Source of the DNA: Armatimonadota bacterium
GTDB taxonomy: Bacteria > Sysuimicrobiota > Sysuimicrobiia > Sysuimicrobiales > Humicultoraceae
Length of the DNA: 64,000 nt
Assembly (NCBI GenBank): GCA_037443565.1
Contig: JBBIOB010000010.1
Span: 1,329 to 65,328, forward strand
Reading direction: 5' to 3'
In this document: piece after piece, positions 1 to 64,000 of the stretch
Numbering within the stretch: position 1 is the stretch's first letter
Layout: each line of letters begins with the position of its first letter
Made by a program: the position numbers and the translations under genes
The notes under the pieces: model-generated
The model's input: only the letters and a program-made list of their open reading frames with translations
What the model was told of the DNA's origin: nothing
Database searches by the model: none

Positions 1-228
1 GGCCACCATGATGGGCTTGCGGCCCCACCGGTCGGCCACGCCGCCCCAGGCCGTCTTGAAGAACGTCTCGGTGAGCGCGAACGTCGCGACGACCACGCCG
101 ACCAGCTTGACGCTCGCGTCGAGCTGCTCGGTGAGGTAGATCGGCAGGAGCGGCAGGATCACGGCAAACCCGAGCTGTGCCGTGCCGAGGACGATGACGA
201 TGCGCCAGACCGCGTGCGCGCCCGTCAA
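1..228 (-). CDS. MFS transporter, N-terminal part only (gene runs off the window start)
   Basis: Minus-strand translation gives ...AHAVWRIVIVLGTAQLGFAVILPLLPIYLTEQLDASVKLVGVVVATFALTETFFKTAWGGVADRWGRKPIMV, with the MFS motif G-x-x-x-D-R-x-G-R-K in loop 2-3. The start codon is uncertain (TTG near 228). Confidence 0.45.
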   Translation of the reverse strand, partial: MTGAHAVWRIVIVLGTAQLGFAVILPLLPIYLTEQLDASVKLVGVVVATFALTETFFKTAWGGVADRWGRKPIMVA

Positions 229-962
229 CGTGCGCCCACCCGGGCCGCGGCGGCGGCCGCCGCGCGCTGCTCCTCCTCATCGGGCAGCGGCGCGAGTGTC
301 GCATCGCGGTGCCGACGGCGCAGGGCCACCTCAACGAGGCGGTCCGCGAACCACGCGTTCTTCGGCAGCAGCGGCCCGTGCAGGTAGGTACCGTACACCG
401 ACTTCCAGACCGCGCCCTCGGTCCGGTCCTCGCCGTTGTTCCCGAAGCCGGCGACGACCGTCCCTAGCGGCCGCGCGCCTGATCCCAGCCGCGTGCGGCC
501 GCCGTGGTTCTCGAACCCGACGAGGATCTGTCCTGAGGCCGGATCGCGCACGACGACGTTACCGATCAGCCGCCGGGCGCCCGGACCGGGATGAACGGTG
601 GCCAGATCGAGCAGCCCCAGGCCCTCGAGGTCCGGGCCATCGGAGGGCCGGTAGACGTGCCCGAGCAGCTGGTAGCCGCCGCACACCGCGAGCACCACGG
701 CACCGTCTTCGGCCGCCTCGCGCAGCGCCGATCCCTTGACCGTGCGCAGGTCGGGCGCGGCGAGCCGCTGCTGGCGGTCCTCGCCGCCGCCGATGAAGTA
801 GAGATCGCTGGCGTGCGGGTCGATCCCATCGTCCAAGCGCGCTTCGATCAGACGGACGCCGATGCCCCGCCACTGCGCGCGGCGGATCAAGGTGACGATG
901 TTGCCGCGATCGCCGTAGAGATTGAGCAGGTCGGGGTAGAGGTGGCAGATCCGCAGGTCCAT
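225..962 (-). CDS. gatD: Lipid II isoglutaminyl synthase, glutaminase subunit (CobB/CobQ-like class-I glutamine amidotransferase)
   Basis: GATase1-like sequence (…VCGGYQLLGH…) lying immediately downstream of a MurT-like Mur-ligase gene, which is the canonical murT-gatD arrangement. Confidence 0.75.
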   Translation of the reverse strand: MDLRICHLYPDLLNLYGDRGNIVTLIRRAQWRGIGVRLIEARLDDGIDPHASDLYFIGGGEDRQQRLAAPDLRTVKGSALREAAEDGAVVLAVCGGYQLLGHVYRPSDGPDLEGLGLLDLATVHPGPGARRLIGNVVVRDPASGQILVGFENHGGRTRLGSGARPLGTVVAGFGNNGEDRTEGAVWKSVYGTYLHGPLLPKNAWFADRLVEVALRRRHRDATLAPLPDEEEQRAAAAAAARVGAR

Positions 963-969
963 GGCGTCC

Positions 970-2361
970 CTACTGCTTCCAGAACCCACTGACGTACCCC
1001 TTGCGGGCCAGCAGGTCGCGCAGGCGCAGCATCGCGGTGTACGTGGGCAGGACGTAGAGCCGCTCGCCTTCCCGCAAGGCGCCGCGGGCCTGCTCGAGCG
1101 CGCGCCAGCCGTCGTGTTCCAGCGTCACCCGTTCGGACGGCACGCCCGCGTACTTGAGCCGCAGCGCCATGTCGTCCGCCCGGATTCCGGTCACCACGAC
1201 CGTCCGGGCCCGGTCTCGCAGCATCTCGAAGTCCACATCCCACAACCACGAGATGTCGCGGCCGTCGGCGGCGAGGTCGTTGATCGCAACGAGGACCACC
1301 GGAGCCGGCTCGGCCAGCAGCACGGTGCGCAACACCTCGTTGAATCCCGCCGGGTTCTTGGCCAGGAGGAAGACCAGCTCGCGGCCGTCGATGACCACAT
1401 GCTCGCCGCGGCCAAAGGCCGGGGCCGTCTCCGCGATGCCCTGCGCGATGACCTGCGGGTCGATGCCGAGCGCGAGCGCGGCCGCAGCGGCGGCGGTGAC
1501 GTCGTAGACGTTGTACAGCCCGGGCAGCACCGTATCGACCGCAAGCGATGCGGCGTCGAACGTGACGGAGGCCGCAGAGCCGTCCGCGCCGCGCAGGCGG
1601 ATGTCGCGGGCGCGCACCTGCGGGGCCGGACGCACGGTCCCGCACTGCGGGCAGCGGTAGTGCCCCATGTGCCCGAGCGTCACCAGCGTGTACTCGTACA
1701 GGCGTCCGCACCGGTAGCAGTAGCGGGCATCGGCGGCGTGTTCGAGCGTGCGGGCGTCGTGCCCACGCGCGGGAGCCTCCTCGAGACCGAAGCTCAGCGC
1801 GGGGCCCCGATGCGCGCGACCCACGTCAGCCACCATGGGATCATCGGCGTTGTAGACCACCGCGGCCTCCGGCGGCAGCCCGGCCAGCGCCCGGCGCCAG
1901 CGCTCGGCGATGATGTCGATCTCGCCGTACCGGTCGAGCTGATCGCGGAAGAGGTTGAGCAGCACGACGACGCGCGGCCGCGTCGCCAGAACGGCGCCGG
2001 GTAGCGTGAACTCGTCCACCTCGAACAGGCCGACCTCGCCGTCGGGACGGCCCGCGGGCGTGCTGCGCTCGATCAGCGCGGCAGTGATGCCGGAGAGCAG
2101 GTTCGCGCCGGCGCGGTTGTGGATGGTCCGGAGCCCCGCGGCCGCCAGGATGCCGCTCAGCAGGCGCGCGGTGGTGGTCTTCCCGTTCGTGCCCGAGACC
2201 AGCAGCACGCCGCCGGGCAGGCGGCCGCTCAAGCGGCCGGTAATGCCGGGCGCCACCCAGGCCGCCAGGCGGCCCGGGAGGGTGGTCCCACCGCCGGCGC
2301 GGACCGCGCGGCTGGCAGCGGCCGCCAAGCGGGCGGCGGCAATCGCCGCCACATCACGCAT
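970..2361 (-). CDS. murT: Lipid II isoglutaminyl synthase, Mur-ligase-like subunit
   Basis: Mur ligase P-loop (VSGTNGKTTTARLL), a four-Cys zinc ribbon (CYRCGRLYEY…CPQCG) and a C-terminal DUF1727-like region. Paired with the gatD-like gene. Confidence 0.85.
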   Translation of the reverse strand: MRDVAAIAAARLAAAASRAVRAGGGTTLPGRLAAWVAPGITGRLSGRLPGGVLLVSGTNGKTTTARLLSGILAAAGLRTIHNRAGANLLSGITAALIERSTPAGRPDGEVGLFEVDEFTLPGAVLATRPRVVVLLNLFRDQLDRYGEIDIIAERWRRALAGLPPEAAVVYNADDPMVADVGRAHRGPALSFGLEEAPARGHDARTLEHAADARYCYRCGRLYEYTLVTLGHMGHYRCPQCGTVRPAPQVRARDIRLRGADGSAASVTFDAASLAVDTVLPGLYNVYDVTAAAAAALALGIDPQVIAQGIAETAPAFGRGEHVVIDGRELVFLLAKNPAGFNEVLRTVLLAEPAPVVLVAINDLAADGRDISWLWDVDFEMLRDRARTVVVTGIRADDMALRLKYAGVPSERVTLEHDGWRALEQARGALREGERLYVLPTYTAMLRLRDLLARKGYVSGFWKQ

Positions 2362-2408
2362 GGGACACGGCGGAGGAACGCGTGTGATGAGGAACGGCCG
2401 GACGGCGG

Positions 2409-3302
2409 CTAGAAGCGGCGGGCCCCCAGGTAGCGTGGCGCGTAGTAGCCATGGTCCATCGCGGTGATCAGCACGCGGCCGGCGCCCGACGATGCATGGA
2501 TGAATTTCCCGTCGCCGAGGTAGATGCCCGCGTGTGACGGCCCGGGCCGCAGCGTCTGGAAGAAGACCAGATCGCCGGCCTGCAGGCCCTCCCGCGGCAC
2601 CGGCACGCCCGCATCATACATGTTGAAGGTCGTCCGCGGCAACGCCACACCCATGCGGCCATACACATGGACCATGAATCCCGAGCAGTCGAATCCGCTG
2701 GGGGTGGTGCCGCCCCACCGGTACCGCACGCCGAGGTAGCGCCTGGACAGCGCCAGGAGCTCCGAGGTCCACTGCTCGCCGCGCGAGGGCAGCGCCGCCA
2801 GACGCCGCCGGGCGGATTCGAGCGCTTCGGCGGACGGCGGTGCCCCGACCGACGCCTGGCGCGTCTCGGCAGCACCGGGAACTTTCAACTGCTGCCCGAT
2901 CCTCAGGATCCCCTCAACCGGGATGCCGTTGAGCGCGGCAATGTGCTCGGGCCGCGTCCCGTAGCGCCGCGCGATGTTCCAGAGGGTGTCGCCGGCCTGC
3001 ACATGGTGCACGCGCGCTGAAGGCGCGCGTGCCGATGAGGCGCCCGTCGCAGGGCTCGAGCCCGCCGGCACCTTGAGCACCCGCCCGATGGAGAGGATGC
3101 CGTCCACCTCGATGCCGTTCATTGCCGCCAGGCGCTCCGGGCTCGTGCCGAAGCGGCGGGCGATGCTCCACAGCGTGTCGCCCTGCTGGACACGATAGGA
3201 CTGGGTGGCTGTCGATGGCGCCGGCGGCGCCGCGGCGGGTGGGACGACGATCAGGAGCAGAGCGAACGCGACGACGAGCGCAGTGGCTGTGCTACCCCGC
3301 AC
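2409..3302 (-). CDS. Peptidoglycan endopeptidase with signal peptide, two LysM repeats and a C-terminal NlpC/P60 domain
   Basis: Two LysM repeats (YRVQQGDTLWSIARRFG…, HHVQAGDTLWNIARRYG…) and an NlpC/P60 catalytic region (GFDCSGFMVHVY…HAGIYLGDGKFIHASS). Confidence 0.85.
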   Translation of the reverse strand: MRGSTATALVVAFALLLIVVPPAAAPPAPSTATQSYRVQQGDTLWSIARRFGTSPERLAAMNGIEVDGILSIGRVLKVPAGSSPATGASSARAPSARVHHVQAGDTLWNIARRYGTRPEHIAALNGIPVEGILRIGQQLKVPGAAETRQASVGAPPSAEALESARRRLAALPSRGEQWTSELLALSRRYLGVRYRWGGTTPSGFDCSGFMVHVYGRMGVALPRTTFNMYDAGVPVPREGLQAGDLVFFQTLRPGPSHAGIYLGDGKFIHASSGAGRVLITAMDHGYYAPRYLGARRF

Positions 3303-3389
3303 TTCTCCCCCCAGGCAGAGTATCCCGGCCTACTCGCATACTAGCATTCCCTTCGCCCGGGGCCGCTAGTCCCCCTGCCGCGTGCGACG

Positions 3390-4280
3390 TCACATCGCGC
3401 GCAGGCGGCGGACGCGCTCCTCAACGGGCGGATGCGTGTTGAAGCGGTCGTTGAGCCATCCGCCCCACTCGTGCAGGGGGTTGATGATGTACAGGTGCGC
3501 GGTGGCCTTGTTCGCGACCTCCAGCGGCTCCCGGTCCGCGCCGATCTTCTCGAGCGCGCTGGCCAGACCCTCGGGATACCGGGTGAGCATCGCCCCCGAC
3601 GCGTCGGCCAGGAATTCTCGGTTGCGCGAGATCGCCAGGCGGAGCACCTGCGCGAAGAGCGGCGCCAACACCGCGAGGATGAGCCCGACCAGCGCGATGA
3701 TCCCCGCCGCGCCGCTCCCCCGCCGACCGCGTCCGCCGCCCCGGCGGTCCCAGAGTAGGCTGCGCCGGAAGATGTCGCTCATCATCACGACGAGGCCCAC
3801 CATGATCGTCGCGACCGTCGCCAAGCGGATGTCGTAGTTCCTGATGTGCGCCATCTCGTGGGCAATGACCCCTTCCAGCTCGAGCCGGTTGAGCTTGCCC
3901 AGCAGGCCTTTGGTCACCGCGATGGCAGCGTGCTCGGGGTCGCGTCCGGTCGCAAACGCGTTGGGCGCCGAGTCGTCGATCAGGTAGATGCGGGGCGTGG
4001 GAATCCCGGCGGCGATCGCCAGCCCCTCGACGGCGTTGTACAGGTAGGGGTACTGGTCGCGCGGTGCCTCCCGGGCGCGGCTGATCGCCAGGACGATCCG
4101 GTCGCTGTAGTAGTACGATCCCCACGCGCCCGCAAGCGCCAGCCCCGCCGCCAGGGCCACGCCGCCGTACCCGAAGTCGAAGGTTTCGCCGAGCGCATAG
4201 CCCAGGGCGACGACCACGACGGCGAACAGGAGGAACAGGAGCCAGGTGCCCCTGACGTTTCGTTCGATGGCCTCGTACAT
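3390..4280 (-). CDS. htpX: Zinc metalloprotease HtpX (M48 family)
   Basis: HEMAH zinc motif, N-terminal transmembrane helices, and overall HtpX-like architecture. Confidence 0.85.
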   Translation of the reverse strand: MYEAIERNVRGTWLLFLLFAVVVVALGYALGETFDFGYGGVALAAGLALAGAWGSYYYSDRIVLAISRAREAPRDQYPYLYNAVEGLAIAAGIPTPRIYLIDDSAPNAFATGRDPEHAAIAVTKGLLGKLNRLELEGVIAHEMAHIRNYDIRLATVATIMVGLVVMMSDIFRRSLLWDRRGGGRGRRGSGAAGIIALVGLILAVLAPLFAQVLRLAISRNREFLADASGAMLTRYPEGLASALEKIGADREPLEVANKATAHLYIINPLHEWGGWLNDRFNTHPPVEERVRRLRAM

Positions 4281-4298
4281 GCGGGCAGCGCGCCGAGG

Positions 4299-4850
4299 CT
4301 AGAACTTGACCGCGACCGGTCTCCGGGCCTCCTCTTCCATCTCGAAGTACTCTCGGGGCCCGAACCCAAGGCTCTGCGCGATGAGCACGGCCGGGAATGC
4401 CTGCCGGGTGTTGTTGTAGCGCAGGACGGTATCGTTGTAGAACTGCCGCGCGAACGCGATCTTGCTCTCGGTGCCGCTCAGCTCCTCCTGGAGCTGCATG
4501 AAGTTCTCGCTGGCCCGCAGCTGCGGGTAGTTCTCGGCGACGGCAAACAGGCTGCGCAGCGCCTGTGTCAGCATGTTCTCGGCCTGGCTGTGCTCGCCCA
4601 CCGTGCCCGCGGCGATCGCCCTTGCCCGGGCCTCGGTGACCCGCTCGAAGACCTCGCGCTCGTGTGTCGCGTAGCCCTTGACCGTCTCGACCAGGTTGGG
4701 AATCAGGTCGTACCGTCGGCGGAGCTGGACGTCGATCTGGGACCAGGCATTGTCGATCCGGTTGCGGAACACGACCAGCCCGTTGTACAGAAGGACGACG
4801 TAGAGCGCCACGAGCACCAGGACGCCGAGGACCAACAGCCAAGAAGACAC
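4299..4850 (-). CDS. lemA: LemA family membrane protein
   Basis: N-terminal TM helix followed by the LemA pattern ([45 protein letters not shown]). Forms a lemA-htpX pair, as commonly seen. Confidence 0.8.
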
Positions 4851-4986
4851 CGATCCACCTCCTCACCGGACGTTGCCCGACGAACCGGGTACTGCTTCTT
4901 CGCCGCAGGAACAATCCCCTAGCCCCGGTCTGTTATAATGGCCACAAGATTACGCTCTGCGCCGACCGTAGAAGGGGGATCCTGTC

Positions 4987-5502
4987 GTGCGCGTGATGAA
5001 GGTCCGCCGGGTCGCGCTCGACCAGCAGAACAACCCGGTCGTGCTGCTGGTCGACGAGGAAGAGACCATGGCCCTGCCGATCTGGATCGGCCAGGCCGAA
5101 GCGATGGCCATCGCGATGCGCCTGCAGGGGGTCCAGCCGCCGCGGCCGATGACCCACGACCTCCTCCAGACGGTCCTGGAGCAGCTCTCGGCCAAGGTCA
5201 CGCGCATCGTCGTAAGCGACGTGCGCGACCAGACGTACTTCGCCGAGATCCACCTGGCCCGCAACGGCTCGGCCCTGGTCATCGACTCCCGACCCAGCGA
5301 CGCGATCGCGCTCGCGTTGCGGGTCGACGCGCCGATCTTCGTCGAGGACAAGGTCGCCTCCCAGGCGATCACGCTGCGCAAAACCCGGAAGGGCGACGGG
5401 GAAGGTCTGACCGAGGAGCCCGGCGAGGAGCTCGACCCGCAGGAGTTCAGGAAGTTCCTCGAGCGCGTCAAGCCCAGCGACTTCGAAGGTCCCGTGCACT
5501 AA
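4987..5502 (+). CDS. Bifunctional nuclease (BFN/DUF151) domain protein
   Basis: BFN-domain pattern (…PVVLLVDEEETMALPIWIGQAEAMAIAMRLQG…RPSDAIALALR…). Start could be GTG at 4987 or ATG at 4993. Confidence 0.55.
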   Translation: MRVMKVRRVALDQQNNPVVLLVDEEETMALPIWIGQAEAMAIAMRLQGVQPPRPMTHDLLQTVLEQLSAKVTRIVVSDVRDQTYFAEIHLARNGSALVIDSRPSDAIALALRVDAPIFVEDKVASQAITLRKTRKGDGEGLTEEPGEELDPQEFRKFLERVKPSDFEGPVH

Positions 5503-5541
5503 CAGCGGGCCGGCGTCCGCCGGCCCGCCGGACGCGGTGTT

Positions 5542-6222
5542 CTATCGCTCGAAGTCCACGTACACGGCGCCGGCCATCTCGGCGCCGACGCGCTTCGGAC
5601 GGCCTTCAACGCGCACGTCGACGTGACGGGCGCCGGCCGACATCACCTCGAACTCCACGCCCGGCAACAGCCCCGCGGCCGTCAGGTCGCGGACGACCTT
5701 CTCATCCCGATCGCTCACCCGCACAATGAGCCCCCGCTGCCCCGGCCTGGCCGAGGAGAGGGCGTGCGCCGCCGGCGTCGCCATGGCGCCGTCGCGCGAC
5801 GGGATGGGATCGCCGTGGGGGTCGAGGTCGGGCTGCCCGAGCGCGCCCGCGATGCGTTCTTCGAGGTCCTCGGAGATGACGTGCTCCAGACGGTCCGCTT
5901 CGTCGTGCACGCGGTCGAGGCTCACCCCCAGGTGCCGGCTGAGGTAGAGCTCGAGCAGCCGGTGATGGCGGATGACCTCGAGGGCCACCTTCTCGCCGGC
6001 CTCGGTGAGCGCGACGCCGCGGTAGGGCTCGTGCCGCACGAGGCGCAGCCTGGCCAGGCGCTTCATCATGTTTGTCACCGACGCCGGAGAGACGCCCAGG
6101 CGCACGGCCAGGCCGTTCGTGGTGACGCGGGCCTCGCCCTGGGCGATCATGTAGATCGCCTTGAGGTAGTCTTCGATGGCCTGGCTGAGCGGCGCGGTCA
6201 TGGCGGCCCCCTCGTCTCTCAT
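5542..6222 (-). CDS. DtxR/IdeR/MntR-family metal-dependent transcriptional repressor with C-terminal FeoA/SH3-like domain
   Basis: N-terminal winged HTH (QAIEDYLKAIYMI…), a metal-binding/dimerisation domain, and a C-terminal FeoA-like domain. Likely start is MTAPLSQ near 6201. Confidence 0.8.
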   Translation of the reverse strand: MRDEGAAMTAPLSQAIEDYLKAIYMIAQGEARVTTNGLAVRLGVSPASVTNMMKRLARLRLVRHEPYRGVALTEAGEKVALEVIRHHRLLELYLSRHLGVSLDRVHDEADRLEHVISEDLEERIAGALGQPDLDPHGDPIPSRDGAMATPAAHALSSARPGQRGLIVRVSDRDEKVVRDLTAAGLLPGVEFEVMSAGARHVDVRVEGRPKRVGAEMAGAVYVDFER

Positions 6223-6252
6223 CCTGCCACAAACAGGCCGGTCACGTACATG

Positions 6253-8400
6253 CTACTCCGGTGGCGCGATGCGCAGCGGGCCGTTGATGTCGGAGGTCCG
6301 CAGGGTCATGAAGTGCGTGGGCTCGAGCATGAGCAGCCGGTGGACCAGGCGCGTGCGCAGCCCGATCCAGGCCGCGAACTCGGCGCCTCCATCCGGCGAC
6401 ATCCAGAGCACGACCCGGCAGGGCTCGTCGCCGCAGCGGCCCGCGCGTCCGCCGATGACCCCCCGGGCATCGCGCATGTAGTACAACGGCCCCTCGACGG
6501 GCACCGGTGACGAGAACTCATAGCGTCTCCACGGGCCGCTGCCGGTCTTCTGGTAGCGCACCGCGCCGAGTGCCACAACTTCGACCCCTGACGACGTACG
6601 AAATCGCTGGCGGTCGGGCGCCTCGGCCTCCAGCCAGGTCAGGTAGACGTTGCCGGCGCCGTCGGTCAACTGCTGCGTCTCGCGCCACGTGCGCACCGCC
6701 TGCCAGGCGGCGCGCGCCTGGTCGAGCAGCCGCACGGCCTCGGGATCCGGCGTGCAGAGCGGCGGCTCGCCCAGGCGCAGCGGAAACGCCGTGGAGGTGT
6801 CGCGTCGTCCGGCGCGCCGGACGACGACCTCGATCTCCCAGAATCCGGGTGCGCCAAGATCGCCGGTCTCGCCGGTGTACTCTCCCGCTTCCTGGTGGAC
6901 GAGGGTGACGGTCCGGCGGTCGAGGTCTTCGTCCAGCTTCAGCGCGCGCACCATGACCTGCACCGGCTCCTCGATCGGCGCGCCGTCGGCGCGTGTGAGG
7001 ACGGCCTCGAGGCGATTCCACCCTGGCAGCGCGGGCGCTATGGTGAGCCGGACGCCGACATCATCGGCGATGCCGGAGAGCAGCACGCGGGCATCCGGGG
7101 CCCGCGCCACCGCCGATCCGGCCGGCGGCGTGATCGTCAGCACAGCCGCGGCGAGCACAACGGCGGCGGCAATCCCCACTTCGCCCGTCGCCAGGGGGCC
7201 GAACGATCCGTGCCGGCGCCGGTTGAGGGCGCCGAGCACCGCAAGCAGGACGGCCACCAAGAGCTTGAATGCCAGGGTCCGACCGTAGGCCGTGTCGAGC
7301 GCGGACCGGATGTCCGGCACCAGGACCCACACGTTGATCACGCCGGTCACCGCGACGACCCCCAGGCTGACCGCGGCGACCATTGAGAATCTGGGCACCA
7401 GCGCCGCGAGCAGCCGGCGACGACCGGCAGGCGTCGCAGCCCGATGTACGAGGAGCAGGGCGGCAAGGCCGCCGATCCATGCCGCCGCGGCCGCGAGATG
7501 CCCGAGGTCGACGGCGGCAGCCCCGATGCCCACGCCTGCGGCATGCGACGCCCAGGTGAAGCTCGCCAGGAGTCCCACGCCGACGACCGCGGAGATCCAG
7601 GCCGATGCTTGAGTGTTTCCGGCCGCGAGGACTGCGAGCACCCATGCCAGCCCGACGCGGGCGAGCGCACCCCACCCGGCACGCGTCTCCAGGACGAACG
7701 CCAGAGTCCGGCCATCGGCCGCAACCGCGCCGACGGGCAGGTCGAACAACGACGCGGCCTGCAGCGCCACCTCGACGATGGTGCCGATGACGAGCGCAAG
7801 CGCGGCCAGCCGGACGGAGGGAACAAGGGGGCGCGCCGTCGCGCCGGGACCGTGACCTGCGCCGTCCTGCGGTTCGGCCGTGGCCTGCGAGAGCGCGTCG
7901 GCCTTCGGCAAGACCGCTGCCTTGAAGATCGCCGCACCTGCCAGGAACAGCGCGGCCAGCAGACCCATCCAGCGAAATGCCGCGCGGGCTGGATCCGCGG
8001 ACCCGGCCGCGGGCCGCGCCGCCTCGGCTGTCAGCGCCTGCCCGATGGCGAAAGCGAAGGACCCGCTCGTGATGTGCCCGTCGACGGCCGACAGCACGCG
8101 CCACCGCACGGTGTAGGCACCGCGCAACAGCGCGGCCGTGTCTACGCGGATCTGTTGCCGATCCCCAGAGACCGCCGACCGATCGGCGACCCGATGTCCG
8201 TCGGCGTCGAAGACGGCCGCGCCGCTGAAGACGGGATCCACGGGCTCGTTGAACCAGAGCACCACTTGTTCGGGGGCCGTCGGCAGGACGGCGTTGGCCG
8301 ATGGGCCCGATCGTACGAGGACGCCGTGGGCGCCGACCACGCCGGCCAACCCCGCCGTCAACCCGATGATGAGTCCGACCAATGAGAGACCGCGTCGCAT
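6253..8400 (-). CDS. Copper resistance CopC-CopD fusion protein (YcnJ-like), paralog 1
   Basis: N-terminal CopC cupredoxin-like domain (HGVLVRSGPSANAVL…YTVRWRVLSAVDGHITSGSFAFAIG), then a polytopic CopD-like membrane domain, then a C-terminal soluble domain. That C-terminal domain is conserved with paralog 2 (…CRVVLWMSPDGGAEFAAWIG…HRLLM). Confidence 0.75.
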   Translation of the reverse strand: MRRGLSLVGLIIGLTAGLAGVVGAHGVLVRSGPSANAVLPTAPEQVVLWFNEPVDPVFSGAAVFDADGHRVADRSAVSGDRQQIRVDTAALLRGAYTVRWRVLSAVDGHITSGSFAFAIGQALTAEAARPAAGSADPARAAFRWMGLLAALFLAGAAIFKAAVLPKADALSQATAEPQDGAGHGPGATARPLVPSVRLAALALVIGTIVEVALQAASLFDLPVGAVAADGRTLAFVLETRAGWGALARVGLAWVLAVLAAGNTQASAWISAVVGVGLLASFTWASHAAGVGIGAAAVDLGHLAAAAAWIGGLAALLLVHRAATPAGRRRLLAALVPRFSMVAAVSLGVVAVTGVINVWVLVPDIRSALDTAYGRTLAFKLLVAVLLAVLGALNRRRHGSFGPLATGEVGIAAAVVLAAAVLTITPPAGSAVARAPDARVLLSGIADDVGVRLTIAPALPGWNRLEAVLTRADGAPIEEPVQVMVRALKLDEDLDRRTVTLVHQEAGEYTGETGDLGAPGFWEIEVVVRRAGRRDTSTAFPLRLGEPPLCTPDPEAVRLLDQARAAWQAVRTWRETQQLTDGAGNVYLTWLEAEAPDRQRFRTSSGVEVVALGAVRYQKTGSGPWRRYEFSSPVPVEGPLYYMRDARGVIGGRAGRCGDEPCRVVLWMSPDGGAEFAAWIGLRTRLVHRLLMLEPTHFMTLRTSDINGPLRIAPPE

Positions 8401-8591
8401 ACGAACCCGCGCCAGATACCCACCGAAGCGATCGTAGCCTAAAACGGGCCGGCCTCACTCGGGTGACGACCGCAGGCGCACATCCGGATGGCCCCGCGCC
8501 TTAAAACCTTCTTAAACACGGGCGCGCCCGCGCCAAGCATCATGGTGATGCAGGATAGCTTCGCAGTTCATGCGAGTCAACACATCGAGAG

Positions 8592-9194
8592 GTGAGGAGC
8601 ATGGCATCCATCAAGCCGCGCCGCACGACCATCGAGGATCCGCCGCTCGCGCGGCTGCTGTTCGGAAGCACGTCCATCGCGTGGCTGTGGCTGATCGCCC
8701 GCAGCTGGCTGGGATACGTCTGGCTGACATCGGCACTGCGCAAGGTCGGCAACGCCGACTGGGTCCAGACCGGGCTCGCTGTCAGGGGGTTCTGGGAGCG
8801 CGCCGTGGCGATCCCGGAGCAGGGACGGCCGCCCATCACCTTCGACTGGTATCGCGGGTTCATCCAGTTCCTCCTGGACACCGGCAGCTACGCCTGGTTC
8901 GGCAAGCTCATCGTCTACGGCGAACTGCTCGTCGGCGTGGCGCTGATCCTGGGCGCGTTCACCGGCATCGCCGCGTTCTTCGCCGCCTTCATGAATTGGA
9001 ACTTCCTGATGGCCGGCACCGTGAGCGTCAGCCCGGTGATGCTCCCGCTGACGATCCTCGTGATCCTGGCCTGGAAGGTGGCCGGATACTACGGGCTGGA
9101 CTCCTACCTGCTCCCGCTGCTGGGGACGCCCTGGCGGAGGGGCCGGGTCTTCGAAAGAGTGCCCGAGGGCCGGCCAGCGCTCTCGCCGGAGTGA
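8592..9194 (+). CDS. DoxX family membrane protein
   Basis: DoxX-like pattern of small hydrophobic segments (…FGKLIVYGELLVGVALILGAFTGIAAF…). Confidence 0.55.
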   Translation: MRSMASIKPRRTTIEDPPLARLLFGSTSIAWLWLIARSWLGYVWLTSALRKVGNADWVQTGLAVRGFWERAVAIPEQGRPPITFDWYRGFIQFLLDTGSYAWFGKLIVYGELLVGVALILGAFTGIAAFFAAFMNWNFLMAGTVSVSPVMLPLTILVILAWKVAGYYGLDSYLLPLLGTPWRRGRVFERVPEGRPALSPE

Positions 9195-9215
9195 CCTCCG
9201 GGGGGCGCGGGATGA

Positions 9216-9420
9216 GTGTCGATTGTGATCGGTCTGGCGGCGTTCCTCGTCGTCAACCCGCTCCTCGCGCTGCGCGCGCCCACGCCGGCAGTCCCCGAGA
9301 CCGGCGACGTCCGCCGTGTCGTGGTGACTATGGCCGGATTCGAGCCTGGCGCGATCCGCGTGCCTGCCGGCGCACCGTTCGCCGTGCACCTCGTCAACCC
9401 CGACAGTCCCTACCCCGGCG
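9216..9420 (+). pseudogene. N-terminal fragment of a cupredoxin (signal peptide plus first beta-strands); remainder apparently displaced to 29331..29513
   Basis: RVVVTMAGFEPGAIRVPAGAPFAVHLVNPDSP aligns with the N-terminal half of the intact cupredoxin at 32796 (SVEVTMRDFAFEPRTIQVRAGTVNFVLTNQGG). After ~9411 the reading frame no longer looks like a cupredoxin. Confidence 0.4.
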
Positions 9421-9616
9421 GGGCCGGAACCAAACAGGGCCGGCTCCGCCGGGGTAGGAATGCGGGGAGCTGCCCGGGCGGCGCCAGGTCGTCAGGCAGG
9501 GGACCCGACCCTGAACGCCCCAGGCGGAGGGCGCCCGGCCAGAGCACGGCCCCCAGGCCCACGACGGCCGCGAGGATCGCACAGGCCAGAAGTGCCGCTC
9601 GGGTACGCCCCATCAC
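9410..9616 (-). CDS. Small membrane-anchored hypothetical protein, start overlapping the stop of the MoeZ-like gene
   Basis: ATGTGATG stop/start overlap with the upstream gene, and an N-terminal TM helix (AALLACAILAAVVGLGAVLW). No recognisable family. Confidence 0.25.
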   Translation of the reverse strand: MMGRTRAALLACAILAAVVGLGAVLWPGALRLGRSGSGPLPDDLAPPGQLPAFLPRRSRPCLVPAPPG

Positions 9617-10791
9617 ATGGCTCCCCCTCCACGGCCCTGCGGCTCGACCGGGAGCTGCGCGTTCGTCCAGGCGGTGATCCCTCCCGCCAGGTTGAAGGCT
9701 CTCGGGTGGCCGTGCGCCTGCAGCCAGACGGCGATCTCGGCGCTACGCTGACCGACCGCACAGTACACCACCACAGGGCGACCCGGCGGGATCTCGCTGT
9801 ACCGTTCGGGCACCTGCCCCTTGGGGATGAGGACCGCCCCGGGGATGCGCACCACTTCCCACTCCCAGGGCTCGCGGACGTCCAGCAGGAAGGCACCGTC
9901 CTCCTGCACCAGTCTGGCAGCTTCCTCGGGTGACGCCTCGACGACGGGAGGTGCCGCCGCCTCCGCGGCCGCATGGCGGCCGGGCACCCCGCAGAACTGG
10001 TCGTAGTCGATCAGATCGCGGATGGTCGGCCGGTCCCCGCAGACCGGGCAGTCGGGATTCCGGTGCCAGCGCAGCGTGCGCACCTGCCCCTCCAGGGCGT
10101 CGAAGAGGAGCAGGCGGTTGACCAGCACGTCGGGCTGGCCCAGCAGCACCTTGATGGTCTCGATGGCCTGCAGCGTGCCCATGAAGCCGGCCAAGGCGCC
10201 GATGACCCCTGCCTCGGCGCAGCTCGGCACCGCGCCGGGCGGCGGCGGTGCCGGGAACAGGCACCGGTAGCAGCCGCGCCCCGGCAGGTAGACGGTGAAC
10301 TGGGCCTCCCATCGGAGCACGCTGGCGTCCACCAGCGGCCTGGCGAGGAGCACGCAGGCATCGTTGACCAGGTAGCGGGTGGGGAAGTTGTCGCTGCCGT
10401 TGACGACCATGTCAAAGCCCCTGATGATGTCGAGGGCATTGTCCCTGGTCAGGGTCGTCTGGAAGGGGGTCACGGTCACATCAGGGTTGACATCTTCGAG
10501 CGTGCGGCGGGCCGACTGTGTCTTCGGCCGGCCGAGATCGTGCGTGAAGTGGAGGATCTGCCGGTGGAGGTTGGTGAGGTCCACCCGGTCGCCGTCCACG
10601 ATGCCCAGGGTGCCGACCCCTGCTGCCGCCAGATAGAGGCACGCCGGACAGCCCAGTCCGCCCGCGCCGACAACGAGCACGCTGCTGTCCAGCAGGCGGC
10701 GCTGCCCGGCGACGCCGACCTCTTCCAGGATGACCTGGCGCGAGTAGCGCTGGAGCTGCTCGCTGGTAAGGAGGCGCGTGGTCACGCTCAT
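9613..10791 (-). CDS. moeZ: MoeB/ThiF-family adenylyltransferase fused to a C-terminal rhodanese domain (MoeZ-like sulfur-carrier adenylyltransferase/sulfurtransferase)
   Basis: E1-like nucleotide-binding motif (VLVVGAGGLGCPACLYLAAAGVG), zinc CxxC pairs (CYRC…CPVC) and a C-terminal rhodanese domain with active Cys (VVVYCAVGQRS). Likely start is MSVTT at 10791. Confidence 0.8.
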   Translation of the reverse strand: MSVTTRLLTSEQLQRYSRQVILEEVGVAGQRRLLDSSVLVVGAGGLGCPACLYLAAAGVGTLGIVDGDRVDLTNLHRQILHFTHDLGRPKTQSARRTLEDVNPDVTVTPFQTTLTRDNALDIIRGFDMVVNGSDNFPTRYLVNDACVLLARPLVDASVLRWEAQFTVYLPGRGCYRCLFPAPPPPGAVPSCAEAGVIGALAGFMGTLQAIETIKVLLGQPDVLVNRLLLFDALEGQVRTLRWHRNPDCPVCGDRPTIRDLIDYDQFCGVPGRHAAAEAAAPPVVEASPEEAARLVQEDGAFLLDVREPWEWEVVRIPGAVLIPKGQVPERYSEIPPGRPVVVYCAVGQRSAEIAVWLQAHGHPRAFNLAGGITAWTNAQLPVEPQGRGGGAM

Positions 10792-11045
10792 GGCCGGGCC
10801 TCCGCGCTCTGGAGGCCCTCGGGTGGGCCCTGTGTGCGCGTGATCCGGATCCGCCACTGGCCGGGCCCCTCCTCTTCGATGGCGCACCGATAGCCGAGCC
10901 GAGAGGTGTAGAAGGGGATCGACTCCAGCGCCGGCGGATGGTCGGTGAGCACCTCGAGGTGCTCACCCTGGGCCAGCGTTCGAAGGACCTCGACCGTCTT
11001 CATAATCGGATAGGGGCAGATCTCGCCCCGCACGTCCAGCTCCAT
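10788..11045 (-). CDS. TusA-family sulfurtransferase
   Basis: CPxP active-site motif (MELDVRGEICPYPIMKT). The 4-nt stop/start overlap with the MoeZ-like gene suggests translational coupling. Confidence 0.7.
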   Translation of the reverse strand: MELDVRGEICPYPIMKTVEVLRTLAQGEHLEVLTDHPPALESIPFYTSRLGYRCAIEEEGPGQWRIRITRTQGPPEGLQSAEARP

Positions 11046-11069
11046 TGGAATCCCTCCCATTCCATCTCG

Positions 11070-12293
11070 TCACGGGATGCGCCTGATGATCTGCACCCCC
11101 ACCCACGCGCCGGCAGCCAGGGACAACGCGAACACCCAGCCGTTGAGGGCCAGCGAGGGAACAGCCGAGAAGAACGCACCCAGCGTGCACCCCATGGCCA
11201 GGGTGGCGCCGTAGCCCATGAGGATCCCACCGCCCAGGGCCTGCAGGTAGCGCCGCCGCTCCTTGGGCCGGCGCAGCCGGAACTCTCCGGCCAGCAGTGC
11301 GCCGGCAAAGGATCCGGCCACCATGCCGACGTTGAGCGTCAGCGTGTGGGTAAGCCAGGGGCCACCGGTGGCGGCCAGCGCGCAGGCGGCCAGTTCCTCC
11401 GCGCCCTTCAGCGGGCCCGGGCCCCATCCGGCCAGGGTGAGGAGCCCCATGGACCATCGGGAGATCTCCCCGGTCACCCCCCACGGCATGTGGGCCGTGT
11501 AGAGAAACACATTGAGCACACCCAGGGCGATCCCGCCGGCTGCCGGCGACCATCCCCGCACGCAGACCGCGCGCAGCCCGGCATCCACCCGGTCCCGGAA
11601 GCTCCGGGCGAGGAGTGGCGCCGGCGGCTCCGGAGAGGCGAACCCCTGGCGCGCCTCCCACCAGGTGACCAGCAGGTACGCTGCAGCCAGCAGGGCCACA
11701 GTGCCCGCCACCGCGGCGCCATAGCCGCCGGCGCCGGGCAGCCACACCAGTGGGCCGCGCTCAATACTGGTGCGCCACCAGAAGTTCCATGTGTGCGCCC
11801 CCAGCCCCAGTCCGGCCATGATGCCCACCAGGGCTACCCCGGAGGCCACGTAGCCCTCCCCGATCCGGTACATCGACCCTGAGACGCAGCCTCCGGCGAC
11901 GACCATGCCGATGCCAAACATGAGGCCGCCTGTGACGAGGTGCACTCCCAGCGGAATGACGTGGGCCTCGGGCGCGATCGCGCCCAGGCCAGGATCTGGG
12001 ACCATGCGGTTCATCAGCACTACGAAACCGGCGGTCGCCACCGCCAGGCCGCCCAGGATGCCTCGCATGACCCGTCCGGACCCAAACAGGAACAGATCGC
12101 GAAAGGCCGAGGCGAAGCAGAACCGGCTGCGCTGCAGCACGAACCCGAATGCCAGGCCGAAGAGCCAGAACAGGCCCGAGCGCGGGTCCGCCCGGGAGGT
12201 GAGCGTGGCGATCGCGGCAGCAGCCACGAGCGCACCGGTCCCCAGGAGCAGCAGGCGCGGCAAATCGGTCCTGGTCGATACGGTGCCCCTCAT
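11070..12293 (-). CDS. YeeE/YedE family thiosulfate/sulfur-compound transporter (two-repeat form)
   Basis: Two YeeE/YedE repeats, each with the conserved cysteine in a …RFCFASAF…-type motif. Polytopic membrane protein. Confidence 0.8.
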   Translation of the reverse strand: MRGTVSTRTDLPRLLLLGTGALVAAAAIATLTSRADPRSGLFWLFGLAFGFVLQRSRFCFASAFRDLFLFGSGRVMRGILGGLAVATAGFVVLMNRMVPDPGLGAIAPEAHVIPLGVHLVTGGLMFGIGMVVAGGCVSGSMYRIGEGYVASGVALVGIMAGLGLGAHTWNFWWRTSIERGPLVWLPGAGGYGAAVAGTVALLAAAYLLVTWWEARQGFASPEPPAPLLARSFRDRVDAGLRAVCVRGWSPAAGGIALGVLNVFLYTAHMPWGVTGEISRWSMGLLTLAGWGPGPLKGAEELAACALAATGGPWLTHTLTLNVGMVAGSFAGALLAGEFRLRRPKERRRYLQALGGGILMGYGATLAMGCTLGAFFSAVPSLALNGWVFALSLAAGAWVGVQIIRRIP

Positions 12294-12336
12294 CGCGTCA
12301 CCTCACAGTCCGTCTCCGAAGGGGCCACTCCAAGGG

Positions 12337-13257
12337 TCACCTCCGGACCGGCAGATCGGGGCGGTTCCCCCACTCCTCCCAGCTCCCGTCGTAGTTCCGG
12401 ACCTGCGGGTGGCCCAGCAGGTATCTCAGCACGAACCACGTGTGGGCGGAGCGCACGCCTGTCTGGCAGTAGGTAATGATCTCCCTGTCCTTCGGCACGC
12501 CTGCCCGGGCGTACAGCGCTCGTAGCTCCCTGACGGCCTTGAACGTCCCGTCCGGGTTGGTCGCCAGCGGCCAGTCCACGTTCACGGCTCCGGGGATGTG
12601 GCCGCCCCTCGCGGAACGCACGTCCAACCCAGCGTACTCCCTGGGGCTGCGGGCGTCGAGGAGGAATGCCTTGCCCAGCCTGGCCCGGATGTAGTCGGCC
12701 GTAGCGTTGATGCCGTCGTCGCGCTGCCCTGCCACATAGGACGACGGCTGAACCGCCGGCACGTCGGTGACGAGCGAACGGCCGTCTGCGGCCCACCTCG
12801 CGCTGCCGCCGTCCAGAATCGCCACCCGCCCGTGCCGGTAGAGCTTGAAGACCCAAAACGCCCGCGCGGCGTAGAGGCTCCTGGCGTCGTCGTACAGGAT
12901 GACGGCGTCGGTGTTGCGTATCCCCAGCCGGCGCATGAGGGCCTGGAACTGCTCCCCGGTGGGCGCCATGCCCTTCATTGGATGCGTGGGATCTACCAGG
13001 TCGGTCATGACGGAGACGTAGGTGGCCCCGGGCAGGTGGCCCCGCTCGTAGACCTCCCGGGTGGTGCTCACGTCGATGAGGCGCAGATCCGGCCTCGCGA
13101 GGTTGGCAGCCAGCCAGGCTGGATCGACCAGCACCTGAGCCCCGGCGAGGCCGCCCGCGGGCTGGGCCATCGACGGAGGAACGGCTAGTCCGATGAGCAG
13201 GCCCCACAGTATGGCATTCCACAGGATCATCCGGCGCATTGTCCTCACCCCCCACAT
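12337..13257 (-). CDS. Secreted tandem-domain rhodanese (thiosulfate/3-mercaptopyruvate sulfurtransferase, SseA-like)
   Basis: Signal peptide followed by two rhodanese domains, the second with the active-site loop (ITYCQTGVRS). Start is either 13257 or 13239. Confidence 0.8.
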   Translation of the reverse strand: MWGVRTMRRMILWNAILWGLLIGLAVPPSMAQPAGGLAGAQVLVDPAWLAANLARPDLRLIDVSTTREVYERGHLPGATYVSVMTDLVDPTHPMKGMAPTGEQFQALMRRLGIRNTDAVILYDDARSLYAARAFWVFKLYRHGRVAILDGGSARWAADGRSLVTDVPAVQPSSYVAGQRDDGINATADYIRARLGKAFLLDARSPREYAGLDVRSARGGHIPGAVNVDWPLATNPDGTFKAVRELRALYARAGVPKDREIITYCQTGVRSAHTWFVLRYLLGHPQVRNYDGSWEEWGNRPDLPVRR

Positions 13258-13679
13258 GGTGTGAAGTCCGGGTGGAACCGGGATCCGTCGACCCCAGCCT
13301 CCCTGGGCAGTCTTTCCTAGCTGGAGCTCAGTTAGAAGATGCGGGCGATATGATGGCCGCGAAGGCTAGGCCTTCGCGACGCACAGATGCAGTCGCGCGG
13401 GCGGCGGATCCGCCCCCGATGTGGCGAGGTCGGCACGGAGGTGATCTGACTCATGCGGCGACAACCGGTACGTATTGAAGGTGTGTGTAGCACATCGGGA
13501 TCGGCGTGGCAATCGGGTGGCCGCCCGATGCGGGGCTCGCGAGCTGTCCCGACACCTGGTGGCGTCTCTGGTCGCCGGGCACAGCGGAGGTTGACATCCG
13601 TCTCCGATCGGGGATCGGTCCTCCGCCTGATGGTGTCTTCCGCTGAGGCCCGTATACGCTAGGGCCAAATCGGCAGGCA

Positions 13680-15899
13680 GTGGTGGCGGGGATGAGCCTG
13701 CGCAGGCGGATCATGCTGCTGGTGGCGATTGGGCTGATCATCGCCACGGCCCCCCTCGGCGTCATGGGCGTCGGGATGCTCCGCGCGGCCAAGGAACGCA
13801 TGCTGGCGGAGCGACTCGCCCTGACTCGCGCCACGGTGGAGCACCTCAACTGGCGACTGGCGCGAAGCTGGGAGCAGCTCGAGGCGCTCAGCCGGCTCAT
13901 CATCCCTCTCTGGCGGGCGGGGGATCTGGATGCCATGCGCGCGGCGGTTGTCGCCGTGGTCCCTCAGTTGACGCTTTTCACCGGCGGGGTCTTCCTGGTC
14001 GATTCCACCGGACGTCTGGCATTCCAGGAACCCGCCGAGCCTGCGCTGTCCCTGCCCGCCGCTGCGCTGTCGTCCTCGATGAGGAAAACCCTGGCGGAGG
14101 GACGCCCTGCCGTCAGCGGCCTGGTCCGCACCACGACCGGGACTCCTGTGGTGATCTTCACGGTGCCGGTGTCGCAGGTGGCGGACGCGCCGGGAGGCGC
14201 CCTCGGCGGAGTCCTCAGCCTGACCGATGAGACGCTCCAGGCCTTTGTCAGGGGCATGGCCATTGGCGTCAGCGGGCACGCCGTGATCGTGAACGAGGAC
14301 GGTCTCATCCTGGCCAGCACCGATCCCGCAGAGCTGTTCACCTACGAGGAGCACCCCGAGTTCTTCGTGGAGCTGATCCGCGGCCGACGCGCGCTGGTCG
14401 GCTCGACCGAGAAGACCATCGGCCCGACCGGCTCCACGGAGACCCACGTGATGGCCTTTGCCCCTCTGGACGCTGTCCCCTGGGGCCTTGCCGTCGGCCA
14501 GAATGAGGAAGAGACGTTCGGCCCGATCCGCCGGCTCCGCGATCGGATCGTCCTCTTCGGTGTGGCCGTCCTCCTGGCCGCGCTCGTCTTTGCCTGGCTG
14601 GACACGGAGGCGGCGACCGCTCCGCTTCGTTTGCTGAAGGAGAGCGCGGAGCGGATTGCCGGGGGCGATCTGGCGCGGCGCATCGAGGTGCGGCGCGCCG
14701 ACGAGATCGGCGCCCTGGCCCGGAGCTTTGAGGCGATGCGGGGCCGGCTCCTCCATTCGCTCGACGAGATCCACCGCCGGGCAGAGGCCTCGCAGTCGCT
14801 CTACCACATCGGCACCGAGGTGCTGAGCCTCCAGGATCGGGATGCCGTCCTCCAGTCCGTCGCGACCCGCGCGGCCTCCCTGCTGGGCGGCGACATCGCC
14901 GTCGTCTGCCTCATCGATGAATCGGGGCGTACCGCCACCGTGCAGGCCGCGGCCGGCCCCGGCCTGGAGCTCCTCCGCTCCACCGGGCCGGTTGCCGTGT
15001 CGGTCGGGGAAGACGGCCTGGCATGCGCGGGGTGCCCGCTCGTGGACACCACGGCGCTGAAGGCGCACGCCGCGGCCCCCCTCGTGGTCGCCGGGCGGAT
15101 GGTCGGCGCGCTCTGCGTGGGCGCGTGGAGCGAGGGCGCGTTCACGCCCCATGAGCGCGAGGTCCTGGGCGGGCTCGCCAACCTGGCGGCCATGGCCGTC
15201 GAGAATGCCCGCCTCCAGGAACGCGTGCTGTCGATGGCGGTGGTGGACGAGCGCGAGCGGATCGCCCGGGAGATGCACGACAGTGTCGGGCAGCTGCTGG
15301 GCTACGTCAACACGAAGGCCCAGGCCGTCCGGGTGCTGCTCGACGTGGGGAAGACCGGTGACGCACAGACGCAGCTCGCCCAACTCGAGCAAGCGTCGCG
15401 CGAGATCTATGCGGACCTGCGGGAAGCCATCCTGGGACTCCGGGCGGAGGTCTCGCCGGATCGGCGGCTCGTCCCGGTACTCGAGGAGTACGTGCGTCGG
15501 TTCAGCGAGTTGAGCGGGCTGGCCACCGAGCTGCGCGTGGAAGGTGATCCAGGCCGCTACGCCTTGAGCCCGACGACAGAGCTTCATCTCATCCGGATCA
15601 TCCAGGAGGCCCTGACCAACGTACGGAAGCACGCGATGGCGCGGCGCGCCTGGGTCCAGTTCTCGGAGCAGGACGGTACCCTGACCGTGTCGGTGAGGGA
15701 TGACGGCCAGGGATTCGATCCCGACCGCGGGCCGGGAGGCACATGGCCCAGGTTTGGGATGCAGACGATGCGTGAGCGGGCGGAGGCGATCGGCGGCACG
15801 TTCCTGGTCCGCTCGCAGAGCGGCTCGGGGACCGAGATCGTGGTCCGCATTCCTACCTCGGGGAGGCCTGTGCGCGGTGCGCGTCCTGTTGGTGGATGA
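13680..15899 (+). CDS. Sensor histidine kinase with N-terminal sensor/TM, HAMP, GAF and HisKA_3-HATPase (NarL-partner type)
   Basis: HAMP region ([29 protein letters not shown]), a GAF-like segment, the HisKA_3 H-box ([16 protein letters not shown]) and an ATPase G-boxes region ([10 protein letters not shown]…[18 protein letters not shown]). Confidence 0.75.
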
Positions 15900-16020
15900 C
15901 CACCCGCTGTTCCGTGACGGTGTCCGCAGTCTCCTGCAGGCGCGGGGCGTGGAGGTCGTCGGAGAAGCGGGCGACGGCCAGGAGGCCTTCGAGGCGGCGT
16001 TGCGCATGAACAGAACACCC
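15877..16020 (+). pseudogene. Truncated response-regulator receiver domain (first ~48 aa only), overlapping the kinase stop
   Basis: [45 protein letters not shown] is a typical NarL-family REC N-terminus. After ~16010 the frame becomes non-REC sequence and no LuxR HTH follows. Confidence 0.4.
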
Positions 16021-16179
16021 ATGAGTGCGGCCACCGCCGGCCGGGGTACCATGCGCGGGGCCCCGCCCGTGACACGCAGGACTGCCCATACGGTGGCCAC
16101 GGCGAGGGGCAGCCCCATCAGGACCTCCGCGCCGCCGATGCGAAAACCCGTGAGGCCGTAGTTCAGGTGCGGGACGTGC

Positions 16180-16766
16180 GTGGCGTACAGCGCGGCGGCG
16201 AACGCCGCCGCGCGCAGCAGGGTCGACGGCTGGGCTACATGCTCTACAACTTTCGCCTTCTACCTCTTCGGGGCGGCGTTCAACCAGCTCTTCCTGGTCT
16301 ACGCCGCCCTCGTACCGCTCTCGGTGCTGGCGCTCATCTTCGGGCTGGTCGGGAGCGACGTCACGGCCCTTAGCCGGACCTTCCGGGGCCGGCTCCCGGC
16401 GAAGTGGATCAGCGGGTTCATGCTGCTGGTGGCCGCCGGTCTGAGCGCCACCTATGCGGCGCAGTCTCTGGCCTTCATCACCACGGGCAACTGCCACCCG
16501 TGGTGGTGAACACCGGGCACCCTACCAGCGTGGTCTTCGCCCTGGACCTCTCCCTGGTGGTCCCGTTCTTCGTCCTGGGAGCGATCTGGCTGTGGCGGCG
16601 CCGGCCGTGGGGCGCGGCCTACATGCTGGCCCTCACCGCCGCCACTGTGTCTGGGGCGAACGCCGGCGGCTCTACCGCCCTGGTTCCTCTTTGGGCCTCA
16701 ATTGGCGCGGTCAGCCTGATCGTAGCCGTGCTCCTGCTCCGCGATATGCGCACGGCGGAGACGTAG
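16180..16766 (+). pseudogene. Disrupted membrane protein of unknown family (frame switch near 16500)
   Basis: Two consecutive hydrophobic protein-like ORF pieces in different frames (…FAFYLFGAAFNQLFLVYAALVPLSVLALIFGLVG… and …VVFALDLSLVVPFFVLGAIWLWRRRPWGAAYMLALTAA…). Either a frameshift or a sequencing error. Confidence 0.3.
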
Positions 16767-17203
16767 TCCAACGCAGGGCCGTGCCCGCCCGGATTGGTGC
16801 TACGGCCGCCAGATCAGCCCCAGGATCGACGGCTCCCTCGGCCGAGAAGGTGTGGCTGCCGCCGAGGGTGGTGGTCGGCGCCTGTTCGGCTCGGACTTCA
16901 CCTTCTGGCTGCTGGTGACCAGGCTGCGGTCCCTGTACCCGGACAGGAGGACGGGGCCACATCAGTCGCGCGCCTGATCCTCCTCCTACGCTACCGGCGG
17001 TCGGCCAGTGGCCTGAGTCAGAATCAAGTGATGCAACCTTCGTGCGTCTTGATCAGGCGCGTAGTGAGATGCGTTTTGTGTCACCCGTCCACGGCCGAGG
17101 CCACGCGCTCCTGGAATGAAGAGGCCACCCGAGAAAGGCCAACGCAGCGGGCGATGGAGAGGGTGGGGGACAACACGTAGATGGTAGTCGCAGCGACTAC
17201 AAT

Positions 17204-19519
17204 CTACGCGCCCCAAGAAGAGCCCCAGATGGCCCGAGCAGGGCTTGGATGAAGCGAGACAACGAACTCGCCTAGATCGTAGTCGGTGCGAACACGATCT
17301 ATCTCGACCCCGAGGCGCTTCAGCGCGGCGATCGCGGCGACCGAGTCTTCCTTGACGGTGTCGGCCACAGCCACGACCCCGGCGGGCTTGCCGTCCAGCG
17401 CCACCAGCATCGGCGTCTTGCCCTCCTCCGCCAGGCGGCGCGCCTCGTCCTCGAGCGCGGCGGTCTCAATCCCGGCATCCGCCAGCAGGCGCCGGTTGCC
17501 GATCAGCACCGTCGTGCTGTCCACGGTCGCGCGGATGCCCTTCCCGGTGACGGAATCGAACTCCCTGGGCTCCGCCAGGACGATCCCGCGGGCCTGCGCC
17601 CCGCGCACGATGGCCTCGCCCAGGGGATGCTCTGAGGAGCGCTCCGCGGACGCCACCAGCCGCAGCATCTCCTCCTGCAGCGGCGACCCCACCGGCACCA
17701 CGTCGGTGAGCTCGGGTTTGCCCTTCGTGATCGTCCCGGTCTTGTCCAGGACGATCGTGCGCAGCTTGTGGGCCGTCTCCAGGGCCTCGGCGCTCTTGAT
17801 CAGGATGCCGTTCTCTGCGCCCTTGCCGGTGCCTACCATGATCGAGAGCGGCGTCGCCAGGCCCAGCGCGCAGGGGCAGGCGATGATCAGCACGGTCACC
17901 GAGGTGCCCAGCGCAAAGATGAGGGCCGGGTCAGGGCCGACGTTGAACCAGACCACGAAGGTCCCGATGGCGATGAAGATCACCGCGGGCACGAAGTAGC
18001 TCGACACCAGGTCGACCAGGCGCTGGATGGGCGCCTTCGAGCCCTGAGCCTGCTCCACCAACCGGATGATCTGCGCCAGCATCGTGTCCCTGCCGACCTT
18101 CGTGGCGCGAAACCGGAACGCGCCGGTCTGGTTGATCGTGGCGCCGATGACGACATCCCCGGGGCCCTTCTCCACGGGGATCGACTCGCCGGTCACCATC
18201 GATTCGTCCAGCGTCGAGCGTCCGTTGAGAATCTCGCCGTCCACCGGCACCTTCTCGCCGGGCCGGACGATGACGACGTCGTCGATCCGGACGTTCTCGA
18301 GGGACACCTCCTGCTCCGCGCCGTCGCGCACCACCCGCGCGGTCTTTGCCTGCAGGCCGATGAGCTTGCGGATCGCCTCGCCCGTCCCGGCCTTGGCCCG
18401 CGCCTCGAGCAGCCGGCCGAGCAGGATGAGCGTGATGATGACGCCCACGGCTTCGTAGTACACGGCGCGCAGCGCCTCCGGCAGCACGCCCGGCGCCAGG
18501 GTCACCACCAGGCTGTAGGCATAGGCCGCGGTCGTGCCGAGGGTGATCAGGCTGTTCATGTCCGCGGTGCGGCGCCCCAGCGCCAGCCAGCCTGTCCGGT
18601 GGATGGGCCAGCCGGTGTAGAACATGACCGGCGAGGTGATCACGAGCTGCAGCCAGGCGTTGTGCAGCCACTCGGGGATCCAGGCCAGGCGGAGGACCTC
18701 GCCGCCCATCACGGCCACCACCGTCGGCGCGGTGAGCAGGGCACCGACGAGCACGCGCCGGCTGAGGTCGCGGATCTCCATCCGGCGCGCCTCGGCCTCA
18801 GCATCCTCGGTGTCCTGAGAGCCGGGATCAGGTCGGTCGGCGACCTCGTAGCCGGTCGAGGTGATCGCGCGGTGCAGGGCCTCGGTGGTCACCTGCTGCG
18901 GGTCGTAGGCCACCGTGACGCGCTCGGCGCCGAAGTTCACGTCCACCCGGTCGACACCGGGCAGGTCGGCCAGGGCGGACTCGATGTTCACAACACAGGT
19001 GGGGCAGGTCACGCCGCCGCTGTGGATGGCGAACTCGGCGACGCGGGGCGAGGCGACCGGGCGCATGGGGCCCACGCCGACGGCCTGCGCGACCTCGTGG
19101 GCGTGCGCGTCCGCGCGCTCCGGCGCCGACGGGCCGGCGCCGTTCCCCTGCTCGACGACCAGGGTGCCGTGGAGCATGTTCATGCCGCAGGCGAAGCCAA
19201 ATCGGCCGGCCCTGTCGGGGACGAACTCCACCACGGTCTTGCCGAAGGCGCGCAGCGACTTGCTGATGCCGAAGTCGGGAAACACCACCCGCGCGGTGCA
19301 GTCGCTGCTCTCCTGGCGGTCGAACAGCAGGCGGACGGGCACGCCTTCCCGAACCTGGATGAGATCGGGCGAGTAGCCGCCCTTGACGGTAATCTCGACT
19401 TCCTGGACGCCGCCGCGCACGGCTGCGCGGCGGACCTGCTTGGGACCGAAGAAGTACCAGGCAAGGAAGCCGATCAGCAGTAGCCCGGCTGCGGTGACGA
19501 CAAGTTCCTGGATCCCCAT
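17204..19519 (-). pseudogene. copA: Copper-translocating P1B-type ATPase with N-terminal cupredoxin-like domain and HMA domain, C-terminally truncated (lacks the GDGxNDAP hinge and last two TM helices)
   Basis: N-terminal TM plus plastocyanin-like region (…[14 protein letters not shown]), HMA ([13 protein letters not shown]), TGES, CPC ([12 protein letters not shown]) and DKTGTIT motifs. Homology to the intact paralog stops after …ALKRLGVE (~17283), and lower-GC non-homologous sequence follows. Confidence 0.6.
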
Positions 19520-19919
19520 CCCTCAGTCACCCCTCATAGAGTGCGGGGTATCGTCGTGCAAATTGCCAAGCAGTCGTTAAGGCCGCGGCCCGGGCGACGA
19601 TGGACGTGGCTGCAGTCGCGCGTCTGCTTGACAGCCCGCGGGCAGGCAGGTACAACATCAGGCAAGGAGCAAGTGTCTACGAACACCATGACGCGACGAC
19701 CAGTCTTCGCAGGGGCACGGATCGTGTGCCTCTACTCCCCGCGCCAGTGCATCTGTCCGTGGCGGAGGTCGACGCGCGCCTTCGCCGCACCCCGAAGCTA
19801 GTCGGCTCGCAGGCACTTTCAACACCCCCCCGCGCGCGGCGATCCCGCCACCTGGATTGTGATTGCCGGTTGGGCGCCAGTGCGTCCGCCGCCTGTCATC
19901 GAGCAGAATGGAGGATTCC

Positions 19920-21476
19920 ATGAAGCGCGTGCTGGTCCTGGTAGTCGTGTTGAGTCTCGGCGCCGTGCTCGTCGCCGTGCCCCAGGTCTCTCTCCTAGAC
20001 GCGCAGCCGCGACGTGGCGGCGTCTTTCGCATGGCCCATATCGGTGAACCGCCGACCCTTGATCTCCACTTGACGACCGCGGTCATCGTGGGCGACATCA
20101 TGGGCCACGTCTACGAGGGGCTGTTCGCCCTCAACAGCAGATTCGAACCGAAGCCGATGCTGGTGGACACCTGGACCGTGAGTCCGGACCGCCTGACCTA
20201 CACCTTCCGGCTTCGCAGGGGAGTCCGGTTTCACCATGGCCGCGAGCTGACCGGCGACGATGTGGTAGCGTCGCTCGCGCGCTGGGGCCGTCTGGCCACA
20301 CGCGGGCGGGCCCTCTTCGCGGTCGTCCGGTCCCTGACCGCGCCTGATCCCGCCACGGTAGTCCTCCGCCTGAGCGAGCCCTACGGACCGCTCCTGGTGG
20401 ACCTCGGGTTCACCCTCCAGGGCGCCGCGATCTACCCGAAGGAGGTCATCGAGGAAGCCGGGGGCGGGCCGATCCGCCGGTTCATCGGCACCGGACCCTA
20501 TCGATTTGTCGAGCATCTGCCCGACCGCCACGTACGCCTCGATCGGTTCGAGGAGTACAGTGCGCGCACTGACTCCCCGGACGGGTTCGCGGGGCGCAAG
20601 GTCGCGTACTTCGACTCACTCTACTTCGTCCCGGTCCCGGACGTGGCGGTCCGCATCGCGGGCGTGCGGCGGGGCGAGTACCAGTTCGCCGACAGCATCC
20701 CGCAGGATGAATTCGCGCGGCTGCAGGCCGACCCCAACCTCGAACCCTTCATCCCGCCCGTGCCCCTGTGGCTGACGACGGTGTTCAACAAGCGCGCCGG
20801 CCCGTTCGTCAACGTCAAGCTCAGGCAGGCGTGGCTCGCCGCCATCGACGCCGAAGCGGTCATGCGGGGCACGTTCGGACATCAGCGGTTCTGGCGCCTG
20901 GATCCGGCGCTGCTCCCCAAGCCCCACTACATGTGGACCGACATCGGCAAAGAACGCTACAACCAGCGGCGACCCGACCTGGCACGGCAGCTGCTGGCCG
21001 AGGCCGGCTATCGCGGCGAACCGATCAAGTGGATGACGACAATGGAGTATCCCGCCTACGGGATCGCGGCGCAGATCGCCAAGCCCATGCTGGAGCGCGC
21101 GGGATTCGTGTTCGACTTCCAGGTCGTGGACTGGGCAACCCTGATCTCCCGCCGCAGCCGACCAGAGCTCTGGGACGCGCTGAACACGGCGCAGTTGACC
21201 TTCCCCGACCCGACACAGGTCCTGGTGCTGAATGCCACGTGGCCGGGCTGGTATGAGAACCGGGACATGCAGGCGATGCTCACCCTACTCCAGCGGCACA
21301 CCGATCCCGCAGTCCGCATGGACATCTGGAGGCGCGCCCAGCGTCTGTTCTGGGAGGACGTGCCGGCGATCAAGTACGGCGACTATTTCCTCCTACACTT
21401 GTACCGAACGGAACTGAGAGGGTACGTGGGCCAGCCGGGGCACGCCTTCTGGAACGTCTGGTGGGAAGGCCGCTAG
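19920..21476 (+). CDS. ABC transporter substrate-binding protein, family 5 (peptide/nickel/opine type), with no cognate permease genes nearby
   Basis: Signal peptide (MKRVLVLVVVLSLGAVLVA), SBP_bac_5-like length and composition, and a GGAGGA RBS 8 nt upstream. Confidence 0.75.
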   Translation: MKRVLVLVVVLSLGAVLVAVPQVSLLDAQPRRGGVFRMAHIGEPPTLDLHLTTAVIVGDIMGHVYEGLFALNSRFEPKPMLVDTWTVSPDRLTYTFRLRRGVRFHHGRELTGDDVVASLARWGRLATRGRALFAVVRSLTAPDPATVVLRLSEPYGPLLVDLGFTLQGAAIYPKEVIEEAGGGPIRRFIGTGPYRFVEHLPDRHVRLDRFEEYSARTDSPDGFAGRKVAYFDSLYFVPVPDVAVRIAGVRRGEYQFADSIPQDEFARLQADPNLEPFIPPVPLWLTTVFNKRAGPFVNVKLRQAWLAAIDAEAVMRGTFGHQRFWRLDPALLPKPHYMWTDIGKERYNQRRPDLARQLLAEAGYRGEPIKWMTTMEYPAYGIAAQIAKPMLERAGFVFDFQVVDWATLISRRSRPELWDALNTAQLTFPDPTQVLVLNATWPGWYENRDMQAMLTLLQRHTDPAVRMDIWRRAQRLFWEDVPAIKYGDYFLLHLYRTELRGYVGQPGHAFWNVWWEGR

Positions 21477-21714
21477 CGCGCACGCGCGTTGACAGCCTGT
21501 GTGTGTCACCCGTGCGCTGCGAGGCACTGCTGCCGCTGGCGCACCAGACGGACACATTTAGGAAAGCCAAATACCCGGGAGGCGGTCATGGGAAGATTGC
21601 CAGAGGAATGAGGGAATACCGCAGGAACTAGGTTCGGACCGAGTCCGTGAGAAGAAGTTCAATGTTGGTAGCTGACCGGGCCCGTGGTCCAGCGGTGGGC
21701 TCTGGCTCGAGATG

Positions 21715-22287
21715 TCAGAAGGTGAACCCGGCCACCTCCCAGCGTGTGGTTGCCGTGTGCGGCCTCCGCCAGTTCATGGCAGGCCCGACCGCCATCAGCA
21801 GGATGACCGGCCTGCCGGCGACGATCTCGACGTCGGTCGGCTGCCCGGTCCTCAGCTTCCGCGAGAACTCCACGGTCCATGTTCTTCCCGAGCGGGTCGC
21901 CGCGAAAGCCGCGATGGAATCCTGGCCGCCTCGATCAGCATCCAAGACTGGTGCCCCGATCGGGGCCACCTGAAACAGATCGTAGGCCGCCGGCCGTCCA
22001 TTCTCCATCGCAAAGATATACTTGTCCGCACCGGCCTTGCGGTCGGTCTTCTCGTTCATGAACCCGATCCCGATCCAGCCGTCGCTGTCTCCCCGGAGCC
22101 CCATGTAGATCGTGTCGCCGACGATGCTCCAGGAGAGGGTCATGCCGGAGGCCTCGTGCCTGAGGGTCCTGGCATACTCTCGCTCACCGATCCTGCCGTC
22201 GACCGTCGGCGCCGCCGGTCCCGGCGCACCCTGCACAGTCAGCGCCAGCGCGAGAATCACGGCGGCCACGATACCGAGTACACGCAA
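21715..22287 (-). CDS. Secreted hypothetical protein, possibly DOMON-like beta-sandwich domain
   Basis: Signal peptide, followed by …GDTIYMGLRGDSDGWIGIGFMNEKTDRKAGADKYIF…. The domain call is tentative. Confidence 0.4.
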   Translation of the reverse strand: MRVLGIVAAVILALALTVQGAPGPAAPTVDGRIGEREYARTLRHEASGMTLSWSIVGDTIYMGLRGDSDGWIGIGFMNEKTDRKAGADKYIFAMENGRPAAYDLFQVAPIGAPVLDADRGGQDSIAAFAATRSGRTWTVEFSRKLRTGQPTDVEIVAGRPVILLMAVGPAMNWRRPHTATTRWEVAGFTF

Positions 22288-22478
22288 TGCGATCGCCTCC
22301 CTCTGGCGCAGGCCCAGGTTGCGGCAGAAACCTTCCCCGCCTGCGCGCGTGCCTCATGATCTTCTCAGTTCCACGGATAGACCGCCCACAGGGTTCCCTT
22401 CACCGACATTGGATCGACCTCGATCGAACCACACAGACTGGAGTTCGCCGTCCCTTGGGCGGTACAATCGTGGCGATC

Positions 22479-22904
22479 ATGCGGTCGCGCCCATGGGTGT
22501 TCCTGGCGATTGGCATCCCCTTTGTCGCCCTCGTGGTGTTCGCCTTGCTGCGTGAGGTCGGAGAGGGTCCGGTCAGGCGGCTGCGAGGTGAGTTGTCGGG
22601 CTACGGCGCCATCCTTGTCGCGCTGCATCTGACGCCCGATCCCCCCAGCACCGGCAGCACCGGCATCCACCTGCAGGTGGACGAGATCGCCGGGGCCGCC
22701 GTCCGCGGGGTGACGGTGACCGTGACCGTAGGATCAGATGCCGGGCCGCGCGAGCGGATCAGGCTGGTGCCGGCCGGCGCCGGGGGCCATCAGGGAACGG
22801 TGACGTTCCCGACTGCCGGGCGGTGGTGGATCGACGTGGAAGTCGCCAGAGGCAGGGATGCAATGCGGGTCCGTTTCCCGGTTGACGTACAGGTGAACGA
22901 CTGA
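22479..22904 (+). CDS. Membrane-anchored FixH-like/Ig-like domain protein
   Basis: N-terminal TM helix followed by a beta-rich domain (…GIHLQVDEIAGAAVRGVTVTVTVG…GHQGTVTFPTAGRWWIDVEV…), resembling FixH/YtkA-type proteins found beside copper ATPases. Confidence 0.4.
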   Translation: MRSRPWVFLAIGIPFVALVVFALLREVGEGPVRRLRGELSGYGAILVALHLTPDPPSTGSTGIHLQVDEIAGAAVRGVTVTVTVGSDAGPRERIRLVPAGAGGHQGTVTFPTAGRWWIDVEVARGRDAMRVRFPVDVQVND

Positions 22905-22914
22905 GGGAGCCACC

Positions 22915-23679
22915 GTGCGAGACCTCATGAGCACTTGGTACGGCATCCTGAACGCGATCTACGTCGCCATCCAGGGGCCCTTTGCCGGACTCACCGCCGA
23001 CACCACGGGGAGTGTCATGACCGCAGCCTTACTCGGGATTCTCGGAGCCGCGAGCCCTTGCCAGCTCAGCACAAACGCGACCTCCATCGCCTACGCGCTC
23101 CAGGGCGCGGGCCGGGGGAGCGGGGTGGCCGGCCGGTTGGCCACGGCGTACGTGGCGGGCAAGGCGTTGATGTACACCGGCTTCGGGCTGCTCGCCGTGC
23201 TGATGGGGCAGGGGCTGCAGGCCGCGGCCATCCCCACCATCGTCGTCGCGCGGAAGCTGCTGGGCCCGATGATGATCCTGATCGGCTTGGCGCTGCTCGG
23301 CGCCTGGCAACCCCGCTGGGGCTTCGGGCACCGGGTGAGCGTCCGCCTGCGCGAGCGGGTGGGATCGGGGGGGACGCCGAGCGCGTTCCTCCTGGGTGTC
23401 GCTTTCTCGCTCGCGTTCTGCCCCACGCTGGCGCTGCTCTTCTTCGGCTATGTCATCCCGATGACCGCCGCGAACCCTGCCGGCCCGGCCTACCCCGCGG
23501 TCTTCGCGATCGGCACCACCTTTCCGCTCGTGCTCACGACGATCGTGCTTGCCGCCGGTGCCGATTCTACGGTGGTGATGCAGCGGCTGCCAGCCTGGAG
23601 TCCGTGGCTGCGGCGGATCGGCGGCGGCATCTTCCTGCTGGCCGGGATCAACGACACGCTGCTCTACTGGTTTCTCTGA
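22915..23679 (+). CDS. CcdA/DsbD-family (DsbD_2) transmembrane thiol-disulfide transporter-like protein
   Basis: Polytopic membrane protein with two Cys-Pro motifs in TM segments (GAASPCQLS… and …LAFCPTLALL). Confidence 0.5.
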   Translation: MRDLMSTWYGILNAIYVAIQGPFAGLTADTTGSVMTAALLGILGAASPCQLSTNATSIAYALQGAGRGSGVAGRLATAYVAGKALMYTGFGLLAVLMGQGLQAAAIPTIVVARKLLGPMMILIGLALLGAWQPRWGFGHRVSVRLRERVGSGGTPSAFLLGVAFSLAFCPTLALLFFGYVIPMTAANPAGPAYPAVFAIGTTFPLVLTTIVLAAGADSTVVMQRLPAWSPWLRRIGGGIFLLAGINDTLLYWFL

Positions 23680-24233
23680 TGCCGCGCTGGGATCGCGCCG
23701 CGTTGCGCCTCACGGTCGCGCTGACCGTGGTGATCTACGTCATACTCGGCGTCGTGCTCTCGATGCGGCCGTCGGCACAGCTTCCCCCGGCCCTCGCTGC
23801 GGCGCTGGCGACATTCCCGGCGGTCATCGCGCTCGTGAACACCCTGGCCCTGACCTGCCTGATCGCGGGCTGGCGAGCGGTCCTGGCCAGGCAGATCCAT
23901 CGACACCGCCGGTACATGAGCGCGTCCGCTGTGCTGATCTCGCTGTTTCTCGTGCTCTACGTCACGCGGGTTGCGCTCGGCGGCACCAAGGCGTTCCCCG
24001 GCCCGCCGGAGATCCGGGCGTTCGTCTACCTACCCGTGTTGAGCATCCACATCGTCCTGTCCATCGTCTCGGTCCCGCTGGTCGCCTACAACCTGATCAC
24101 CGGCTTGACCCACAGCGCCGGAGCCGTCGCCGGCACGCGGCACCCGGCCGTCGGGCGGTACGCGGTCGCCTTGTGGTCTGTGAGCCTGGCGTTAGGCATC
24201 CTCGTCTACCTGCTGCTCAACGTCCTGTATTGA
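23679..24233 (+). CDS. DUF420 family membrane protein (CtaM/YozB-like, often associated with heme-copper oxidase function)
   Basis: Four TM segments; start overlaps the previous gene's stop (TGATG). Confidence 0.55.
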   Translation: MPRWDRAALRLTVALTVVIYVILGVVLSMRPSAQLPPALAAALATFPAVIALVNTLALTCLIAGWRAVLARQIHRHRRYMSASAVLISLFLVLYVTRVALGGTKAFPGPPEIRAFVYLPVLSIHIVLSIVSVPLVAYNLITGLTHSAGAVAGTRHPAVGRYAVALWSVSLALGILVYLLLNVLY

Positions 24234-24386
24234 CGGGCGGGCACGCCCTCCACATCGTTAACGGTCTCTTAACCAGCGCCGCCGTGCGCCCTGCCAGGAT
24301 AGGAAGGGAGAGAAGCACGGCACGATAGGGCAGAGACGCGCGTGAGACGCGCACGCTGATGCGGCGCGCGATCCCAGGCGACCCAC

Positions 24387-24761
24387 ATGAGCTCGAGTCT
24401 CCCGCGGCCGACACGCACGCACGTGGCCATTGCGCTGGTGGCTCTGACGACCGCCTTCGCGGTCACGCTGCAGCTCCGGACCGAGCGGGAGACCCGCAGG
24501 GTGCTCGGCGTCCCATCGCCGCGGCTGGCCGAGCTGGCCTACACGATGCAGCGTGAAGAGCAGCACCGCACAGCGCTCGAGGGCGAGGTCACCTCGCTGC
24601 GCCAGCACCTGGCCACGCTGGCCGACGCGGCGGCCACAGACCAGCAGGGGCTGCGCCGGATGAACGATGATCTCAGTCCGCCGGAACAACACACCCCTCG
24701 ACCCCTGGCCGTATCTGAACCGCTGACCCATGACCGGGTGACCTCTCAGGTCCTCCCTTAA
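24387..24761 (+). CDS. Hypothetical membrane-anchored coiled-coil protein
   Basis: N-terminal TM helix (VAIALVALTTAFAVTLQL) followed by a heptad-like charged region. No recognisable family. Confidence 0.3.
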   Translation: MSSSLPRPTRTHVAIALVALTTAFAVTLQLRTERETRRVLGVPSPRLAELAYTMQREEQHRTALEGEVTSLRQHLATLADAAATDQQGLRRMNDDLSPPEQHTPRPLAVSEPLTHDRVTSQVLP

Positions 24762-25118
24762 GCAGTCCTTAACCATCCCGTGGCGCCGCGCGTCTACGAT
24801 GAGGCCAACGCCCGGGGGGGCTGACGCAGGTGCGGACAGGGTTCGACATCGTTGACGCGGAGCGCGGTGCACAGCGCGGTAGAACGACAGCGGCCGCAGG
24901 GCGCGCGGCGTCCGTGCGGGCTGCGGTGCGCCCCGATCACACCTCCTGGATGTTGACGTCCCTGCTGCTCTGGCTGTGCTCACTGCCCTTGATCGGTCTG
25001 CTGGTGTGGCCGCATCTGGGCGCGCGGGTCGCGTTGATCGTGGCCGCAGGCCTGCTCGTCGCCTCGGTCACCGTCTGTTACGCGATCTGCGCCTGGCAGG
25101 TCGCCACGCCCGGAAGAG

Positions 25119-28013
25119 GTGCAGACGATGAGTAGGTCCTACTCCAAACCGATCGCCTTCGGACTACTCGGTTCCATCTCGCTGATTGGGCTCTATCTCG
25201 GCATCGTCCGCGTCGGATCGGCCTCATGGCCCCACACGGTTGATCTCCTGGTGACCGACTGGTACCTGGTCGCCGCCGTGGCCACGGGCTTCGGCATCCA
25301 GATGGGCCTCTTCACGCATCTGCGGCAGGTCCTCCGGCAGAACGGGGGCGTCCGCTCGGCGACGGCGATGGCGGCCGGCGGCACGGCGACATCCACCACC
25401 TCGATGGTCGCCTGCTGCCTGCACCACCTGGCCGAGGTGCTGCCGATCATCGGCCTCTCGGGCGCGGCGGTCTTCTTCACCACGTACAAGGTGCCGGTCA
25501 TCCTGTTCGGACTGGCGACCAACGGGCTCGGGATCGGGATCATGCTGCGGGCGATCCGGCGGCACACCCGGGCGGTCCGCACATCCCCACGCCCATCCCC
25601 CCGTGTATCCCCGCAAGGAGGAACCCCTATGCTGCCAGCAATCGGCTACGAGGTCGGCCGCGAGACGCTGCAGCTGCACATCAGCGGCATGAGCTGCGCG
25701 TCGTGCGTCTCCAGCATCGAGGGCGCGGTCGGCAATCTCCCCGGCGTCGCCCGGGTGACCGTGACGCTCACCGCGGGCACCGCGTCGGTCGAGTACTATC
25801 CGGGGACGGTGACCCCGGCACAGATCAAGAAGACGATCCGCGACCTGGGCTATGAAGCGGCCGAGCGGCTCGACGGCGCCGCGGCGCTGGACCGCGAGCG
25901 CGAGGCGCGCCAACGCGAGATCACCCGGCAGGGGCGGTGGATGCTCGTGGCGTGGCCGCTGGGCTTCCTGGTCATGCTGGGGACCTTTCAGGCGATGTGG
26001 ATCCTCCCCCGCTTCGTGCCCGAGGTCCTGGGCAACCGCCTGGTGCTCTTCGCATTGACCACCCCGATCGTCTTCGGCCCGGGCCTGCAGTTCTTCGTCA
26101 ACTCCTACCGCGGGCTGCGGCTGGGCGTGGCCGACATGAACCTGCTCTACGCCACCGGCATTGGCGCCGCGTACCTCATCGCGATCATCAACACCTTCTG
26201 GCCCGACGCGGGGTTCGGCGGACCGCAGGCCACGTTCTACGAGGCCGCGGCGCTGCTGACCGCGTTCATCATCCTGGGCCGCTACCTCGAGGCGCTGACC
26301 CGGGGCCGGGCGTCTGAGGCGATCCGCAAGCTCATGAGCCTCCAGCCCAAGATCGCCCGGGTCGTCAGGGACGAGGCGGAGATCGAGATCCCCGCCGACG
26401 AGGTCGAGGTCGACGATCTCGTCCTCGTGCGGCCGGGCGAGCGGATCCCGGTCGACGGCGTGGTGCTCGACGGCTACTCGGCGGTGGACCAGTCGATGCT
26501 CACCGGTGAGTCCATGCCCGTCGAGAAGCGTGCCGGCGACGAGGTCATCGGCGGTACGATGAACAAGACCGGCGCGTTCCGCTTCCGCGCCACGCGGGTC
26601 GGCCGGGAGACCGCCCTGGCCCAGATCATCAAGCTCGTCGAGGACGCGCAGGCCAGCAAGGCACCGATCCAGAAGCTCGCTGACCTGGTCGCGGGGAAGT
26701 TCATCTTCTGGGTCCACGTCCTGGCGCTGGCGGTCTTTCTGTTCTGGTTCTTCCTGGGGTACGACGTGTTCTTCAGCCCGCAGACCCGGCTGATGCTCAC
26801 GCCCTACACGCTCGCAGGCGTGGGAGTCTTCGGGTTCGCGCTCCTGATCTCGGTGGCAGTCCTGGTGATCTCGTGCCCCTGCGCCGTCGGCATGGCCACG
26901 CCGAGCGCGATGATGGCCGGCACGGGCAAGGCCGCCGAGCACGGCATCCTGTTCAAGGGCGCAGATGCCGTCGAGGCCGCGAGCCGGCTGACCGCGATCA
27001 TCTTCGACAAGACCGGCACGCTGACGCGCGGCGAGCCCGCAGTAACCGACATCGTGCCGGCGCCCGGTGGCGATGTCGCCGGGCTGCTCGGCCTGGCCGC
27101 CTCGGCCGAGGTGAACTCGGAGCACCCGCTGGGCGAGGCGATCGTGCGGGGGGCGCGCGAGCGCGGTCTCGCGGTGGGCCCGCCCGAGTCATTCGAGGCT
27201 GTCCCGGGGCGCGGGGTCATCGCGCGGTCGGCCGGCCGGGATGTGCTGCTGGGCAACCGCAAGCTCATGGCCGACCGCGCCGTGGCCATCGACGCGATCA
27301 CCGGTGAGGCGGAGCGCCTCGAAGGCGAGGGCAAGACGGTCATGTTCCTGGCGGTCGACGGCCGGCCGGCCGGGCTGATCGCGGTGGCCGACACGCTGAA
27401 GCCGAACTCGATCCAGGCCGTCGGGCTGCTGCGGCGGTTCGGTCTCGAGGTCGCGATGCTCACCGGCGACAACCGGCGCACCGCCGAGGCGATCGCCCGC
27501 CAGCTCGGCATCGACCAGGTCCTGGCCGAGGTGCTCCCGCAGGACAAGGCCTCGGAAGTCCAGCGGCTCCAGGGCGCCGGGCACCGCGTCGCCATGGTCG
27601 GCGACGGCATCAACGACGCCCCGGCCCTGGCCCAGGCCGACGTGGGCATGGCCATCGGCTCGGGGACGGACATCGCCAAGGAGAGCGGCCACGTGGTCCT
27701 GGTGAAGGACGACCTCCGCGACGTCGTCACGACGATCGAGGTGGCGCGCGCGACGATGCGCAAAGTCAAACAGAACCTGTTCTGGGCGTTCGTCTACAAC
27801 GCGGTGACGATCCCGGTCGCGGCGGGGCTGCTCTACACCCGGACGTACCTGGTCGTGAGCCCGGAGATGGCCGCCTTCCTCATGGCTATCAGCTCGCTGA
27901 CGGTGACGCTGAACACCACACTGTTGAAGCGGTTCGTGCCGACGCTTCGGCTCCGGCCCGAGCCGAAGCCTGCGGGCGGTGCGCTGGCACCGGTTGCCGG
28001 GGGGCAGTCATGA
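25119..28013 (+). CDS. copA: Copper-translocating P1B-type ATPase with an unusual in-frame N-terminal ~170-aa four-TM domain; canonical CopA body starts at 25629 with its own RBS
   Basis: HMA ([13 protein letters not shown]), TGES, CPC ([12 protein letters not shown]), [17 protein letters not shown], and TM7/8 residues YN…M…SS typical of Cu(I) ATPases. An AGGAGG RBS precedes an internal ATG at 25629 (MLPAIGYEV…). The upstream 25119..25628 segment encodes TM helices with a CC…HH motif ([14 protein letters not shown]) and is in frame with no stop. Confidence 0.8.
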
Positions 28014-28195
28014 ACGCCGGGCTCATCGGGACCATCCTCGCGCTGGCCGCGGCGGTGATCTTCGCGGCTGCGGCGTCGGGCTCGACACCCGTGGCGCGAT
28101 ACGGTGGGGCGGCATGGGTCTTCATCCTGATGTGGATCATCCTGATGCCGATGCTGGCGCCGTGGCTCCGGCGGCGCAGGATGCGAGAACCATGA
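28010..28195 (+). CDS. Small membrane protein (61 aa), translationally coupled to copA
   Basis: ATGA stop/start overlap with copA; two predicted TM helices. Confidence 0.3.
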
Positions 28196-28292
28196 CGACC
28201 CGCGGTGACCGGCTGCTGGCCGCGCTCGTCATCATCGCGGCGGCGACGTTCCTGGCTGCGGTGTTCTGGCTGCTCTTCGGCACGTGGTGACG
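28194..28292 (+). CDS. 32-aa single-TM peptide ([32 protein letters not shown])
   Basis: ATGA overlap with the preceding small ORF. Below the ORF-track size cut-off. Confidence 0.25.
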
Positions 28293-28328
28293 TCATGCCC
28301 GGCGCCGGCGGAAAGAAGGAGGGAACGA

Positions 28329-28822
28329 TGTCTCGGATTCGTCTATCGTGGACCGTCATCCTGGTGGCCGCTGCCCTTGTGCTGATCATCGCGGGCCCGG
28401 ATGCCGGCGAAGCCCGGAGCCACACCGCTCAGGTCGACAACCGTGGCGGAATCACCGTCAAGGCCACGTACATCACCGCCGGATATCTCAAGGCGACGCC
28501 CAGGGATCCATTGTCAGGGAAGGTGGACCCGGGGAGCGCCATCGTCATCGCGATCGCGCTCGACACACACTCCGGAGACCTGATGGCCTACGATCTCGTC
28601 AAGCGCGTGATCCTGCGGACCGACCGGGGGCAGCAGCTCGAGCCGCTCCGCTGGGTCTCGACCGCGGACGGTGCACACCACCGTGCGGGGGCGCTGGTCT
28701 TTGCGCGCACCGACGGCGCGGGACGCTCCATCGAGCAGGGCGCCGGGAGGCTCGAGCTCGTCGTGCGGGACCTCGGGGGCGTGGCCGAGCGGATCCTGCG
28801 ATGGACCCTGCCAGTCGAGTGA
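28329..28822 (+). CDS. Secreted/membrane-anchored hypothetical protein (beta-rich)
   Basis: Strong RBS (GAAGGAGGGAACG-ATG) and an N-terminal hydrophobic anchor (WTVILVAAALVLIIAG). Confidence 0.45.
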
Positions 28823-28874
28823 CGGTTCCACACTAGAGCCGACGGAGAAGGCACTGAGCACGATCCTCGAGGGG

Positions 28875-29081
28875 GTGAATACTGTGAGAAAGCTGATCGC
28901 CATAGTAGCCGGTGGTGCGCTGGCGGCCCTCGTCGCCTCCACCCCAGTGCTGGTCCACGACGGGGGACACGACAGCGGCAGGGAGTTCGGCGAGCACGTC
29001 GCCGAGCACGCCCGGGACGGTAAACTGGGCAAGGACCACAACCCCGGCGAGCATCAGGGATTCTCAGGTCACGCACGGTAG
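28875..29081 (+). CDS. Small secreted His-rich protein, possible metal-binding
   Basis: GTG start with RBS (GAGGGGGTGAATACT-GTG), a signal/TM (LIAIVAGGALAALVASTPVLV), then HDGGHDSGREFGEHVAEHARDGKLGKDHNPGEHQGFSGH. Confidence 0.4.
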   Translation: MNTVRKLIAIVAGGALAALVASTPVLVHDGGHDSGREFGEHVAEHARDGKLGKDHNPGEHQGFSGHAR

Positions 29082-29330
29082 ATCTATGGCCCGAGTAGGG
29101 CGAGGTGCCGCTACCCGGGCCTGCTCACGCCCGCGGAGCGCGAGATGTACGAGTATCTCAGGCTGCTGCAGTCCCACGTGGAGACCATGCAGATGTGGGC
29201 CGGCAACGCCCAGGGTATCATGCGACAGATGCCGACGCCGCGGAGACAGGCCACACGCGCGTTCACGATCAATTCACACCGTGTTCATGGGCGCGCGGTG
29301 AGGTCACGCTCGAGCAGTATCGGGAGTTGA

Positions 29331-29513
29331 GAAAAACGCTGGAATCGAGTAGTTGAGGGAACCCCGGGGCTGCAGTTCTACCTTCCGGCACAGCCCGGTC
29401 AGCGTGCGATTGCCGGCCTGACGGCTGCGAGGCCGGGAAGCTATGAGTTCTACTGCGGCGTGCCGGGCCATCGCGAGGCCGGCATGGTCGGCCGACTGAT
29501 CGTGGCACCATAG
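29331..29513 (+). pseudogene. C-terminal fragment of a cupredoxin (contains the Cys-His-Met copper-ligand loop), no start codon
   Basis: …PGQRAIAGLTAARPGSYEFYCGVPGHREAGMVGRLIVAP aligns closely with the C-terminus of the intact cupredoxin at 32796 (PGQSLTVTLDLRPGTYEAICTIPGHKEAGMVATVEVSP). The frame opens directly after a TGA at 29328. Confidence 0.5.
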
Positions 29514-29586
29514 GACGCACCGCACAGGGTCAGGTGGAGCCAGCTACCGCCAGGCTCGACGCGCACTCACCGGATCTGCCGGCGGC

Positions 29587-29967
29587 ATGCTCACCTACTT
29601 CTCGCTGTTCGGTGCACGCGATCCGCGTCTCAACCTCGCGACGGTGTTCTCCTGGATTCCCCAGGGGAGTGATATGCTCGGGCTGATGGCGTGGCGGTTT
29701 GTGCAATTCAGCTTGATGGCCGTGGGTGTCGCCCTGCTGACGGCGCTCTTGATGCGCGCCGCCGCAGGGAGGATCTTCATGCGAACTCCGACCTTTCAGG
29801 ACGCTCTGATCGCCGCCGCCAACAGCCCGACCGGCCGGTGGGCGCGGATCGTCGGTGGTGCGGTGGCGATTCTGGCCGGGTGGCGGCTTCGGGGATGGGC
29901 CGGCGTTGGGCTGGCGGTGGCCGGCGCGCTGGCCTCGGTTCCCGCGCTGTGGGGCTTCTGCCTCTGA
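29587..29967 (+). CDS. DUF2892-like small membrane protein
   Basis: Hydrophobic segments ending in …ALWGFCL. Start is uncertain (alternative ATG at 29674). Confidence 0.35.
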   Translation: MLTYFSLFGARDPRLNLATVFSWIPQGSDMLGLMAWRFVQFSLMAVGVALLTALLMRAAAGRIFMRTPTFQDALIAAANSPTGRWARIVGGAVAILAGWRLRGWAGVGLAVAGALASVPALWGFCL

Positions 29968-30010
29968 GAGTTCTTCCACCGGAGCCGGTCGGCTCCGGAC
30001 CGAGGGCGGT

Positions 30011-30640
30011 GTGAGGACACCTGAACCGGTCGCGCTCACCCGCGCGCGGTACGACCGGCTGGCCCCGCTCTACGATATCCTGGAGTGGTTGCCCGAGCGT
30101 ACCCGGTTCTCGCACTGGCGCGCCCGCCTGTGGCGCCACATACCCCCCGGCCGCCTGCTCGAAGTGGGCGTGGGGACGGGCAAGAACATGCCCCACTATC
30201 CGCCTGAGGCCTCGGTAACGGCCGTCGACATCAGTCCGAAGATGCTCGCCCGGGCGGCCCGGCGGGCCGCCGGGATGGGACGTGAGCTCCATCTCCATCT
30301 CATGGACGTCCAGAGCCTGGAGTTCCCCGCCGCCGCGTTCGACGCCGCCGCGGCGACCTTCGTCTTCTGCTCGGTGCCCGATCCGGTGCGCGGTCTGCGC
30401 GAACTGCGGCGCGTGGTCCGGCCCGGCGGCCGCATCTTCCTGCTCGAGCACATGCGCGCCGACCACCCGATCCTGGGCCGGATCATGGACTGGCTGGACC
30501 CGATTGTTGTCCGCCTGCTGGGACCACACATCAACCGCCGCACGGTCGACAACGTGGCGGCGGCCGGGCTGGAGATCGAGACTGCCGAGGATCTGGCCGC
30601 CTTCGGAATGGTCCGGCTGATCACCGCGCGTGTACCATGA
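30011..30640 (+). CDS. Class I SAM-dependent methyltransferase
   Basis: SAM-binding motif I (LLEVGVGTGKN) and Methyltransf_11/25-like length. A GTG start is assumed. Confidence 0.7.
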   Translation: MRTPEPVALTRARYDRLAPLYDILEWLPERTRFSHWRARLWRHIPPGRLLEVGVGTGKNMPHYPPEASVTAVDISPKMLARAARRAAGMGRELHLHLMDVQSLEFPAAAFDAAAATFVFCSVPDPVRGLRELRRVVRPGGRIFLLEHMRADHPILGRIMDWLDPIVVRLLGPHINRRTVDNVAAAGLEIETAEDLAAFGMVRLITARVP

Positions 30641-30647
30641 GGCCAGC

Positions 30648-31325
30648 ATGAAGATCCTCATCGTCGAAGACGAGGAGACGATGGTCACCTCCCTGCAGGC
30701 CTTGCTGACGCGCGAAGGCTACCAGGTCGCTGTCGCCAGGGACGGCCCAGAAGGCGTCGAGGCCGCGCGGACCACGCTGCCCGACCTGGTCCTGCTCGAC
30801 CTGGCGCTGCCCGGGCTGGACGGCCTGGAGGTGTGCCGGCGGATCCGACTGTTCAGCACCGCGCCCGTCATCATGCTCACGGCGCGCGCCAGCGAAGGCG
30901 ACAAGGTCACCGGCCTTGAGGTCGGCGCGGACGACTACGTCACCAAGCCTTTCTCACCACGCGAGCTGATCGCGCGCATCCGCGCCCAGCTTCGACGGGT
31001 CCAGACGTACGCGCAGGCCGGCCAGCACGATCTCTTGGAAACCGACGAGATCACCATGGACGTGCCGGCCCGTAAGGTGCTCGTGCGGGGACGCGAAGCG
31101 TCATTGTCCCCCAAGGAGTTCGACCTGCTGCGCGTGCTGATGGTGAACGCCGGCCGCGTGCTGGGCCGCGACTACCTGCTCGACCGGGTCTGGGGCGAGA
31201 GTTACGCTGGCGACGTCCGCACCCTGGACGTACACATCCGCTGGCTGCGCGAGAAGATCGAGCGCGATCCCGGCGCACCCCGGCACATCCTGACCGTGCA
31301 CGGCGTCGGCTACCGGTTCGAGTAG
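30648..31325 (+). CDS. OmpR/PhoB-family response regulator
   Basis: REC domain (MKILIVEDEETM…LLDLALPGLDG…) and a winged-helix trans_reg_C domain (…LTVHGVGYRFE). Confidence 0.85.
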   Translation: MKILIVEDEETMVTSLQALLTREGYQVAVARDGPEGVEAARTTLPDLVLLDLALPGLDGLEVCRRIRLFSTAPVIMLTARASEGDKVTGLEVGADDYVTKPFSPRELIARIRAQLRRVQTYAQAGQHDLLETDEITMDVPARKVLVRGREASLSPKEFDLLRVLMVNAGRVLGRDYLLDRVWGESYAGDVRTLDVHIRWLREKIERDPGAPRHILTVHGVGYRFE

Positions 31326-31327
31326 CG

Positions 31328-32725
31328 ATGTTCCGGCACATCCGGTGGCGGCTGCTGGCGACCTATCTGGTGGTCATCCTGCTCGCGCTCTCGTTCCTCG
31401 GCGTGCACCTGGCGCTCGACTCAGAAGCCCGCTACCTGGCCCAGGTCGAATCGGGCCTGCTGGCGCAGGCGCGGCTCATCGCGGTGCACGTGAGTCCGGC
31501 GGTGGCCGCCGGCGACCAGGCGCGCACCCAGGCGGAGCTGCGGGGTACGCAGTTCCCCGGCAACCCCTCGGTCCTCGTGCTCGATCCGGGGGAACAGGTC
31601 CTGGCGCTCCACGCGGCCGACCCGTCGTTTCGCGCGGGGGCCCACCTCGGCCGGGAAGGCATTCCCGCGGCCCTGCGAGGCATCGAGTCGGCGGGCTCGA
31701 CGCGCGTGGATGGCGTCCCGGTCGTCTACGGAGCCGTTCCCATCCAGGCGGACGGCGAGGTCGTCGGAGCCGTGTACGTGGCCCTGCCCGTCCACGAGCT
31801 CGCGGCGCAGATCCGCCACACGCGGGTGTTCGTGGGCTGGACGATCCTCCTGACCATGCTCTGGGCGGCCCTGGTGAGCTTCCTGCTCGCCCAGCGCATC
31901 GCCGGGCCGATCCAGGAGATGCGCACGGCCACGGCGCGCATGGCCGCAGGCGAGCTAGACCAGCGGGTGCGTGTGCGCACGAACGATGAGCTTGGCGATC
32001 TGGCCCGATCGCTCAACTACATGGCCGCCGAACTCGAGCGGCTGGACGCCATGCGCAGGGAGTTTGTCGCCGATGCGTCGCACGAACTGCGCACCCCCGT
32101 AGCGAATCTCGCGGTGGCGGTCGAGGCGCTGCGGGCCGGCCTGCCGGCGAGAGCGGCTCAGGCGGCGCCGCTCGTGGACGCCATCGAACGCGAGGTGGCC
32201 CGGCTGCGTGCGCTGGTCGAGACGCTGCTCGACCTGTCGGCGATCGAGTCGGGCCGCGTCCAGCTCCACATGGTGCCGACAGACCTCTCCGACCTGACCG
32301 GCCGCGTCATCGAGTCGTTTCGCGCCCGTGCGACGCAGCGTGGTGTCGAGGTCGCGCATGGCGTCGCAGTGCGGCCGGTGTCCGCGCTCGCAGACCCTGA
32401 TCGAATGACCCAGGTGGTCAGCAATCTTGTGGACAACGCGCTGAAGTTTACGCCATCCGGAGGTCGGATCACCCTGACCGTGGAAGAGCGGCGCGGACGT
32501 GCGCTCATCCGCGTCGACGACACCGGCCCCGGGATTCCCCCCAGCGACCTTCCCCACCTCTTCGACCGCTTCTTCAAGGCCGACCGCTCGCGCACCGGCC
32601 GGGGTGGCGCGGGGCTCGGGCTCGCGATCGCGAAACGCCTGATGGTGATGCAGGGTGGCGATCTGACGGCTGAGAACCGACCCGACGGGGGTGCCCGATT
32701 CACCGCAACGCTTCCCGCGTCTTAA
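31328..32725 (+). CDS. Sensor histidine kinase (TM-HAMP-HisKA-HATPase), partner of the OmpR-type regulator
   Basis: HAMP, H-box (VADASHELRTP), and N, G1 and G2 boxes (…DDTGPGIP…GGAGLGLAIAKRLM…). Confidence 0.85.
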   Translation: MFRHIRWRLLATYLVVILLALSFLGVHLALDSEARYLAQVESGLLAQARLIAVHVSPAVAAGDQARTQAELRGTQFPGNPSVLVLDPGEQVLALHAADPSFRAGAHLGREGIPAALRGIESAGSTRVDGVPVVYGAVPIQADGEVVGAVYVALPVHELAAQIRHTRVFVGWTILLTMLWAALVSFLLAQRIAGPIQEMRTATARMAAGELDQRVRVRTNDELGDLARSLNYMAAELERLDAMRREFVADASHELRTPVANLAVAVEALRAGLPARAAQAAPLVDAIEREVARLRALVETLLDLSAIESGRVQLHMVPTDLSDLTGRVIESFRARATQRGVEVAHGVAVRPVSALADPDRMTQVVSNLVDNALKFTPSGGRITLTVEERRGRALIRVDDTGPGIPPSDLPHLFDRFFKADRSRTGRGGAGLGLAIAKRLMVMQGGDLTAENRPDGGARFTATLPAS

Positions 32726-32795
32726 CACTCTCTTAACCCCACACAGATCCGAACATGTATAGTCGGGTGGACATTCTCCAATCCGGGGGGGATAC

Positions 32796-33197
32796 ATGCG
32801 AGCGAGAACCTGGGTCGCAAGTGTTGTAGTCCTGATCGCCGCCGCAGCCGCTGGATGCGCACAGCGCGCACCCCAGCCGGCGGCCGCCCCGCCGCCGGCC
32901 GCCACGGAAGGCGCGCAGTCGGTCGAGGTCACCATGCGCGACTTCGCCTTCGAGCCCAGGACCATCCAGGTCAGGGCCGGGACGGTGAACTTCGTGCTGA
33001 CCAACCAGGGCGGTGTGGAGCACGACTTCGCCATTCCCGCCCTTGAGGCACACGGCGAACACGAGCAGCACGTCGTCAGGCCTGGGCAGAGCCTCACGGT
33101 CACGCTGGACCTCCGGCCAGGAACCTACGAGGCCATCTGCACCATCCCCGGTCACAAGGAAGCTGGGATGGTTGCCACCGTGGAGGTCAGTCCGTAG
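32796..33197 (+). CDS. Cupredoxin (blue-copper, plastocyanin/azurin-like) lipoprotein
   Basis: Lipobox (AAAAGC), type-1 copper ligands His…Cys-x2-His-x4-Met (EHDF…CTIPGHKEAGM). Confidence 0.75.
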   Translation: MRARTWVASVVVLIAAAAAGCAQRAPQPAAAPPPAATEGAQSVEVTMRDFAFEPRTIQVRAGTVNFVLTNQGGVEHDFAIPALEAHGEHEQHVVRPGQSLTVTLDLRPGTYEAICTIPGHKEAGMVATVEVSP

Positions 33198-33204
33198 AGG
33201 CGAC

Positions 33205-33230
33205 CCTCGCAGGGGTCGGCCGGTGGGGAT
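33205..33230. terminator. Possible bidirectional stem-loop between convergent cupredoxin and ATPase genes
   Basis: GGCGACCCtcgcagGGGTCGGCC imperfect hairpin between the two stop codons. No U-tract, as is common in high-GC genomes. Confidence 0.25.
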
Positions 33231-35227
33231 CAGCCGCGGGCCGCATGCAGGGCGGGCGCGGGCTTGAGCACGGCGTCCGCCCGCCGGGTCCGGAACGTCA
33301 GCAGCCGGCTCGAGTTAATGACGACGAACAGCGACGCGACGTTGTGGACGATCGCGGCGCCGATGGGGGAGAGCATGCCGCTGCCGGCGAGTGCGATCCC
33401 GACGATGTTCACCGCCACGGCGAACCCCCAGATGTTCTGGCGGATGATGCCGACGGCGCGCCGCGACAGGGCCAGGATCTCGGGCAGGAGCGACAGGTCG
33501 TCGCCCATGAGCGCAATGTCCGCGGACTCGAGCGCGACATCGGTCCCGGCGGCGCCCATCGCCACGCCCACGTTCGCCAGCACCAGGGCCGGCGCATCGT
33601 TGACCCCGTCGCCGATCATGGCCACAACCTCGCCGGCGGCCTGGAGCTCGCGGATCACGTCGAGCTTCTGCTCGGGCAGCAGCCCGGCCCGTGCATCGGT
33701 GATGCCGACCTCGTCCGCGATGGCCTGCGCGGTGACCGCGTGGTCGCCGGTCAGCATCACCACGCGCCGGAGCCCCATCGCCTTCAGGCGCTCGACGATC
33801 GCGCGGGCCTGAGGCCGCACAGCGTCGGCCAGCGCGATCACACCCCAGGGTTCGCCGTCAACCCGCACCACGAGTGCGGTTCGGCCCGCGCGCTCCTGAG
33901 TCAGCAGCGCCTCGCGCGCGGGATCGCCGTCGTCCAGCAGGCGCTGATTGCCGACCTCGATGCGGCGGCCCCCCCACACGGCCTCGACCCCGCGGCCGAA
34001 TGCCATGGTGAACTGCTCGGGATCGGCCAGCCCCAGGCCCGCGGCGCGGCCATGCTCGACGATGGCGCGTCCGAGTGGGTGCTCCGAGCGCATCTCGGCA
34101 ATACCGGCCATCTGCAGCACGTCACGCGGCTGCCGTCCGCCCATCGGCTCGATCGCTGCGACGACGGGCCGGCCCTGGGTGAGCGTGCCCGTCTTGTCGA
34201 ACGCGACGGCGGTCACATGCCCCGCCGCCTCGAGCGCAATGCCCCCCTTGATCAGTCCGCCCCGGCGCGCCGCGTTGCCGACGCTGGCCACGACGGCGGT
34301 CGGCGTGGCCAGGACGAGCGCGCACGGGCAGGCGATCACCAGCACGGCCATCACGCGCAGCAGGTCGTGCGTGAGAAGCCAGACGCCCGCGGCAATGATC
34401 AGGATGATCGGCGTGAAGTGGGCCGCGAACCGGTCGGCCACCTTCTGGGTCGCGCCCTTCTGCTCCTGGGCCGCGCGCACGATCTGAATGATGCGGCCCA
34501 GCGTGGTGTCGCGGCCGACACGGTCGGCCCGCACCACGAGGGCGCCGGTCAGGCTCGTGGTGCCGGCGAACACCTTCGCGCCGGTGGTCTTGTCGGCGGG
34601 CATCGACTCGCCCGTGATCGACGCCTCGGTGATCGACGCCTCGCCCGACAGGATGACGCCGTCCACCGGCATCCGCTCGCCGGGCCGCACGAGAACCCGG
34701 TCGCCCTCCTGGACCTCGCGGACCGGCACCTCCACCCACGCGCCGTTCCGGTCGACGAGCGCCGCATCGGGGGCGAGGCGCACCAGCTCGCGCACGGCGT
34801 GGCGCGTGCGCTGCAGGGTGAGCTCTTCGAGGAACTCGCCGGCGAGCATCATGAACGCCACGACCGCGGCGGCCATGTATTCGCCCAGGTAGGCCGACCC
34901 CAGGATCGCGATGACGACGAGCGTGCCCGCGGTGATGCGGCGCTGCTCGATCATGGTGACCAGCGTGGGGTAGCCGATGGCCGCCCCGCCCAGGAGCATG
35001 GCGATCACGGCGACGTCGAATCCGGCCAGCGCGTCGATGCCCGGGATGAGCGCAATCAGGATCAGCAGCAGCAGGCCGCCGGGGAGCAGCGCGCGGCGCC
35101 ACAGCGCCCGGCCGAGCGGCCAGAAGGGAGCCGTGCGTAAGGTCGCCGACGCACGCGGCCGTTCCGGCACCGCGCCGTGGACATGGTCGTCGTGATCGTG
35201 AAGGATGGCGTGGTCGCCCTCGTGCAC
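33230..35227 (-). CDS. Heavy-metal-translocating P1B-type ATPase with His-rich N-terminus (no HMA CxxC domain); metal specificity uncertain
   Basis: MHEGDHAILHDHDDHVHG N-terminus, TGES, CPC (IACPCALVLATP), DKTGTLT, GDGVNDAPAL. TM7/8 lack the YN/MxxSS signature of Cu(I) pumps (HNVASLFVVINSSRLL). GTG start. Confidence 0.85.
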   Translation of the reverse strand: MHEGDHAILHDHDDHVHGAVPERPRASATLRTAPFWPLGRALWRRALLPGGLLLLILIALIPGIDALAGFDVAVIAMLLGGAAIGYPTLVTMIEQRRITAGTLVVIAILGSAYLGEYMAAAVVAFMMLAGEFLEELTLQRTRHAVRELVRLAPDAALVDRNGAWVEVPVREVQEGDRVLVRPGERMPVDGVILSGEASITEASITGESMPADKTTGAKVFAGTTSLTGALVVRADRVGRDTTLGRIIQIVRAAQEQKGATQKVADRFAAHFTPIILIIAAGVWLLTHDLLRVMAVLVIACPCALVLATPTAVVASVGNAARRGGLIKGGIALEAAGHVTAVAFDKTGTLTQGRPVVAAIEPMGGRQPRDVLQMAGIAEMRSEHPLGRAIVEHGRAAGLGLADPEQFTMAFGRGVEAVWGGRRIEVGNQRLLDDGDPAREALLTQERAGRTALVVRVDGEPWGVIALADAVRPQARAIVERLKAMGLRRVVMLTGDHAVTAQAIADEVGITDARAGLLPEQKLDVIRELQAAGEVVAMIGDGVNDAPALVLANVGVAMGAAGTDVALESADIALMGDDLSLLPEILALSRRAVGIIRQNIWGFAVAVNIVGIALAGSGMLSPIGAAIVHNVASLFVVINSSRLLTFRTRRADAVLKPAPALHAARG

Positions 35228-35269
35228 GGCGTGCCTCCAGGCGCGCGATGCCGGAGCGGTTCAGGCTCC

Positions 35270-35300
35270 GGAGTGTATCCCCCCGGGGGGGATACACTCC
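35270..35300. promoter_or_regulatory. Near-perfect 31-bp G/C-tract palindrome, candidate CsoR-type operator upstream of the P-type ATPase
   Basis: GGAGTGTATCCCCCCGGGGGGGATACACTCC, 43-73 nt upstream of the ATPase start. It resembles known CsoR operators (ATACCCC…GGGGTAT-type), and a CsoR gene is present at 40424. Confidence 0.5.
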
Positions 35301-35326
35301 CATCGTACCCGGACCTGCGGGTTCTG

Positions 35327-35776
35327 TCAAACGCCGGCCGGGCTCTCCAGAAGTGCTTCAATCGCCTCGGCCGGCTTGATGCCGCCGCCCCGCTGCGCAT
35401 AGCGCTCCCGCAGCGTCTCGATCGACGCGATCGGCGGAGGCGGATTGAACGTCAGGAGGAACGCCGCGGTCCGGTCAGTGGTGTTGCGGACCCCGAGCGA
35501 CACGGTGGGCTCGATGTGGATCGCGTCCCCTGCCGAGGCGACGAACGCGTCGCCGTCGAGCATGACCTCGAGTTCGCCCCGCAGCATGAAGAAGGACAGC
35601 TCGTAGGGGTCCTCCTCGTGGCCGTGAGGCGGCATGAAACCGCCAGGTGGAACATACGCCACGTATGTGAATAGATTCTTGCCGAACACGACCGGCCGGT
35701 ACCAGTAGTCGTCCTGGGCGTGCTGGAACGCTTCGAGCGTCGCGGCCCGAGTGCGACGATAGCGCCTGTCTGCCAA
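35327..35776 (-). CDS. Cupin domain protein
   Basis: Cupin motif region (…YVPPGGFMPPHGHEEDPYELSFFMLRGELEV…AIHIEPTVSLGVRN). Confidence 0.6.
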   Translation of the reverse strand: MADRRYRRTRAATLEAFQHAQDDYWYRPVVFGKNLFTYVAYVPPGGFMPPHGHEEDPYELSFFMLRGELEVMLDGDAFVASAGDAIHIEPTVSLGVRNTTDRTAAFLLTFNPPPPIASIETLRERYAQRGGGIKPAEAIEALLESPAGV

Positions 35777-35820
35777 TGATCTCCCCTCCTCAGCGAGACG
35801 CCGATGCGAGCGTCCGGCGG

Positions 35821-35988
35821 TTAGAGAAACCGCCAGACCAGGAACCCAACGACCGCACCGGCGACGATGGCGCCGGCGACGAGCCGTGCGGGCCCGACCC
35901 GCCCCGCCGACGCGTGGGGGTGGGGATGCGCGTGATCGTGCGGGTGCTCGTGATCGTCGTCCAGGATGATGTGGTCGCCTTCATGCAT
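35821..35988 (-). CDS. Small His-rich membrane-anchored peptide (55 aa), N-terminus shared with the adjacent P-type ATPase
   Basis: Minus-strand ORF MHEGDHIILDDDHEHPHDHAHPHPHASAGRVGPARLVAGAIVAGAVVGFLVWRFL. Below the ORF-track cut-off. It starts 7 nt after the permease stop. Confidence 0.4.
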   Translation of the reverse strand: MHEGDHIILDDDHEHPHDHAHPHPHASAGRVGPARLVAGAIVAGAVVGFLVWRFL

Positions 35989-35995
35989 TGCGGCT

Positions 35996-36865
35996 TCACC
36001 GTCCTCTCATCTTCGGATTGAGCACGGCTTCGAGCGAGTAGCCAAGGAACGCGAACCCCAACGTCGCCGCGGTGATGAGCAATCCCGGCGGCAGCACCCA
36101 CCAGAGCCAGGCGCCGCTGAGAAACGCGTTGCGTGCCTGGGCGTAGTAGAGCACGGTTCCCCAGCTCTTGGCCGTCGGATCGCCGAGCCCGAGGAACGAA
36201 AGCGCCGCCTCGATCAGGATCGAGTTGCTCGCCGCCAGGATGAACTGCGCCAGCGAGAGCGGGAACACCGCGGGCAGGACGTGCCGGAGCATGACGCGAC
36301 CCGGCCGGCTGCCCAGCGCCAGCGCCGCCTCGACGTAGTCGAGGGATCTGACCGACAGGACCTGCGAGCGGACCACGCGCGCCGGACGGGCCCACACCAG
36401 GACCCCGATCACGATGATGATGTTCCAGTAGCTGGGACCCAGGTACGCGGCGAGCAGGATCATCAGCGGCAGGAACGGGATCACCAGCACCAGATCCACG
36501 GCCCGCATGAGCACCACATCCGCCCAGCCGCCCAGGAATCCGGCGACCACGCCCACGGTCGTGCCGATCGTGATGGCAATGCCCGCCGCCAGGAATCCGA
36601 TCGTCAGGGAGATACGGGCGCCGTAGATCAGCTCGCTCAGAACGTCTTGGCCTACGTCGTTGGTCCCCAGGGGGTGCGCGCGGCTGGGAGCCTGGAACGG
36701 ATCGGCCACGGTCTCTTCGGGATTGTAGGGGCTCAGTGCCGGGGCAAAGACCGCCGTCGTGGTGAGCGCGGCCAGCAGGAACAGACCCACCCATCCCACC
36801 GGGCCCACGGCGAGGCGCCGGCGGCGCGTGAGTGCCCGCGGAATCGCCGGCGCCAGCACGGTCAT
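35996..36865 (-). CDS. ABC transporter permease (DppC/OppC-like)
   Basis: BPD_transp_1 signature region (…AALALGSRPGRVMLRHVLP…) and an N-terminal OppC-like extension. Confidence 0.8.
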   Translation of the reverse strand: MTVLAPAIPRALTRRRRLAVGPVGWVGLFLLAALTTTAVFAPALSPYNPEETVADPFQAPSRAHPLGTNDVGQDVLSELIYGARISLTIGFLAAGIAITIGTTVGVVAGFLGGWADVVLMRAVDLVLVIPFLPLMILLAAYLGPSYWNIIIVIGVLVWARPARVVRSQVLSVRSLDYVEAALALGSRPGRVMLRHVLPAVFPLSLAQFILAASNSILIEAALSFLGLGDPTAKSWGTVLYYAQARNAFLSGAWLWWVLPPGLLITAATLGFAFLGYSLEAVLNPKMRGR

Positions 36866-37833
36866 CGCTGCCGCACCCTTGGGTCGATCAGCGGATAGAG
36901 CAGGTCGGCGAGGATGTTGGCGGCGATCACACTGACCGTGATGATGAAGAACGTCCCCTGCATCACGGGATAGTCGCGGTTGAGCACGGCCTCGTACAGG
37001 AGCCGGCCGACCCCAGGATACGAGAAGACGGTCTCCACGATCGTGGCGCCGCTCGCGATGAACCCCAGGCTCAGCATGAACACCGTGGCGACTGGCAGCA
37101 GGGCGTTGCGCACGGCGTGCCGGCGCAGGACGGCCCGCTCGGCCACGCCCTTGGCCCGGGCCGTGACGATGTACTGCTCGCCAAGCACGGCCAGCATCGA
37201 GTAGCGCATGATCAGGTAGACACCTGGCGTGGTGATGAGCGTCAGCGTCGCCAGCGGCAGCGCAAGATGCCGCGCCCGATCAAGCAGCAGCGGCCATCCC
37301 GCCAGCGCCGCGCCGGCGGTGCCCGCGCCGAAGATCGGGAGCCAGCCCAGACCGGCGGCGAACACCGCGATGAAGATCATCCCGAGCCAGAACGACGGCA
37401 CCGACTCGAACAGCATGGCCACGCCCAGCGAGCCCAGGTCGAGCGCCGACCCCCGCCGCCAGGCGGCCATCGCCCCCAGCGCGGCCCCGGCCAGCGTCGC
37501 CAGCACGAGCGCGGTCCCCACCAGCAGGAGGGTCCAGGGCAGCCGCTCGGCGATCATGTGCGAGATCGGCCGGCCGCGCTGGAACGAGTAGCCGAGCTGT
37601 CCGCGGGCCAGGTTGGCCACGTACGTGGCAAACTGCTTCCACTGCGGCTCGTTGAGGCCGTAGAGGCTGTAGAGCTGCTCGCGTTGCTCCGGCGTGAGGA
37701 ACCCAACGTCCTCGCCGGCCAGGAAAACCAGGGGGCTGCCCGGCATCATCCGGGGCAGGAAGAAGTTGAGGGCGACCGTCAGCGCGAGAACGAGGAGATA
37801 CTGCGCCCCCCTCCCCGCAAAGAAGCGCCACAC
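36862..37833 (-). CDS. ABC transporter permease (DppB/OppB-like)
   Basis: Six-TM permease with EAA-like loop (…ARAKGVAERAVLRRHAVRNALLP…); 4-nt overlap with the downstream permease. Confidence 0.8.
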   Translation of the reverse strand: MWRFFAGRGAQYLLVLALTVALNFFLPRMMPGSPLVFLAGEDVGFLTPEQREQLYSLYGLNEPQWKQFATYVANLARGQLGYSFQRGRPISHMIAERLPWTLLLVGTALVLATLAGAALGAMAAWRRGSALDLGSLGVAMLFESVPSFWLGMIFIAVFAAGLGWLPIFGAGTAGAALAGWPLLLDRARHLALPLATLTLITTPGVYLIMRYSMLAVLGEQYIVTARAKGVAERAVLRRHAVRNALLPVATVFMLSLGFIASGATIVETVFSYPGVGRLLYEAVLNRDYPVMQGTFFIITVSVIAANILADLLYPLIDPRVRQR

Positions 37834-37867
37834 CCCGCGTGATCCCCCCTACCCCGGCGCCGCCGCC

Positions 37868-39460
37868 TCAGGGTCTCGGCGGAGTGACAAACGACAGCTT
37901 GTTCACGATCCCCTGGCCCTTCTGGTAGACCCACGCGTCGTGCCGGTCGGCGCGGTACGCGTAGACGCCGTCCTGGTAGAACAGCACGTGGATCGGGACG
38001 TCCGCGGCGATGACCTTCTGCATCTCGAAGAGGATCTGCTTCTGGCGGTCGGGCGAAGTGGCCGTCGCCAGGTCGGCACCGAGCCGGTCGATCTCGGGGT
38101 TCTTGTAGCCGCCGATATTGATGGTGCCGAAGCGGCAGTCGGAGTGGAACAGGTCGCGCAGCGACGTCGCGCGGTTCATCACCGGCGCCGACCAGCCGAA
38201 CACGGCCATGTCGAAGCGCCGCCCCTTGCAGACATCGAAGTCCGGCCAGACCTGCGCGATGATGCTCGCGTCCTCCTGGGCGACGACGCGGACGTCGATG
38301 CCGACATCACGCAGCCAGGTGCGGATCAGGTCGGCGCCGCGGACGCGGATGGGATTGCCGGCCAGCGTCAGCAGGGTGAACCGCAGCGGCGTGCCGTCCG
38401 GCGCGTCGCGGATGCCATCGCGGTTGCGGTCTGTGTAGCCGGCCTCGTTGAGGAGCTGCACCGCCCGGGTCTTGTTGGCGGTGAACGTCACCGCCGGGTT
38501 GTAGAACGGCGAGTCGGGGTGAATGTACCCCGGGCTGCCGACCACGCCGTACCCCAGTAGCAGCAGCCGCACCATGAGCCGGGTGTTGATGGCATGCGCG
38601 ATCGCCTGCCGCAGCCTGACGTCCTTGAGGAGTGGGTGCTCGTAGTTGAACTGGAGGAGCGTGGTGGCATAACCGGCGCCGCGGGCGACCTTCATCCCGG
38701 CGGTCTTCTCGAACTCAGCCACCACCTCCGGCGACAGTGGCCGCACGGTCGTGTCGATCTCGCCGGCCTTGAGCGCGGTGAAGGTGACCGTCGCGTCCCT
38801 CACGATCGGCAGGATCAGCTCGCGGACCTTGGGCCGGCCGGCGAAGTAGGTGTCGTTGGCCACCAACCGGTAGAACTGCCCGTCGCGGACCTCGGCCACG
38901 CGGTAGGGACCGCTGCCGATCACGTCGTTGAACCGGCGCGGCTCGGTCACGTTCTCCCAGATGTGCCTCGGCAGGATCGGGAGGTCGGCCAGGGGCTGCG
39001 CGGCAAACCCGCTGCTGGGCGCCGACAGGCGGATGGTGAGCCCGGTCGGGCCAGAGGTCTCGATACTCTCGATGCCCCGCACCTGCGAGGTCCACCGGGA
39101 GTGGGTATGCCGACGCACGTACTCGTACGTGAACTTCACGTCGTCGGCCGTGAACGGCCGGCCGTCGTGCCACCTGAGGTTGGGGTGCAGCGTGAACGTC
39201 CAGGTCCGGCCGTCGGCGCTGACGTTGAACTGGCGGACGAGCCAGGGCCGCGGAATGTTATCGGCGTCGGGAGTGAAGAGCGGCTCGTACACCAGCGTCA
39301 TGAGGTTCCAGCCCGGATACCCGCTCTGATACGTATAGGGATTCAGCGAGCCTTCATCGCGCGTGATCGCCATCCGCAGGGCACCGGTCTGCCCCGATGA
39401 CGGCAGCGTGATCGCCAGGACCAGCGCGAGCGCGATCACTCCATGGACAGCCGTACGCAT
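37868..39460 (-). CDS. ABC transporter substrate-binding protein, family 5
   Basis: Signal peptide (MRTAVHGVIALALVLAITLPSSG) and SBP_bac_5 architecture. Confidence 0.8.
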   Translation of the reverse strand: MRTAVHGVIALALVLAITLPSSGQTGALRMAITRDEGSLNPYTYQSGYPGWNLMTLVYEPLFTPDADNIPRPWLVRQFNVSADGRTWTFTLHPNLRWHDGRPFTADDVKFTYEYVRRHTHSRWTSQVRGIESIETSGPTGLTIRLSAPSSGFAAQPLADLPILPRHIWENVTEPRRFNDVIGSGPYRVAEVRDGQFYRLVANDTYFAGRPKVRELILPIVRDATVTFTALKAGEIDTTVRPLSPEVVAEFEKTAGMKVARGAGYATTLLQFNYEHPLLKDVRLRQAIAHAINTRLMVRLLLLGYGVVGSPGYIHPDSPFYNPAVTFTANKTRAVQLLNEAGYTDRNRDGIRDAPDGTPLRFTLLTLAGNPIRVRGADLIRTWLRDVGIDVRVVAQEDASIIAQVWPDFDVCKGRRFDMAVFGWSAPVMNRATSLRDLFHSDCRFGTINIGGYKNPEIDRLGADLATATSPDRQKQILFEMQKVIAADVPIHVLFYQDGVYAYRADRHDAWVYQKGQGIVNKLSFVTPPRP

Positions 39461-39550
39461 TCTGCCACCCCCTCCACTCATCTACGCAGTAGTGTACGCA
39501 TTCCGGCCCTGCCTCGCTACGCAGTCCACAAGCTCACCACGCCTGCCGGA

Positions 39551-40321
39551 TCAACGCACCAGGTGCGAAAGGGTAAACAGTCCGTCCCGCCGATAAGGCT
39601 CCGCGAGCGCCGCGCGGGTCGAATGGCTCATCAGACCGTGGTAGAGATGCAGGGCCTGGTCCATGCGGCGATGCACGGCCAGGCCGAGCGAGGCGTCGTC
39701 GGTGTCGGCGTCGAGGCCGGCGATCCCAGAGAGCACCGCCGCAGGCAGCCGTCGGCGCATCATCTGCGCGCTGAACGCGTGCTGGCTGCGCAGCTCTGCG
39801 AGCGCGCGTTCTTTGACGTCGATCACCTCGGTGATGTCGACCACGCAGTTCGGCCGATCGGGGGTCATGTAGTAGATTGTGGGGATGGGATGCGGGCGCA
39901 GCTCGGTCAACTGGTCGGGAGCGAAGTCGCGGCCGGCGAGCGCGATCGCCTCCAGGTACAGGATCATCGCCTGCCGCCGGTCGGGGTCGAGGTCGTGAAA
40001 CGAGTGCTCGGGGTCCTGCGTGATGACGATGTCGGGGCGGACCTCGCGGATCACCCCGACGAACCGCTTCTTTGCCTCGATGTCCGGAGTCACCGCTCCG
40101 AGCGCGAAGTCCATGAACTGGACCGTCGCGCCGAGGACCCCGGCTGCGCGGGCGATCTGCTCCCGGGCTTCGGGCCGGGCCAGCGTCACCGCCGCGTGGA
40201 CGCGGCCGCCGGCGCGCACGTGCAGGGCCACGGCGCCGCCGACTTCGACGATCTCCAGCCCGTACGTGGCGAGGACGAGCAGGGTGCCAGGTGGTGGGGT
40301 CGGCTCCACAGTCACCTCCAC
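39551..40321 (-). CDS. PIG-L/LmbE-like deacetylase family protein (divergent)
   Basis: Rossmann-like N-terminus (LLVLATYGLEIVEVGGAVA…), with overall length and pattern weakly LmbE-like. Its start abuts a CsoR-operator-like half-site. Confidence 0.35.
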   Translation of the reverse strand: MEVTVEPTPPPGTLLVLATYGLEIVEVGGAVALHVRAGGRVHAAVTLARPEAREQIARAAGVLGATVQFMDFALGAVTPDIEAKKRFVGVIREVRPDIVITQDPEHSFHDLDPDRRQAMILYLEAIALAGRDFAPDQLTELRPHPIPTIYYMTPDRPNCVVDITEVIDVKERALAELRSQHAFSAQMMRRRLPAAVLSGIAGLDADTDDASLGLAVHRRMDQALHLYHGLMSHSTRAALAEPYRRDGLFTLSHLVR

Positions 40322-40345
40322 GGGCGTTTATCCCCCCCGGGGGGT
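40322..40345. promoter_or_regulatory. CsoR-operator-like C7/G6 tract (imperfect palindrome) in the divergent region between the deacetylase-like gene and csoR
   Basis: TTTATCCCCCCCGGGGGGTTATG. The left half matches the 35270 palindrome (TATCCCCCC|GGGGGG); the right flank has diverged. Confidence 0.35.
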
Positions 40346-40423
40346 TATGTCTTCGACACCGTAGCACGGCCCTGGTAGCCCGTCAAGGCGCGGTGCTATA
40401 CTGCCGGATGCGGCGACGCGCAG

Positions 40424-40711
40424 ATGCCGCGCGGAGGGGATCACGTGCCTCACACGAAGACCAAGCAGGTCATCAACCGCCTGGCCCGCGTGGAGGGCCA
40501 CGTGCGCAGCATCCGCGGCATGGTGGCCGACGGCCGCGCGTGTCCTGAGGTGCTCATCCAGATCGCGGCCGCGCGCAGCGCGCTCGACCAGGCCGCCCGC
40601 GTCCTGCTCGAAGATCACCTGGAACACTGCGTGGTCGAGGCCAAGACCAAAGGCAACGTGGCCTCTGCGGTCGCTGAGTTGAAGGAAGCCCTGGATCGGT
40701 TCATCGGCTGA
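40424..40711 (+). CDS. csoR: CsoR/RcnR-family metal-sensing transcriptional repressor (copper-sensitive operon repressor type)
   Basis: DUF156 fold with Cu(I)-ligand pattern Cys…His-x3-Cys (RACPEV … DHLEHC). Confidence 0.75.
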   Translation: MPRGGDHVPHTKTKQVINRLARVEGHVRSIRGMVADGRACPEVLIQIAAARSALDQAARVLLEDHLEHCVVEAKTKGNVASAVAELKEALDRFIG

Positions 40712-40713
40712 GG

Positions 40714-41502
40714 TCACTCGACCCAGCGGGTCTTCTGCGCCGGGGGAATGCGGCGCCGCTGGGGAACGTGATCGGGATATCCCACGTAGATCGCCCCGGC
40801 GATCCGCCGGTCCGGCGGGATACCGAGAAACTCCAGCAACGGCGCAGACCGGATCAGACCGCCCGTCCGCAGATAGGTCCCCACGCCCAGCCCCGTGGCA
40901 ATCAGGAGCATGTTCTGGATGGCGCACATCGTCGCGCCGAAGTCATCGTCCCTGAGGTCCGGATCTTCGGGCGCGGTGGTCGTGATGACAATGATCGCCG
41001 ACGCCGCCATGGCGTCGGCATAGACCTTATTCAGCACCCGCGCCGCCGCGGGCCCTGACGGATCCGGCAGCAGCGTGCGACGGAACTCACTGCGGATCTC
41101 GGCGAAGCGCTGCTTCCCCTGGCCGGTCAGCACGATGAACTCCCAGGGCTGCGTCAGGTGGTGGTTGGGTGCCCACACCGCCGCCTCCAGCATGCGCTCG
41201 ATGATCTCGCGCGGGACCGGGTCGGGCCGAAACCGCGTCACGCTGCGGCGAAGGCGGATTGCGGCGTCGACCGGCATGGTGATGGCCGCGCCGGTGGGCG
41301 CGTCTGCAACGGGCGCGTCCGGAGAGGCCACGCCGCCCACCGGCGTGCCCGCGCGAGACGCGTAGGCCTCGGGGTCAGCCTCGAAGGCCGTCTTGCAGCC
41401 CAGCGCGCAGAAGTAGTAGGTCCGGCCGTTGTAGACGCTGGTCGCGGCCGCAGCGTCTTCCTCGACTTCCATCTGGCAGACCGGATCGATCGCGATACCC
41501 AT
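40714..41502 (-). CDS. YHS-domain/nitroreductase fusion protein
   Basis: N-terminal YHS metal-binding domain (DPVCQMEV…YNGRTYYFCALGCKTAF) fused to a nitroreductase-family domain (…NHHLTQPWEFIVL…). Confidence 0.7.
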   Translation of the reverse strand: MGIAIDPVCQMEVEEDAAAATSVYNGRTYYFCALGCKTAFEADPEAYASRAGTPVGGVASPDAPVADAPTGAAITMPVDAAIRLRRSVTRFRPDPVPREIIERMLEAAVWAPNHHLTQPWEFIVLTGQGKQRFAEIRSEFRRTLLPDPSGPAAARVLNKVYADAMAASAIIVITTTAPEDPDLRDDDFGATMCAIQNMLLIATGLGVGTYLRTGGLIRSAPLLEFLGIPPDRRIAGAIYVGYPDHVPQRRRIPPAQKTRWVE

Positions 41503-41508
41503 GGAGCG

Positions 41509-42126
41509 CTACCGGTTGTCTGCGACGAGGCGCAGAATCTCGACGATTTGCGGCGCGTGGGCGCCGAAGTTGATGTCCACGCGCTGCGCCCGGATGATCC
41601 CCTGCCGGTCCATGATCACAAAGCCCACGAGCCCCCGCATGGGGCGGCCTTCGGCCGGCAGGTCATACATGCGGGCCACAGTGTAGCCCGGATCGAGCAG
41701 GATCGGAATACTCAAGCCGGACGTCTGCCTGACCAATCGGTTGTTCTCCACCGTGTCCGGGTTGATCACATAGACGTCGGCCAGCGCACGAATCGCCGAC
41801 GCGTGCTTCTCCAGCTCGCCGAGCTGGACGACGCACGGCGGTCAGTAGTAGCCCATGTGCGAGATGACGACGAGCGGCCGGCCCGTGGCGCCCGGGGTCA
41901 CCCGGTGCTCGGCACCGTCACCGTCGCGCAGGACAAACGCGTGACCCTTCATGCCGAGCATCGTGTTCACGTCCACCGCGACCTCGGGCCCGCCGAGCGG
42001 CCCCGGGATCGCCGACGGGCGGGAGCGGGTGCTTTGAACCACATACCAGACGCCGACCAGCACGACCACGACGGCCGCGGCCACCATCCACCTGGCCCGG
42101 CTGTCTCCGACTCCGCGCACTCCCAT
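41509..42126 (-). CDS. Membrane-anchored thioredoxin-fold (TlpA/ResA-like redoxin) protein with an in-frame TGA at the first position of its CxxC motif; selenoprotein candidate (U-P-P-C), or else a nonsense pseudogene
   Basis: Two adjacent same-frame ORFs are separated only by TGA (41842..41844): …RPLVVISHMGYY[TGA]PPCVVQLGELEKHASAIRALADVYVINPD… A hairpin starts 13 nt downstream of the TGA (UCCAGCUC-ggc-GAGCUGGA). Confidence 0.5.
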
Positions 42127-42153
42127 CCCTCCTCAGGCTGTTCCGTGTGGATA

Positions 42154-44514
42154 CTACTCCGGCGGCTCTACCTGGATCGCCGTGTCGAAATCGAACAACC
42201 GGCCGGTCATATAGTGTTGCGGCGCCACCATCAGCAGCCGGTGGAGCCGCCGCGTGGCTTCGCCGATCCACCCTGCAAACGCGGCCTCGCCGTCCGGCGA
42301 CTCCCACATGATAACCCGGCACGCCTCGGCACCGCACGGCACGCGCCGGCCGCGTGCAACTCTGGCCGCGGCACGCAGATACTGCAGCGCGCCGTCGGCG
42401 GCGATGGGGCGCGACATCTCCGCCCGATGCCAGGGCCCGGTGCCCTCGCGCAGGTAGCGCGTGGCGCCGACGAACACCACCTCGACGCCGGTGGACGTCC
42501 GCGCGCGGATCCGATCGGGCCGGACGAGCTCGAGCGAGGTGACAACCAGGCCCCCGCTCCCGTCGCTGATCTGGTCTTCCTCGCGCCATGTCGCCGCGGC
42601 TGCCATCGCGGCCGCAGAAGCCTCCAGCAGCCCGCGCGCGGTTGCGTCCTCCGGCGCCGCGCCTGCCGGCCCCAGACGCAGCGGAAGGCGCGTCGAGGCA
42701 TCCAGCACGCCACGGCGTCGCAGGAGCACCTCGACCTCCCACCATCCCTCCGGCAGGACGACGCCCTCGACCGCGTACCGCCCGGCGCCGGTGCCCGCCG
42801 CGATGTGTGTCGCAGGCCCGAGCTCTTCATCGAGCTTCGTCACGCGCACGAGCACCCGGGCGTCCTCATCAGGCGGCGCGCCGTCTCCGGTCGTCACGGT
42901 GACCTCGAAGCGGTTGGGCCCGGGCCGCGCGGGCTCCACGTCGAGCGCAACCCGCACGTCCCCGTCGAGACCTGCGAGCCGGAGAGCCTGGGCCGCCGTC
43001 GAGGTTGCCAGGCTGACGCGCGCCGGCGGGGTGGCGGTCAGCAGCGCCACCACCACCAGGATGCCCGCGGCCACAGCCGCCTCCGCGCCGCCCAGCCCGA
43101 GGAACCGGCCGACCGGCGAGGCCGGGTCGGGAGCTGTTGGCCCACCGGCCAGGCGCGGCCGGATGAGGAAGCGGTTCACCGCGCCCAGCGCCACCAGCGG
43201 CACGACGAGGAGAAGCTTCACGCCGAGATAGCGGCCGTACGATGTGGCGGTGAAGGCGTCCAGGTGCGGCACGTGCAGCCACGCCGCGTAGACCCCGGTC
43301 GCGGCCATGACCGCGAGGCCCGCGGCCGCCACACCGGAGAAGCGGGGGACGAGTCTTGGGGCCAGGATCGCGCGATCCTCCCGCGGCGCGACAAGGCTGA
43401 CAAGCAGGCAGGCAAGCCCGCCGATCCACACGGCGGCCGCCAGGAGGTGGAGCCAGTCGGTCGCCGCCGCCAGCGGGCCGCTGCCCCACGCGTGGGAGTT
43501 GAGGGTGACCCCGAGCAGCAGCAGCCCGGCCGCCATCGGGCGGACGGCTGCGAGCTCCGGCAGCCTGATGTCCGGGATCTGCGGCAGGATGATCGCGAGC
43601 ATGAGGCTGACGATGCCGTAGACCGCCCCCACCAGCACCACGAGCGCCAGATGATCGCTGCCGGCCAGCGCGGCCGGGCCGCCGAACAGCATCACGATCC
43701 CCACGAGCAGCACGAACCACGAGAGCCCCGCGGCGCGAAGGAGCCGGCCCCAGGGCGCCGACGGCAGCAGCAACAGCGCCGCCATCGCGACGCGAATCAC
43801 GGCGGCCCACCCCGGGTTCGTCCCGGCCGCCATGACCCAGAGGTGGCCGCCGGCAACGACATCGCGCAGCGACGCTTCGGTGAGCGCAAGCACCCGCACG
43901 AGAATCTCGGCGGCGGCGGCGATCACGACCGCGGCCGCGGAGATCACCACGACCACCCGCAGGCGCGCCGCGGCGTCGAGGTCGAGCCGGAGCGCCTCGA
44001 TCGGATCCAGTCCGCGCAGACTGGGCTCGAGCACGAGCCAAGGGAACAGCACGGCTCCGACGAGCAGTGTCACAGCTACGAATCCGGCCCAACGGACGAC
44101 CGCGAGCAGCAGATCCGGGCCGGCCAGACCGCCGAACTGCTCGGGCGGCCGCGCGCCGAGGCCAACGGTGAAGGCGAAGACGCCGCTGGTCGTGTGGCCG
44201 TCCGTCGTGGACAGCGCTCGCCAGCGCACGGTGTAGAATCCGTGCGGCAGGTCCTCGAGCGGGACGATCATCGTCCGCCCATCGGCCGACACCGCCGGCG
44301 GACCCGAGACGCGGGCCCCGGCCGGGTCGGTGACCGTCGCGGTGCTGAACGACGCGTCGACGGACTCGTTGAACCGCAGCTCAACCTGCCGCGGCGCGCG
44401 GTCGAGCGCCGAATTGGCCGCGGGGACAGAGCGCTCGACCAGGCTGTGCGCGGCTGCGGGGACCGCCGCCGCCAGCCAGAGGCCCAGTGCGCACGCCAGC
44501 GCCCTGGCGCTCAC
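42154..44514 (-). CDS. Copper resistance CopC-CopD fusion protein (YcnJ-like), paralog 2
   Basis: CopC domain (HSLVERSVPAANSAL…FYTVRWRALSTTDGHTTSGVFAFTVG), CopD membrane domain, and a conserved C-terminal domain (…CRVIMWESPDGEAAFAGWIG…HRLLM). Confidence 0.75.
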   Translation of the reverse strand: MSARALACALGLWLAAAVPAAAHSLVERSVPAANSALDRAPRQVELRFNESVDASFSTATVTDPAGARVSGPPAVSADGRTMIVPLEDLPHGFYTVRWRALSTTDGHTTSGVFAFTVGLGARPPEQFGGLAGPDLLLAVVRWAGFVAVTLLVGAVLFPWLVLEPSLRGLDPIEALRLDLDAAARLRVVVVISAAAVVIAAAAEILVRVLALTEASLRDVVAGGHLWVMAAGTNPGWAAVIRVAMAALLLLPSAPWGRLLRAAGLSWFVLLVGIVMLFGGPAALAGSDHLALVVLVGAVYGIVSLMLAIILPQIPDIRLPELAAVRPMAAGLLLLGVTLNSHAWGSGPLAAATDWLHLLAAAVWIGGLACLLVSLVAPREDRAILAPRLVPRFSGVAAAGLAVMAATGVYAAWLHVPHLDAFTATSYGRYLGVKLLLVVPLVALGAVNRFLIRPRLAGGPTAPDPASPVGRFLGLGGAEAAVAAGILVVVALLTATPPARVSLATSTAAQALRLAGLDGDVRVALDVEPARPGPNRFEVTVTTGDGAPPDEDARVLVRVTKLDEELGPATHIAAGTGAGRYAVEGVVLPEGWWEVEVLLRRRGVLDASTRLPLRLGPAGAAPEDATARGLLEASAAAMAAAATWREEDQISDGSGGLVVTSLELVRPDRIRARTSTGVEVVFVGATRYLREGTGPWHRAEMSRPIAADGALQYLRAAARVARGRRVPCGAEACRVIMWESPDGEAAFAGWIGEATRRLHRLLMVAPQHYMTGRLFDFDTAIQVEPPE

Positions 44515-44918
44515 GGCGCCACGGTGAACCGAAACGTCCCCTGCGCGACGTACTGATCGTCAGCCGAGACGGCCTTCCACCTGACGGTGTAGGCGCCCGA
44601 GCCGATGGGGCGCAGCCGGGCCAGCATGGTCTTGCGGTCGAGATCGTCCAGGTCAACCCCGCCCTTGCCGTCGTCCACGCGGCGGCCGCGCTGATCGGTG
44701 ACCGCCAGCGTGCTGGTCTTGGGATCGAGTTCGTCGTCGAACACCACGCGGACGACGCGTGGCGGCGTCTTGACGGTGCTGCCCGGCGCCGGCTCGGCGC
44801 GCACAAGCTTCGCGTGCGCGGCGGCGTCGGGCACGCTGCCCAGAACGGCGGCCATGAGGCCCACTGCCAGGAGCAGCATACCCATCGACCCTGGCGCGCG
44901 TGGCGTGTGTCTCAGCAT
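44511..44918 (-). CDS. copC: Periplasmic copper-binding protein CopC
   Basis: Signal peptide followed by the CopC fold (HAKLVRAEPAPGSTV…AYTVRWKAVSADDQYVAQGTFRFTV). 4-nt overlap with the CopCD paralog-2 start. Confidence 0.7.
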   Translation of the reverse strand: MLRHTPRAPGSMGMLLLAVGLMAAVLGSVPDAAAHAKLVRAEPAPGSTVKTPPRVVRVVFDDELDPKTSTLAVTDQRGRRVDDGKGGVDLDDLDRKTMLARLRPIGSGAYTVRWKAVSADDQYVAQGTFRFTVAP

Positions 44919-45013
44919 GCTGGGCTCCGCTCCTACAAACGACGCTCCCGGTGGACGCGTTCCCGACCGCGTCTGGGGATCCTTGCGGTCCGATTCCGGC
45001 GAGGCGGGCGCGC

Positions 45014-46690
45014 TCAGCCGAACACCTCGAGGAGACGGCGGAGCCCCTCTCCCGTGTCCCTGCCCAAGACCACCCTGAGCGTTCGGCGGCCGCGCTGCTG
45101 AAGAGCCCGAAGGTCCCCCAGCGCCTGGGCCCGGAGCAGATCCGCGAAGGAGTAGTCTGTCTCCGGTACAGCCAGGGCATCGGCCGGATCGTCAACGAGC
45201 TGCAGGAACACGCCCGTATCGGGTCCGCCCTTGTGGAGCTGCCCCGTGGAGTGGAGGAACCTCGGCCCATAGCCCGCGGTCGTCGCCACCCGGAGGCGAT
45301 CACGGAGCCTCAGTCGGATGTCGGTCAGGACATTGGTGATCTCAGCCGCAGGCGCCAGGTAGGCCTGCAGGCCAATGTAGTCGCCGGTCCGGATGCGCGA
45401 GAGCCAGTCCCGGATGGTCTGCGCCGGCGCCGCGAATTGGTCCACCGCGAGAGCCGCAACTTCACCTGACGGCTGAGCACCCGTTGTCCCTTCCCCCATC
45501 ATCGCCTCGCGGGCCAGGTCCTTGGCGAGCTGGACGTCGGGCTGGTCGAACGGGTTGATGCCCAGCACCGCGCCCGCCGCGGCCGTGGCCACCTCCCAGC
45601 GAAAGAACTCCCCGCCGAGCGCGGATCGCTGCGGCACCCACATGTGGATGACCGGGTGTCCAGCGGCCTCGAGGGCGTCAACGCGGGCGTCCAGATCGCC
45701 CACCGCGTCATCGACCAGCCTGATGTACGCGAAGACGCGGTCCGTGGCGTAGGCCGTCGGCCCGGCGGCGGGCTCATCGCAGACCGGCACGATGCCCCGG
45801 CCGCCCTTGCCCGTGCTCTCGGCGACGAGTTGCTCGATCCAGGCCGGCAGCGACGCCAGCGAGGGCGAGGCGAAGATCGTAAGCTTGTCGCGGCCGGCCA
45901 GCGCGAGCTCACCGAGCGCGGCGCCAAGCGCCAGGCCAGGGTTCTCGTGCGCCGGGACTGACGCGGCGCAGGCATCGGCCATCATCTGACCCCAGCGCAC
46001 GAGCCCCTCGATGTCGCTGCCGATCAGCGCGGCGGGCGCCAGCCCGAACACCGACAGCGCGGAGTACCGGCCGCCGACTTCGGGCGGGGCGAGGAAGGTG
46101 CGTCGGAATCCCCGCTCTCGCGCCTCGCGCGAGAGCGGGGTATTGGGATCGGTGATCGCCACGAAGTGGTCGCCAGGCCTGTCGGCCGCAGCAGCGGTCA
46201 CAGCCCAGAAGTATCTGAAGAACGACAGCGTCTCGGTCGTCGTGCCGGACTTGCTTGAAACAATGAAGAGCGTCCGCCGCACGTCGGTGCGCGCCTTGAC
46301 GGCGCGCACAGCATCGGGATGCGTGCTGTCGAGCACGATCAGCTCGGGCCATCCCGCGGCGTGGCCGAAGGTGGACTGCACCACCTCTGGCGCGAGGCTG
46401 GATCCTCCCATGCCCAGCAGCACGACGTGCTGCACGCCTTCGGCGCGCATCTCATCGGCGAAGGCGGCCAGCGTCTCGAGATCCGCAGTCATCGCCCCCG
46501 GCAGCTCAAGCCAGCCCAGCCGGTCTGCGAGCTCAGGAAGCGGCTGTGGCGACCAGAGCGTGAAGTCCCTCTCCCACAGGCGGCGGCCGAATGCGGTGCG
46601 CTCCCACTCGGCCAGCCTGGCCTCCACGCGCGCGGCGCCTTCGGTGTGCAGTGACAGCGACTGACCGGCGGGCGGCAACAGCGAGCTCAT
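45014..46690 (-). CDS. pgi: Glucose-6-phosphate isomerase (bifunctional-type PGI)
   Basis: PGI signature (FIVSSKSGTTTETL) and SIS domains. Likely start is MSSLLPP near 46690. Confidence 0.8.
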   Translation of the reverse strand: MSSLLPPAGQSLSLHTEGAARVEARLAEWERTAFGRRLWERDFTLWSPQPLPELADRLGWLELPGAMTADLETLAAFADEMRAEGVQHVVLLGMGGSSLAPEVVQSTFGHAAGWPELIVLDSTHPDAVRAVKARTDVRRTLFIVSSKSGTTTETLSFFRYFWAVTAAAADRPGDHFVAITDPNTPLSREARERGFRRTFLAPPEVGGRYSALSVFGLAPAALIGSDIEGLVRWGQMMADACAASVPAHENPGLALGAALGELALAGRDKLTIFASPSLASLPAWIEQLVAESTGKGGRGIVPVCDEPAAGPTAYATDRVFAYIRLVDDAVGDLDARVDALEAAGHPVIHMWVPQRSALGGEFFRWEVATAAAGAVLGINPFDQPDVQLAKDLAREAMMGEGTTGAQPSGEVAALAVDQFAAPAQTIRDWLSRIRTGDYIGLQAYLAPAAEITNVLTDIRLRLRDRLRVATTAGYGPRFLHSTGQLHKGGPDTGVFLQLVDDPADALAVPETDYSFADLLRAQALGDLRALQQRGRRTLRVVLGRDTGEGLRRLLEVFG

Positions 46691-47631
46691 CGGTGTGGTC
46701 TCCTCTCCAGCGGGCCGCAGCGAGTGCACGACGGCTCGCAGGGCTCCACGTGGATCGTGACGTCGGTCCCGGGCAGGACCTCTTCGATGTGGCGCTCGAG
46801 ATCATCGGTCAGCGCGTGGGATTCGCCGACCGTCAGTATCCGGTGCACCACCAGGTGCAGGTCGAGGAAGCGATCGGCCCCGGCCTGACGCGTGCGCATC
46901 GCGTGGTAGTCGACGATCTCGTCCCGGTGCGCGTCCAGGATCGCCTGGATGTTCGCGACGTCGCCGCGCGGCAGCCGCGCATCCATCAGGCCGCCGATCG
47001 ACCGGCGGTAGAGTCCCACCCCCATCCACAGGATGTTGGCGCCCACCAGGATGGCCGCGATCGAGTCCAGCGGTGTCCACCCCGTCGCTGCGACGAGCCC
47101 TACGCCCAGGAGCACCCCGACCGTCGTGAGCACGTCGGACAGCAGGTGCCTGGCCGAGGCCTCCAGCGCGATCGAGCGCTCGGCGCGCGAGATGCGCAGC
47201 AGCACCGCGGCGACGACCAGGTTGGCCAGGCCCGCCGCCGCGAGCAGCGCCAGCCCGAGCGGCAGGTGCTGGAGCGGCTGCGGGTGGATGAGCCGGTTGA
47301 CCGCGACCGCGCCGATCACGATCCCCGCGATGCCGATCATGGCGGCCTCGGTGGCGCTGCTGACGTACTCGGCCTTGGCATGGCCGTATGGATGACGGTC
47401 GTCGGGCGGGCGCGTCGCGACGATCAGGCTGATCAGCGCGATGTTCGCGGCCACCACGTTGACCAGCGACTCGGCGGCGTCGGAGAGAAACGCCACCGAG
47501 CCGGTCACCAGGTAGGCCGCGAGTTTGGTGAGCAGGATGGCCAGGCCGGCGACCAGCGAGATCACGCCAGCCCGGACCTTGAGCGGAGTCGCGGCGGCAG
47601 GCGTCTGCGTGGTCTCCGAGGTCTGTGGCAC
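46687..47631 (-). CDS. Cation diffusion facilitator (CDF) family metal efflux transporter
   Basis: Six-TM CDF core (…LSDAAESLVNVV…HAKAEYVSS…) and a C-terminal cytoplasmic domain. Confidence 0.8.
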   Translation of the reverse strand: MPQTSETTQTPAAATPLKVRAGVISLVAGLAILLTKLAAYLVTGSVAFLSDAAESLVNVVAANIALISLIVATRPPDDRHPYGHAKAEYVSSATEAAMIGIAGIVIGAVAVNRLIHPQPLQHLPLGLALLAAAGLANLVVAAVLLRISRAERSIALEASARHLLSDVLTTVGVLLGVGLVAATGWTPLDSIAAILVGANILWMGVGLYRRSIGGLMDARLPRGDVANIQAILDAHRDEIVDYHAMRTRQAGADRFLDLHLVVHRILTVGESHALTDDLERHIEEVLPGTDVTIHVEPCEPSCTRCGPLERRPHR

Positions 47632-47720
47632 TCCCTCATCTTACGGCGCGGGAGCGGCGCGGGCCAGCGCGTCGAATCATGTTTCTGTAGTGTGATGTCT
47701 CTCCAAACAGGAGGACTCGG

Positions 47721-48230
47721 ATGGCGCATGTGCCGTTCAGGCTGGCGGACGTCTTCGCGGAGCGGCCGCTGGCCGGGAATCAGCTGTGCGTGGTCCCGGA
47801 TCCGGGCCCGCTCGATGCGGCGACCATGCAGGCGCTGGCGCGCGAGATCGGGTTTTCGGAGACGACGTTCGTCACCGAGACCGGCGCGGACCGCTATCGC
47901 ATGCGGATCTTCACGCCCGATTCGGAGCTGCCCTTCGCCGGACACCCGACGCTGGGCACGGCGTTCGTGCTCGCGGCTGAGGGTCGGACCAGAACACGCG
48001 TCACGCAGGAGACCGCCGGCGGCACCGTGGAGGTGGACGTGGACCTGGCCGGTCACTTCGCCCGGATGCGCCAGATGGCGCCGTCGTGGGGCGACGAGGT
48101 CGGCGATCGCGCCACGCGGCAACACCTGGCAGGTACTCGTTGGCGGCGGGGTCTACGTGGTCGGCGAGGGGATGTTCCGGCTGGACGCCGCGGCGCGCCG
48201 GAGGGAACCCCGCGGACCACCGCGAAGCCC
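47721..48230 (+). pseudogene. PhzF-family isomerase remnant (N-terminal half intact, C-terminal part in a different frame and shortened)
   Basis: FRLADVFAERPLAGNQLCVVPD…GFSETTFV…IFTPDSELPFAGHPTLGTAFVL is a PhzF N-domain. A C-terminal motif (TWQVLVGGGVYVVGEGMFRL) appears in another frame after ~48110. Confidence 0.3.
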
Positions 48231-48266
48231 AGCACTCGATCACGGTGACGAGAGGCGGTCGGCCAG

Positions 48267-49688
48267 ATGGATGCGGTGGGCCAGGATCAGGCGGGGCTGC
48301 GCGCGGCGCGTGAGGAGCTGGAGGCGTTCCTGGCGGCCCATCCCGCCTACGCCTCGACGCGCATCCTTGACGACCTGCGGGCCCGCGACTATCGCCTCCT
48401 CGACGACCTCGGGCACGTCTACCTGGACTATACGGGCGGCAGCCTCTACGCGGAGAGCCAGATCAGAGCGCATGCGGACCTGCTGGCCTCGCGCGTCCTG
48501 GGGAATCCCCACTCGACCAACCCCACCTCGCTGGCCGCCACCGAGATGGTCGAGCGGGCACGGGCGGCGGTGCTCCGGTTCTTCAACGCGCCGCCCGAGG
48601 AGTACGCGGCGATCTTCACGCCGAACGCCACGGGCGCGCTCAAACTCGTGGGCGAGGCGTACCCCTTCGACGCGGCGCGCCGGTACGTGCTGACCTTCGA
48701 CAACCACAACTCGGTCAACGGCATCCGCGAGTACGCGCGCGCCCGCGGCGCGACGGTCGCGTATGTGCCGGTGGCGCCCCCGGACCTGCGCGTGGAGAAG
48801 TCGCGGCTGCTCGCCGAGCTCGACCGCGGTGGGCCGGGGCTGTTCGCCTACCCGGCCCAGTCGAACTTCTCCGGCGTCCAGCATCCGCTGGAGTGGATCG
48901 CGCTGGCGCAGTCGAGGGGGTTCGAGGTCTTGCTCGACGCCGCGGCCTTTGTCCCGACCAACCGGCTCGACCTGCGCCGGGTCACGCCCGACTTCGTCAG
49001 CCTGTCGTTCTACAAGATGTTCGGATACCCCACCGGGATCGGGTGCCTGATCGGACGGCGCGAGGCCCTGGCGCGACTCCGCCGGCCGTGGTTCGCGGGC
49101 GGCACCATCACCGTGGCCTCGGTGCAGGGCGACCGCCACTACCTCGCCGATCCGCCGGCCGCGTTCGAGGACGGCACGCTCAACTACCTGGGTATCCCGG
49201 CCGTGGAGATCGGCCTGCGGCACCTGGAGGCTGTCGGGATCGAGGTGATCCACGAGCGCGTCCGGTGCCTGACCGCCTGGCTACTGGACAGGCTCACCGG
49301 GCTCCGGCACCGCAGCGGAGCCCCGCTCGCGCGCGTGTACGGCCCCGTGGACATGACTATGCGGGGAGGCACCGTCACGTTCAACGTCTACGGCCCGTAT
49401 GGCGATCCGATCGACCACCGCGTCGTCGAGGCGCAGGCCAACGCGGCCGGTATCTCGCTGCGGACCGGCTGCTTCTGCAATCCCGGGGGAGGCGAGATGG
49501 CGCTCGGGCTCTCGCAGGATGAGCTCGCGGCCTGCTTTACGGGCGCGCAGAACCGGTTGACGCTCGACGATTTCCGGCAGTGCATCACACCCAAGGGCTC
49601 GGGAGCCGTGCGGGTGTCGCTGGGGATCGCCAGCACGTTCGGCGACGCGCATCACTTCGCGCGGTTTGCCGAAGGCTGGCGCGGGTAG
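48267..49688 (+). CDS. Aminotransferase class V-fold PLP-dependent enzyme (MOCOS-N-terminal/IscS-like family)
   Basis: PLP-fold pattern (…FTPNATGALKLVGE…SFYKMFGYPTGIGCLIGRREAL…). Confidence 0.65.
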   Translation: MDAVGQDQAGLRAAREELEAFLAAHPAYASTRILDDLRARDYRLLDDLGHVYLDYTGGSLYAESQIRAHADLLASRVLGNPHSTNPTSLAATEMVERARAAVLRFFNAPPEEYAAIFTPNATGALKLVGEAYPFDAARRYVLTFDNHNSVNGIREYARARGATVAYVPVAPPDLRVEKSRLLAELDRGGPGLFAYPAQSNFSGVQHPLEWIALAQSRGFEVLLDAAAFVPTNRLDLRRVTPDFVSLSFYKMFGYPTGIGCLIGRREALARLRRPWFAGGTITVASVQGDRHYLADPPAAFEDGTLNYLGIPAVEIGLRHLEAVGIEVIHERVRCLTAWLLDRLTGLRHRSGAPLARVYGPVDMTMRGGTVTFNVYGPYGDPIDHRVVEAQANAAGISLRTGCFCNPGGGEMALGLSQDELAACFTGAQNRLTLDDFRQCITPKGSGAVRVSLGIASTFGDAHHFARFAEGWRG

Positions 49689-49704
49689 CGCCTGAGAGCG
49701 CTGC

Positions 49705-52700
49705 GTGACCGAGCCCGCGACCCCGCGGCGAGCACCGCATCCGGCGCTGGACGAATTCCACGCGCCCGTGCGGGCGTGGTTCGCCGCGTCGTTCGAGGCG
49801 CCCACACGCGCGCAGGAGCTCGGCTGGCCCGTCATCCGGGCGGGTGAGTCGGCGCTGATCATCGCGCCGACCGGATCGGGTAAGACGCTGGCCGCCTTCC
49901 TCGCGGCGATCGACCGCGTGATGTTTGAGCCTCCGCCAGCGGCCTACGCCCGCTGCCGCGTGCTGTACATCTCGCCGCTGAAGGCCCTGGCGGTTGACGT
50001 GGATCGCAACCTGCAGGCGCCGCTGGCCGGGATCGCCCGGTTCGCCGAGCGCGCAGGCGCGGTGGCGCAGATGCCCGCGGTCGCGGTTCGCACCGGCGAC
50101 ACGCCGCCTGGGGAGCGCGCGCGGTTCATCCGGCAGCCTGCCGATCTCCTGATCACCACGCCCGAGTCGCTCTACCTGATGCTGACGAGCCGGGCCCGCG
50201 AGGCGCTGCGCGCGGTCCGCTGGGTGATCGTGGACGAGGTGCACGCGCTCGTCGGCACGAAACGCGGCGCGCACCTGGCGCTCTCGCTGGAACGCCTCGC
50301 GGCGATCGTGTTGCAGCCGCTGCAGCGCATCGGGCTGTCGGCCACGGTCCGGCCTCACGAGGAAGCCGCCCGGTTCCTGGGCGGGTTCGACGACGCCGGG
50401 ACGCCCCGACCGGTGCAGATCGTGGACGCCGGCCGGATCAAACGGCTCGACCTAACCGTGGAGGTCGCGGTCGAGGATATGGCCCGCCTGGGCGAGGCAG
50501 CGGACGCCCCGGGCAGGCCGGACTCGGAAGGGCAGGGGCCGGCGAGCATCTGGCCGGCCGTGCACCCGCGCATCCTCGAGCTGGTCCGGCAGCACCGCTC
50601 CACGCTGATCTTCGTCAACAGCCGCCGGCTGGCCGAGCGCCTGGCCAGTGCGCTCAATGAGCTGGCCGGCGAGGTCGTCGCACACGCGCATCATGGGTCG
50701 CTCTCCAAGGAACGGCGCCTCGCCATCGAGGAACGGCTGAAGGCCGGCGACCTGCCCGCGCTGGTCGCCACGTCGTCGCTCGAGCTCGGCATCGACATGG
50801 GCGCAATCGACCTGGTCATCCAGGTCGAGGCGCCGCCCAGCGTGACGAGCGCCATCCAGCGCATCGGCCGGTCGGGCCACACGCTCGATGCGCCGAGCAC
50901 CGGCGTCATCCTGCCGAAGTACCGCGGCGACCTGCTGGCCTGCGCCGCGCTCACCGGGCAGGTGCGCGCGGGCGCCGTCGAAGCCGTCTGCTACCCGCGG
51001 CTGCCGCTCGATGTCCTCGCCCAGCAGATCGTCGCGATGGTCGCCGCGGACGAGTGGCGGGTGGACGACCTCGAGCACACCGTCCGGCGCGCGGCGCCGT
51101 TCCAGGACCTCAGCCGCGCCTCGTTCGAGGGCGTGCTCGACATGCTGGCCGGCCGCTACCCCTCCGATGAGTTCGCCGACCTACGCCCCCGCATCGTCTG
51201 GGACCGCGCGACCGGCCTGCTGCGGCCGCGCGAGGGCGCCAAGCGCGTCGCCATCGAGAACGGCGGCACGATTCCCGACCGCGGCCTGTACGGGGTGTTC
51301 CTGGCCGGGGCGGAGCCCGGGCGCGGCCGCGTGGGCGAGCTCGACGAGGAGATGGTGTTCGAGAGCCGCCCGGGCGACACGTTCATCCTGGGCGCCAGCA
51401 CGTGGCGGATCGAGGAGATCACGCACGACCGGGTCCTCGTGTCGCCGGCGCCGGGTGAGCCCGGACGGATGCCGTTCTGGCACGGGGACATCTCGGGACG
51501 GCCGCTCGAGTTCGGCCGCGCGATCGGCGCGATGACGCGAACGCTGCTGGAGATCCCTGAGGCCGCTGCGATCCGGCGCCTGATCGAGCAGCATGCGCTG
51601 ACCGAGACTGCGGCGCGCAACCTAGTCCAGTACCTGTACGACCAGGTCGAGGCCGCGGGCGCGGCGCCCGACGACCGGACGCTGGTGGTCGAGCGCTTCA
51701 AGGACGAGATGGGCGACTGGCGGGTCTGCGTGCTGTCGCCATTCGGCGGCCGCATCCACGCGCCGTGGGCGATGGCGATCGGCGCACGCGTGCGGCGGCG
51801 GTACGGCGTCGAGCTGGACATCCTCTGGACCGACGACGGCATCGTGGTGCGCTTCCCCGACGTCGACCAGCCGCCGCCGACCGACCTGCTCTTTCCCGAC
51901 GCGGACGAGGTCGAGGACCTGGTCGTCGAGCAGCTCGGCGCCGGCACCGGTGCGCGGCAGGCTCAGCTCGGCGCGCCGGCGACCGCGCTGTTCGCGTCGC
52001 GGTTCCGCGAGGCCGCCTCGCGCGCGCTGCTGCTGCCCCGGCGCTTTCCCGGCCAGCGGGTCCCGCTGTGGCAGCAGCGCAAGCGCGCCGCCGACCTGCT
52101 GCGGGCCACCGCGCGGTTCGGGTCGTTCCCCATCATCCTGGAAGCCTACCGCGAGTGTCTGCGCGACGTCTTCGACCTCTCCGGCGTGCGGGAGCTGCTG
52201 CGCGCGGTCGCGGGCCGGGAGGTGCGCGTGGTGACCGTGGACACGCGCACGCCCTCGCCGTTTGCCGCGGCGCTGCTGTTCACCTACATCGCCAACTTCA
52301 TGTACGAGGGTGATGCGCCGCTGGCCGAGGCCCGGGCCCAGGCGCTGCTGGTGGACCCGGCGCAGCTGCGCGACCTGCTGGGCGTCGTCGAGCTGCGGGA
52401 GTTGATCGACGGCGAGGCGCTGGATGCCCTGGAGCTCTCGCTCCAGCACCTGACGCCCGAGCGCGCGGCCCGGCACCCCGACGGGCTCTGCGACCTGCTG
52501 CGCGACCTCGGCGACCTGTCGCTCGAAGAGATCCGGGCGCGTGCGGATCAGGGCGCCGAGGTCGCGGCCTGGGTCGAGCGCCTGGAGCACGAGCGGCGGG
52601 TCGTGCGCCTCGAGATCGCCGGCGAGCCGCGCTACGTGGCGGTCGAGGATGTGGCGCGCTACCGCGACGGGCTGGGCATTCCGGCGCCGCCCGGGGTACC

Positions 52701-54249
52701 GGCCGCGTTCCTGGAACCGGCGCACGAGCCCCTGGGCGATCTCGTCGCCCGCTACGCGCGGACGCACGGGCCCTTTGCCGCGCACGAACCGGCGCGCCGC
52801 CTCGGGCTCGACGTCCCCGCGGTGACGGCCGTGCTCCGCCGGCTCGAGGCCGCCGGCCGCGTCGTCTCCGGGGAGTTCCGCCCGCATGGGACAGGCCGTG
52901 AGTGGTGCGAGGCCGGCGTCCTGGCTACGCTGCGGCGGCGGTCGCTCGCGCGGCTGCGCCACGAGGTCGAGCCGGTCGAGCCGGCGGCGCTGGGCCGCCT
53001 CTACCTCGAGTGGCACGGCATCACCGCGAAGCGCCGCGGCCAAGAGGGACTGCTGACGGCGCTGCGCGGGCTACAGGGCGCGGCGCTGCCGGCGTCGGTC
53101 TTCGAGCGCGACATCCTCCCGGCCCGACTGACCGACTACGATCCGCGCATGCTCGATACGCTCACCGCGTCGGGCCAAGTCGTGTGGATGGGCATCGAGC
53201 CGCTCGCGCCGCGCGACGGCCGGATCCGTCTGTTCCTGGCCGAGCAGATGCCGCTCCTGCTGACGCCGCCCCCGGGTCCTCCGCCGGACGGTCCCGCACA
53301 CCGGAAGATCCGCGACGCGCTCCGCGCGCGCGGTGCCCTGTTCTTCCCTCAGCTCCTGCAGGCGATTGGCGGCGGGTTCGTCCCGGACGCGCTGCAGGCG
53401 TTGTGGGATCTGGTGTGGGCCGGTGAGATCACCAACGACACGCTCGCGCCGCTGCGCGGCTATGTGAACCCGCGGCGCCGGCGGATGCGCGATGGATCGT
53501 CGACGCGCGCGCGCCTGCAGCGCCCCGGTCTCGTCGACGCGGGCCTGGGGCTCCCCGCCGAAGCATCGGGCCGGTGGTCGCTGGTCGGCAGCCTAGTCAT
53601 CCGCGAGCCGACGGTCACCGAGCGAGCCGCCGCACGCGTCCGGCAACTGCTCGAACGGCACGGCGTGCTCACGCGCGAGGCGATCGCAGCCGAGGGGCTC
53701 GACGGCGGATTCACCGCGGCCTATGGCATCCTCAAGGCCATGGAAGACGCCGGCCGCGTGCGCCGCGGCTACTTCGTGGCCGGACGAGGGGCCACGCAAT
53801 TCGCGCTGCCCGGCGCGGTCGACCGGCTGCGGGCCCTGCGCGAGCCGGTCGCCGCCGGGGCCGTGCTGCTGGCTGCCACCGATCCGGCAAACCCGTACGG
53901 GGCGGCCATCCCCTGGCCCGAGCGGCAGGGCGGAAGTGGAGGCCGGCGGCCGGCGCGATCGGCGGGCGCCTTCGTGGTGCTCGTCGACGGCGCGCTGGGT
54001 GCCTGGCTCGCACCAAGAGAGCACCAGATGCTGACGTTCTTCGATGCGGCCGGCGATCGCGCGGAGGCCCTCGCGCGCGCCGTGGCCCGATGCCTGTCGC
54101 GCGACGCAGGAGTCGGCCCGGCAGGTGCGCTGTCGCTCGAGGAGATCGACGGACAGGCCGCTGCCGAGTCCCCGTTGGCGCGCGCGCTCCGCGAAGCGGG
54201 ATTCGCGGCGACCCCGCGCGGCTTCCTCTGGCGCGCGCAGGCCGGGTAG
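49705..54249 (+). CDS. lhr: Lhr-family ATP-dependent DEAD/DEAH-box helicase (large helicase-related protein)
   Basis: Walker A (APTGSGKTLAAF), DEVH, helicase C motifs, and a long Lhr-type C-terminal extension (~1514 aa). Confidence 0.85.
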   Translation: MTEPATPRRAPHPALDEFHAPVRAWFAASFEAPTRAQELGWPVIRAGESALIIAPTGSGKTLAAFLAAIDRVMFEPPPAAYARCRVLYISPLKALAVDVDRNLQAPLAGIARFAERAGAVAQMPAVAVRTGDTPPGERARFIRQPADLLITTPESLYLMLTSRAREALRAVRWVIVDEVHALVGTKRGAHLALSLERLAAIVLQPLQRIGLSATVRPHEEAARFLGGFDDAGTPRPVQIVDAGRIKRLDLTVEVAVEDMARLGEAADAPGRPDSEGQGPASIWPAVHPRILELVRQHRSTLIFVNSRRLAERLASALNELAGEVVAHAHHGSLSKERRLAIEERLKAGDLPALVATSSLELGIDMGAIDLVIQVEAPPSVTSAIQRIGRSGHTLDAPSTGVILPKYRGDLLACAALTGQVRAGAVEAVCYPRLPLDVLAQQIVAMVAADEWRVDDLEHTVRRAAPFQDLSRASFEGVLDMLAGRYPSDEFADLRPRIVWDRATGLLRPREGAKRVAIENGGTIPDRGLYGVFLAGAEPGRGRVGELDEEMVFESRPGDTFILGASTWRIEEITHDRVLVSPAPGEPGRMPFWHGDISGRPLEFGRAIGAMTRTLLEIPEAAAIRRLIEQHALTETAARNLVQYLYDQVEAAGAAPDDRTLVVERFKDEMGDWRVCVLSPFGGRIHAPWAMAIGARVRRRYGVELDILWTDDGIVVRFPDVDQPPPTDLLFPDADEVEDLVVEQLGAGTGARQAQLGAPATALFASRFREAASRALLLPRRFPGQRVPLWQQRKRAADLLRATARFGSFPIILEAYRECLRDVFDLSGVRELLRAVAGREVRVVTVDTRTPSPFAAALLFTYIANFMYEGDAPLAEARAQALLVDPAQLRDLLGVVELRELIDGEALDALELSLQHLTPERAARHPDGLCDLLRDLGDLSLEEIRARADQGAEVAAWVERLEHERRVVRLEIAGEPRYVAVEDVARYRDGLGIPAPPGVPAAFLEPAHEPLGDLVARYARTHGPFAAHEPARRLGLDVPAVTAVLRRLEAAGRVVSGEFRPHGTGREWCEAGVLATLRRRSLARLRHEVEPVEPAALGRLYLEWHGITAKRRGQEGLLTALRGLQGAALPASVFERDILPARLTDYDPRMLDTLTASGQVVWMGIEPLAPRDGRIRLFLAEQMPLLLTPPPGPPPDGPAHRKIRDALRARGALFFPQLLQAIGGGFVPDALQALWDLVWAGEITNDTLAPLRGYVNPRRRRMRDGSSTRARLQRPGLVDAGLGLPAEASGRWSLVGSLVIREPTVTERAAARVRQLLERHGVLTREAIAAEGLDGGFTAAYGILKAMEDAGRVRRGYFVAGRGATQFALPGAVDRLRALREPVAAGAVLLAATDPANPYGAAIPWPERQGGSGGRRPARSAGAFVVLVDGALGAWLAPREHQMLTFFDAAGDRAEALARAVARCLSRDAGVGPAGALSLEEIDGQAAAESPLARALREAGFAATPRGFLWRAQAG

Positions 54250-54253
54250 CTGT

Positions 54254-55363
54254 CTATCGCGCCCCCAACACCCCCTGCGCGATGCGCGCGCTCAAGACCG
54301 CGAAGACCGCGATCTCGAAGGCGACCGTGAGCAATCCGTACAGCGCCAGGGAGCCGCTGCGAGAGACGCCGCTCGCCGGCCGGCCGCGCGCCCGAACCCA
54401 GGCCATCAGCGCCCGCCGGGCACGGGGCTCCAGACCCGGCTCGCCCAGCATCTCGCTCAGCAGGTAGGCCCCGTCGGTCCGCAGCGCGGGGAGCAGGTTC
54501 CAGACAGTGCGCAGCAGGGCCGCGGTCGCCACCGACCACGAACGATCGTCCAGACCCGGGACGATCCAGCCCGCAAAGAGCGCCGCGGATCCCAGCAGCC
54601 CGTCTGCCAGCGGCCCGGCTGCGGCGATCTTCAAGCGCGCGCGTCGCGGCAGCAGGATGAGATCTGGGATCTCGATACACAGCAGGACCCGCCACCGCTG
54701 CTGGGCGATGCTGATACTGCGTACACGTCCGCCGTGTAAGAGGGCCGCCATCCCGTGCGCGAGCTCATGCCCGACCCCCATCAGCCATGCGAGCGACACG
54801 GTGACCGGCAGGCCATCCCACAGCCGTGCCAGGGACAGGGATGCGTGAAGCGCATCGCTGCGCCCCAGGGCTCCCAGGGTGCCTCCGACGACGAGCCCCG
54901 CGAGCGCGGCGGTGATCAGGCTCGGTGGAACCAGCTTCAGCAGCCCGCAGAGCGGCTCCAGCAGGGGTGTGGGATCGAAGAGACGCACCCTCCGGGTGTT
55001 CCCCCGGGTGCTCGCGCGCGTGTTCCCGAGCGCGGTCCCGCGGGTGCTCGCACCCGCTGGGGGCACCGATGCAGCGGGCCCTTCCAGAACGCCCTCCTCC
55101 GCCAGGCGCGCGACGAACCGCGCGACCAGCGGGGCGGCATCCACCTCAGGACGTCGTGCCCGGACAGCCGTCTCCAGGTCGGTCAGCGTCCGGGCGCCGT
55201 CGCACAGGGAGAGGAGCAAGGCCGCCGGCTCATCGACCAGGAGATGCCGACCCTCGGGCGTCCGGATGATCCAGGCCCCTGCCCGCCGGGCAATCTCCAC
55301 GGGCCGCACCGTGACGCCAGCCCGAAGTCGCGGACGCTGCGGGGACGAGGTCAGTTCGTCCAC
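54254..55363 (-). CDS. RRE (PqqD-like) domain fused to an M50/site-2-protease-like membrane zinc metalloprotease; putative leader peptidase of the TOMM cluster
   Basis: N-terminal PqqD/RRE-like region (…AGAWIIRTPEGRHLLVDEPAALLLSLCDGARTLTDLETAVR…FVARLAEEGVLE), then TM segments carrying HELAH and the M50 NxxPxxxxDG motif (NLLPALRTDG). The long upstream extension in the ORF track (to 56197) overlaps the ABC-2 permease and was rejected. Confidence 0.6.
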   Translation of the reverse strand: MDELTSSPQRPRLRAGVTVRPVEIARRAGAWIIRTPEGRHLLVDEPAALLLSLCDGARTLTDLETAVRARRPEVDAAPLVARFVARLAEEGVLEGPAASVPPAGASTRGTALGNTRASTRGNTRRVRLFDPTPLLEPLCGLLKLVPPSLITAALAGLVVGGTLGALGRSDALHASLSLARLWDGLPVTVSLAWLMGVGHELAHGMAALLHGGRVRSISIAQQRWRVLLCIEIPDLILLPRRARLKIAAAGPLADGLLGSAALFAGWIVPGLDDRSWSVATAALLRTVWNLLPALRTDGAYLLSEMLGEPGLEPRARRALMAWVRARGRPASGVSRSGSLALYGLLTVAFEIAVFAVLSARIAQGVLGAR

Positions 55364-56073
55364 CGGAACCGCGTCACCGCCACCACGCTCCCAGCGACAC
55401 CCCACGCGGCCAGTACGGCCAGGTCGGTCAGAACCTCGTGGAGCCCGACCCCGGCGGCCGCCGCGCGGATCCCGTGGAGGAAGTATGTGAGCGGCAGCCC
55501 CTTCGCAAGGTACCCCAGGATCTCCGGGAGCCGGTCGGTCGGAAAGTACGCGCCGCTGAGGAACGTCATGGAGAAGAACAGCAGCGACGCGATCGAGCCA
55601 GCGCTCTCCACCGAGGGCGCGAGCCCGCCGATCGCCAGCCCGGATGCCAAGAACGCCGGAATGCCGACGGCCAGAACCGCGACGAGCGTCAGGACATCCG
55701 CGGAGAGGCGGGCGCCGAACAGGAGCACGCCGAGCCCCGCCAGTTCGACGCCGACGCACAAGACGACGAGCGCGCGCAGGAGCATGTGCGCCGCCACGAA
55801 CTGCCAGGCGGGAATGGGCACCAGGGCGAGCCGTTTGAGGAAGCCGCTGCGGCGGTGGTGGGCGACCACCACGCCGACGCTGTAGAACGACATGGAGGCC
55901 AGGACCATCCCCAGCAGGCCGGGGATCAGGAACTGCACGTGCCCCGGCCGCTGAAACACGCTGCCGAGCAGCGCCAGGAGGAACGCCGGGAAGAAGAACG
56001 TCCAAAAGACGGCCTGGGGCGTTCGCCGGAACAGCCTGGCTTCCATGACGAGCGCGGCCCACACGTGCCTCAT
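55351..56073 (-). CDS. ABC-2 type transporter permease
   Basis: Six hydrophobic helices; ATGA overlap with the upstream ATP-binding gene. The ORF-track N-terminal extension was ignored. Confidence 0.65.
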   Translation of the reverse strand: MRHVWAALVMEARLFRRTPQAVFWTFFFPAFLLALLGSVFQRPGHVQFLIPGLLGMVLASMSFYSVGVVVAHHRRSGFLKRLALVPIPAWQFVAAHMLLRALVVLCVGVELAGLGVLLFGARLSADVLTLVAVLAVGIPAFLASGLAIGGLAPSVESAGSIASLLFFSMTFLSGAYFPTDRLPEILGYLAKGLPLTYFLHGIRAAAAGVGLHEVLTDLAVLAAWGVAGSVVAVTRFRWTN

Positions 56074-56804
56074 GGCGGGCCGCTCGCTTTCCCGGCATCG
56101 TCCGTGAGCGCCAGGAAGACCCCTTCGAGGCCTCCCCGGCCCATCGCGGCGACCTCCGCCGGCGGCCCGGTGGCGATGACTCTCCCGCGGTGGACAATCG
56201 CCACGCGGTCGCACAGCGCCTGGGCTTCCTCGAGGTGATGGGTGGCGAGCAGCACGGTCCGGCCCTGAGCCTTGAGGTCTCTGATCATCCCCCACAACGC
56301 CTGACGGGCATGGGCATCCAATCCGGCCGTGGGCTCGTCCAGCACCACGAGCTCCGGCTCCCCGACAAGCGCCAGGGCGAGGAGGAACCGGCGACGCTGG
56401 CCACCCGACAGCCGCCCGTACATCCTTGCTGCCTCAGACGTGAGCCCAACGCGGTCGAGGAGGACCGGGATGGCTGCCCGGCGGGGATAGAAGGAGCCAA
56501 GGAACATCAGCGCCTCAGCGAGTCGCATGTACGGGTTGAAGACCTCTTCCTGGAGCTGCACCCCGATGCGCCTCCTGAGATTCAGATTGTCGCGGTGGGG
56601 ATCGAGCCCGAGCACGCGAATCGAACCGGCGTCAGGCCGCAGCAGCCCGACCATGGTTTCAATGGCCGTCGTCTTCCCGGCACCATTGCGCCCCAGGAGG
56701 CCGTAGACTTCTCCGTGCCTAACGACGAGATCCAGCCCATCGAGGGCCACAACCGACCCGTATCGCTTGCGCAGGCCCGAGATCTCTATAGATGGATGCG
56801 CCAC
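56070..56804 (-). CDS. ABC transporter ATP-binding protein
   Basis: Walker A (GRNGAGKTT), signature (LSGGQRRR), Walker B (LVVLDEPTAGLD). Confidence 0.85.
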   Translation of the reverse strand: MAHPSIEISGLRKRYGSVVALDGLDLVVRHGEVYGLLGRNGAGKTTAIETMVGLLRPDAGSIRVLGLDPHRDNLNLRRRIGVQLQEEVFNPYMRLAEALMFLGSFYPRRAAIPVLLDRVGLTSEAARMYGRLSGGQRRRFLLALALVGEPELVVLDEPTAGLDAHARQALWGMIRDLKAQGRTVLLATHHLEEAQALCDRVAIVHRGRVIATGPPAEVAAMGRGGLEGVFLALTDDAGKASGPP

Positions 56805-56808
56805 GGCT

Positions 56809-57597
56809 CTATCCTTTCGGCCGGCCTATAGCGACGGCATACAGCGCGCTGGCATGCACACCATCCAGCCCCAGCGCGGCATCCAGCGCGGCGTCGTCCC
56901 AACCGCCGAGGGCCACGGCCCCCAGGCCCAGGGCGGCCCCGGCCAGATATGCGTTCTGCGCCATGTGTCCAGCCTCGAGGAGCACAAAGCGATACCCCCT
57001 GCCCCCATACACCTCGGCCGTACGCTCGAAGACCGCCGCCAGCACGATCAGCAGACCGGCGCGCTCGACGAGCGCCGGGTACGCGCAGGCGGCGAGCAGC
57101 CCGCTCAGGGGCATCGTGGGTTCAGGCAGCATCTCTGCGGCGCCGTGGCGGGAGGGCTCGTAATGGTACGGTCCATGCCCCCGGCCATCGGGCGGCGTCG
57201 GCAGCCAGAAGAAGGTCTCGATCGGATAGCGTGCGCCGGCAGATGGGGCTGTTCGTCTGCGATGCTCTGCGCCGTCGGCAGGCAGCAGGCCGGCCGTCGC
57301 CCACAATATCGTCGACGTCTCCTCCCAGCGCAGCGGCGACCCGGCGAACTCCCTCGCCGACCGCCTGGCCAGCAGCGTGTGCCGCAACGACGCGGAGAGA
57401 CCGTCGCTGCTCAGCGGCTCAGGCAGCGCCAGGAACGGCCGGCGTCGGAACTGCCAGGCAGATGGCCGTTCCATGCGCACGGGCGCCGCGGCCCGACGCC
57501 TGACCTCAGTCCACTCCATGGATCGCCACTTGCTATTCTGGTGAAAGACCATCCAGAGCGGCTGGTCCGGGGCCAGGCGGGCGTCGAACCGCGTCAT
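56809..57597 (-). CDS. SagB-type (nitroreductase-family) FMN dehydrogenase of a TOMM/azoline-forming RiPP pathway
   Basis: Nitroreductase-fold hallmarks (RRSAREF…, …LEAGHMAQNAYLAGAALGLGAVALGG) and a position directly downstream of YcaO. Confidence 0.7.
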   Translation of the reverse strand: MTRFDARLAPDQPLWMVFHQNSKWRSMEWTEVRRRAAAPVRMERPSAWQFRRRPFLALPEPLSSDGLSASLRHTLLARRSAREFAGSPLRWEETSTILWATAGLLPADGAEHRRRTAPSAGARYPIETFFWLPTPPDGRGHGPYHYEPSRHGAAEMLPEPTMPLSGLLAACAYPALVERAGLLIVLAAVFERTAEVYGGRGYRFVLLEAGHMAQNAYLAGAALGLGAVALGGWDDAALDAALGLDGVHASALYAVAIGRPKG

Positions 57598-57604
57598 GGT
57601 CTCC

Positions 57605-64000: not shown

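Follow-up and report, generated by a model that had tools for sequence, protein, structure and literature searches.

The locus examined here raises the question of why an AT-rich direct repeat should recur in one fixed spacing in DNA of 70.0% GC, and what might read it. The window, as we call the whole 64-kb stretch of DNA that was analysed, carries the repeat at 8501 (TTAAAACCTTCTTAAACAC), 24258 (TTAACGGTCTCTTAACCAG), 24758 (TTAAGCAGTCCTTAACCAT) and 32722 (TTAACACTCTCTTAACCCC), hereafter boxes 1 to 4 (Table 1). All four sites were found where the first-pass annotation had placed them, with identical 11-bp phasing and with a second unit that reads (t/c)CTTAA(a/c)C in every case. Searched for as TTAA-N7-TTAA, the pattern had four matches in the window, where dinucleotide-preserving shuffles led us to expect 0.01; none of the shuffles reached four matches and their maximum was one, which bears out the earlier view that a chance origin is improbable at such a GC content. 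Eight of the 11 TTAA tetramers present in the window lie inside the four box pairs, and neither a one-mismatch search of the window for TTAA-N7-TTAA nor a search with the relaxed pattern TAA-N8-TAA added a further site. Based on these counts and on the empty relaxed searches, the repeat is real, rare and non-random. Box 3 is the nearest to the family consensus among the four and box 1 the most degenerate.

Table 1. Coordinates of boxes, putative -10 hexamers, genes and arrays in the window and in related loci. Distances of the -10 hexamers are counted from the start of the proximal TTAA.
Feature	Locus	Position	Strand	Remarks
CopC-CopD fusion	Window	6253-8400	-	Island member
Box 1	Window	8500..8519	+	cTTAAa-N5-cTTAAaCAC; divergent region between copCD (-) and DoxX-like gene (+)
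Putative -10 of box 1	Window	8538..8543	+	CATCAT; 26 nt; weak, without the first T
Predicted target 1, DoxX-like membrane protein	Window	8602..9194	+	Pfam DoxX 22.5 bits, just below cutoff
Weak cupredoxin-like ORF	Window	9216-9677		After the DoxX-like gene
P-type ATPase with N-terminal cupredoxin domain	Window	17204-19519	-	P1B-type; cupredoxin domain fused ahead of HMA domain
Box 2	Window	24257..24276	+	gTTAAc-N5-cTTAAcCAG; 24 nt past the stop of the DUF420 gene
Putative -10 of box 2	Window	24295..24300	+	CAGGAT; 26 nt
Predicted target 2, orf124	Window	24387..24761	+	Stop inside box 3
Box 3	Window	24757..24776	+	cTTAAg-N5-cTTAAcCAT
Putative -10 of box 3	Window	24795..24800	+	TACGAT; 26 nt
Predicted target 3, orf101 then Cu-ATPase	Window	24830..28013	+	orf101 24830-25135; Cu-ATPase 25119-28013, HMA-domain, P1B-type copper ATPase
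OmpR/PhoB-family response regulator	Window	30648..31325	+	PF00072 receiver and PF00486 winged-helix Trans_reg_C
Cognate histidine kinase	Window	31328..32725	+	sCache_3_2, HAMP, HisKA, HATPase_c; stop inside box 4
Box 4	Window	32721..32740	+	cTTAAc-N5-cTTAAcCCC; at the kinase stop
Putative -10 of box 4	Window	32758..32763	+	TATAGT; 25 nt
Predicted target 4, small cupredoxin	Window	32796..33197	+	Best NCBIfam match CopI, below cutoff
P-type ATPase without HMA metal-binding domain	Window	33230-35227		Island member
Four-unit arrays	L086	2137/3239/3906
Four-unit arrays	L087	1246/2665/3761
Four-unit arrays	L088	3283/3950
Four-unit arrays	L091	1395/2483/4859
Four-unit arrays	L092	1553/2922
Four-unit arrays	L093	1585/7666/14928
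Four-unit arrays	L093	1524/14859	-
Further array-preceded genes	L093	111-1427	-
Further array-preceded genes	L093	7777-9413
Further array-preceded genes	L093	14034-14654	-
Further array-preceded genes	L093	15099-15941
CsoR gene	L086	9367-9687
CsoR gene	L088	9580-9867
CsoR gene	L089	6933-7256
CsoR gene	L090	9149-9472
CsoR gene	L092	8924-9247
Second regulator	L096	753-1442		Also in L098, L113, L114 and at the start of L087
Second regulator	L105	757-1458
Second regulator	L115	3726-4415
TTAA repeat at RWLREK-helix locus	L008	12729		Regulators of the four RWLREK-helix loci 49-54% identical
TTAA repeat at RWLREK-helix locus	L022	13615
TTAA repeat at RWLREK-helix locus	L026	9807
TTAA repeat at RWLREK-helix locus	L033	1537-1562

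The boxes stand in a copper-handling island at window positions 6-35 kb, which in addition to the genes of Table 1 encodes DsbD-like, DUF420 and DOMON proteins and whose three P-type ATPases comprise two with HMA domains and one without. As had been claimed, each box precedes plus-strand genes of this metal region, namely those for the DoxX-like protein (with a ribosome-binding site and an ATG at 8602), orf124 (without a match in Pfam or NCBIfam), orf101 with the Cu-ATPase, and the CopI-like cupredoxin. The description of the sites as intergenic held for boxes 1 and 2 and needs a small correction for boxes 3 and 4, which abut or overlap gene ends: the first TTAA of box 3 includes the TAA stop of the upstream orf124 (24759-24761), and that of box 4 the TAA stop of the upstream histidine kinase (32723-32725). 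Stops supplied by the boxes point to internal promoters packed directly against gene ends. TAA stops are rare in this 70% GC genome, and box-supplied ones also occur in the related locus L086, at 3251-3253 and 3907-3909. Since all genes from orf101 through the regulator and kinase are on the plus strand, autoregulation of the regulator and kinase by read-through from a box 3 promoter would be possible.

Two further gene groups were noted in this part of the window. The region 13680-16200 encodes a dCache-HAMP-GAF-HisKA_3 kinase followed by a receiver-domain fragment only (15700-16161), which may represent a frameshift or pseudogene; at the corresponding place in the orthologous loci L086 and L089, the NarL/GerE-type regulator is intact. 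On the minus strand at 9613-13257, adjoining the DoxX-like gene, lies a sulfur-relay-like cluster of a ThiF-rhodanese fusion, a Sulf_transp membrane protein and a double-rhodanese protein, and a ThiF-rhodanese gene is found near the island in L088 as well.

The DNA downstream of the boxes was analysed in 30 distinct arrays from 13 orthologous loci, aligned on the promoter-proximal unit; many of them come from related genomes and few sampling projects, so that these counts are of non-independent events. Information peaked at cTTAACCA and again at T27/A28/T32, with less than 0.5 bit at each of positions 9-26. In 27 of the 30 arrays, a TAnnnT hexamer began 25-27 nt past the initial T of the proximal TTAA; antisense readings gave none. 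The window layout box-N22-TAnnnT thus recurs in these arrays. The box itself is conserved in orthologous loci and the DNA between box and -10 is not. Unit spacing was exactly 11 bp at all four window sites and in 30 of 30 arrays, with up to four units in phase, and a 5' C (cTTAA) was scored in every unit of the window sites and arrays. Because the TTAA core is a palindrome, unit orientation was judged from the bases that flank it and from the phasing of multiple units. In the window, the putative -10 hexamers lie 30-87 nt upstream of start codons. Those of boxes 1 and 2 (CATCAT and CAGGAT) are weak, which counts against the explanation favoured below; relatives have TAGGAT at the -10 position of box 2. 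A fifth candidate site, on the minus strand upstream of the cupredoxin-fused ATPase gene (19566-19581, CTTAAC-N5-CTTGGC), consists of one good half-site followed by a degenerate one; it has two mismatches, lacks TAnnnT at the expected offset and was left uncounted.

With the putative hexamer set at -12 to -7 of an inferred start, a two-unit box would span about -50 to -34 and the longer arrays would reach to about -72, which would bring the proximal unit into contact with the -35 region. A generic sigma-70 promoter was rejected on two counts: a generic scan of 24000-33300 predicted none of canonical form (-35 at 16-18 nt), and TTAACC is separated from the -10 by 20 nt. The predicted anatomy is that of a promoter which depends on an activator and has a tandem protein-binding box where the -35 would be, with start sites inferred from the hexamers. 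An unusual promoter element had been one of two proposals for the repeat, and the fixed distance to a -10-like hexamer, read only in the orientation of the downstream gene, supports it in silico.

Conservation was assessed in 13 loci with orthologous regulators of 64-83% identity, the closest named relatives of the regulator being from Armatimonadota or Armatimonadetes MAGs (64-83% identity). TTAA-N7-TTAA was present in 12 of the 13 loci, the exception being L002, a fragment of 2.8 kb. In L001 (3197) and L005 (3952) the box lies at the kinase stop before the cupredoxin gene, as window box 4 does, and in L003 and L004 it is located upstream of an operon of a small ORF and a Cu-ATPase; boxes were also found in front of modules for NfeD/DUF881 and for YHS proteins. 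Predicted targets, with window and orthologs taken together, include DoxX-like, cupredoxin, Cu-ATPase, NfeD/DUF881 and YHS proteins. In L001 (Armatimonadetes bacterium RBG_16_67_12), a CODH/ACS cluster (Prismane, CdhC, CdhD, RACo; 4097-11788) directly follows the regulator-kinase-cupredoxin module.

The closer clade has the two-unit box of the window. Its sister clade, L086-L093, with regulators 64-69% identical to that of the window, has four units per promoter in exact 11-bp phase, arranged as cTTAAg-N5-cTTAAc-N6-nTAAn-N6-TTAACCAc, and TAnnnT again follows the last unit at an offset of 26 nt. L086-L088 belong to the MAG assemblies GCA_900175145.1, GCA_031459065.1 and GCA_031459495.1. On the soil contig L093, arrays also precede genes for an RND-type beta-barrel protein, PEMT/PrsW, an LDcluster4 protein and Rieske/Nramp proteins; two arrays are in a divergent back-to-back arrangement, and the two minus-strand arrays precede minus-strand genes. 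In this context, the regulon may be wider than copper export.

A motif-anchored scan of metagenomes was carried out with the four-unit array as query (21 specified bases, no protein reference), for which less than one match was estimated by chance. It returned 25 loci, 21 of them in DNA of 66-69% GC from the same gene neighbourhood, although many of the contigs stem from few related sampling projects and are non-independent. Recognisable parts of the copper cluster were present in 20 of these 21; L108 has a diverged regulator-kinase pair only. The remaining four of the 25 loci, on lower-GC contigs, are presumably chance matches. The conserved order of the cluster is orf97-NfeD-DUF881 (module 1), orf148/194-YHS-CBM (module 2) and orf84-zf-orf98-CuATPase-orf66-orf96-orf204-CytB-CsoR-regulator-kinase (module 3), and the arrays stand in front of these modules. 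Among the metagenome matches, the motif is accordingly tied to intergenic junctions of the copper island, and the co-occurrence with copper genes in relatives that had been suggested as a check was found, the scan landing almost only in the copper gene cluster.

The gene at 30648-31325 encodes the only OmpR-type regulator in the window, and a regulator of this type is always encoded in the island. Among family models, the window protein scored best against MtrA, YycF and PhoB, and the structure that matched it best was RegX3. The recognition helix of the window regulator is GDVRTLDVHIRWLREK, and the helix RTLDVHIRWLREK is invariant in 11 orthologs from the two-unit and four-unit clades. As a negative control, we used 47 high-GC loci with paralogous OmpR-family regulators of at most 57% identity, among the matches listed. 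An RWLREK-type helix was found at four of these 47 loci, and TTAA-N7-TTAA occurred near the regulator in all four; the other 43 paralog loci among the matches listed had no TTAA-N7-TTAA in 764 kb (Fisher p = 5.6e-6), a co-variation that is suggestive rather than decisive, since the helix class was defined after seeing the data and comprises four positive loci. The four loci are labelled Vulcanimicrobiota, Binatia, Dormibacterota and one unclassified MAG. In L033 the order is kinase, box, pstB-like ABC ATPase, PhoU and regulator, and in L022 the box lies ahead of an ABC ATPase and an OprD-like porin; judged by these genes, the context at both loci is phosphate-regulon-like and not copper.

Other regulators were seen around the island in the four-unit loci. 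Many of these loci have a second OmpR-type two-component system, with a regulator about 50% identical and the helix DRIIDVHVKALRRK, placed at the island's other end, ahead of a cupredoxin-DUF302 pair. The idea that this second regulator reads half of the four-unit array was unsupported, its recognition helix being different. A CsoR (PF02583) gene is located directly upstream of the regulator gene in the four-unit clade, and two database proteins of about 336 aa, P0118 and P0119, were called as CsoR-regulator fusions.

What was observed in silico is the motif with its statistics, a geometry and orientation that are fixed, conservation among relatives and co-variation with the recognition helix; the box is very probably a promoter-proximal, protein-binding operator of the copper island. 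Two to four half-sites in the same orientation at 11-bp phase are a hallmark of head-to-tail binding by OmpR/PhoB-type winged-helix proteins. The other earlier proposal, a binding site for a dimeric regulator, therefore gains a candidate in the OmpR/PhoB-family regulator whose gene adjoins box 4 and whose helix appears to co-vary with the box, and it is likely that this regulator binds the box and activates the copper-island promoters. In the mechanism that we propose, the kinase (31328-32725) would phosphorylate the regulator (30648-31325), a dimer of which would occupy both cTTAAc half-sites in head-to-tail arrangement; these are 11 bp apart and share one face of the helix. As a TAnnnT -10 is present with no usable -35, the bound regulator would recruit RNA polymerase, as PhoB, PmrA and GlnR do. 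Four units would be switched on in this way: the DoxX-like gene; orf124; orf101 with the Cu-ATPase, possibly with read-through to the regulator and kinase; and the cupredoxin. The signal may be copper, or copper-linked envelope or redox stress; copper is inferred from gene context, and the closest relatives by helix type stand in phosphate-type contexts.

The same regulator on the same box could instead act as a repressor, seated on or next to the -35 and blocking RNA polymerase until the signal arrives. We consider this unlikely, though it deserves some weight: the proximal TTAACC matches four of the six bases of TTGACA and overlaps the -35 region, and OmpR/PhoB-family regulators can repress, PhoP being described as activator or repressor (PMC11825685). 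Set against this are the spacer of 20 nt from TTAACC to the -10, where 16-18 is usual, and the absence of a detected canonical promoter, while promoters of this kind would probably be very weak without an activator; activator arrays, those of GlnR for example, typically extend upstream in the way that the four phased units of the relatives do. Co-location is also compatible with another conserved island protein as the binder, and the box might be an operator for a CsoR-type repressor, a small zf-dskA_traR protein or an uncharacterised small ORF. In L086, L088, L089, L090 and L092 the gene just ahead of the regulator does encode CsoR, and the arrays have conserved, unannotated small ORFs beside them. 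No match to CsoR (PF02583) or zf-dskA turned up in the tested ORFs of the window or in the called genes of L001 and L003-L005, all of them loci with boxes, and CsoR as the binder was rejected on this ground. Units in one orientation at 11-bp phase moreover fit head-to-tail winged-helix binding and not a palindromic operator, and the box follows RWLREK-helix regulators into non-copper loci without the rival proteins, all of which makes a reader other than the OmpR-type regulator quite improbable.

A further reading takes the element not as a response-regulator site but as the -35 region for an alternative sigma factor, for example a copper-responsive one of the ECF type: TTAACCA is conserved and stands at a constant distance from a hexamer that is conserved too, and its AAC resembles ECF -35 cores. 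ECF promoters have roughly 16-17 nt between AAC and the -10, however, and the distance here is longer, about 21-23 nt; the downstream hexamer is a housekeeping-type TAnnnT, no sigma-factor gene was among the genes called in the ortholog loci, and the one to three extra upstream units in exact 11-bp phase would be left unexplained, which leaves this reading very little room. That the repeat has no function at the DNA level, and is a compositional accident, a scar of a mobile element or an RNA or translation feature providing stops in three frames, is scarcely credible. Its TAA triplets do lie 11 nt apart in different frames, and two of them are real stop codons. Chance nevertheless predicts 0.01 sites, and the T before and the C after TAA are conserved, as is a hexamer at a distance of 26 nt that is seen in just one orientation; the element has been kept across regulators that have diverged to 64% identity. 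No Rfam family matched in 8000-34000 and no intrinsic terminators or terminator-like hairpins were found in 24000-33300, and an RNA element was rejected on the Rfam result and on a geometry that is DNA-like and orientation-specific.

If activation by the adjacent regulator is taken as the working model, the box provides an uncharacterised two-component system with a concrete regulon, in a lineage that has been little studied and is mostly uncultured, and marks co-controlled genes of the metal island, including several conserved proteins without family assignment. A broader evolutionary reading is put forward tentatively, as possible but open to more doubt than confidence: a PhoP/RegX3-like branch with a TTAA-reading RWLREK helix may have been re-wired from phosphate to copper-island control in Armatimonadota-like bacteria, with the operator growing from two to four units between sister clades. 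If this is true, the growth of the operator would imply a switch from dimer-type to GlnR-like tetramer-type activation, and the regulon of about ten conserved, unannotated small proteins (candidates include orf97, orf84, orf98, orf66, orf148/194 and orf204) would represent new copper-homeostasis factors. Two-unit and four-unit boxes offer a natural comparison of how OmpR/PhoB proteins engage RNA polymerase, and a PmrA-like box with a different putative recognition helix is a small, useful case for the specificity rules of winged-helix proteins.

Among known systems, the closest likeness is to the PmrA/BasR box of Salmonella, Klebsiella and E. coli. This box is CTTAAG-N5-xTTAAT, or two xTTAAy hexamers 5 nt apart; it is bound head-to-tail and replaces the -35, and residues T187, N188, V192 and H195 read 'TAA' (PMC3973317, PMC10570014). 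The half-site and spacing are near-identical to those found here, cTTAA(g/c)-N5-cTTAAc, and the systems share a reader of the OmpR/PhoB family, as proposed here for the window, and a box in place of the -35 at promoters predicted to be activator-dependent. The window regulator is not an orthologue of PmrA, however, scoring 161.9 bits on the NCBIfam PmrA model, whose cutoff is 330. In an alignment with E. coli BasR, its residues R191, R198 and W199 take the places of PmrA N188, H195 and N196, and the lack of the PmrA residues that read 'TAA' counts against the favoured explanation. Counted from the inferred -10, the window box is some 13 bp farther upstream than that of PmrA, and its predicted targets are copper proteins, whereas those of PmrA are LPS-modification genes. 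Given these differences in regulator, residues, position and targets, the similarity of the box sequences is probably convergent. The PhoB box occupies -41 to -25, and the pmra-box is shifted from it by 4 bp in the downstream direction (PMC10570014). The window box is roughly 9-13 bp further upstream than these two, again counted from the inferred -10, and the geometry of polymerase contact may therefore differ from that of PhoB and PmrA.

The actinobacterial GlnR, also of the OmpR/PhoB subfamily, binds as four protomers head-to-tail on four sites, six bases apart, around and upstream of the -35 (PMC10235972). The four sites match the four-unit 11-bp arrays of the sister clade; GlnR differs in having its own half-site sequence and in being an orphan regulator of nitrogen metabolism, and the window has two units per promoter. 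Pho boxes of the PhoB/PhoP type are likewise tandem direct repeats of about 11-bp period overlapping the -35. The half-site of B. subtilis PhoP is TT(A/T/C)ACA. In contrast to Pho systems, no phosphate-uptake or phosphatase genes stand behind the boxes in the window or in orthologous loci, and the window regulator scored 226.7 against the PhoB equivalog cutoff of 296.2. Literature searches on TTAACA repeats of B. subtilis PhoP and on copper two-component systems of Armatimonadota found nothing usable.

In gene content, the island resembles the CusRS/CopRS systems, with a two-component system that lies among copper resistance genes (P1B ATPases, CopC-CopD, cupredoxins) and would presumably induce them. 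The window proteins fall below the family cutoffs in both components, with 181.3 against 279.2 for the regulator (CusR/CopR, TIGR01387) and 190.1 against 292.55 for the kinase (CusS, TIGR01386), and the sensor domain of the window kinase is of the sCache_3_2 type. The mechanism proposed for this locus is one already known, here in a lineage that has not been studied in this respect and with a regulator outside the named copper families.

Follow-up and report, generated by a model that had tools for sequence, protein, structure and literature searches.

A palindrome at the promoter of a His-rich P1B-type ATPase gene in an Armatimonadota bacterium as a probable CsoR-family operator

The 64-kb stretch of DNA analyzed here (64,000 nucleotides, hereafter the window) contains a perfect palindrome abutting the predicted promoter of a gene for a His-rich P1B-type ATPase. 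Judging from the sequence, this palindrome is very probably an operator at which a CsoR-family protein represses the ATPase gene, and the fuller statement, that such an operator represses the ATPase and that Ni(II)/Co(II) is the effector, appears reasonably likely. The observations behind this reading are the sequence, the geometry of the promoter, the conservation of the site across phyla, the association between the box and genes of the CsoR family, and the resemblance of the regulator to InrS; binding, its repressive direction, and the identity of the metal are what we infer.

The palindrome and the ATPase promoter

The sequence at 35270-35300 reads GGAGTGTATCCCCCC-G-GGGGGGATACACTCC, and a C6 run directly abuts a G7 run within it. 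The initial annotation had described a near-perfect 31-bp C6/G7 palindrome; the tracts are indeed present, but "near-perfect" is an understatement because the 15-nt arms are 100% complementary around a 1-nt gap. No other perfect palindrome in the window is as long, and the longest arms in 60 first-order Markov simulations of 64 kb were 9 to 14 nt, never 15. A C run of at least six abutting a G run of at least six occurs at only two places in the window, which are sites 1 and 2 described below. Searched with up to three mismatches, the inner 21-mer has a second match at 40328-40348, with 0.00 matches expected from shuffled sequences. A chance origin was rejected by the Markov simulations, the shuffles, and the scan with a position weight matrix (PWM), and an origin as a repeat or mobile element was likewise rejected, the box having just two copies, both at conserved regulatory positions.

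The palindrome lies 43 to 73 bp upstream of the GTG start of the ATPase gene at 35227, which bears out the placement given previously, and falls between this start and the stop codon of the cupin gene. On the ATPase strand, the elements follow in the order TTGACA, 17 nt, TACGAT, GGGAGTG, the 19-bp core of the palindrome, approximately 37 nt, GGAGG, 6 nt, and GTG; read on this strand, the core is TATCCCCCCCGGGGGGATA (35294-35276). The promoter scan predicted TTGACA-17-TACGAT as a sigma-70-like promoter (10/12 match, 0.0 expected in shuffles). The -35 hexamer and the stop codon of the cupin gene overlap, so that the ATPase gene would have a promoter of its own. The core starts 7 nt past the -10 hexamer and would thus span about +1 to +19 of the transcript, which is a classic repressor position. 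The core abuts the ATPase promoter, the promoter itself being a prediction. The same scan gave no match to a terminator-like site at 35100-35500, where no T-run was found either.

The site 1 core has no mismatches to the TATCC/GGATA ends of the NreA-type box and consists of G/C tracts with AT-rich inverted-repeat flanks (TAT-C6/G7-ATA) in a window of 70% GC. Conservation of the outer arms, GGAGTG/CACTCC, was looked for in an alignment of orthologous loci and not found; only the inner 19 bp are kept. The functional unit is therefore the 19-bp core and not the 31-bp palindrome. In the 64-kb window, only two sites scored with the PWM (26.3 and 26.1; next best -0.8; shuffle maximum 11.6), and this matrix is biased towards site 1 because it was built from 54 genome sites chosen with a pattern derived from that site. 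Both sites are intergenic, and one of them adjoins the sole PF02583 gene of the window.

Features of the ATPase and regulator loci, in window coordinates (A1, alignment of six orthologous upstream regions; L202-L205, other Armatimonadota loci)
Feature	Position	Strand	Remarks
Cupredoxin, CopI-like lipoprotein	32796-33197	+	Downstream of a response regulator/histidine kinase pair
P1B-type ATPase, 665 aa, proposed regulated gene	33230-35227	-	N-terminus (V/M)HEGDH..., His-rich
Shine-Dalgarno sequence GGAGG	35234-35238	-	6 nt before GTG 35227; invariant in A1
Full 31-bp perfect palindrome	35270-35300	.	Outer arms GGAGTG/CACTCC specific to this genome
Candidate operator core, site 1, 19-bp TATCC-N9-GGATA box	35276-35294	.	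TATCCCCCCGGGGGGGATA; PWM 26.3, top score in window
-10 hexamer TACGAT of predicted ATPase promoter	35302-35307	-	17-nt spacer; ends 7 nt before core
-35 hexamer TTGACA of predicted ATPase promoter	35325-35330	-	Overlaps cupin stop codon
Operon downstream of site 2	35327-40309	-	Synteny kept in L202-L205
Cupin	35327-35776	-	Last gene, operon of site 2
Small His-rich membrane ORF, 55 aa, MHEGDH...	35821-35988	-	Operon of site 2
Two Opp/Nik-type permeases	36862-37833, 35996-36865	-	Operon of site 2
SBP_bac_5	37868-39481	-	Operon of site 2
PIG-L/BshB-like deacetylase	39551-40309	-	Operon of site 2
Candidate operator, site 2	40329-40347	.	TATCCCCCCCGGGGGGTTA (minus strand TAACCCCCCGGGGGGGATA); PWM 26.1; divergent region
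Extended -10 (TGcTATACT) of the regulator's promoter	40394-40402	+	Conserved as CAGTATAGCA in L202-L204
Candidate cognate repressor, CsoR/RcnR family (PF02583), 88 aa	40445-40711	+	MPHTKTKQV...; PF02583 95 bits

Orthologous loci, site 2, and the box across genomes

Orthologous loci were recovered by exact-protein look-ups; their ATPases are 71 to 80% identical, and the nearest named relatives are Armatimonadota MAGs. The shared arrangement comprises a divergent gene for an 88-aa regulator, a deacetylase or cupin gene (neither in L204), SBP_bac_5, two Opp/Nik-type permeases, a 47- to 61-aa ORF beginning MHEGDH, an optional cupin gene, and then the ATPase gene. In alignment A1, in which the slice of L002 begins inside the -35, only five islands are conserved, namely TTGACA, TAnnAT, the box, GGAGG, and the start (A/G)TGCACGA, and the sequence between them has diverged. 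Of the -35, GACA never varies, and five of the six upstream regions show the complete TTGACA. In L002, L202-L205, L206, and L207, the box precedes the start of the orthologous ATPase gene or small ORF, and the layout of promoter and box is kept in six further loci (L202-L205, L206, and, with a weaker -35, L002). The box reads TATCCCCCCAGGGGGGATA in L202, TATCCCCCCTGGGGGGTTA in L203, CATCCCCCCTGGGGGGATA in L204, TATCCCCCTAGGGGGGATA in L205, and TATCCCCCCTGGGAGGATA in L002. In Paenibacillus mesotrionivorans, the order is TTGACA-17-TATACT-5nt-TATCCCCCCTGGGGGGATA-SD-ATG, the ATG opening a small MHEGDH ORF that is followed by the ATPase gene. Desulfosporosinus sp. OT has TAACCCCCCCGGGGGGATA before a small MHEGHH ORF and the ATPase gene, with CbiM/Q/O (CbiMNQO) genes upstream and a CsoR-family gene downstream. 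In other loci, the CsoR-family gene, the small ORF, and the ATPase gene form a single string.

Site 2 has the form TAT-C7/G6-TTA, and its one mismatch to TATCC/GGATA falls inside an essential triplet (GGA to GGT). It lies within the 135-bp divergent region between the PIG-L/BshB-like deacetylase gene and the CsoR-family gene, ends 8 nt upstream of the deacetylase Shine-Dalgarno sequence, and is kept in L202, L203, and L205, three of the four other Armatimonadota loci, but not in L204. The deacetylase gene itself actually begins at GTG 40309, with GGAGG before it. Because any transcript of this operon starts within or upstream of site 2, the site should hinder transcription of the deacetylase, ABC, peptide, and cupin genes. 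A slightly degenerate copy of site 1, it would put the operon for the deacetylase, the Opp/Nik-type ABC system, the His-rich peptide, and the cupin under the same sensor. TTGACG-17-TACGGT, a candidate in the window for the promoter of the deacetylase operon, was rejected as unconserved in the orthologs, and an NreA-like layout of this promoter, with the box in the spacer, is weakly supported. It is counter-intuitive that an ABC system apparently serving uptake should be derepressed by excess metal, and this point counts against our best explanation.

The initial annotation had outlined a regulon spanning the ATPase, the cupredoxin, and the deacetylase/csoR divergent region. We retain the ATPase through site 1 and the divergent region through site 2 and drop the cupredoxin, which lies on the opposite strand and has just a mis-spaced half-site (TcTCC-N10-GGATA) overlapping its Shine-Dalgarno sequence, with a PWM score of -7.4 versus 26.

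The genome-wide pattern search proposed along with that annotation was run with TATCCCCCCN{0,2}GGGGGATA on one genome per species, covering 185,579 species, and in the matches listed the box stands mostly beside CsoR-family genes. At 60 of 80 loci among the matches listed, an ORF of the CsoR family is found no more than 450 nt from the box, mostly touching it; the box is therefore a widespread CsoR-family operator. The host taxa include Pseudomonas, Alpha- and Betaproteobacteria, Clostridia, Bacilli, Actinobacteria, Chthonomonadaceae, Planctomycetota, Patescibacteria, and others. At the same 80 listed loci, the genes transcribed away from the box encode His-tailed MFS proteins (21 loci), EamA (12), NicO/RcnA (9), HupE/UreJ (5), P1B ATPases (4, with more within 3 kb), and CDF proteins (3). 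One NicO/RcnA representative passes NF007454, the NCBIfam model for nickel/cobalt efflux, at 458 bits (cut-off 195). In the Actinobacteria, an 18-bp variant of the box stands beside x-C-x-C regulators. Canonical Tyr-Cys (YC-type) CsoRs of Patescibacteria also go with this box, next to genes for an ATPase and a cupredoxin-domain protein, so that the metal cannot be told from the box alone. Cyanobacterial full-text matches to the motif string were discarded as unrelated primers and adaptors. Together, promoter geometry, footprint, PWM, and genome scan support the original proposal that the palindrome is a CsoR/RcnR-family operator placed for the His-rich ATPase.

The candidate repressor, the ATPase, and the metal

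The gene at 40445-40711 is the only PF02583 gene and the sole candidate regulator in the window, approximately 5 kb from site 1. A CsoR gene had been annotated at this distance with its start at 40424; the PF02583 gene is there, but it almost certainly starts at GTG 40445 and not at ATG 40424, as GGAGG lies 7 nt upstream of the GTG, the public gene call gives 88 aa, and every ortholog begins MPHTKTKQV. Because the -10 of the regulator's promoter is approximately 50 nt from site 2, without overlap, autoregulation is not evident. The best structurally characterized relative is InrS (100-103 bits, 53% identity over 81 residues, gapless), and PDB 6AHX is the second-best structure match. Scores are 60 to 67 bits against Geobacillus CsoR (GtCsoR; 40% identity), 46 bits against Mycobacterium tuberculosis CsoR, and 25 to 31 bits against RcnR (31 with the NCBIfam RcnR model); in bits and in identity, the regulator is thus closer to InrS than to the copper sensors. 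The candidate ligands are His3, Cys33, His58, and Cys62, plus His61. Cys33, His58, and Cys62 align with the ligands of InrS and CsoR (C-H-C at positions X, Y, and Z), and the residue before Cys33 is Ala32, with no Tyr there. His3 is strictly conserved in the orthologs (N-terminus MPHT) and falls two residues off the InrS His21/RcnR His3 column in a gapless alignment of this flexible tail, the InrS N-terminus used there being consistent with the residue numbering.

P1B-1 Cu+ ATPases carry CPC in TM4, YN in TM5, MxxSS in TM6, and an N-terminal HMA domain. The transmembrane signature of the ATPase at 33230-35227 is IACPCALVLATP / QNIWGFAVAVN / IVHNVAS; CPC is present, but TM5 has VN and TM6 has HNVAS, and a search of the protein for an HMA domain found none. 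It shares the lack of an HMA domain with the P1B-4 set (SPC in TM4, HEGxT in TM6) but departs from that set in CPC of TM4 and HNVAS of TM6. In IVHNVAS, a His takes the place of the Cu+ ligand Met and aligns with HEGST of sCoaT. This P1B-4 protein is also the best PDB match of the C-terminal half (266 bits versus 242 for AfCopA). The ATPase scores above the cut-offs of both Cu and Cd models of NCBIfam (TIGR01511 for Cu, 425 versus 397), and the highest-scoring subfamily model is that for Cd/Zn. The pattern IACPCALVLATP / QNIWxFAVxVN / HN(V/I)(A/S)S is kept throughout 120 homologs among the matches listed, down to 51% identity. A metagenome scan with the ATPase returned, among the matches listed, mostly 40%-identical pumps of other P1B subfamilies, with L002 and L014 being useful. 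The ATPase and its small partner ORF both begin MHE, which is the conserved nickel motif of HypA (PMC7055735); this is a resemblance, not a test. Seven kilobases away, at 25119-28013, the window encodes a canonical Cu+ ATPase, CopA, with HMA CxxC, CPC, YN, and MAISS, and the PWM scan of the 64-kb window found no box at this gene.

The NreA/NcrB and InrS clusters of the family (sequence similarity network clusters 5 and 12) are H-C-H-C Ni/Co sensors (PMC8643695), whereas bona fide copper CsoRs are x-C-H-C proteins with no N-terminal ligand and a Tyr before the first Cys (PMC11672702). The regulator has the C-H-C of a copper CsoR sensu stricto together with His3 and Ala32, and the canonical copA/copZ control of such a CsoR is not seen in the 64-kb window, where CopA is without a box. 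The similarity to InrS, His3, the exporter neighbors of the box, the features of the ATPase, the CbiMNQO genes, and the boxless CopA probably favor Ni/Co, which we take with modest confidence to be the effector. InrS itself binds Cu(I) tightly in vitro (PMC4235346), and reviewers of the field caution that metal selectivity does not follow from sequence (PMC7055735).

The main alternative, implied by the initial annotation, is a true copper CsoR operator, with Cu(I) sensed via Cys33-His58-Cys62 and the ATPase serving as the Cu+ exporter of a copper island. The C-H-C triad suits Cu(I), the window contains CopC-CopD, CopC, YHS, and the CopI-like cupredoxin, and copper genes (CopCD, multicopper oxidase, cupredoxin, and YHS) recur around four of five syntenic loci. 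The ATPase has CPC and exceeds the TIGR01511 cut-off, and the Patescibacterial YC-type CsoRs share the box. However, the regulator is nearer to InrS than to any structurally characterized CsoR (53% versus 40% for GtCsoR), has a conserved His3, and has Ala instead of Tyr before Cys33; in the ATPase, the HMA domain, YN motif, and Met of MxxSS are all missing, whereas the CopA with all these features, 7 kb away, has no box. Moreover, the box is of the NreA form and, among the matches listed, stands elsewhere mostly with Ni/Co exporters. We therefore do not uphold the copper assignment and consider it unlikely, although it is the most serious competitor. The same operator and repressor might also respond to neither Ni/Co nor Cu but to Zn/Cd or to a non-metal such as a persulfide or an aldehyde. 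Members of the CsoR family sense persulfides and formaldehyde (PMC8643695), the 18-bp variant of the box accompanies x-C-x-C regulators in Actinobacteria, and the Cd/Zn subfamily model scores the ATPase highest; against this, the conserved position-Y His and the N-terminal His point to a metal site and the proposed target gene encodes a metal pump whose tail is rich in His, and we regard such an effector as improbable.

It is more improbable still that the palindrome is no protein site but an RNA hairpin at the 3' end of the cupin/ABC transcript, such as a terminator without a U-tract, an attenuator, or a stabilizer: the palindrome does follow the cupin stop codon by 27 nt and the 108-nt region folds at -57.2 kcal/mol (z = -3.05), but there is no T-run or terminator-like match of an intrinsic terminator in the region scanned, TATCC...GGATA is conserved without compensatory variation while the outer arms are lost in orthologs, the box is also present in divergent promoter regions that contain no gene end (site 2, L202, and L205), it stands behind its own conserved promoter in L203-L205, and a CsoR-family gene adjoins it at 60 of the 80 listed loci. 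The stable hairpin may have a secondary RNA effect on read-through.

Under the favored Ni/Co reading, the 19-bp core would be the operator of the InrS/NreA-like repressor encoded at 40445-40711, with its candidate H-C-H-C ligand set. The metal-free tetramer bound to the core would block RNA polymerase binding or promoter escape, keeping the ATPase gene off. Filling of the Cys/His sites by the cognate metal, most likely Ni(II)/Co(II), would lower the affinity of the repressor for DNA, so that the ATPase would be transcribed and the metal exported.

Relation to known metal-responsive systems

This type of switch is already known; here, it is found with a cross-phylum module of promoter, box, MHE peptide, and CPC/HN ATPase. 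We suggest only tentatively that the operator may mark a conserved cross-phylum module of Ni/Co homeostasis, in which an InrS-like sensor gates a CPC/VN/HN subfamily of P1B-ATPases with an MHE/His-rich membrane peptide and, in Armatimonadota, an Opp/Nik-type ABC uptake operon. The analysis assigns a concrete candidate cis-element, promoter, and regulator to a metal pump of an uncultured Armatimonadota lineage, and it flags both a subfamily of P1B ATPases whose transmembrane ligand set is unusual and a conserved small MHE/His-rich partner peptide. It also extends the NreA-type box, TATCC-N9-GGATA, far beyond rhizobia to Armatimonadota, Firmicutes, cyanobacteria, Pseudomonas, Actinobacteria, and Patescibacteria, and this wide use gives a practical means of predicting CsoR-family regulons. 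As a caution, C-H-C proteins of the CsoR family should not all be read as copper sensors.

NreA of Mesorhizobium, a 93-aa CsoR/RcnR-family protein, represses nreAXY via TATCCtctcgggggGGATA (Jensen & Griffitts 2025, PMC12724321). Its operator has the consensus TATCCYCtccrgGRGGATA with essential TCC-N9-GGA ends, and nickel relieves the repression, with C38, H63, and C67 required for induction (PMC12724321). The system described here resembles it in the 19-bp dyad TATCC-N9-GGATA with a G/C-rich center, in a repressor of approximately 90 aa from the CsoR/RcnR family acting on metal efflux genes, and in the ligands, C33/H58/H61/C62 forming the same Cys-His-(His)Cys set as C38/H63/H66/C67 of NreA. 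By contrast, the NreA box occupies the spacer between -35 and -10 in an autoregulated operon that is leaderless and starts with the regulator gene, whereas the box at site 1 follows the -10, has a C6/G7 double tract, precedes a leader with a Shine-Dalgarno sequence, and has a P1B ATPase as its target; the regulator here is a separately transcribed gene whose promoter is not overlapped by the box.

InrS of Synechocystis PCC 6803 (structure 5FMN) is the closest structurally characterized relative and has an H-C-H-C ligand set, which the regulator here would match if His3 is a ligand. Its inverted-repeat site overlaps the Pribnow box of the nrsD operator-promoter, which is intergenic within a string of genes (PMC3320959, PMC4235346). 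A cyanobacterial genome in our search (L141) has exactly TATCCCCCCTGGGGGGATA before an nrsD-like His-tailed MFS gene. As proposed here, a single sensor is linked to an exporter and an uptake system in InrS as well, and, to our knowledge, InrS is so far the only CsoR-family sensor reported to control both export and import. The two differ in that InrS has a 25-residue His-rich N-terminal extension, where the regulator here has just MPHT. Furthermore, the exporter under InrS control is an MFS protein, and InrS reportedly enhances the expression of nik (PMC7055735, PMC11672702), whereas here the position of site 2 suits repression of the ABC operon and does not look like that of an activator site.

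RcnR of E. coli, from the same family, shares a G-tract with AT-rich inverted-repeat flanks, two sites per regulon, derepression of a Ni/Co exporter, and a His3 close to the N-terminus. The operators of rcnA-rcnR are TACT-G6-N-AGTA (PMC7055735), and RcnR thus differs in its TACT/AGTA half-sites, as well as in its H-C-H-H ligands. The Cu(I) CsoR operators (M. tuberculosis cso, B. subtilis copZA, and Streptomyces lividans) are likewise GC-tract pseudo-palindromes overlapping the promoters of P1B ATPases, and their regulators share the Cys-His-Cys ligands and the derepression mechanism. These regulators, however, are x-C-H-C proteins with a Tyr before the first Cys and control an HMA-bearing CopA and CopZ. 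The half-sites of Cu(I)-sensing CsoR operators are TACCC rather than TATCC.

Genes adjoining the P1B ATPase

A small ORF of 47 to 98 residues adjoins this P1B ATPase subfamily in Armatimonadota and Firmicutes alike. Its product starts with MHEG(D/H)H, continues through a His/Asp-rich stretch and has one C-terminal transmembrane helix that ends with W(R/K)F; MHE is the nickel motif of HypA (PMC7055735). In L202, as in the window, the ATPase itself also bears a fused MHEGDH start at its N-terminus. The small ORF matched no Pfam or NCBIfam family, and a search of 1.8 billion representatives returned only 16 matches at E<=1e-3.

The SBP_bac_5 gene and two Opp/Nik-type permease genes of the window recur in the syntenic Armatimonadota loci, and genes for the ATP-binding subunits are absent from every one of these loci (the window and L202-L205). 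The best NCBIfam matches of the ABC genes were nickel and oligopeptide permeases, all under the cut-off. In Wukongibacter (L209), the orthologous ATPase is followed by a PIG-L deacetylase, an SBP_bac_5 ABC system, which includes ABC_tran unlike the Armatimonadota loci, and an M20 peptidase (9340-13929). The linkage of ATPase, deacetylase and ABC genes is therefore found again in a second phylum.

Features of the window and of related loci (L202-L205, syntenic Armatimonadota loci; L206-L208 and L210, other loci with related ATPases)
Feature	Locus	Position	Strand	Remark
Cupredoxin-HMA-ATPase	window	17204-19519	-	ORF stops short of TM5-6
Canonical Cu+ P1B ATPase	window	25119-28013	+	HMA CxxC, CPC, YN, MAISS
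Small ORF	window	35821-35988	-	
Small ORF	L202	6225-6410		
Small ORF	L203	4800-4964		
Small ORF	L204	6831-6992		
Small ORF	L205	6850-6993		
Small ORF	L206	4735-4983		
Small ORF	L207	4797-4985		
Small ORF	L208	4677-4973		
Small ORF	L210	5707-5964		
SBP_bac_5, two permeases	window	35996-39481	-	likewise L202-L205
YHS-nitroreductase fusion	window	40714-41502		
CopC-CopD-YtkA fusion	window	42154-44514	-	786 aa
Separate CopC	window	44511-44918	-	precedes fusion
CDF gene	window	46687-47631		

Other metal-related genes and repeats in the window

Together, the CopC-CopD-YtkA fusion, separate CopC, YHS-nitroreductase fusion and CDF genes mark the region as a multi-metal island. The predicted operator core TATCC-N9-GGATA (the box) is absent at the window's two other P1B ATPases, the canonical Cu+ pump and the cupredoxin-HMA-ATPase; the truncated ORF of the latter suggests a frameshift or pseudogene. 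The start codon of a CopI-like cupredoxin lipoprotein gene (ATG, 32796) is immediately preceded by TCTCCAATCCGGGGGGGATA (32776-32795), which contains the right half of the box with the left TCC spaced N10. The G7 run before this ATG probably serves as a ribosome-binding site. With 14-nt arms, CCCCGCTCTCGCGC-ctc-GCGCGAGAGCGGGG (46110-46140) ranks second in length among the palindromes in the window; it falls within a PGI-like gene (45014-46729, minus strand).

The box beside other CsoR-family branches

Among loci around box matches, canonical Tyr-Cys CsoR-type regulators adjoin the same 19-bp box in Patescibacteria and a Gammaproteobacteria MAG (L113, L135, L158 and L139); within the family, the box is therefore common to the copper-type and the nickel-type branch. 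In the three Patescibacteria/Saccharibacteria loci, these regulators are accompanied by a P1B ATPase and by a protein that fuses DsbD2 to a cupredoxin. The CsoR-family regulator adjoining the box and an ATPase in L123 (2328-2624) has an unusual fingerprint: Phe replaces Cys at ligand position X (EDQNFTDVMIQ), and the ligand helix ends in NHVNCC. Actinobacterial CsoR-family genes of Kribbella, Nocardioides, Nocardia and Aeromicrobium (L105, L127, L133, L147 and L156) adjoin an 18-bp version, for example TATCCCCCCGGGGGGATA, and the Kribbella box is 17 bp. These short-box regulators carry Cys...GLQ(H/Q)C without His at position Y, and the resulting x-C-x-C fingerprint resembles that of persulfide-sensor-type regulators.

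Follow-up and report, generated by a model that had tools for sequence, protein, structure and literature searches.

Among the selenoproteins of bacteria, Prx-like thiol:disulfide oxidoreductases (PF00578) that carry selenocysteine (Sec, U) in a UxxC or UxxU motif have been 'predicted with high confidence' (PMC13188914), and the Prx-like class has been described as consisting of distant Prx homologues in which a thioredoxin-like UxxC motif replaces TxxU (PMC1088965). One published criterion for selenoprotein genes is an in-frame TGA that is conserved in at least two different homologues (PMC1088965), and a small apical loop with a G in its first or second position is a feature of the bacterial SECIS (PMC1088965, PMC13582414). 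Here we analyse a redoxin gene from a 64-kb stretch of DNA, the whole of which we call the window, in which a TGA stands where the first Cys of a redox motif would be expected. Judging from this gene and its relatives, it is most likely a selenoprotein gene with a recoded UGA, a reading to which we assign a probability of about 0.8.

The minus strand of the window, from 42126 to 41509, can be translated as one frame of 205 codons closed by TAG, whose sole internal stop is the TGA at 41844..41842, in the context ...RPLVVISHMGYY-TGA-PPCVVQLGELEK (HMGYY-TGA-PPC). This bears out the preliminary description, according to which the two adjacent ORFs are a single frame broken only by the TGA. Third-position GC is 0.89 and 0.87 in the two halves (the GC content of the window being 70%), which is coding-like, and no other TGA of the window combines a Cys codon next to it or nearby, in a motif such as UxxC or CxxU, with a frame that looks coding both before and after it. 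Translation may start at the GTG at 42120, which is more likely than the ATG at 42126, as a GGAGG at 42132..42128 lies 7 nt from the former and merely 1 nt from the latter. The first in-frame start after the TGA is found 25 codons further downstream in the window. Genetic codes 4 and 25, in which TGA stands for Trp or Gly, were rejected because TGA ends most genes of the window. The features of the locus are collected in Table 1.

Table 1. The putative selenoprotein gene, its elements and its neighbours, in window coordinates.
Feature	Position	Strand	Remarks
CDS of predicted selenoprotein, full	41509..42126	-	205 codons including the Sec codon; stop TAG 41511..41509; based on a single frame, AhpC-TSA and Redoxin matches that span the TGA, and coding-like GC3 and constraint in both halves
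N-terminal hydrophobic segment WMVAAAVVVVLVGVWYVV, residues 13-30	42037..42090	-	predicted signal-anchor, read by eye
In-frame UGA, predicted selenocysteine	41842..41844	-	codon 95; next base C, giving UGA-C
Redox motif U-P-P-C (U95...C98)	41833..41844	-	N-terminus of helix alpha-1
SECIS-like hairpin UCCAGCUC-GGC-GAGCUGGA	41810..41828	-	19 nt; 8 bp in the window
CopC-CopD-YtkA fusion, YcnJ-type copper transporter-like	42154..44514	-	upstream, same direction, 27 nt away
YHS (metal-binding) and nitroreductase-like fusion	40714..41502	-	downstream, same direction, 6 nt away
CsoR-family metal-sensing repressor	40424..40711	+	convergent; Trns_repr_metal 3.5e-27

Homologous gene copies were collected at the DNA level from MAGs labelled Thermomicrobiales, Chloroflexota, Armatimonadota and 'Bacillati bacterium ANGP1', as well as from many metagenomes, giving a set of 30 copies, 22 of them distinct. 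TGA is present at the identical codon, with the frame open on both sides, in 30/30 copies (22 distinct), so that the conservation used as a criterion in PMC1088965 is found throughout the family; one contig (L030) has two paralogues, with TGA in both, and the base after the UGA is C in 18/19 distinct sequences. Whether orthologues carry Cys or TGA at this codon had been raised as a check in the preliminary description: they carry TGA, and it is the more distant homologues that have Cys (see below). It had also been stated there that orthologues disrupted at other positions would count against selenocysteine; we looked for such disruptions and found them in none of the 30 copies. A locus from an Actinomycetes genome (L010, 25% identity) was rejected as a family member, its product being an ordinary BCP with TPGC.

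In protein databases the same genes appear almost exclusively as fragments. An initial protein search returned 20 relatives, of which 17 start just past the motif (MEQLGEL..., LCVQQLGEL...) and two terminate at ...FHMGIT or ...FHMGLT. With a profile search the number of relatives rose to 58, and 57 of these are half genes that end or begin at the TGA codon, labelled, where named, 'peroxiredoxin', 'redoxin domain-containing protein' or 'hypothetical protein'. The sole full-length entry, P0001, has a W at the Sec position where the DNA has TGA; this W was dismissed as a genuine Trp, since it is the source's translation of the TGA codon.

That gene callers annotate two ORFs everywhere is what one would also see if the TGA were a true stop, either in a nonsense pseudogene, or through an assembly or base-call error, or between two separate polypeptides. 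TGA is indeed the commonest ordinary stop codon in the window, and no Sec machinery was seen there. However, the recurrence of the same TGA in all the copies, from many samples and several lineages, speaks against this scenario, and so does the similar constraint on the two halves: pN/pS has a median of 0.46 before the TGA and of 0.42 after it, and for either half none of the 231 pairs reaches 1, values that understate the constraint because synonymous sites are near saturation. Moreover, the C-terminal half has no conserved start codon after the TGA (the codon following the second Cys being GTC, GTG, GTT, CTC or CTG) and no evident Shine-Dalgarno-like motif; a split would, according to the structural model, cut a thioredoxin-type fold at its active-site helix, and the stem described below shows codon freezing and compensatory changes at the RNA level. 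A nonsense pseudogene or a base-call error, the alternative named in the preliminary description, is largely refuted, as conservation of the TGA across MAGs with different phylum labels combined with pN/pS below 1 excludes both. A true stop, in whichever form, thus appears extremely improbable.

If the TGA encodes selenocysteine, one would expect to find Cys at the same position in related proteins. A search of 1.84 billion representative proteins, with P0001 as the query, yielded distant full-length homologues, at 25-48% identity, with the motifs FYMGYFCGLC, FYMGYFCGAC, YWCPVC, YHCTAC and TPCDAC. When these were aligned jointly with the family, the TGA column was Cys, as part of a CxxC, in 9/9 distant full-length homologues, and the second Cys of the motif was invariant. 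Within the close family a Cys form was found in none of the 58 relatives from the profile search. The original proposal, that the TGA is a selenocysteine codon at the first Cys of a CxxC motif, is therefore supported by the conserved TGA, by the Cys homologues and by the hairpin.

This hairpin begins 13 nt past the UGA in the window, just as had been reported, but its coordinates are 41828..41810 and not 41808..41828 as initially given, a difference of 2 nt. The core shared by the family is 7 bp long and begins 14 nt past the UGA, the eighth, outer pair being confined to the subclade of the window. In the consensus fold, a 7-bp stem with a 3-nt loop, all seven positions are paired in 19/19 distinct sequences. 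The outer core pair is G-C in 15 of these and C-G in four, and an inner pair is G-C in 16 and A-U in three, with the switches to A-U spanning two motif subgroups (L014 with U-Q-L-C, and L009 and L015 with U-P-P-C). One-sided changes are absent at the covarying pairs, and 0/500 column shuffles matched the covariation score. The stem shares sequence with the codons of the conserved peptide QLGEL, which accounts for part of its conservation. Nevertheless, the first Leu of the stem is encoded by CTC in 22/22 sequences and the stem Glu by GAG in 21/21, as opposed to 4-5 codons, with the top codon accounting for 41-67%, at other conserved Leu columns of the same genes, and the three sequences with TTG at the second stem Leu are also those with CAA at its paired Gln. 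Such frozen codons and paired TTG/CAA changes are not explained by protein conservation alone.

The loop reads GGN or GUG, with G first in 19/19 sequences, so that the family has what published work takes as the mark of a SECIS, namely a stem-loop just after the UGA with a small, G-bearing loop. The earlier suggestion that the hairpin is compatible with a bacterial SECIS is accordingly strengthened by its conservation, its compensatory changes and its G-first loop. As for chance occurrence, among the 1409 TGA triplets of the window 0.7% are followed 8-20 nt downstream by a perfect hairpin of at least 8 bp, and 1.3% by one of at least 7 bp. An extended lower stem, which ViennaRNA adds for the window, was not counted as belonging to the element, as nothing beyond the 7-bp apical stem survives in the consensus fold. 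Folded as a whole, the segment after the UGA does only marginally better than shuffled sequences (z = -1.9). The sole local Rfam hit, a weak one to Pseudomonas sRNA P13 at 18.7 bits against a threshold of 70, was treated as noise.

Neither the 64 kb of the window nor any of the fetched loci yielded a selA, selB, selD or tRNA-Sec gene: a Pfam scan of about 45 ORFs of the window detected no SelA, SelB or SelD, the ARAGORN search for tRNAs came up empty in the window and gave one tRNA-Val only across 14 loci, and Rfam at gathering thresholds returned nothing in the window. Sec machinery and other selenoproteins have been reported in MAGs of both Armatimonadota and Chloroflexota (PMC13582414). The same study found genes for tRNA(ReC)-like molecules, which decode UGA as Cys with the help of a SECIS, in 5/5 Armatimonadota genomes that have UxxU hydrogenases (PMC13582414). 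One may thus also consider that the UGA is recoded via the same SECIS, with SelB delivering a Cys-charged, SelC-like tRNA(ReC), in which case the product would be an ordinary CxxC redoxin. The closest named relatives of the MurT encoded in the window belong to Armatimonadota-labelled MAGs (76-79% identity), and the insertion of Sec and that of Cys look alike when only sequence is considered. On the other hand, the tRNA(ReC) genes of those genomes stand alongside canonical SelC (PMC13582414), and the redoxin family spans several phylum-level groups while never showing plain TGC or TGT, which would be the simpler route to Cys. Such persistence of TGA argues for a benefit that is specific to Sec, and recoding to Cys is in our view very unlikely.

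With regard to the protein itself, Arg residues precede a hydrophobic segment of about 18 residues, and all full-length homologues begin with a comparable run of basic and then hydrophobic residues; an anchor of this kind is predicted to place the redox domain outside the cytoplasmic membrane. Once U is replaced by C, the joined protein matches the Pfam families AhpC-TSA (PF00578, 2.4e-13, 50.5 bits with a cut-off of 26) and Redoxin (PF08534, 1.2e-8, 35.3 bits with a cut-off of 26.6), in alignments that span the junction. None of the NCBIfam models reached its cut-off, the best being that for a SelL-related redox protein, with 22-35 bits vs 120. An AlphaFold model was obtained for the homologue P0001, from an alignment that is deep in the C-terminal half only because MAFFT misaligned the N-terminal half fragments. 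Its block-mean pLDDT stays at about 80 or higher for the greater part of the domain and falls to 61-73 in the loop of residues 140-160, and helix alpha-1 starts at the U position, residue 81 in this protein. The best Foldseek matches are to Bcp/PrxQ/AhpC proteins (3drn, 3hjp, AhpC), with E about 1e-11 and a target-normalised TM of 0.83-0.85. By sequence, the best match with a solved structure is Bacillus subtilis ResA (6e-8), which puts U on the first Cys of CEPC; when aligned with BCP, U falls on the Ser/Thr of TxxC and Cys98 on the peroxidatic Cys. The preliminary description had assigned the protein to the thioredoxin fold, among TlpA/ResA/Prx-like redoxins in which this position is the nucleophilic Cys. 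This holds insofar as Sec occupies the first-Cys position of ResA, but the closest fold is that of the peroxiredoxins, where Sec occupies the Thr position. The redoxin is, in other words, peroxiredoxin-like in fold and thioredoxin-like in chemistry.

The gene lies between two others of the same direction (Table 1). In Pfam the upstream CopC-CopD-YtkA fusion matches CopC (8e-22), CopD (4e-21) and YtkA (9e-5), and the downstream fusion matches Nitroreductase (1.6e-28) and YHS (3.2e-15). The window as a whole is rich in metal-related genes, including a second CopCD, three P-type ATPases, a CDF transporter, DtxR and DsbD_2. L002, L008 and L032 have CopCD homologues within 7 kb of the redoxin, and L030 has them at a distance of about 9.5 kb; CopCD or a multicopper oxidase lies near 7/13 non-redundant loci; near some loci, for example L009, copper genes are absent. 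A CcdA/DsbD gene and a TlpA-like redoxin occur within 7 kb in four loci, and in the window a DsbD/CcdA gene is located 18 kb from the redoxin (22897-23676). A SCO1-like gene was seen about 600 nt downstream of the redoxin in L001.

By motif and context the family falls into two groups, one with U-Q-L-C and the other, to which the window belongs, with U-P-P-C or U-G-R-C. In the former, an ORF for a monohaem cytochrome c lies directly upstream in 19/19 loci that have enough upstream sequence, and in the gene calls of L001, L002 and L030 the end of the cytochrome c gene overlaps the start of the redoxin by 4 nt; its other conserved neighbours are BNR/Sortilin-like proteins, a BlaI/BlaR-like pair, a TlpA-like redoxin and CcdA/DsbD. 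The group of the window has no such cytochrome c gene. Its member closest to the gene of the window, L011, has a multicopper oxidase downstream.

Copper genes near many of the loci, together with the residues around the active site, bring up the question of what a selenium-containing protein of this kind would do. The family motif is HMGxxUxxC, in which His90-Met91 is invariant, as is a Pro-Met in the long loop (Met163). The Pro of the peroxiredoxin site is replaced by Met, and the catalytic Arg by the Met of QMGF or, in the window, by Val (LVGF). One could imagine that Sec is inserted but that the protein is a selenium-based peroxidase, with Cys98 resolving, or else a Sco-like protein that binds copper or reduces Cu(II), for which Sec, Cys, His90-Met91 and Met163 are the candidate residues. 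The nearest folds are indeed those of peroxiredoxins, and Sec would need no activation by the Thr and Arg that the family has lost; yet Pro, Thr and Arg, on which peroxiredoxin catalysis depends, are all absent, which fits a Prx-like thiol:disulfide oxidoreductase of the UxxC class. Similarly, a role in copper binding is consistent with the invariant His-Met right before the motif and Pro-Met in the loop, with the Met found in the ResA/BCP alignment at the active-site Pro position and (Val in the window) at the Arg position, and with the recurrence of copper genes nearby, the SCO1-like gene of L001 among them. However, PF02630 (SCO1) gave no match at an E-value of 0.01 or better, the spacing is UxxC rather than CxxxC, and several Cys homologues share Met91. 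Taken together, a peroxidase or Sco-like function appears unlikely.

A particular form of copper handling can be spelled out, even though we consider it rather improbable: Sec95, Cys98, His90-Met91 and Met163 might form a site for Cu(I), or for the conversion of Cu(II) to Cu(I), on the outer face of the membrane. Were this the case, the partner of the site would be the neighbouring CopC-CopD importer or, in the sister clade, the cytochrome c, and selenium use and copper homeostasis would be tied to each other in Chloroflexota and Armatimonadota-like bacteria of soils.

Returning to the selenoprotein oxidoreductase that we favour, its workings can be proposed as follows, with selenium insertion, membrane topology, substrates and electron donor all being what we infer. 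The UGA would be read as selenocysteine because the hairpin 13 nt downstream would act as a bacterial SECIS and recruit SelB carrying Sec-tRNA(Sec). The product, of about 205 residues, would be held by its signal-anchor so that the domain with the peroxiredoxin fold lies on the outside of the membrane, with the active site, U95-P-P-C98, at the start of helix alpha-1. As a thiol:disulfide oxidoreductase, it would use its selenolate to attack a substrate disulfide or an oxidised target, after which Cys98 would resolve the intermediate to give a selenylsulfide, and a membrane electron shuttle of the CcdA/DsbD type would re-reduce the site. In the window the redoxin is probably co-transcribed with the CopC-CopD-YtkA transporter and the YHS-nitroreductase, and given these copper-gene neighbours the likely clients would be envelope proteins that handle copper, or copper itself; in the sister clade, with U-Q-L-C, the dedicated monohaem cytochrome c would be the likely partner. 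Based on fold and neighbourhood, we propose that the protein acts outside the cytoplasm as a selenol/thiol oxidoreductase, with copper-handling proteins or cytochrome c as its partners.

The finding leaves what is known about selenocysteine decoding unchanged. Its immediate value is for annotation: with these sequences as the basis of a family model, the split records would be put right across many MAGs from soil and rock. In biological terms the point is modest, namely that MAGs labelled Chloroflexota/Thermomicrobiales, Armatimonadota and 'ANGP1' would gain a UxxC selenoprotein with a predicted membrane anchor. That genes for copper transport (CopCD, multicopper oxidase, CsoR) and for a dedicated cytochrome c are found in its neighbourhood may provide a lead on why Sec has been kept.

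Several well-known systems can be compared with this family. Proteins of the ResA/TlpA/CcmG group (B. subtilis ResA, PDB 1st9, 2h1b) have an N-terminal anchor such as is predicted for the family, and in relatives of the gene CcdA/DsbD and genes for cytochrome c or its maturation lie nearby. In contrast, the ResA model NF002854 scores 15.8-28.1 bits vs a cut-off of 170, the family fold is nearer to Bcp/PrxQ, and the nucleophile is Sec in the family whereas that of ResA is Cys. Bcp/PrxQ (Sulfolobus Bcp1, PDB 3drn) has the closest fold (TM 0.83-0.85, rmsd 2.2 A), but its PxxxTxxC signature reads MxxxUxxC in the family and its Arg is Met or Val; with signature and Arg both lost, the protein is therefore not a canonical peroxidase. 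The copper chaperone Sco1/SenC differs in having PF02630, a CxxxC and a distal His, while the family has UxxC and lacks PF02630.

At the RNA level, the element resembles the Escherichia coli fdhF SECIS in that the stem-loop lies within the CDS, the apical loop starts about 21-22 nt past the UGA and has G first, and the context is UGA-C; it differs in that the family conserves only a perfect stem of 7-8 bp with a 3-nt loop, with neither the bulged U nor the lower stem. The fdhF type was characterised by the Bock laboratory; a summary of SECIS features is given in PMC1088965 and PMC13582414.

The family fits the Prx-like UxxC class, for which WP_010940744.1 is the reference protein. Both have the peroxiredoxin fold (PF00578/PF08534) with Sec first in UxxC, both have a SECIS hairpin in the coding region just past the UGA, and both have Cys-containing homologues. 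Compared with the description of that class, the subfamily of the window stands apart by its predicted membrane anchor, its HMGxxUxxC motif and its long QPMG loop, by adjoining copper or cytochrome c genes, and by its occurrence in metagenomes and in MAGs of the Chloroflexota and Armatimonadota types, whereas the class was defined in Deltaproteobacteria and marine samples. The gene of the window, most likely that of a selenoprotein, represents a new, uncurated subfamily of a well-known kind.

The best NCBIfam match of the predicted selenoprotein (41509-42126, minus strand) is NF040769, "SelL-related redox protein". The match is sub-threshold (22-35 bits vs a cut-off of 120) and hints at a distant link between the protein and the SelL/Prx-like2 group of selenoproteins. 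Only 6 nt separate the selenoprotein stop codon from the start of the next gene, which may be part of the same copper operon. Its product joins a YHS metal-binding domain to a nitroreductase/BluB-like one, in itself an unusual combination.

More generally, the window is a metal-homeostasis island, containing two CopC-CopD fusions and three P-type ATPases (one of which has an N-terminal cupredoxin-like domain plus HMA), as well as a CDF transporter, a DsbD_2/CcdA-like protein and a DOMON protein. It also contains a sulfur-transfer cluster, made up of a ThiF-rhodanese (MoeZ-like) protein, a Sulf_transp membrane protein and a double-rhodanese protein, and a YcaO gene flanked by nitroreductase-family and weakly ThiF-like genes, a layout similar to that of azoline-forming RiPP (TOMM-type) clusters.

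Coordinates of features in the window and on L030, a contig of the MAG GCA_975103605.1
Feature	Position	Strand
Metal-island genes, first four	6256-8454, 42154-44514, 17207-19522, 25038-28010	-, -, -, +
Metal-island genes, last four	33233-35260, 46690-47640, 22897-23676, 21718-22353	-, -, +, -
YHS-nitroreductase/BluB-like fusion	40714-41502	-
Sulfur-transfer cluster	9616-13365	-
YcaO cyclodehydratase (within 56812-59925, -)	57608-59068	-
Nitroreductase-family protein flanking YcaO	56812-57747	-
Weakly ThiF-like protein flanking YcaO	58936-59925	-
Paralogous selenoredoxin copies (L030)	about 17381-18560 and 9498-10342	

In the sister group of homologues named after its U-Q-L-C redox motif, a conserved block was observed, running from BNR/Sortilin-Vps10-like repeat proteins through a monohaem cytochrome c to the selenoredoxin (loci L001, L002, L004, L005, L008, L024, L026, L030 and L032; 1-3 kb upstream of the gene). 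Near it lie a BlaI-like repressor and a BlaR/M56 sensor protease, and often also a TlpA-like CxxC redoxin plus CcdA/DsbD. L030 carries two paralogous copies of the selenoredoxin, both with the TGA and each following a cytochrome c gene of its own; the C-terminal half of the second copy was left uncalled by annotators.

As for the SECIS-like hairpin, in the minimum-energy fold of the window sequence it is lengthened by a lower stem (CGCCGUGCGU / ACGCG-UCGGCG) that begins 1 nt past the UGA. This lower stem showed no conservation among the homologues, and it is in the window only that hairpin and lower stem together form an element of ~47 nt (41794-41840, minus strand), similar to that of E. coli fdhF.

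Follow-up and report, generated by a model that had tools for sequence, protein, structure and literature searches.

The stretch of DNA analysed here, called the window, is 64,000 nucleotides long and contains a seven-gene operon on its reverse strand. The operon begins with a poly-cysteine precursor peptide, continues with a C protein, a YcaO protein, a SagB protein, an ABC ATPase and an ABC-2 permease, and ends with a gene that fuses a leader-recognition (RRE) domain to an M50/site-2-type membrane protease. The genes, and the features of the fusion, are as follows.

60036..60149 (-): precursor peptide, 37 aa, MDLEILELEEGDVLFDGDGGGAG-CCCCCCCC-IGGDIM; the whole peptide is MDLEILELEEGDVLFDGDGGGAGCCCCCCCCIGGDIM
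58933..59892 (-): TOMM C protein (E1-like) with its own N-terminal RRE; TIGR03882, 59.8 bits vs 36.9
57605..58933 (-): YcaO cyclodehydratase, the D protein; TIGR03604, 260.3 bits vs cut-off 219.25
56809..57597 (-): SagB-type FMN dehydrogenase; TIGR03605, 95.4 bits vs cut-off 78.4
56070..56804 (-): ABC transporter ATPase (DrrA-type), 244 aa; Pfam ABC_tran; a plain subunit without a peptidase domain
55351..56073 (-): ABC-2 (DrrB-type) permease, 240 aa; Pfam ABC2_membrane; its ATG overlaps the ATPase stop (ATGA)
54254..55363 (-): RRE-M50 fusion gene, 369 aa plus stop; the final gene of the operon
55070..55339 (-): RRE (PqqD-like winged helix) domain, about aa 9-98
54995..55069 (-): disordered low-complexity linker, aa 99-123; pLDDT below 50 at aa 99-119
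54257..54994 (-): aa 124-369, the membrane core of the M50/site-2 protease; contains five predicted TM helices plus a beta-hairpin (aa 216-231)
54755..54769 (-): HELAH zinc-binding/catalytic motif (H199, E200, H203), near the cytoplasmic end of TM2
54470..54499 (-): NLLPALRTDG motif, aa 289-298 (N289, P292, D297, G298)

A preliminary description of this DNA had placed the fusion in a TOMM cluster, next to an ABC exporter and with a second, separate RRE on the C protein, and all three statements agree with what was found. The YcaO, C and SagB proteins score above the curated cut-offs of TIGR03604, TIGR03882 and TIGR03605 and are accompanied by a Cys-rich precursor, the combination that defines a TOMM or linear azole peptide (LAP) cluster. 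The ABC-2 permease gene is immediately upstream of the fusion gene, and the two overlap by 13 nt. A profile of the C-protein N-termini matches the RRE of PbtF (E 8.7e-6), and hhalign aligned the cluster's two RREs, from the C protein and from the protease, with 92.6% probability; BLASTP between the same two regions gave no match. Domain assignments found no protease domain in the remaining operon genes, leaving the fusion as the operon's sole protease candidate. Scans of the sequence for promoters and terminators returned counts near those of shuffled sequence.

The precursor gene has a Shine-Dalgarno sequence, GGGAGGAGG, 8 nt upstream. Its leader, MDLEILELEEGDVLFDGDGGGAG, carries the motifs LEILELE and LFD, and the peptide has eight contiguous cysteines. 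All seven distinct precursors recovered have a run of 6-9 contiguous cysteines, and six of them have the leader pattern L[EQ][IV]xEL[ED]..[LM]LFD in full. Past the cysteine run there is a short Gly-rich or acidic tail (IGGDIM, HGNDIL, NGGEQM or GGGEVQ), and the last residue is M, L, F or Q. The product of such a precursor family would be an unusually long contiguous polythiazole. The streptolysin S precursor family (TIGR03602) was considered and rejected for the window peptide, which scores 21.9 bits against a cut-off of 35 in a match limited to the cysteine run. Related precursors are located at L009 5056-5241, L001 1465-1635, L007 3129-3257, L010 ~2981-3270 (two copies) and L011 ~2605.

The start of the fusion gene decides whether the RRE belongs to the protein at all. 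The mechanical open reading frame runs further upstream because regional GC is about 70%, and the start chosen is the GTG at 55363, from which the 13-nt overlap extends to the TGA stop of the permease gene. The N-terminus MD/VD..L..P..RLRAGVTV and the 13-nt overlap are both kept in homologs at L009 (75% identity; overlap coordinates 9938 vs 9950), L001 (52%; 6378 vs 6390) and L004 (42%; 4740 vs 4752), and therefore the start lies upstream of the RRE, as the preliminary description needed it to. The public annotation of an identical protein, P0001 (351 aa), begins at V19, leaving out 55310-55363 (-); it is probably 18 codons too short if the conserved N-terminus and the 13-nt overlap are taken as the guide, with the true start at the GTG. 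Even so, P0001 retains nearly the whole RRE, whose strand beta-1 begins at aa 18.

The N-terminal region scored as a PqqD-like RRE at the level of profiles, as the preliminary description also required. The single window sequence reaches 20.3 bits with Pfam PqqD (PF05402), below the gathering score of 23.4. A profile of nine RRE-M50 N-termini matches TfuB1 over positions 9-92 (E 4.5e-5), followed by PqqD (E 0.0019), PbtF (0.0049) and TbiB1 (0.007), and the profile of the 78-member family matches PqqD at E 8e-7 and TbiB1 at 7e-6. In the AlphaFold2 model, residues 18-89 form strands at 18-24, 27-34 and 40-43 and then helices at 45-52, 60-70 and 76-89, the three strands followed by three helices of a winged helix fold. 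Together the profiles and the predicted structure confirm the N-terminal region as a PqqD-like RRE and a putative leader binder.

The linker that follows the RRE differs in length among the RRE-M50 homologs. In the window protein (aa 99-123, 54995-55069 (-)) it is a short, imperfectly repeated low-complexity stretch, TRGTALGNTRASTRGNTRR, which is also present in P0003 and is shortened in L009 and other homologs.

The C-terminal half had been described as a protease with HExxH and NxxPxxxxDG motifs of the M50 type, and both motifs are there. With 29.0 bits, the window protein only just passes the gathering score of Pfam Peptidase_M50 (PF02163), which is 27.2. HELAH (aa 199-203) falls within a predicted helix spanning residues 185-209. 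In S2P proteases a motif of the NxxPxxxxDG type gives the third zinc ligand, an Asp. Across the 78-homolog alignment (21-79% identity), the columns of H199, E200, H203, G211, N289, P292 and D297 are invariant. The AlphaFold2 model, which was built on that alignment, has a mean pLDDT of 88.4 and a pTM of 0.85; it has five long helices of hydrophobic character, with a beta-hairpin (aa 216-231) directly after the one that carries HExxH, the core fold of an S2P protease, and the closest solved structures are RseP and SpoIVFB. On this evidence the window protein is an M50/site-2-type metalloprotease with intact catalytic residues, and it is predicted to cleave in a zinc-dependent manner.

Under an N-in topology, the cytoplasmic loops at about aa 210-245 and aa 291-336 carry eight K/R each, and the outside loops carry two and none. 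This fits an N-in protein in which the RRE and the HExxH motif would share one side of the membrane, with the predicted active site at the cytoplasmic face. The two-domain architecture of RRE and M50 protease thus stands in both the domain profiles and the model, and for a single conserved reading frame to match two domains independently is far beyond chance.

The same gene order was found in nine other distinct loci on metagenome and MAG contigs (L001-L003, which are one cluster on three contigs, L004, L005, L006, L007, L009, L010, L011 and L017), with proteases 38-76% identical to that of the window. The nearest named relative of the cluster is L017, a Candidatus Nitrosymbiomonas (Armatimonadota) MAG. 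Across these loci the protease varies more than any other gene of the operon, and its last TM helix is missing in some clade members (P0008, L011). The genes at the flanks differ, the window having Lhr, L009 a gene for cation efflux, and L001, L004, L006 and L007 a DAP_DH_C gene. Because the flanking genes differ between loci while the order within is kept, the comparison suggests that the seven-gene cluster moves as a unit.

Beyond this clade the architecture abounds in sequence databases. When 1.84 billion representative proteins were searched exhaustively with a profile, 6,359 matched at E<1e-3, 1,827 at E<1e-10 and only 6 at E<1e-30; with so few close matches, the TOMM-linked clade is therefore small and divergent. 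Among the best 150 matches, 142 span the RRE region (profile start <=50) through the protease. Family members outside the clade are about 21-29% identical to the window protein. When 78 homologs were compared with known models, Pfam M50 was matched by 76 and PqqD by 27 (both E<0.01), the daptide protease model NF041824 by all 78 and the YydH/LiaK epipeptide protease model by 71, and 37 of the 78 carry a C-terminal HlyD-type adaptor. A scan of genome contigs with the clade alignment A1 gave 39 pattern matches, none of which was confirmed.

The preliminary description had called the architecture unrecognised from characterised systems. This did not hold up: the architecture was already known, being published for daptides and captured by the NF041824 model, in addition to the 1,827 homologs at E<1e-10. 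Ren et al. (2023) discovered the daptides by way of an RRE fused to an intramembrane site-2 protease, MpaP (PMC10028931). Their initial set held 80 RRE-peptidase fusions, they termed MpaP an 'RRE-dependent intramembrane peptidase', and they assigned leader removal in daptide biosynthesis to it, without description of a protease assay (PMC10028931). The window protein shares with MpaP the N-terminal RRE, the site-2-type M50 membrane protease fused to it and a RiPP cluster that includes genes for ABC transporters. Unlike the daptide clusters, the window cluster has no DapB/C/D/M-type genes, and its RiPP class is that of a SagBCD-type azole peptide.

NF041824, named 'daptide biosynthesis intramembrane metalloprotease' in NCBIfam, aligns with aa 19-359 of the window protein over profile positions 7-340 of 379 (E 1e-25). 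The alignment scores 90.7 bits, against an equivalog cut-off of 300. The daptide tailoring genes (for a DUF-RRE protein, an oxidative decarboxylase, an aminotransferase and a methyltransferase) are not among the neighbours of the window cluster. The identity of a daptide protease was ruled out by the score below 300 bits, the lack of daptide tailoring genes and the lack of precursors ending in Thr. By its sequence the window protein is a relative of the daptide protease, not the daptide protease itself. What is new here, again judged from the sequences, is a small, divergent RRE-M50 clade tied to a SagBCD-type poly-cysteine pathway.

Other proteases resemble the window protein in part. SpoIVFB, an M50 enzyme that cleaves pro-sigmaK, differs in serving sporulation signalling and not natural-product maturation, and the accessory domain it has is a CBS domain at the C-terminus, in contrast to the N-terminal RRE of the window protein. 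The CAAX-type SagE is responsible for leader removal in streptolysin S clusters, the pathway slot proposed for the window protease. SagE and TldD/E come from protease families unrelated to M50 and, to our knowledge, carry no RRE. The lasso leader peptidase B consists of a B1 RRE and a B2 protease, fused or split (TfuB1 and TbiB1 are examples of B1), and is likewise an RRE-linked protease, but B2 is a soluble transglutaminase-like cysteine protease and not a membrane zinc protease. TldD/E (M103), known from microcin B17, removes leaders in a linear azole peptide pathway, as is proposed for the window protein, and is what a review of RiPP proteases lists for LAPs (PMC10885120). M50 enzymes mature the epipeptides (EpeP) and the pearlins (TglG, TmoG), and EpeP, of the YydH/LiaK model NF058609, is an M50 protease within the membrane that has a link to export and matures its RiPP (PMC10885120), the kind of role proposed for the window protein. 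The NF058609 model is different in being 246 positions long, which suggests that it has no RRE domain, and the window protein does not reach E 1e-3 with it. The searchable literature yielded no biochemical assay of an RRE-M50 fusion, and no paper in which an M50 protease is described or tested in a LAP/TOMM cluster.

Most likely, judging from its domains and its operon, the window protein is the dedicated leader peptidase of this SagBCD-type LAP/TOMM pathway. The reading builds on both domain identities, the intact catalytic residues, the N-in topology, the conserved operon and the lack of another protease in it. The daptide precedent speaks for it, as do the conservation of the operon, the position of the fusion as sole protease gene and the homologs that match RiPP-protease models; the sub-threshold Pfam PqqD score, the low conservation of the protease and the missing last TM helix in P0008 and L011 speak against it. 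Host proteases, too, could take off the leader in its place, as they do in other LAP systems. The preliminary description had gone further and coupled leader binding physically to cleavage at the membrane. As an account of the anatomy this is the best reading of the domains and the topology; the binding itself and the cut site we infer.

The pathway might run as follows. The 37-aa precursor would be made in the cytoplasm, where the C protein would bind the leader through its own RRE, and the C, YcaO and SagB proteins would make thiazol(in)es from the precursor's eight contiguous cysteines. The cytoplasmic RRE of the protease would then bind the conserved leader, L[EQ][IV]xEL[ED]...LFD, and the flexible tether of about 25 residues would let it bring the Gly-rich junction to the M50 site on the cytoplasmic side of the membrane. 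There the zinc site of HExxH and NxxPxxxxDG would remove the leader, and the hydrophobic polyazole core would be handed to the adjacent, translationally coupled ABC-2 exporter. Four of these points go beyond the anatomy and may be different in the cell: the binding of the leader by the protease RRE, the position of the cut, the order of events relative to heterocyclisation and the hand-off to the exporter.

Three other explanations have less support than a leader peptidase. In one, the fusion trims or degrades the released leader or cuts elsewhere, for instance in the G-rich/acidic tail at the C-terminus, and the main leader cut is made by an unlinked enzyme. In its favour, the precursors have a conserved short tail after the cysteine run, and the pearlin M50 proteases TglG and TmoG are carboxypeptidases acting on the C-terminus (PMC10885120). 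The RRE-fused daptide relatives, however, are assigned removal of the N-terminal leader (PMC10028931), and the operon offers no other protease gene. We consider this explanation unlikely.

In another, the fusion is mainly a self-immunity protein or a gatekeeper of export in a SagE-like position, where its RRE holds unprocessed precursor at the exporter and proteolysis is secondary or absent. It is the last gene of the operon and translationally coupled to the ABC-2 permease, and the HlyD-type adaptor fused to 37 of the 78 distant homologs ties the family to export. Against this, the catalytic residues are all invariant across the family, which points to an active protease; self-resistance usually comes from DrrAB-type ABC pumps themselves, and no observation made here bears on immunity. 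We take this explanation to be quite unlikely. That the fusion is a conventional site-2 protease of regulated intramembrane proteolysis, acting for example on an anti-sigma factor in a merely incidental TOMM neighbourhood, is highly improbable: signalling is the classic role of M50 enzymes and the nearest solved structures are RseP and SpoIVFB, but the protein has an RRE in place of a PDZ or CBS domain, its operon membership is kept in 10 of 10 clade loci despite the differing flanks, the window has no adjacent sigma or anti-sigma gene, and members of the family match RiPP-protease models.

If the leader-peptidase reading is extended to the whole clade, a more specific picture can be drawn, which we offer as tentative and rather doubtful. 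The clade might be the first case of an M50 leader peptidase that is guided by an RRE and dedicated to a SagBCD-type LAP pathway, with a product of 7-9 contiguous thiazoles. The RREs of the C protein and the protease might read different conserved motifs of the leader (the N-terminal LxVxELE and the downstream LFD), which would pass the peptide on in a fixed order at the membrane, from the cyclodehydratase to the protease and then to the exporter.

The finding is no new kind of system, and the functional idea of leader-guided cleavage is a reasonable one. RRE-fused M50 proteases look like a very widespread answer to the problem of leader removal in RiPP work. The window cluster is small, its seven genes including just one 37-aa precursor and one candidate for the protease. 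That could make it a simple model in which to study leader binding coupled to membrane cleavage and export, and an unusual product, with 7-9 thiazoles side by side, would become accessible through it.

The RRE-M50 module also turns up in other surroundings. A set of 80 genome loci was retrieved by similarity to YcaO; in 16 of them, all from actinomycetes, an M50 homolog lies no more than about 7 kb from the YcaO gene, and the genera include Streptomyces, Kitasatospora and Salinispora. The 16 loci are L049 (5098-17163), L065 (~4600-16983), L037, L043, L054, L058, L059, L063, L064, L067, L068, L072, L075, L077, L081 and L088. In L049 and L065 the gene order is Ocin-ThiF-like, YcaO, SagB, LanB-N, LanB-C/thiopeptide-type, M50 homolog, ABC and ABC-2, from gene calls for both loci and domain assignments for L049 alone. 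We found no description in the literature of the M50 homolog in actinomycete YcaO/LanB-type clusters. Columns 9-346 of the clade profile, a span that takes in the RRE region, align with the Salinispora M50 protein at an hhalign probability of 97.5%. As far as such alignments tell, the association of RRE-M50 homologs with YcaO is not unique to the clade of the window.

About half of the distant RRE-M50 homologs (P0011-P0080, alignment A2) are 700-850 aa long with a C-terminal HlyD/membrane-fusion adaptor domain; six homologs of this set have an FHA domain and one has a cyclic-nucleotide-binding domain. By these domain matches the RRE-M50 module occurs in several fusion forms.

On the far side of the protease gene in the window is a gene for an Lhr-type helicase (49705-54249 (+), 1,514 aa) with all four Lhr winged-helix domains. 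It is convergent with the protease gene, and the two stops are 4 nt apart. The neighbours past the operon are Lhr and a FadB-type gene. Third-position GC is about 0.8-0.9 in the cluster (54254-59900) and 0.9-0.97 in the flanking genes.
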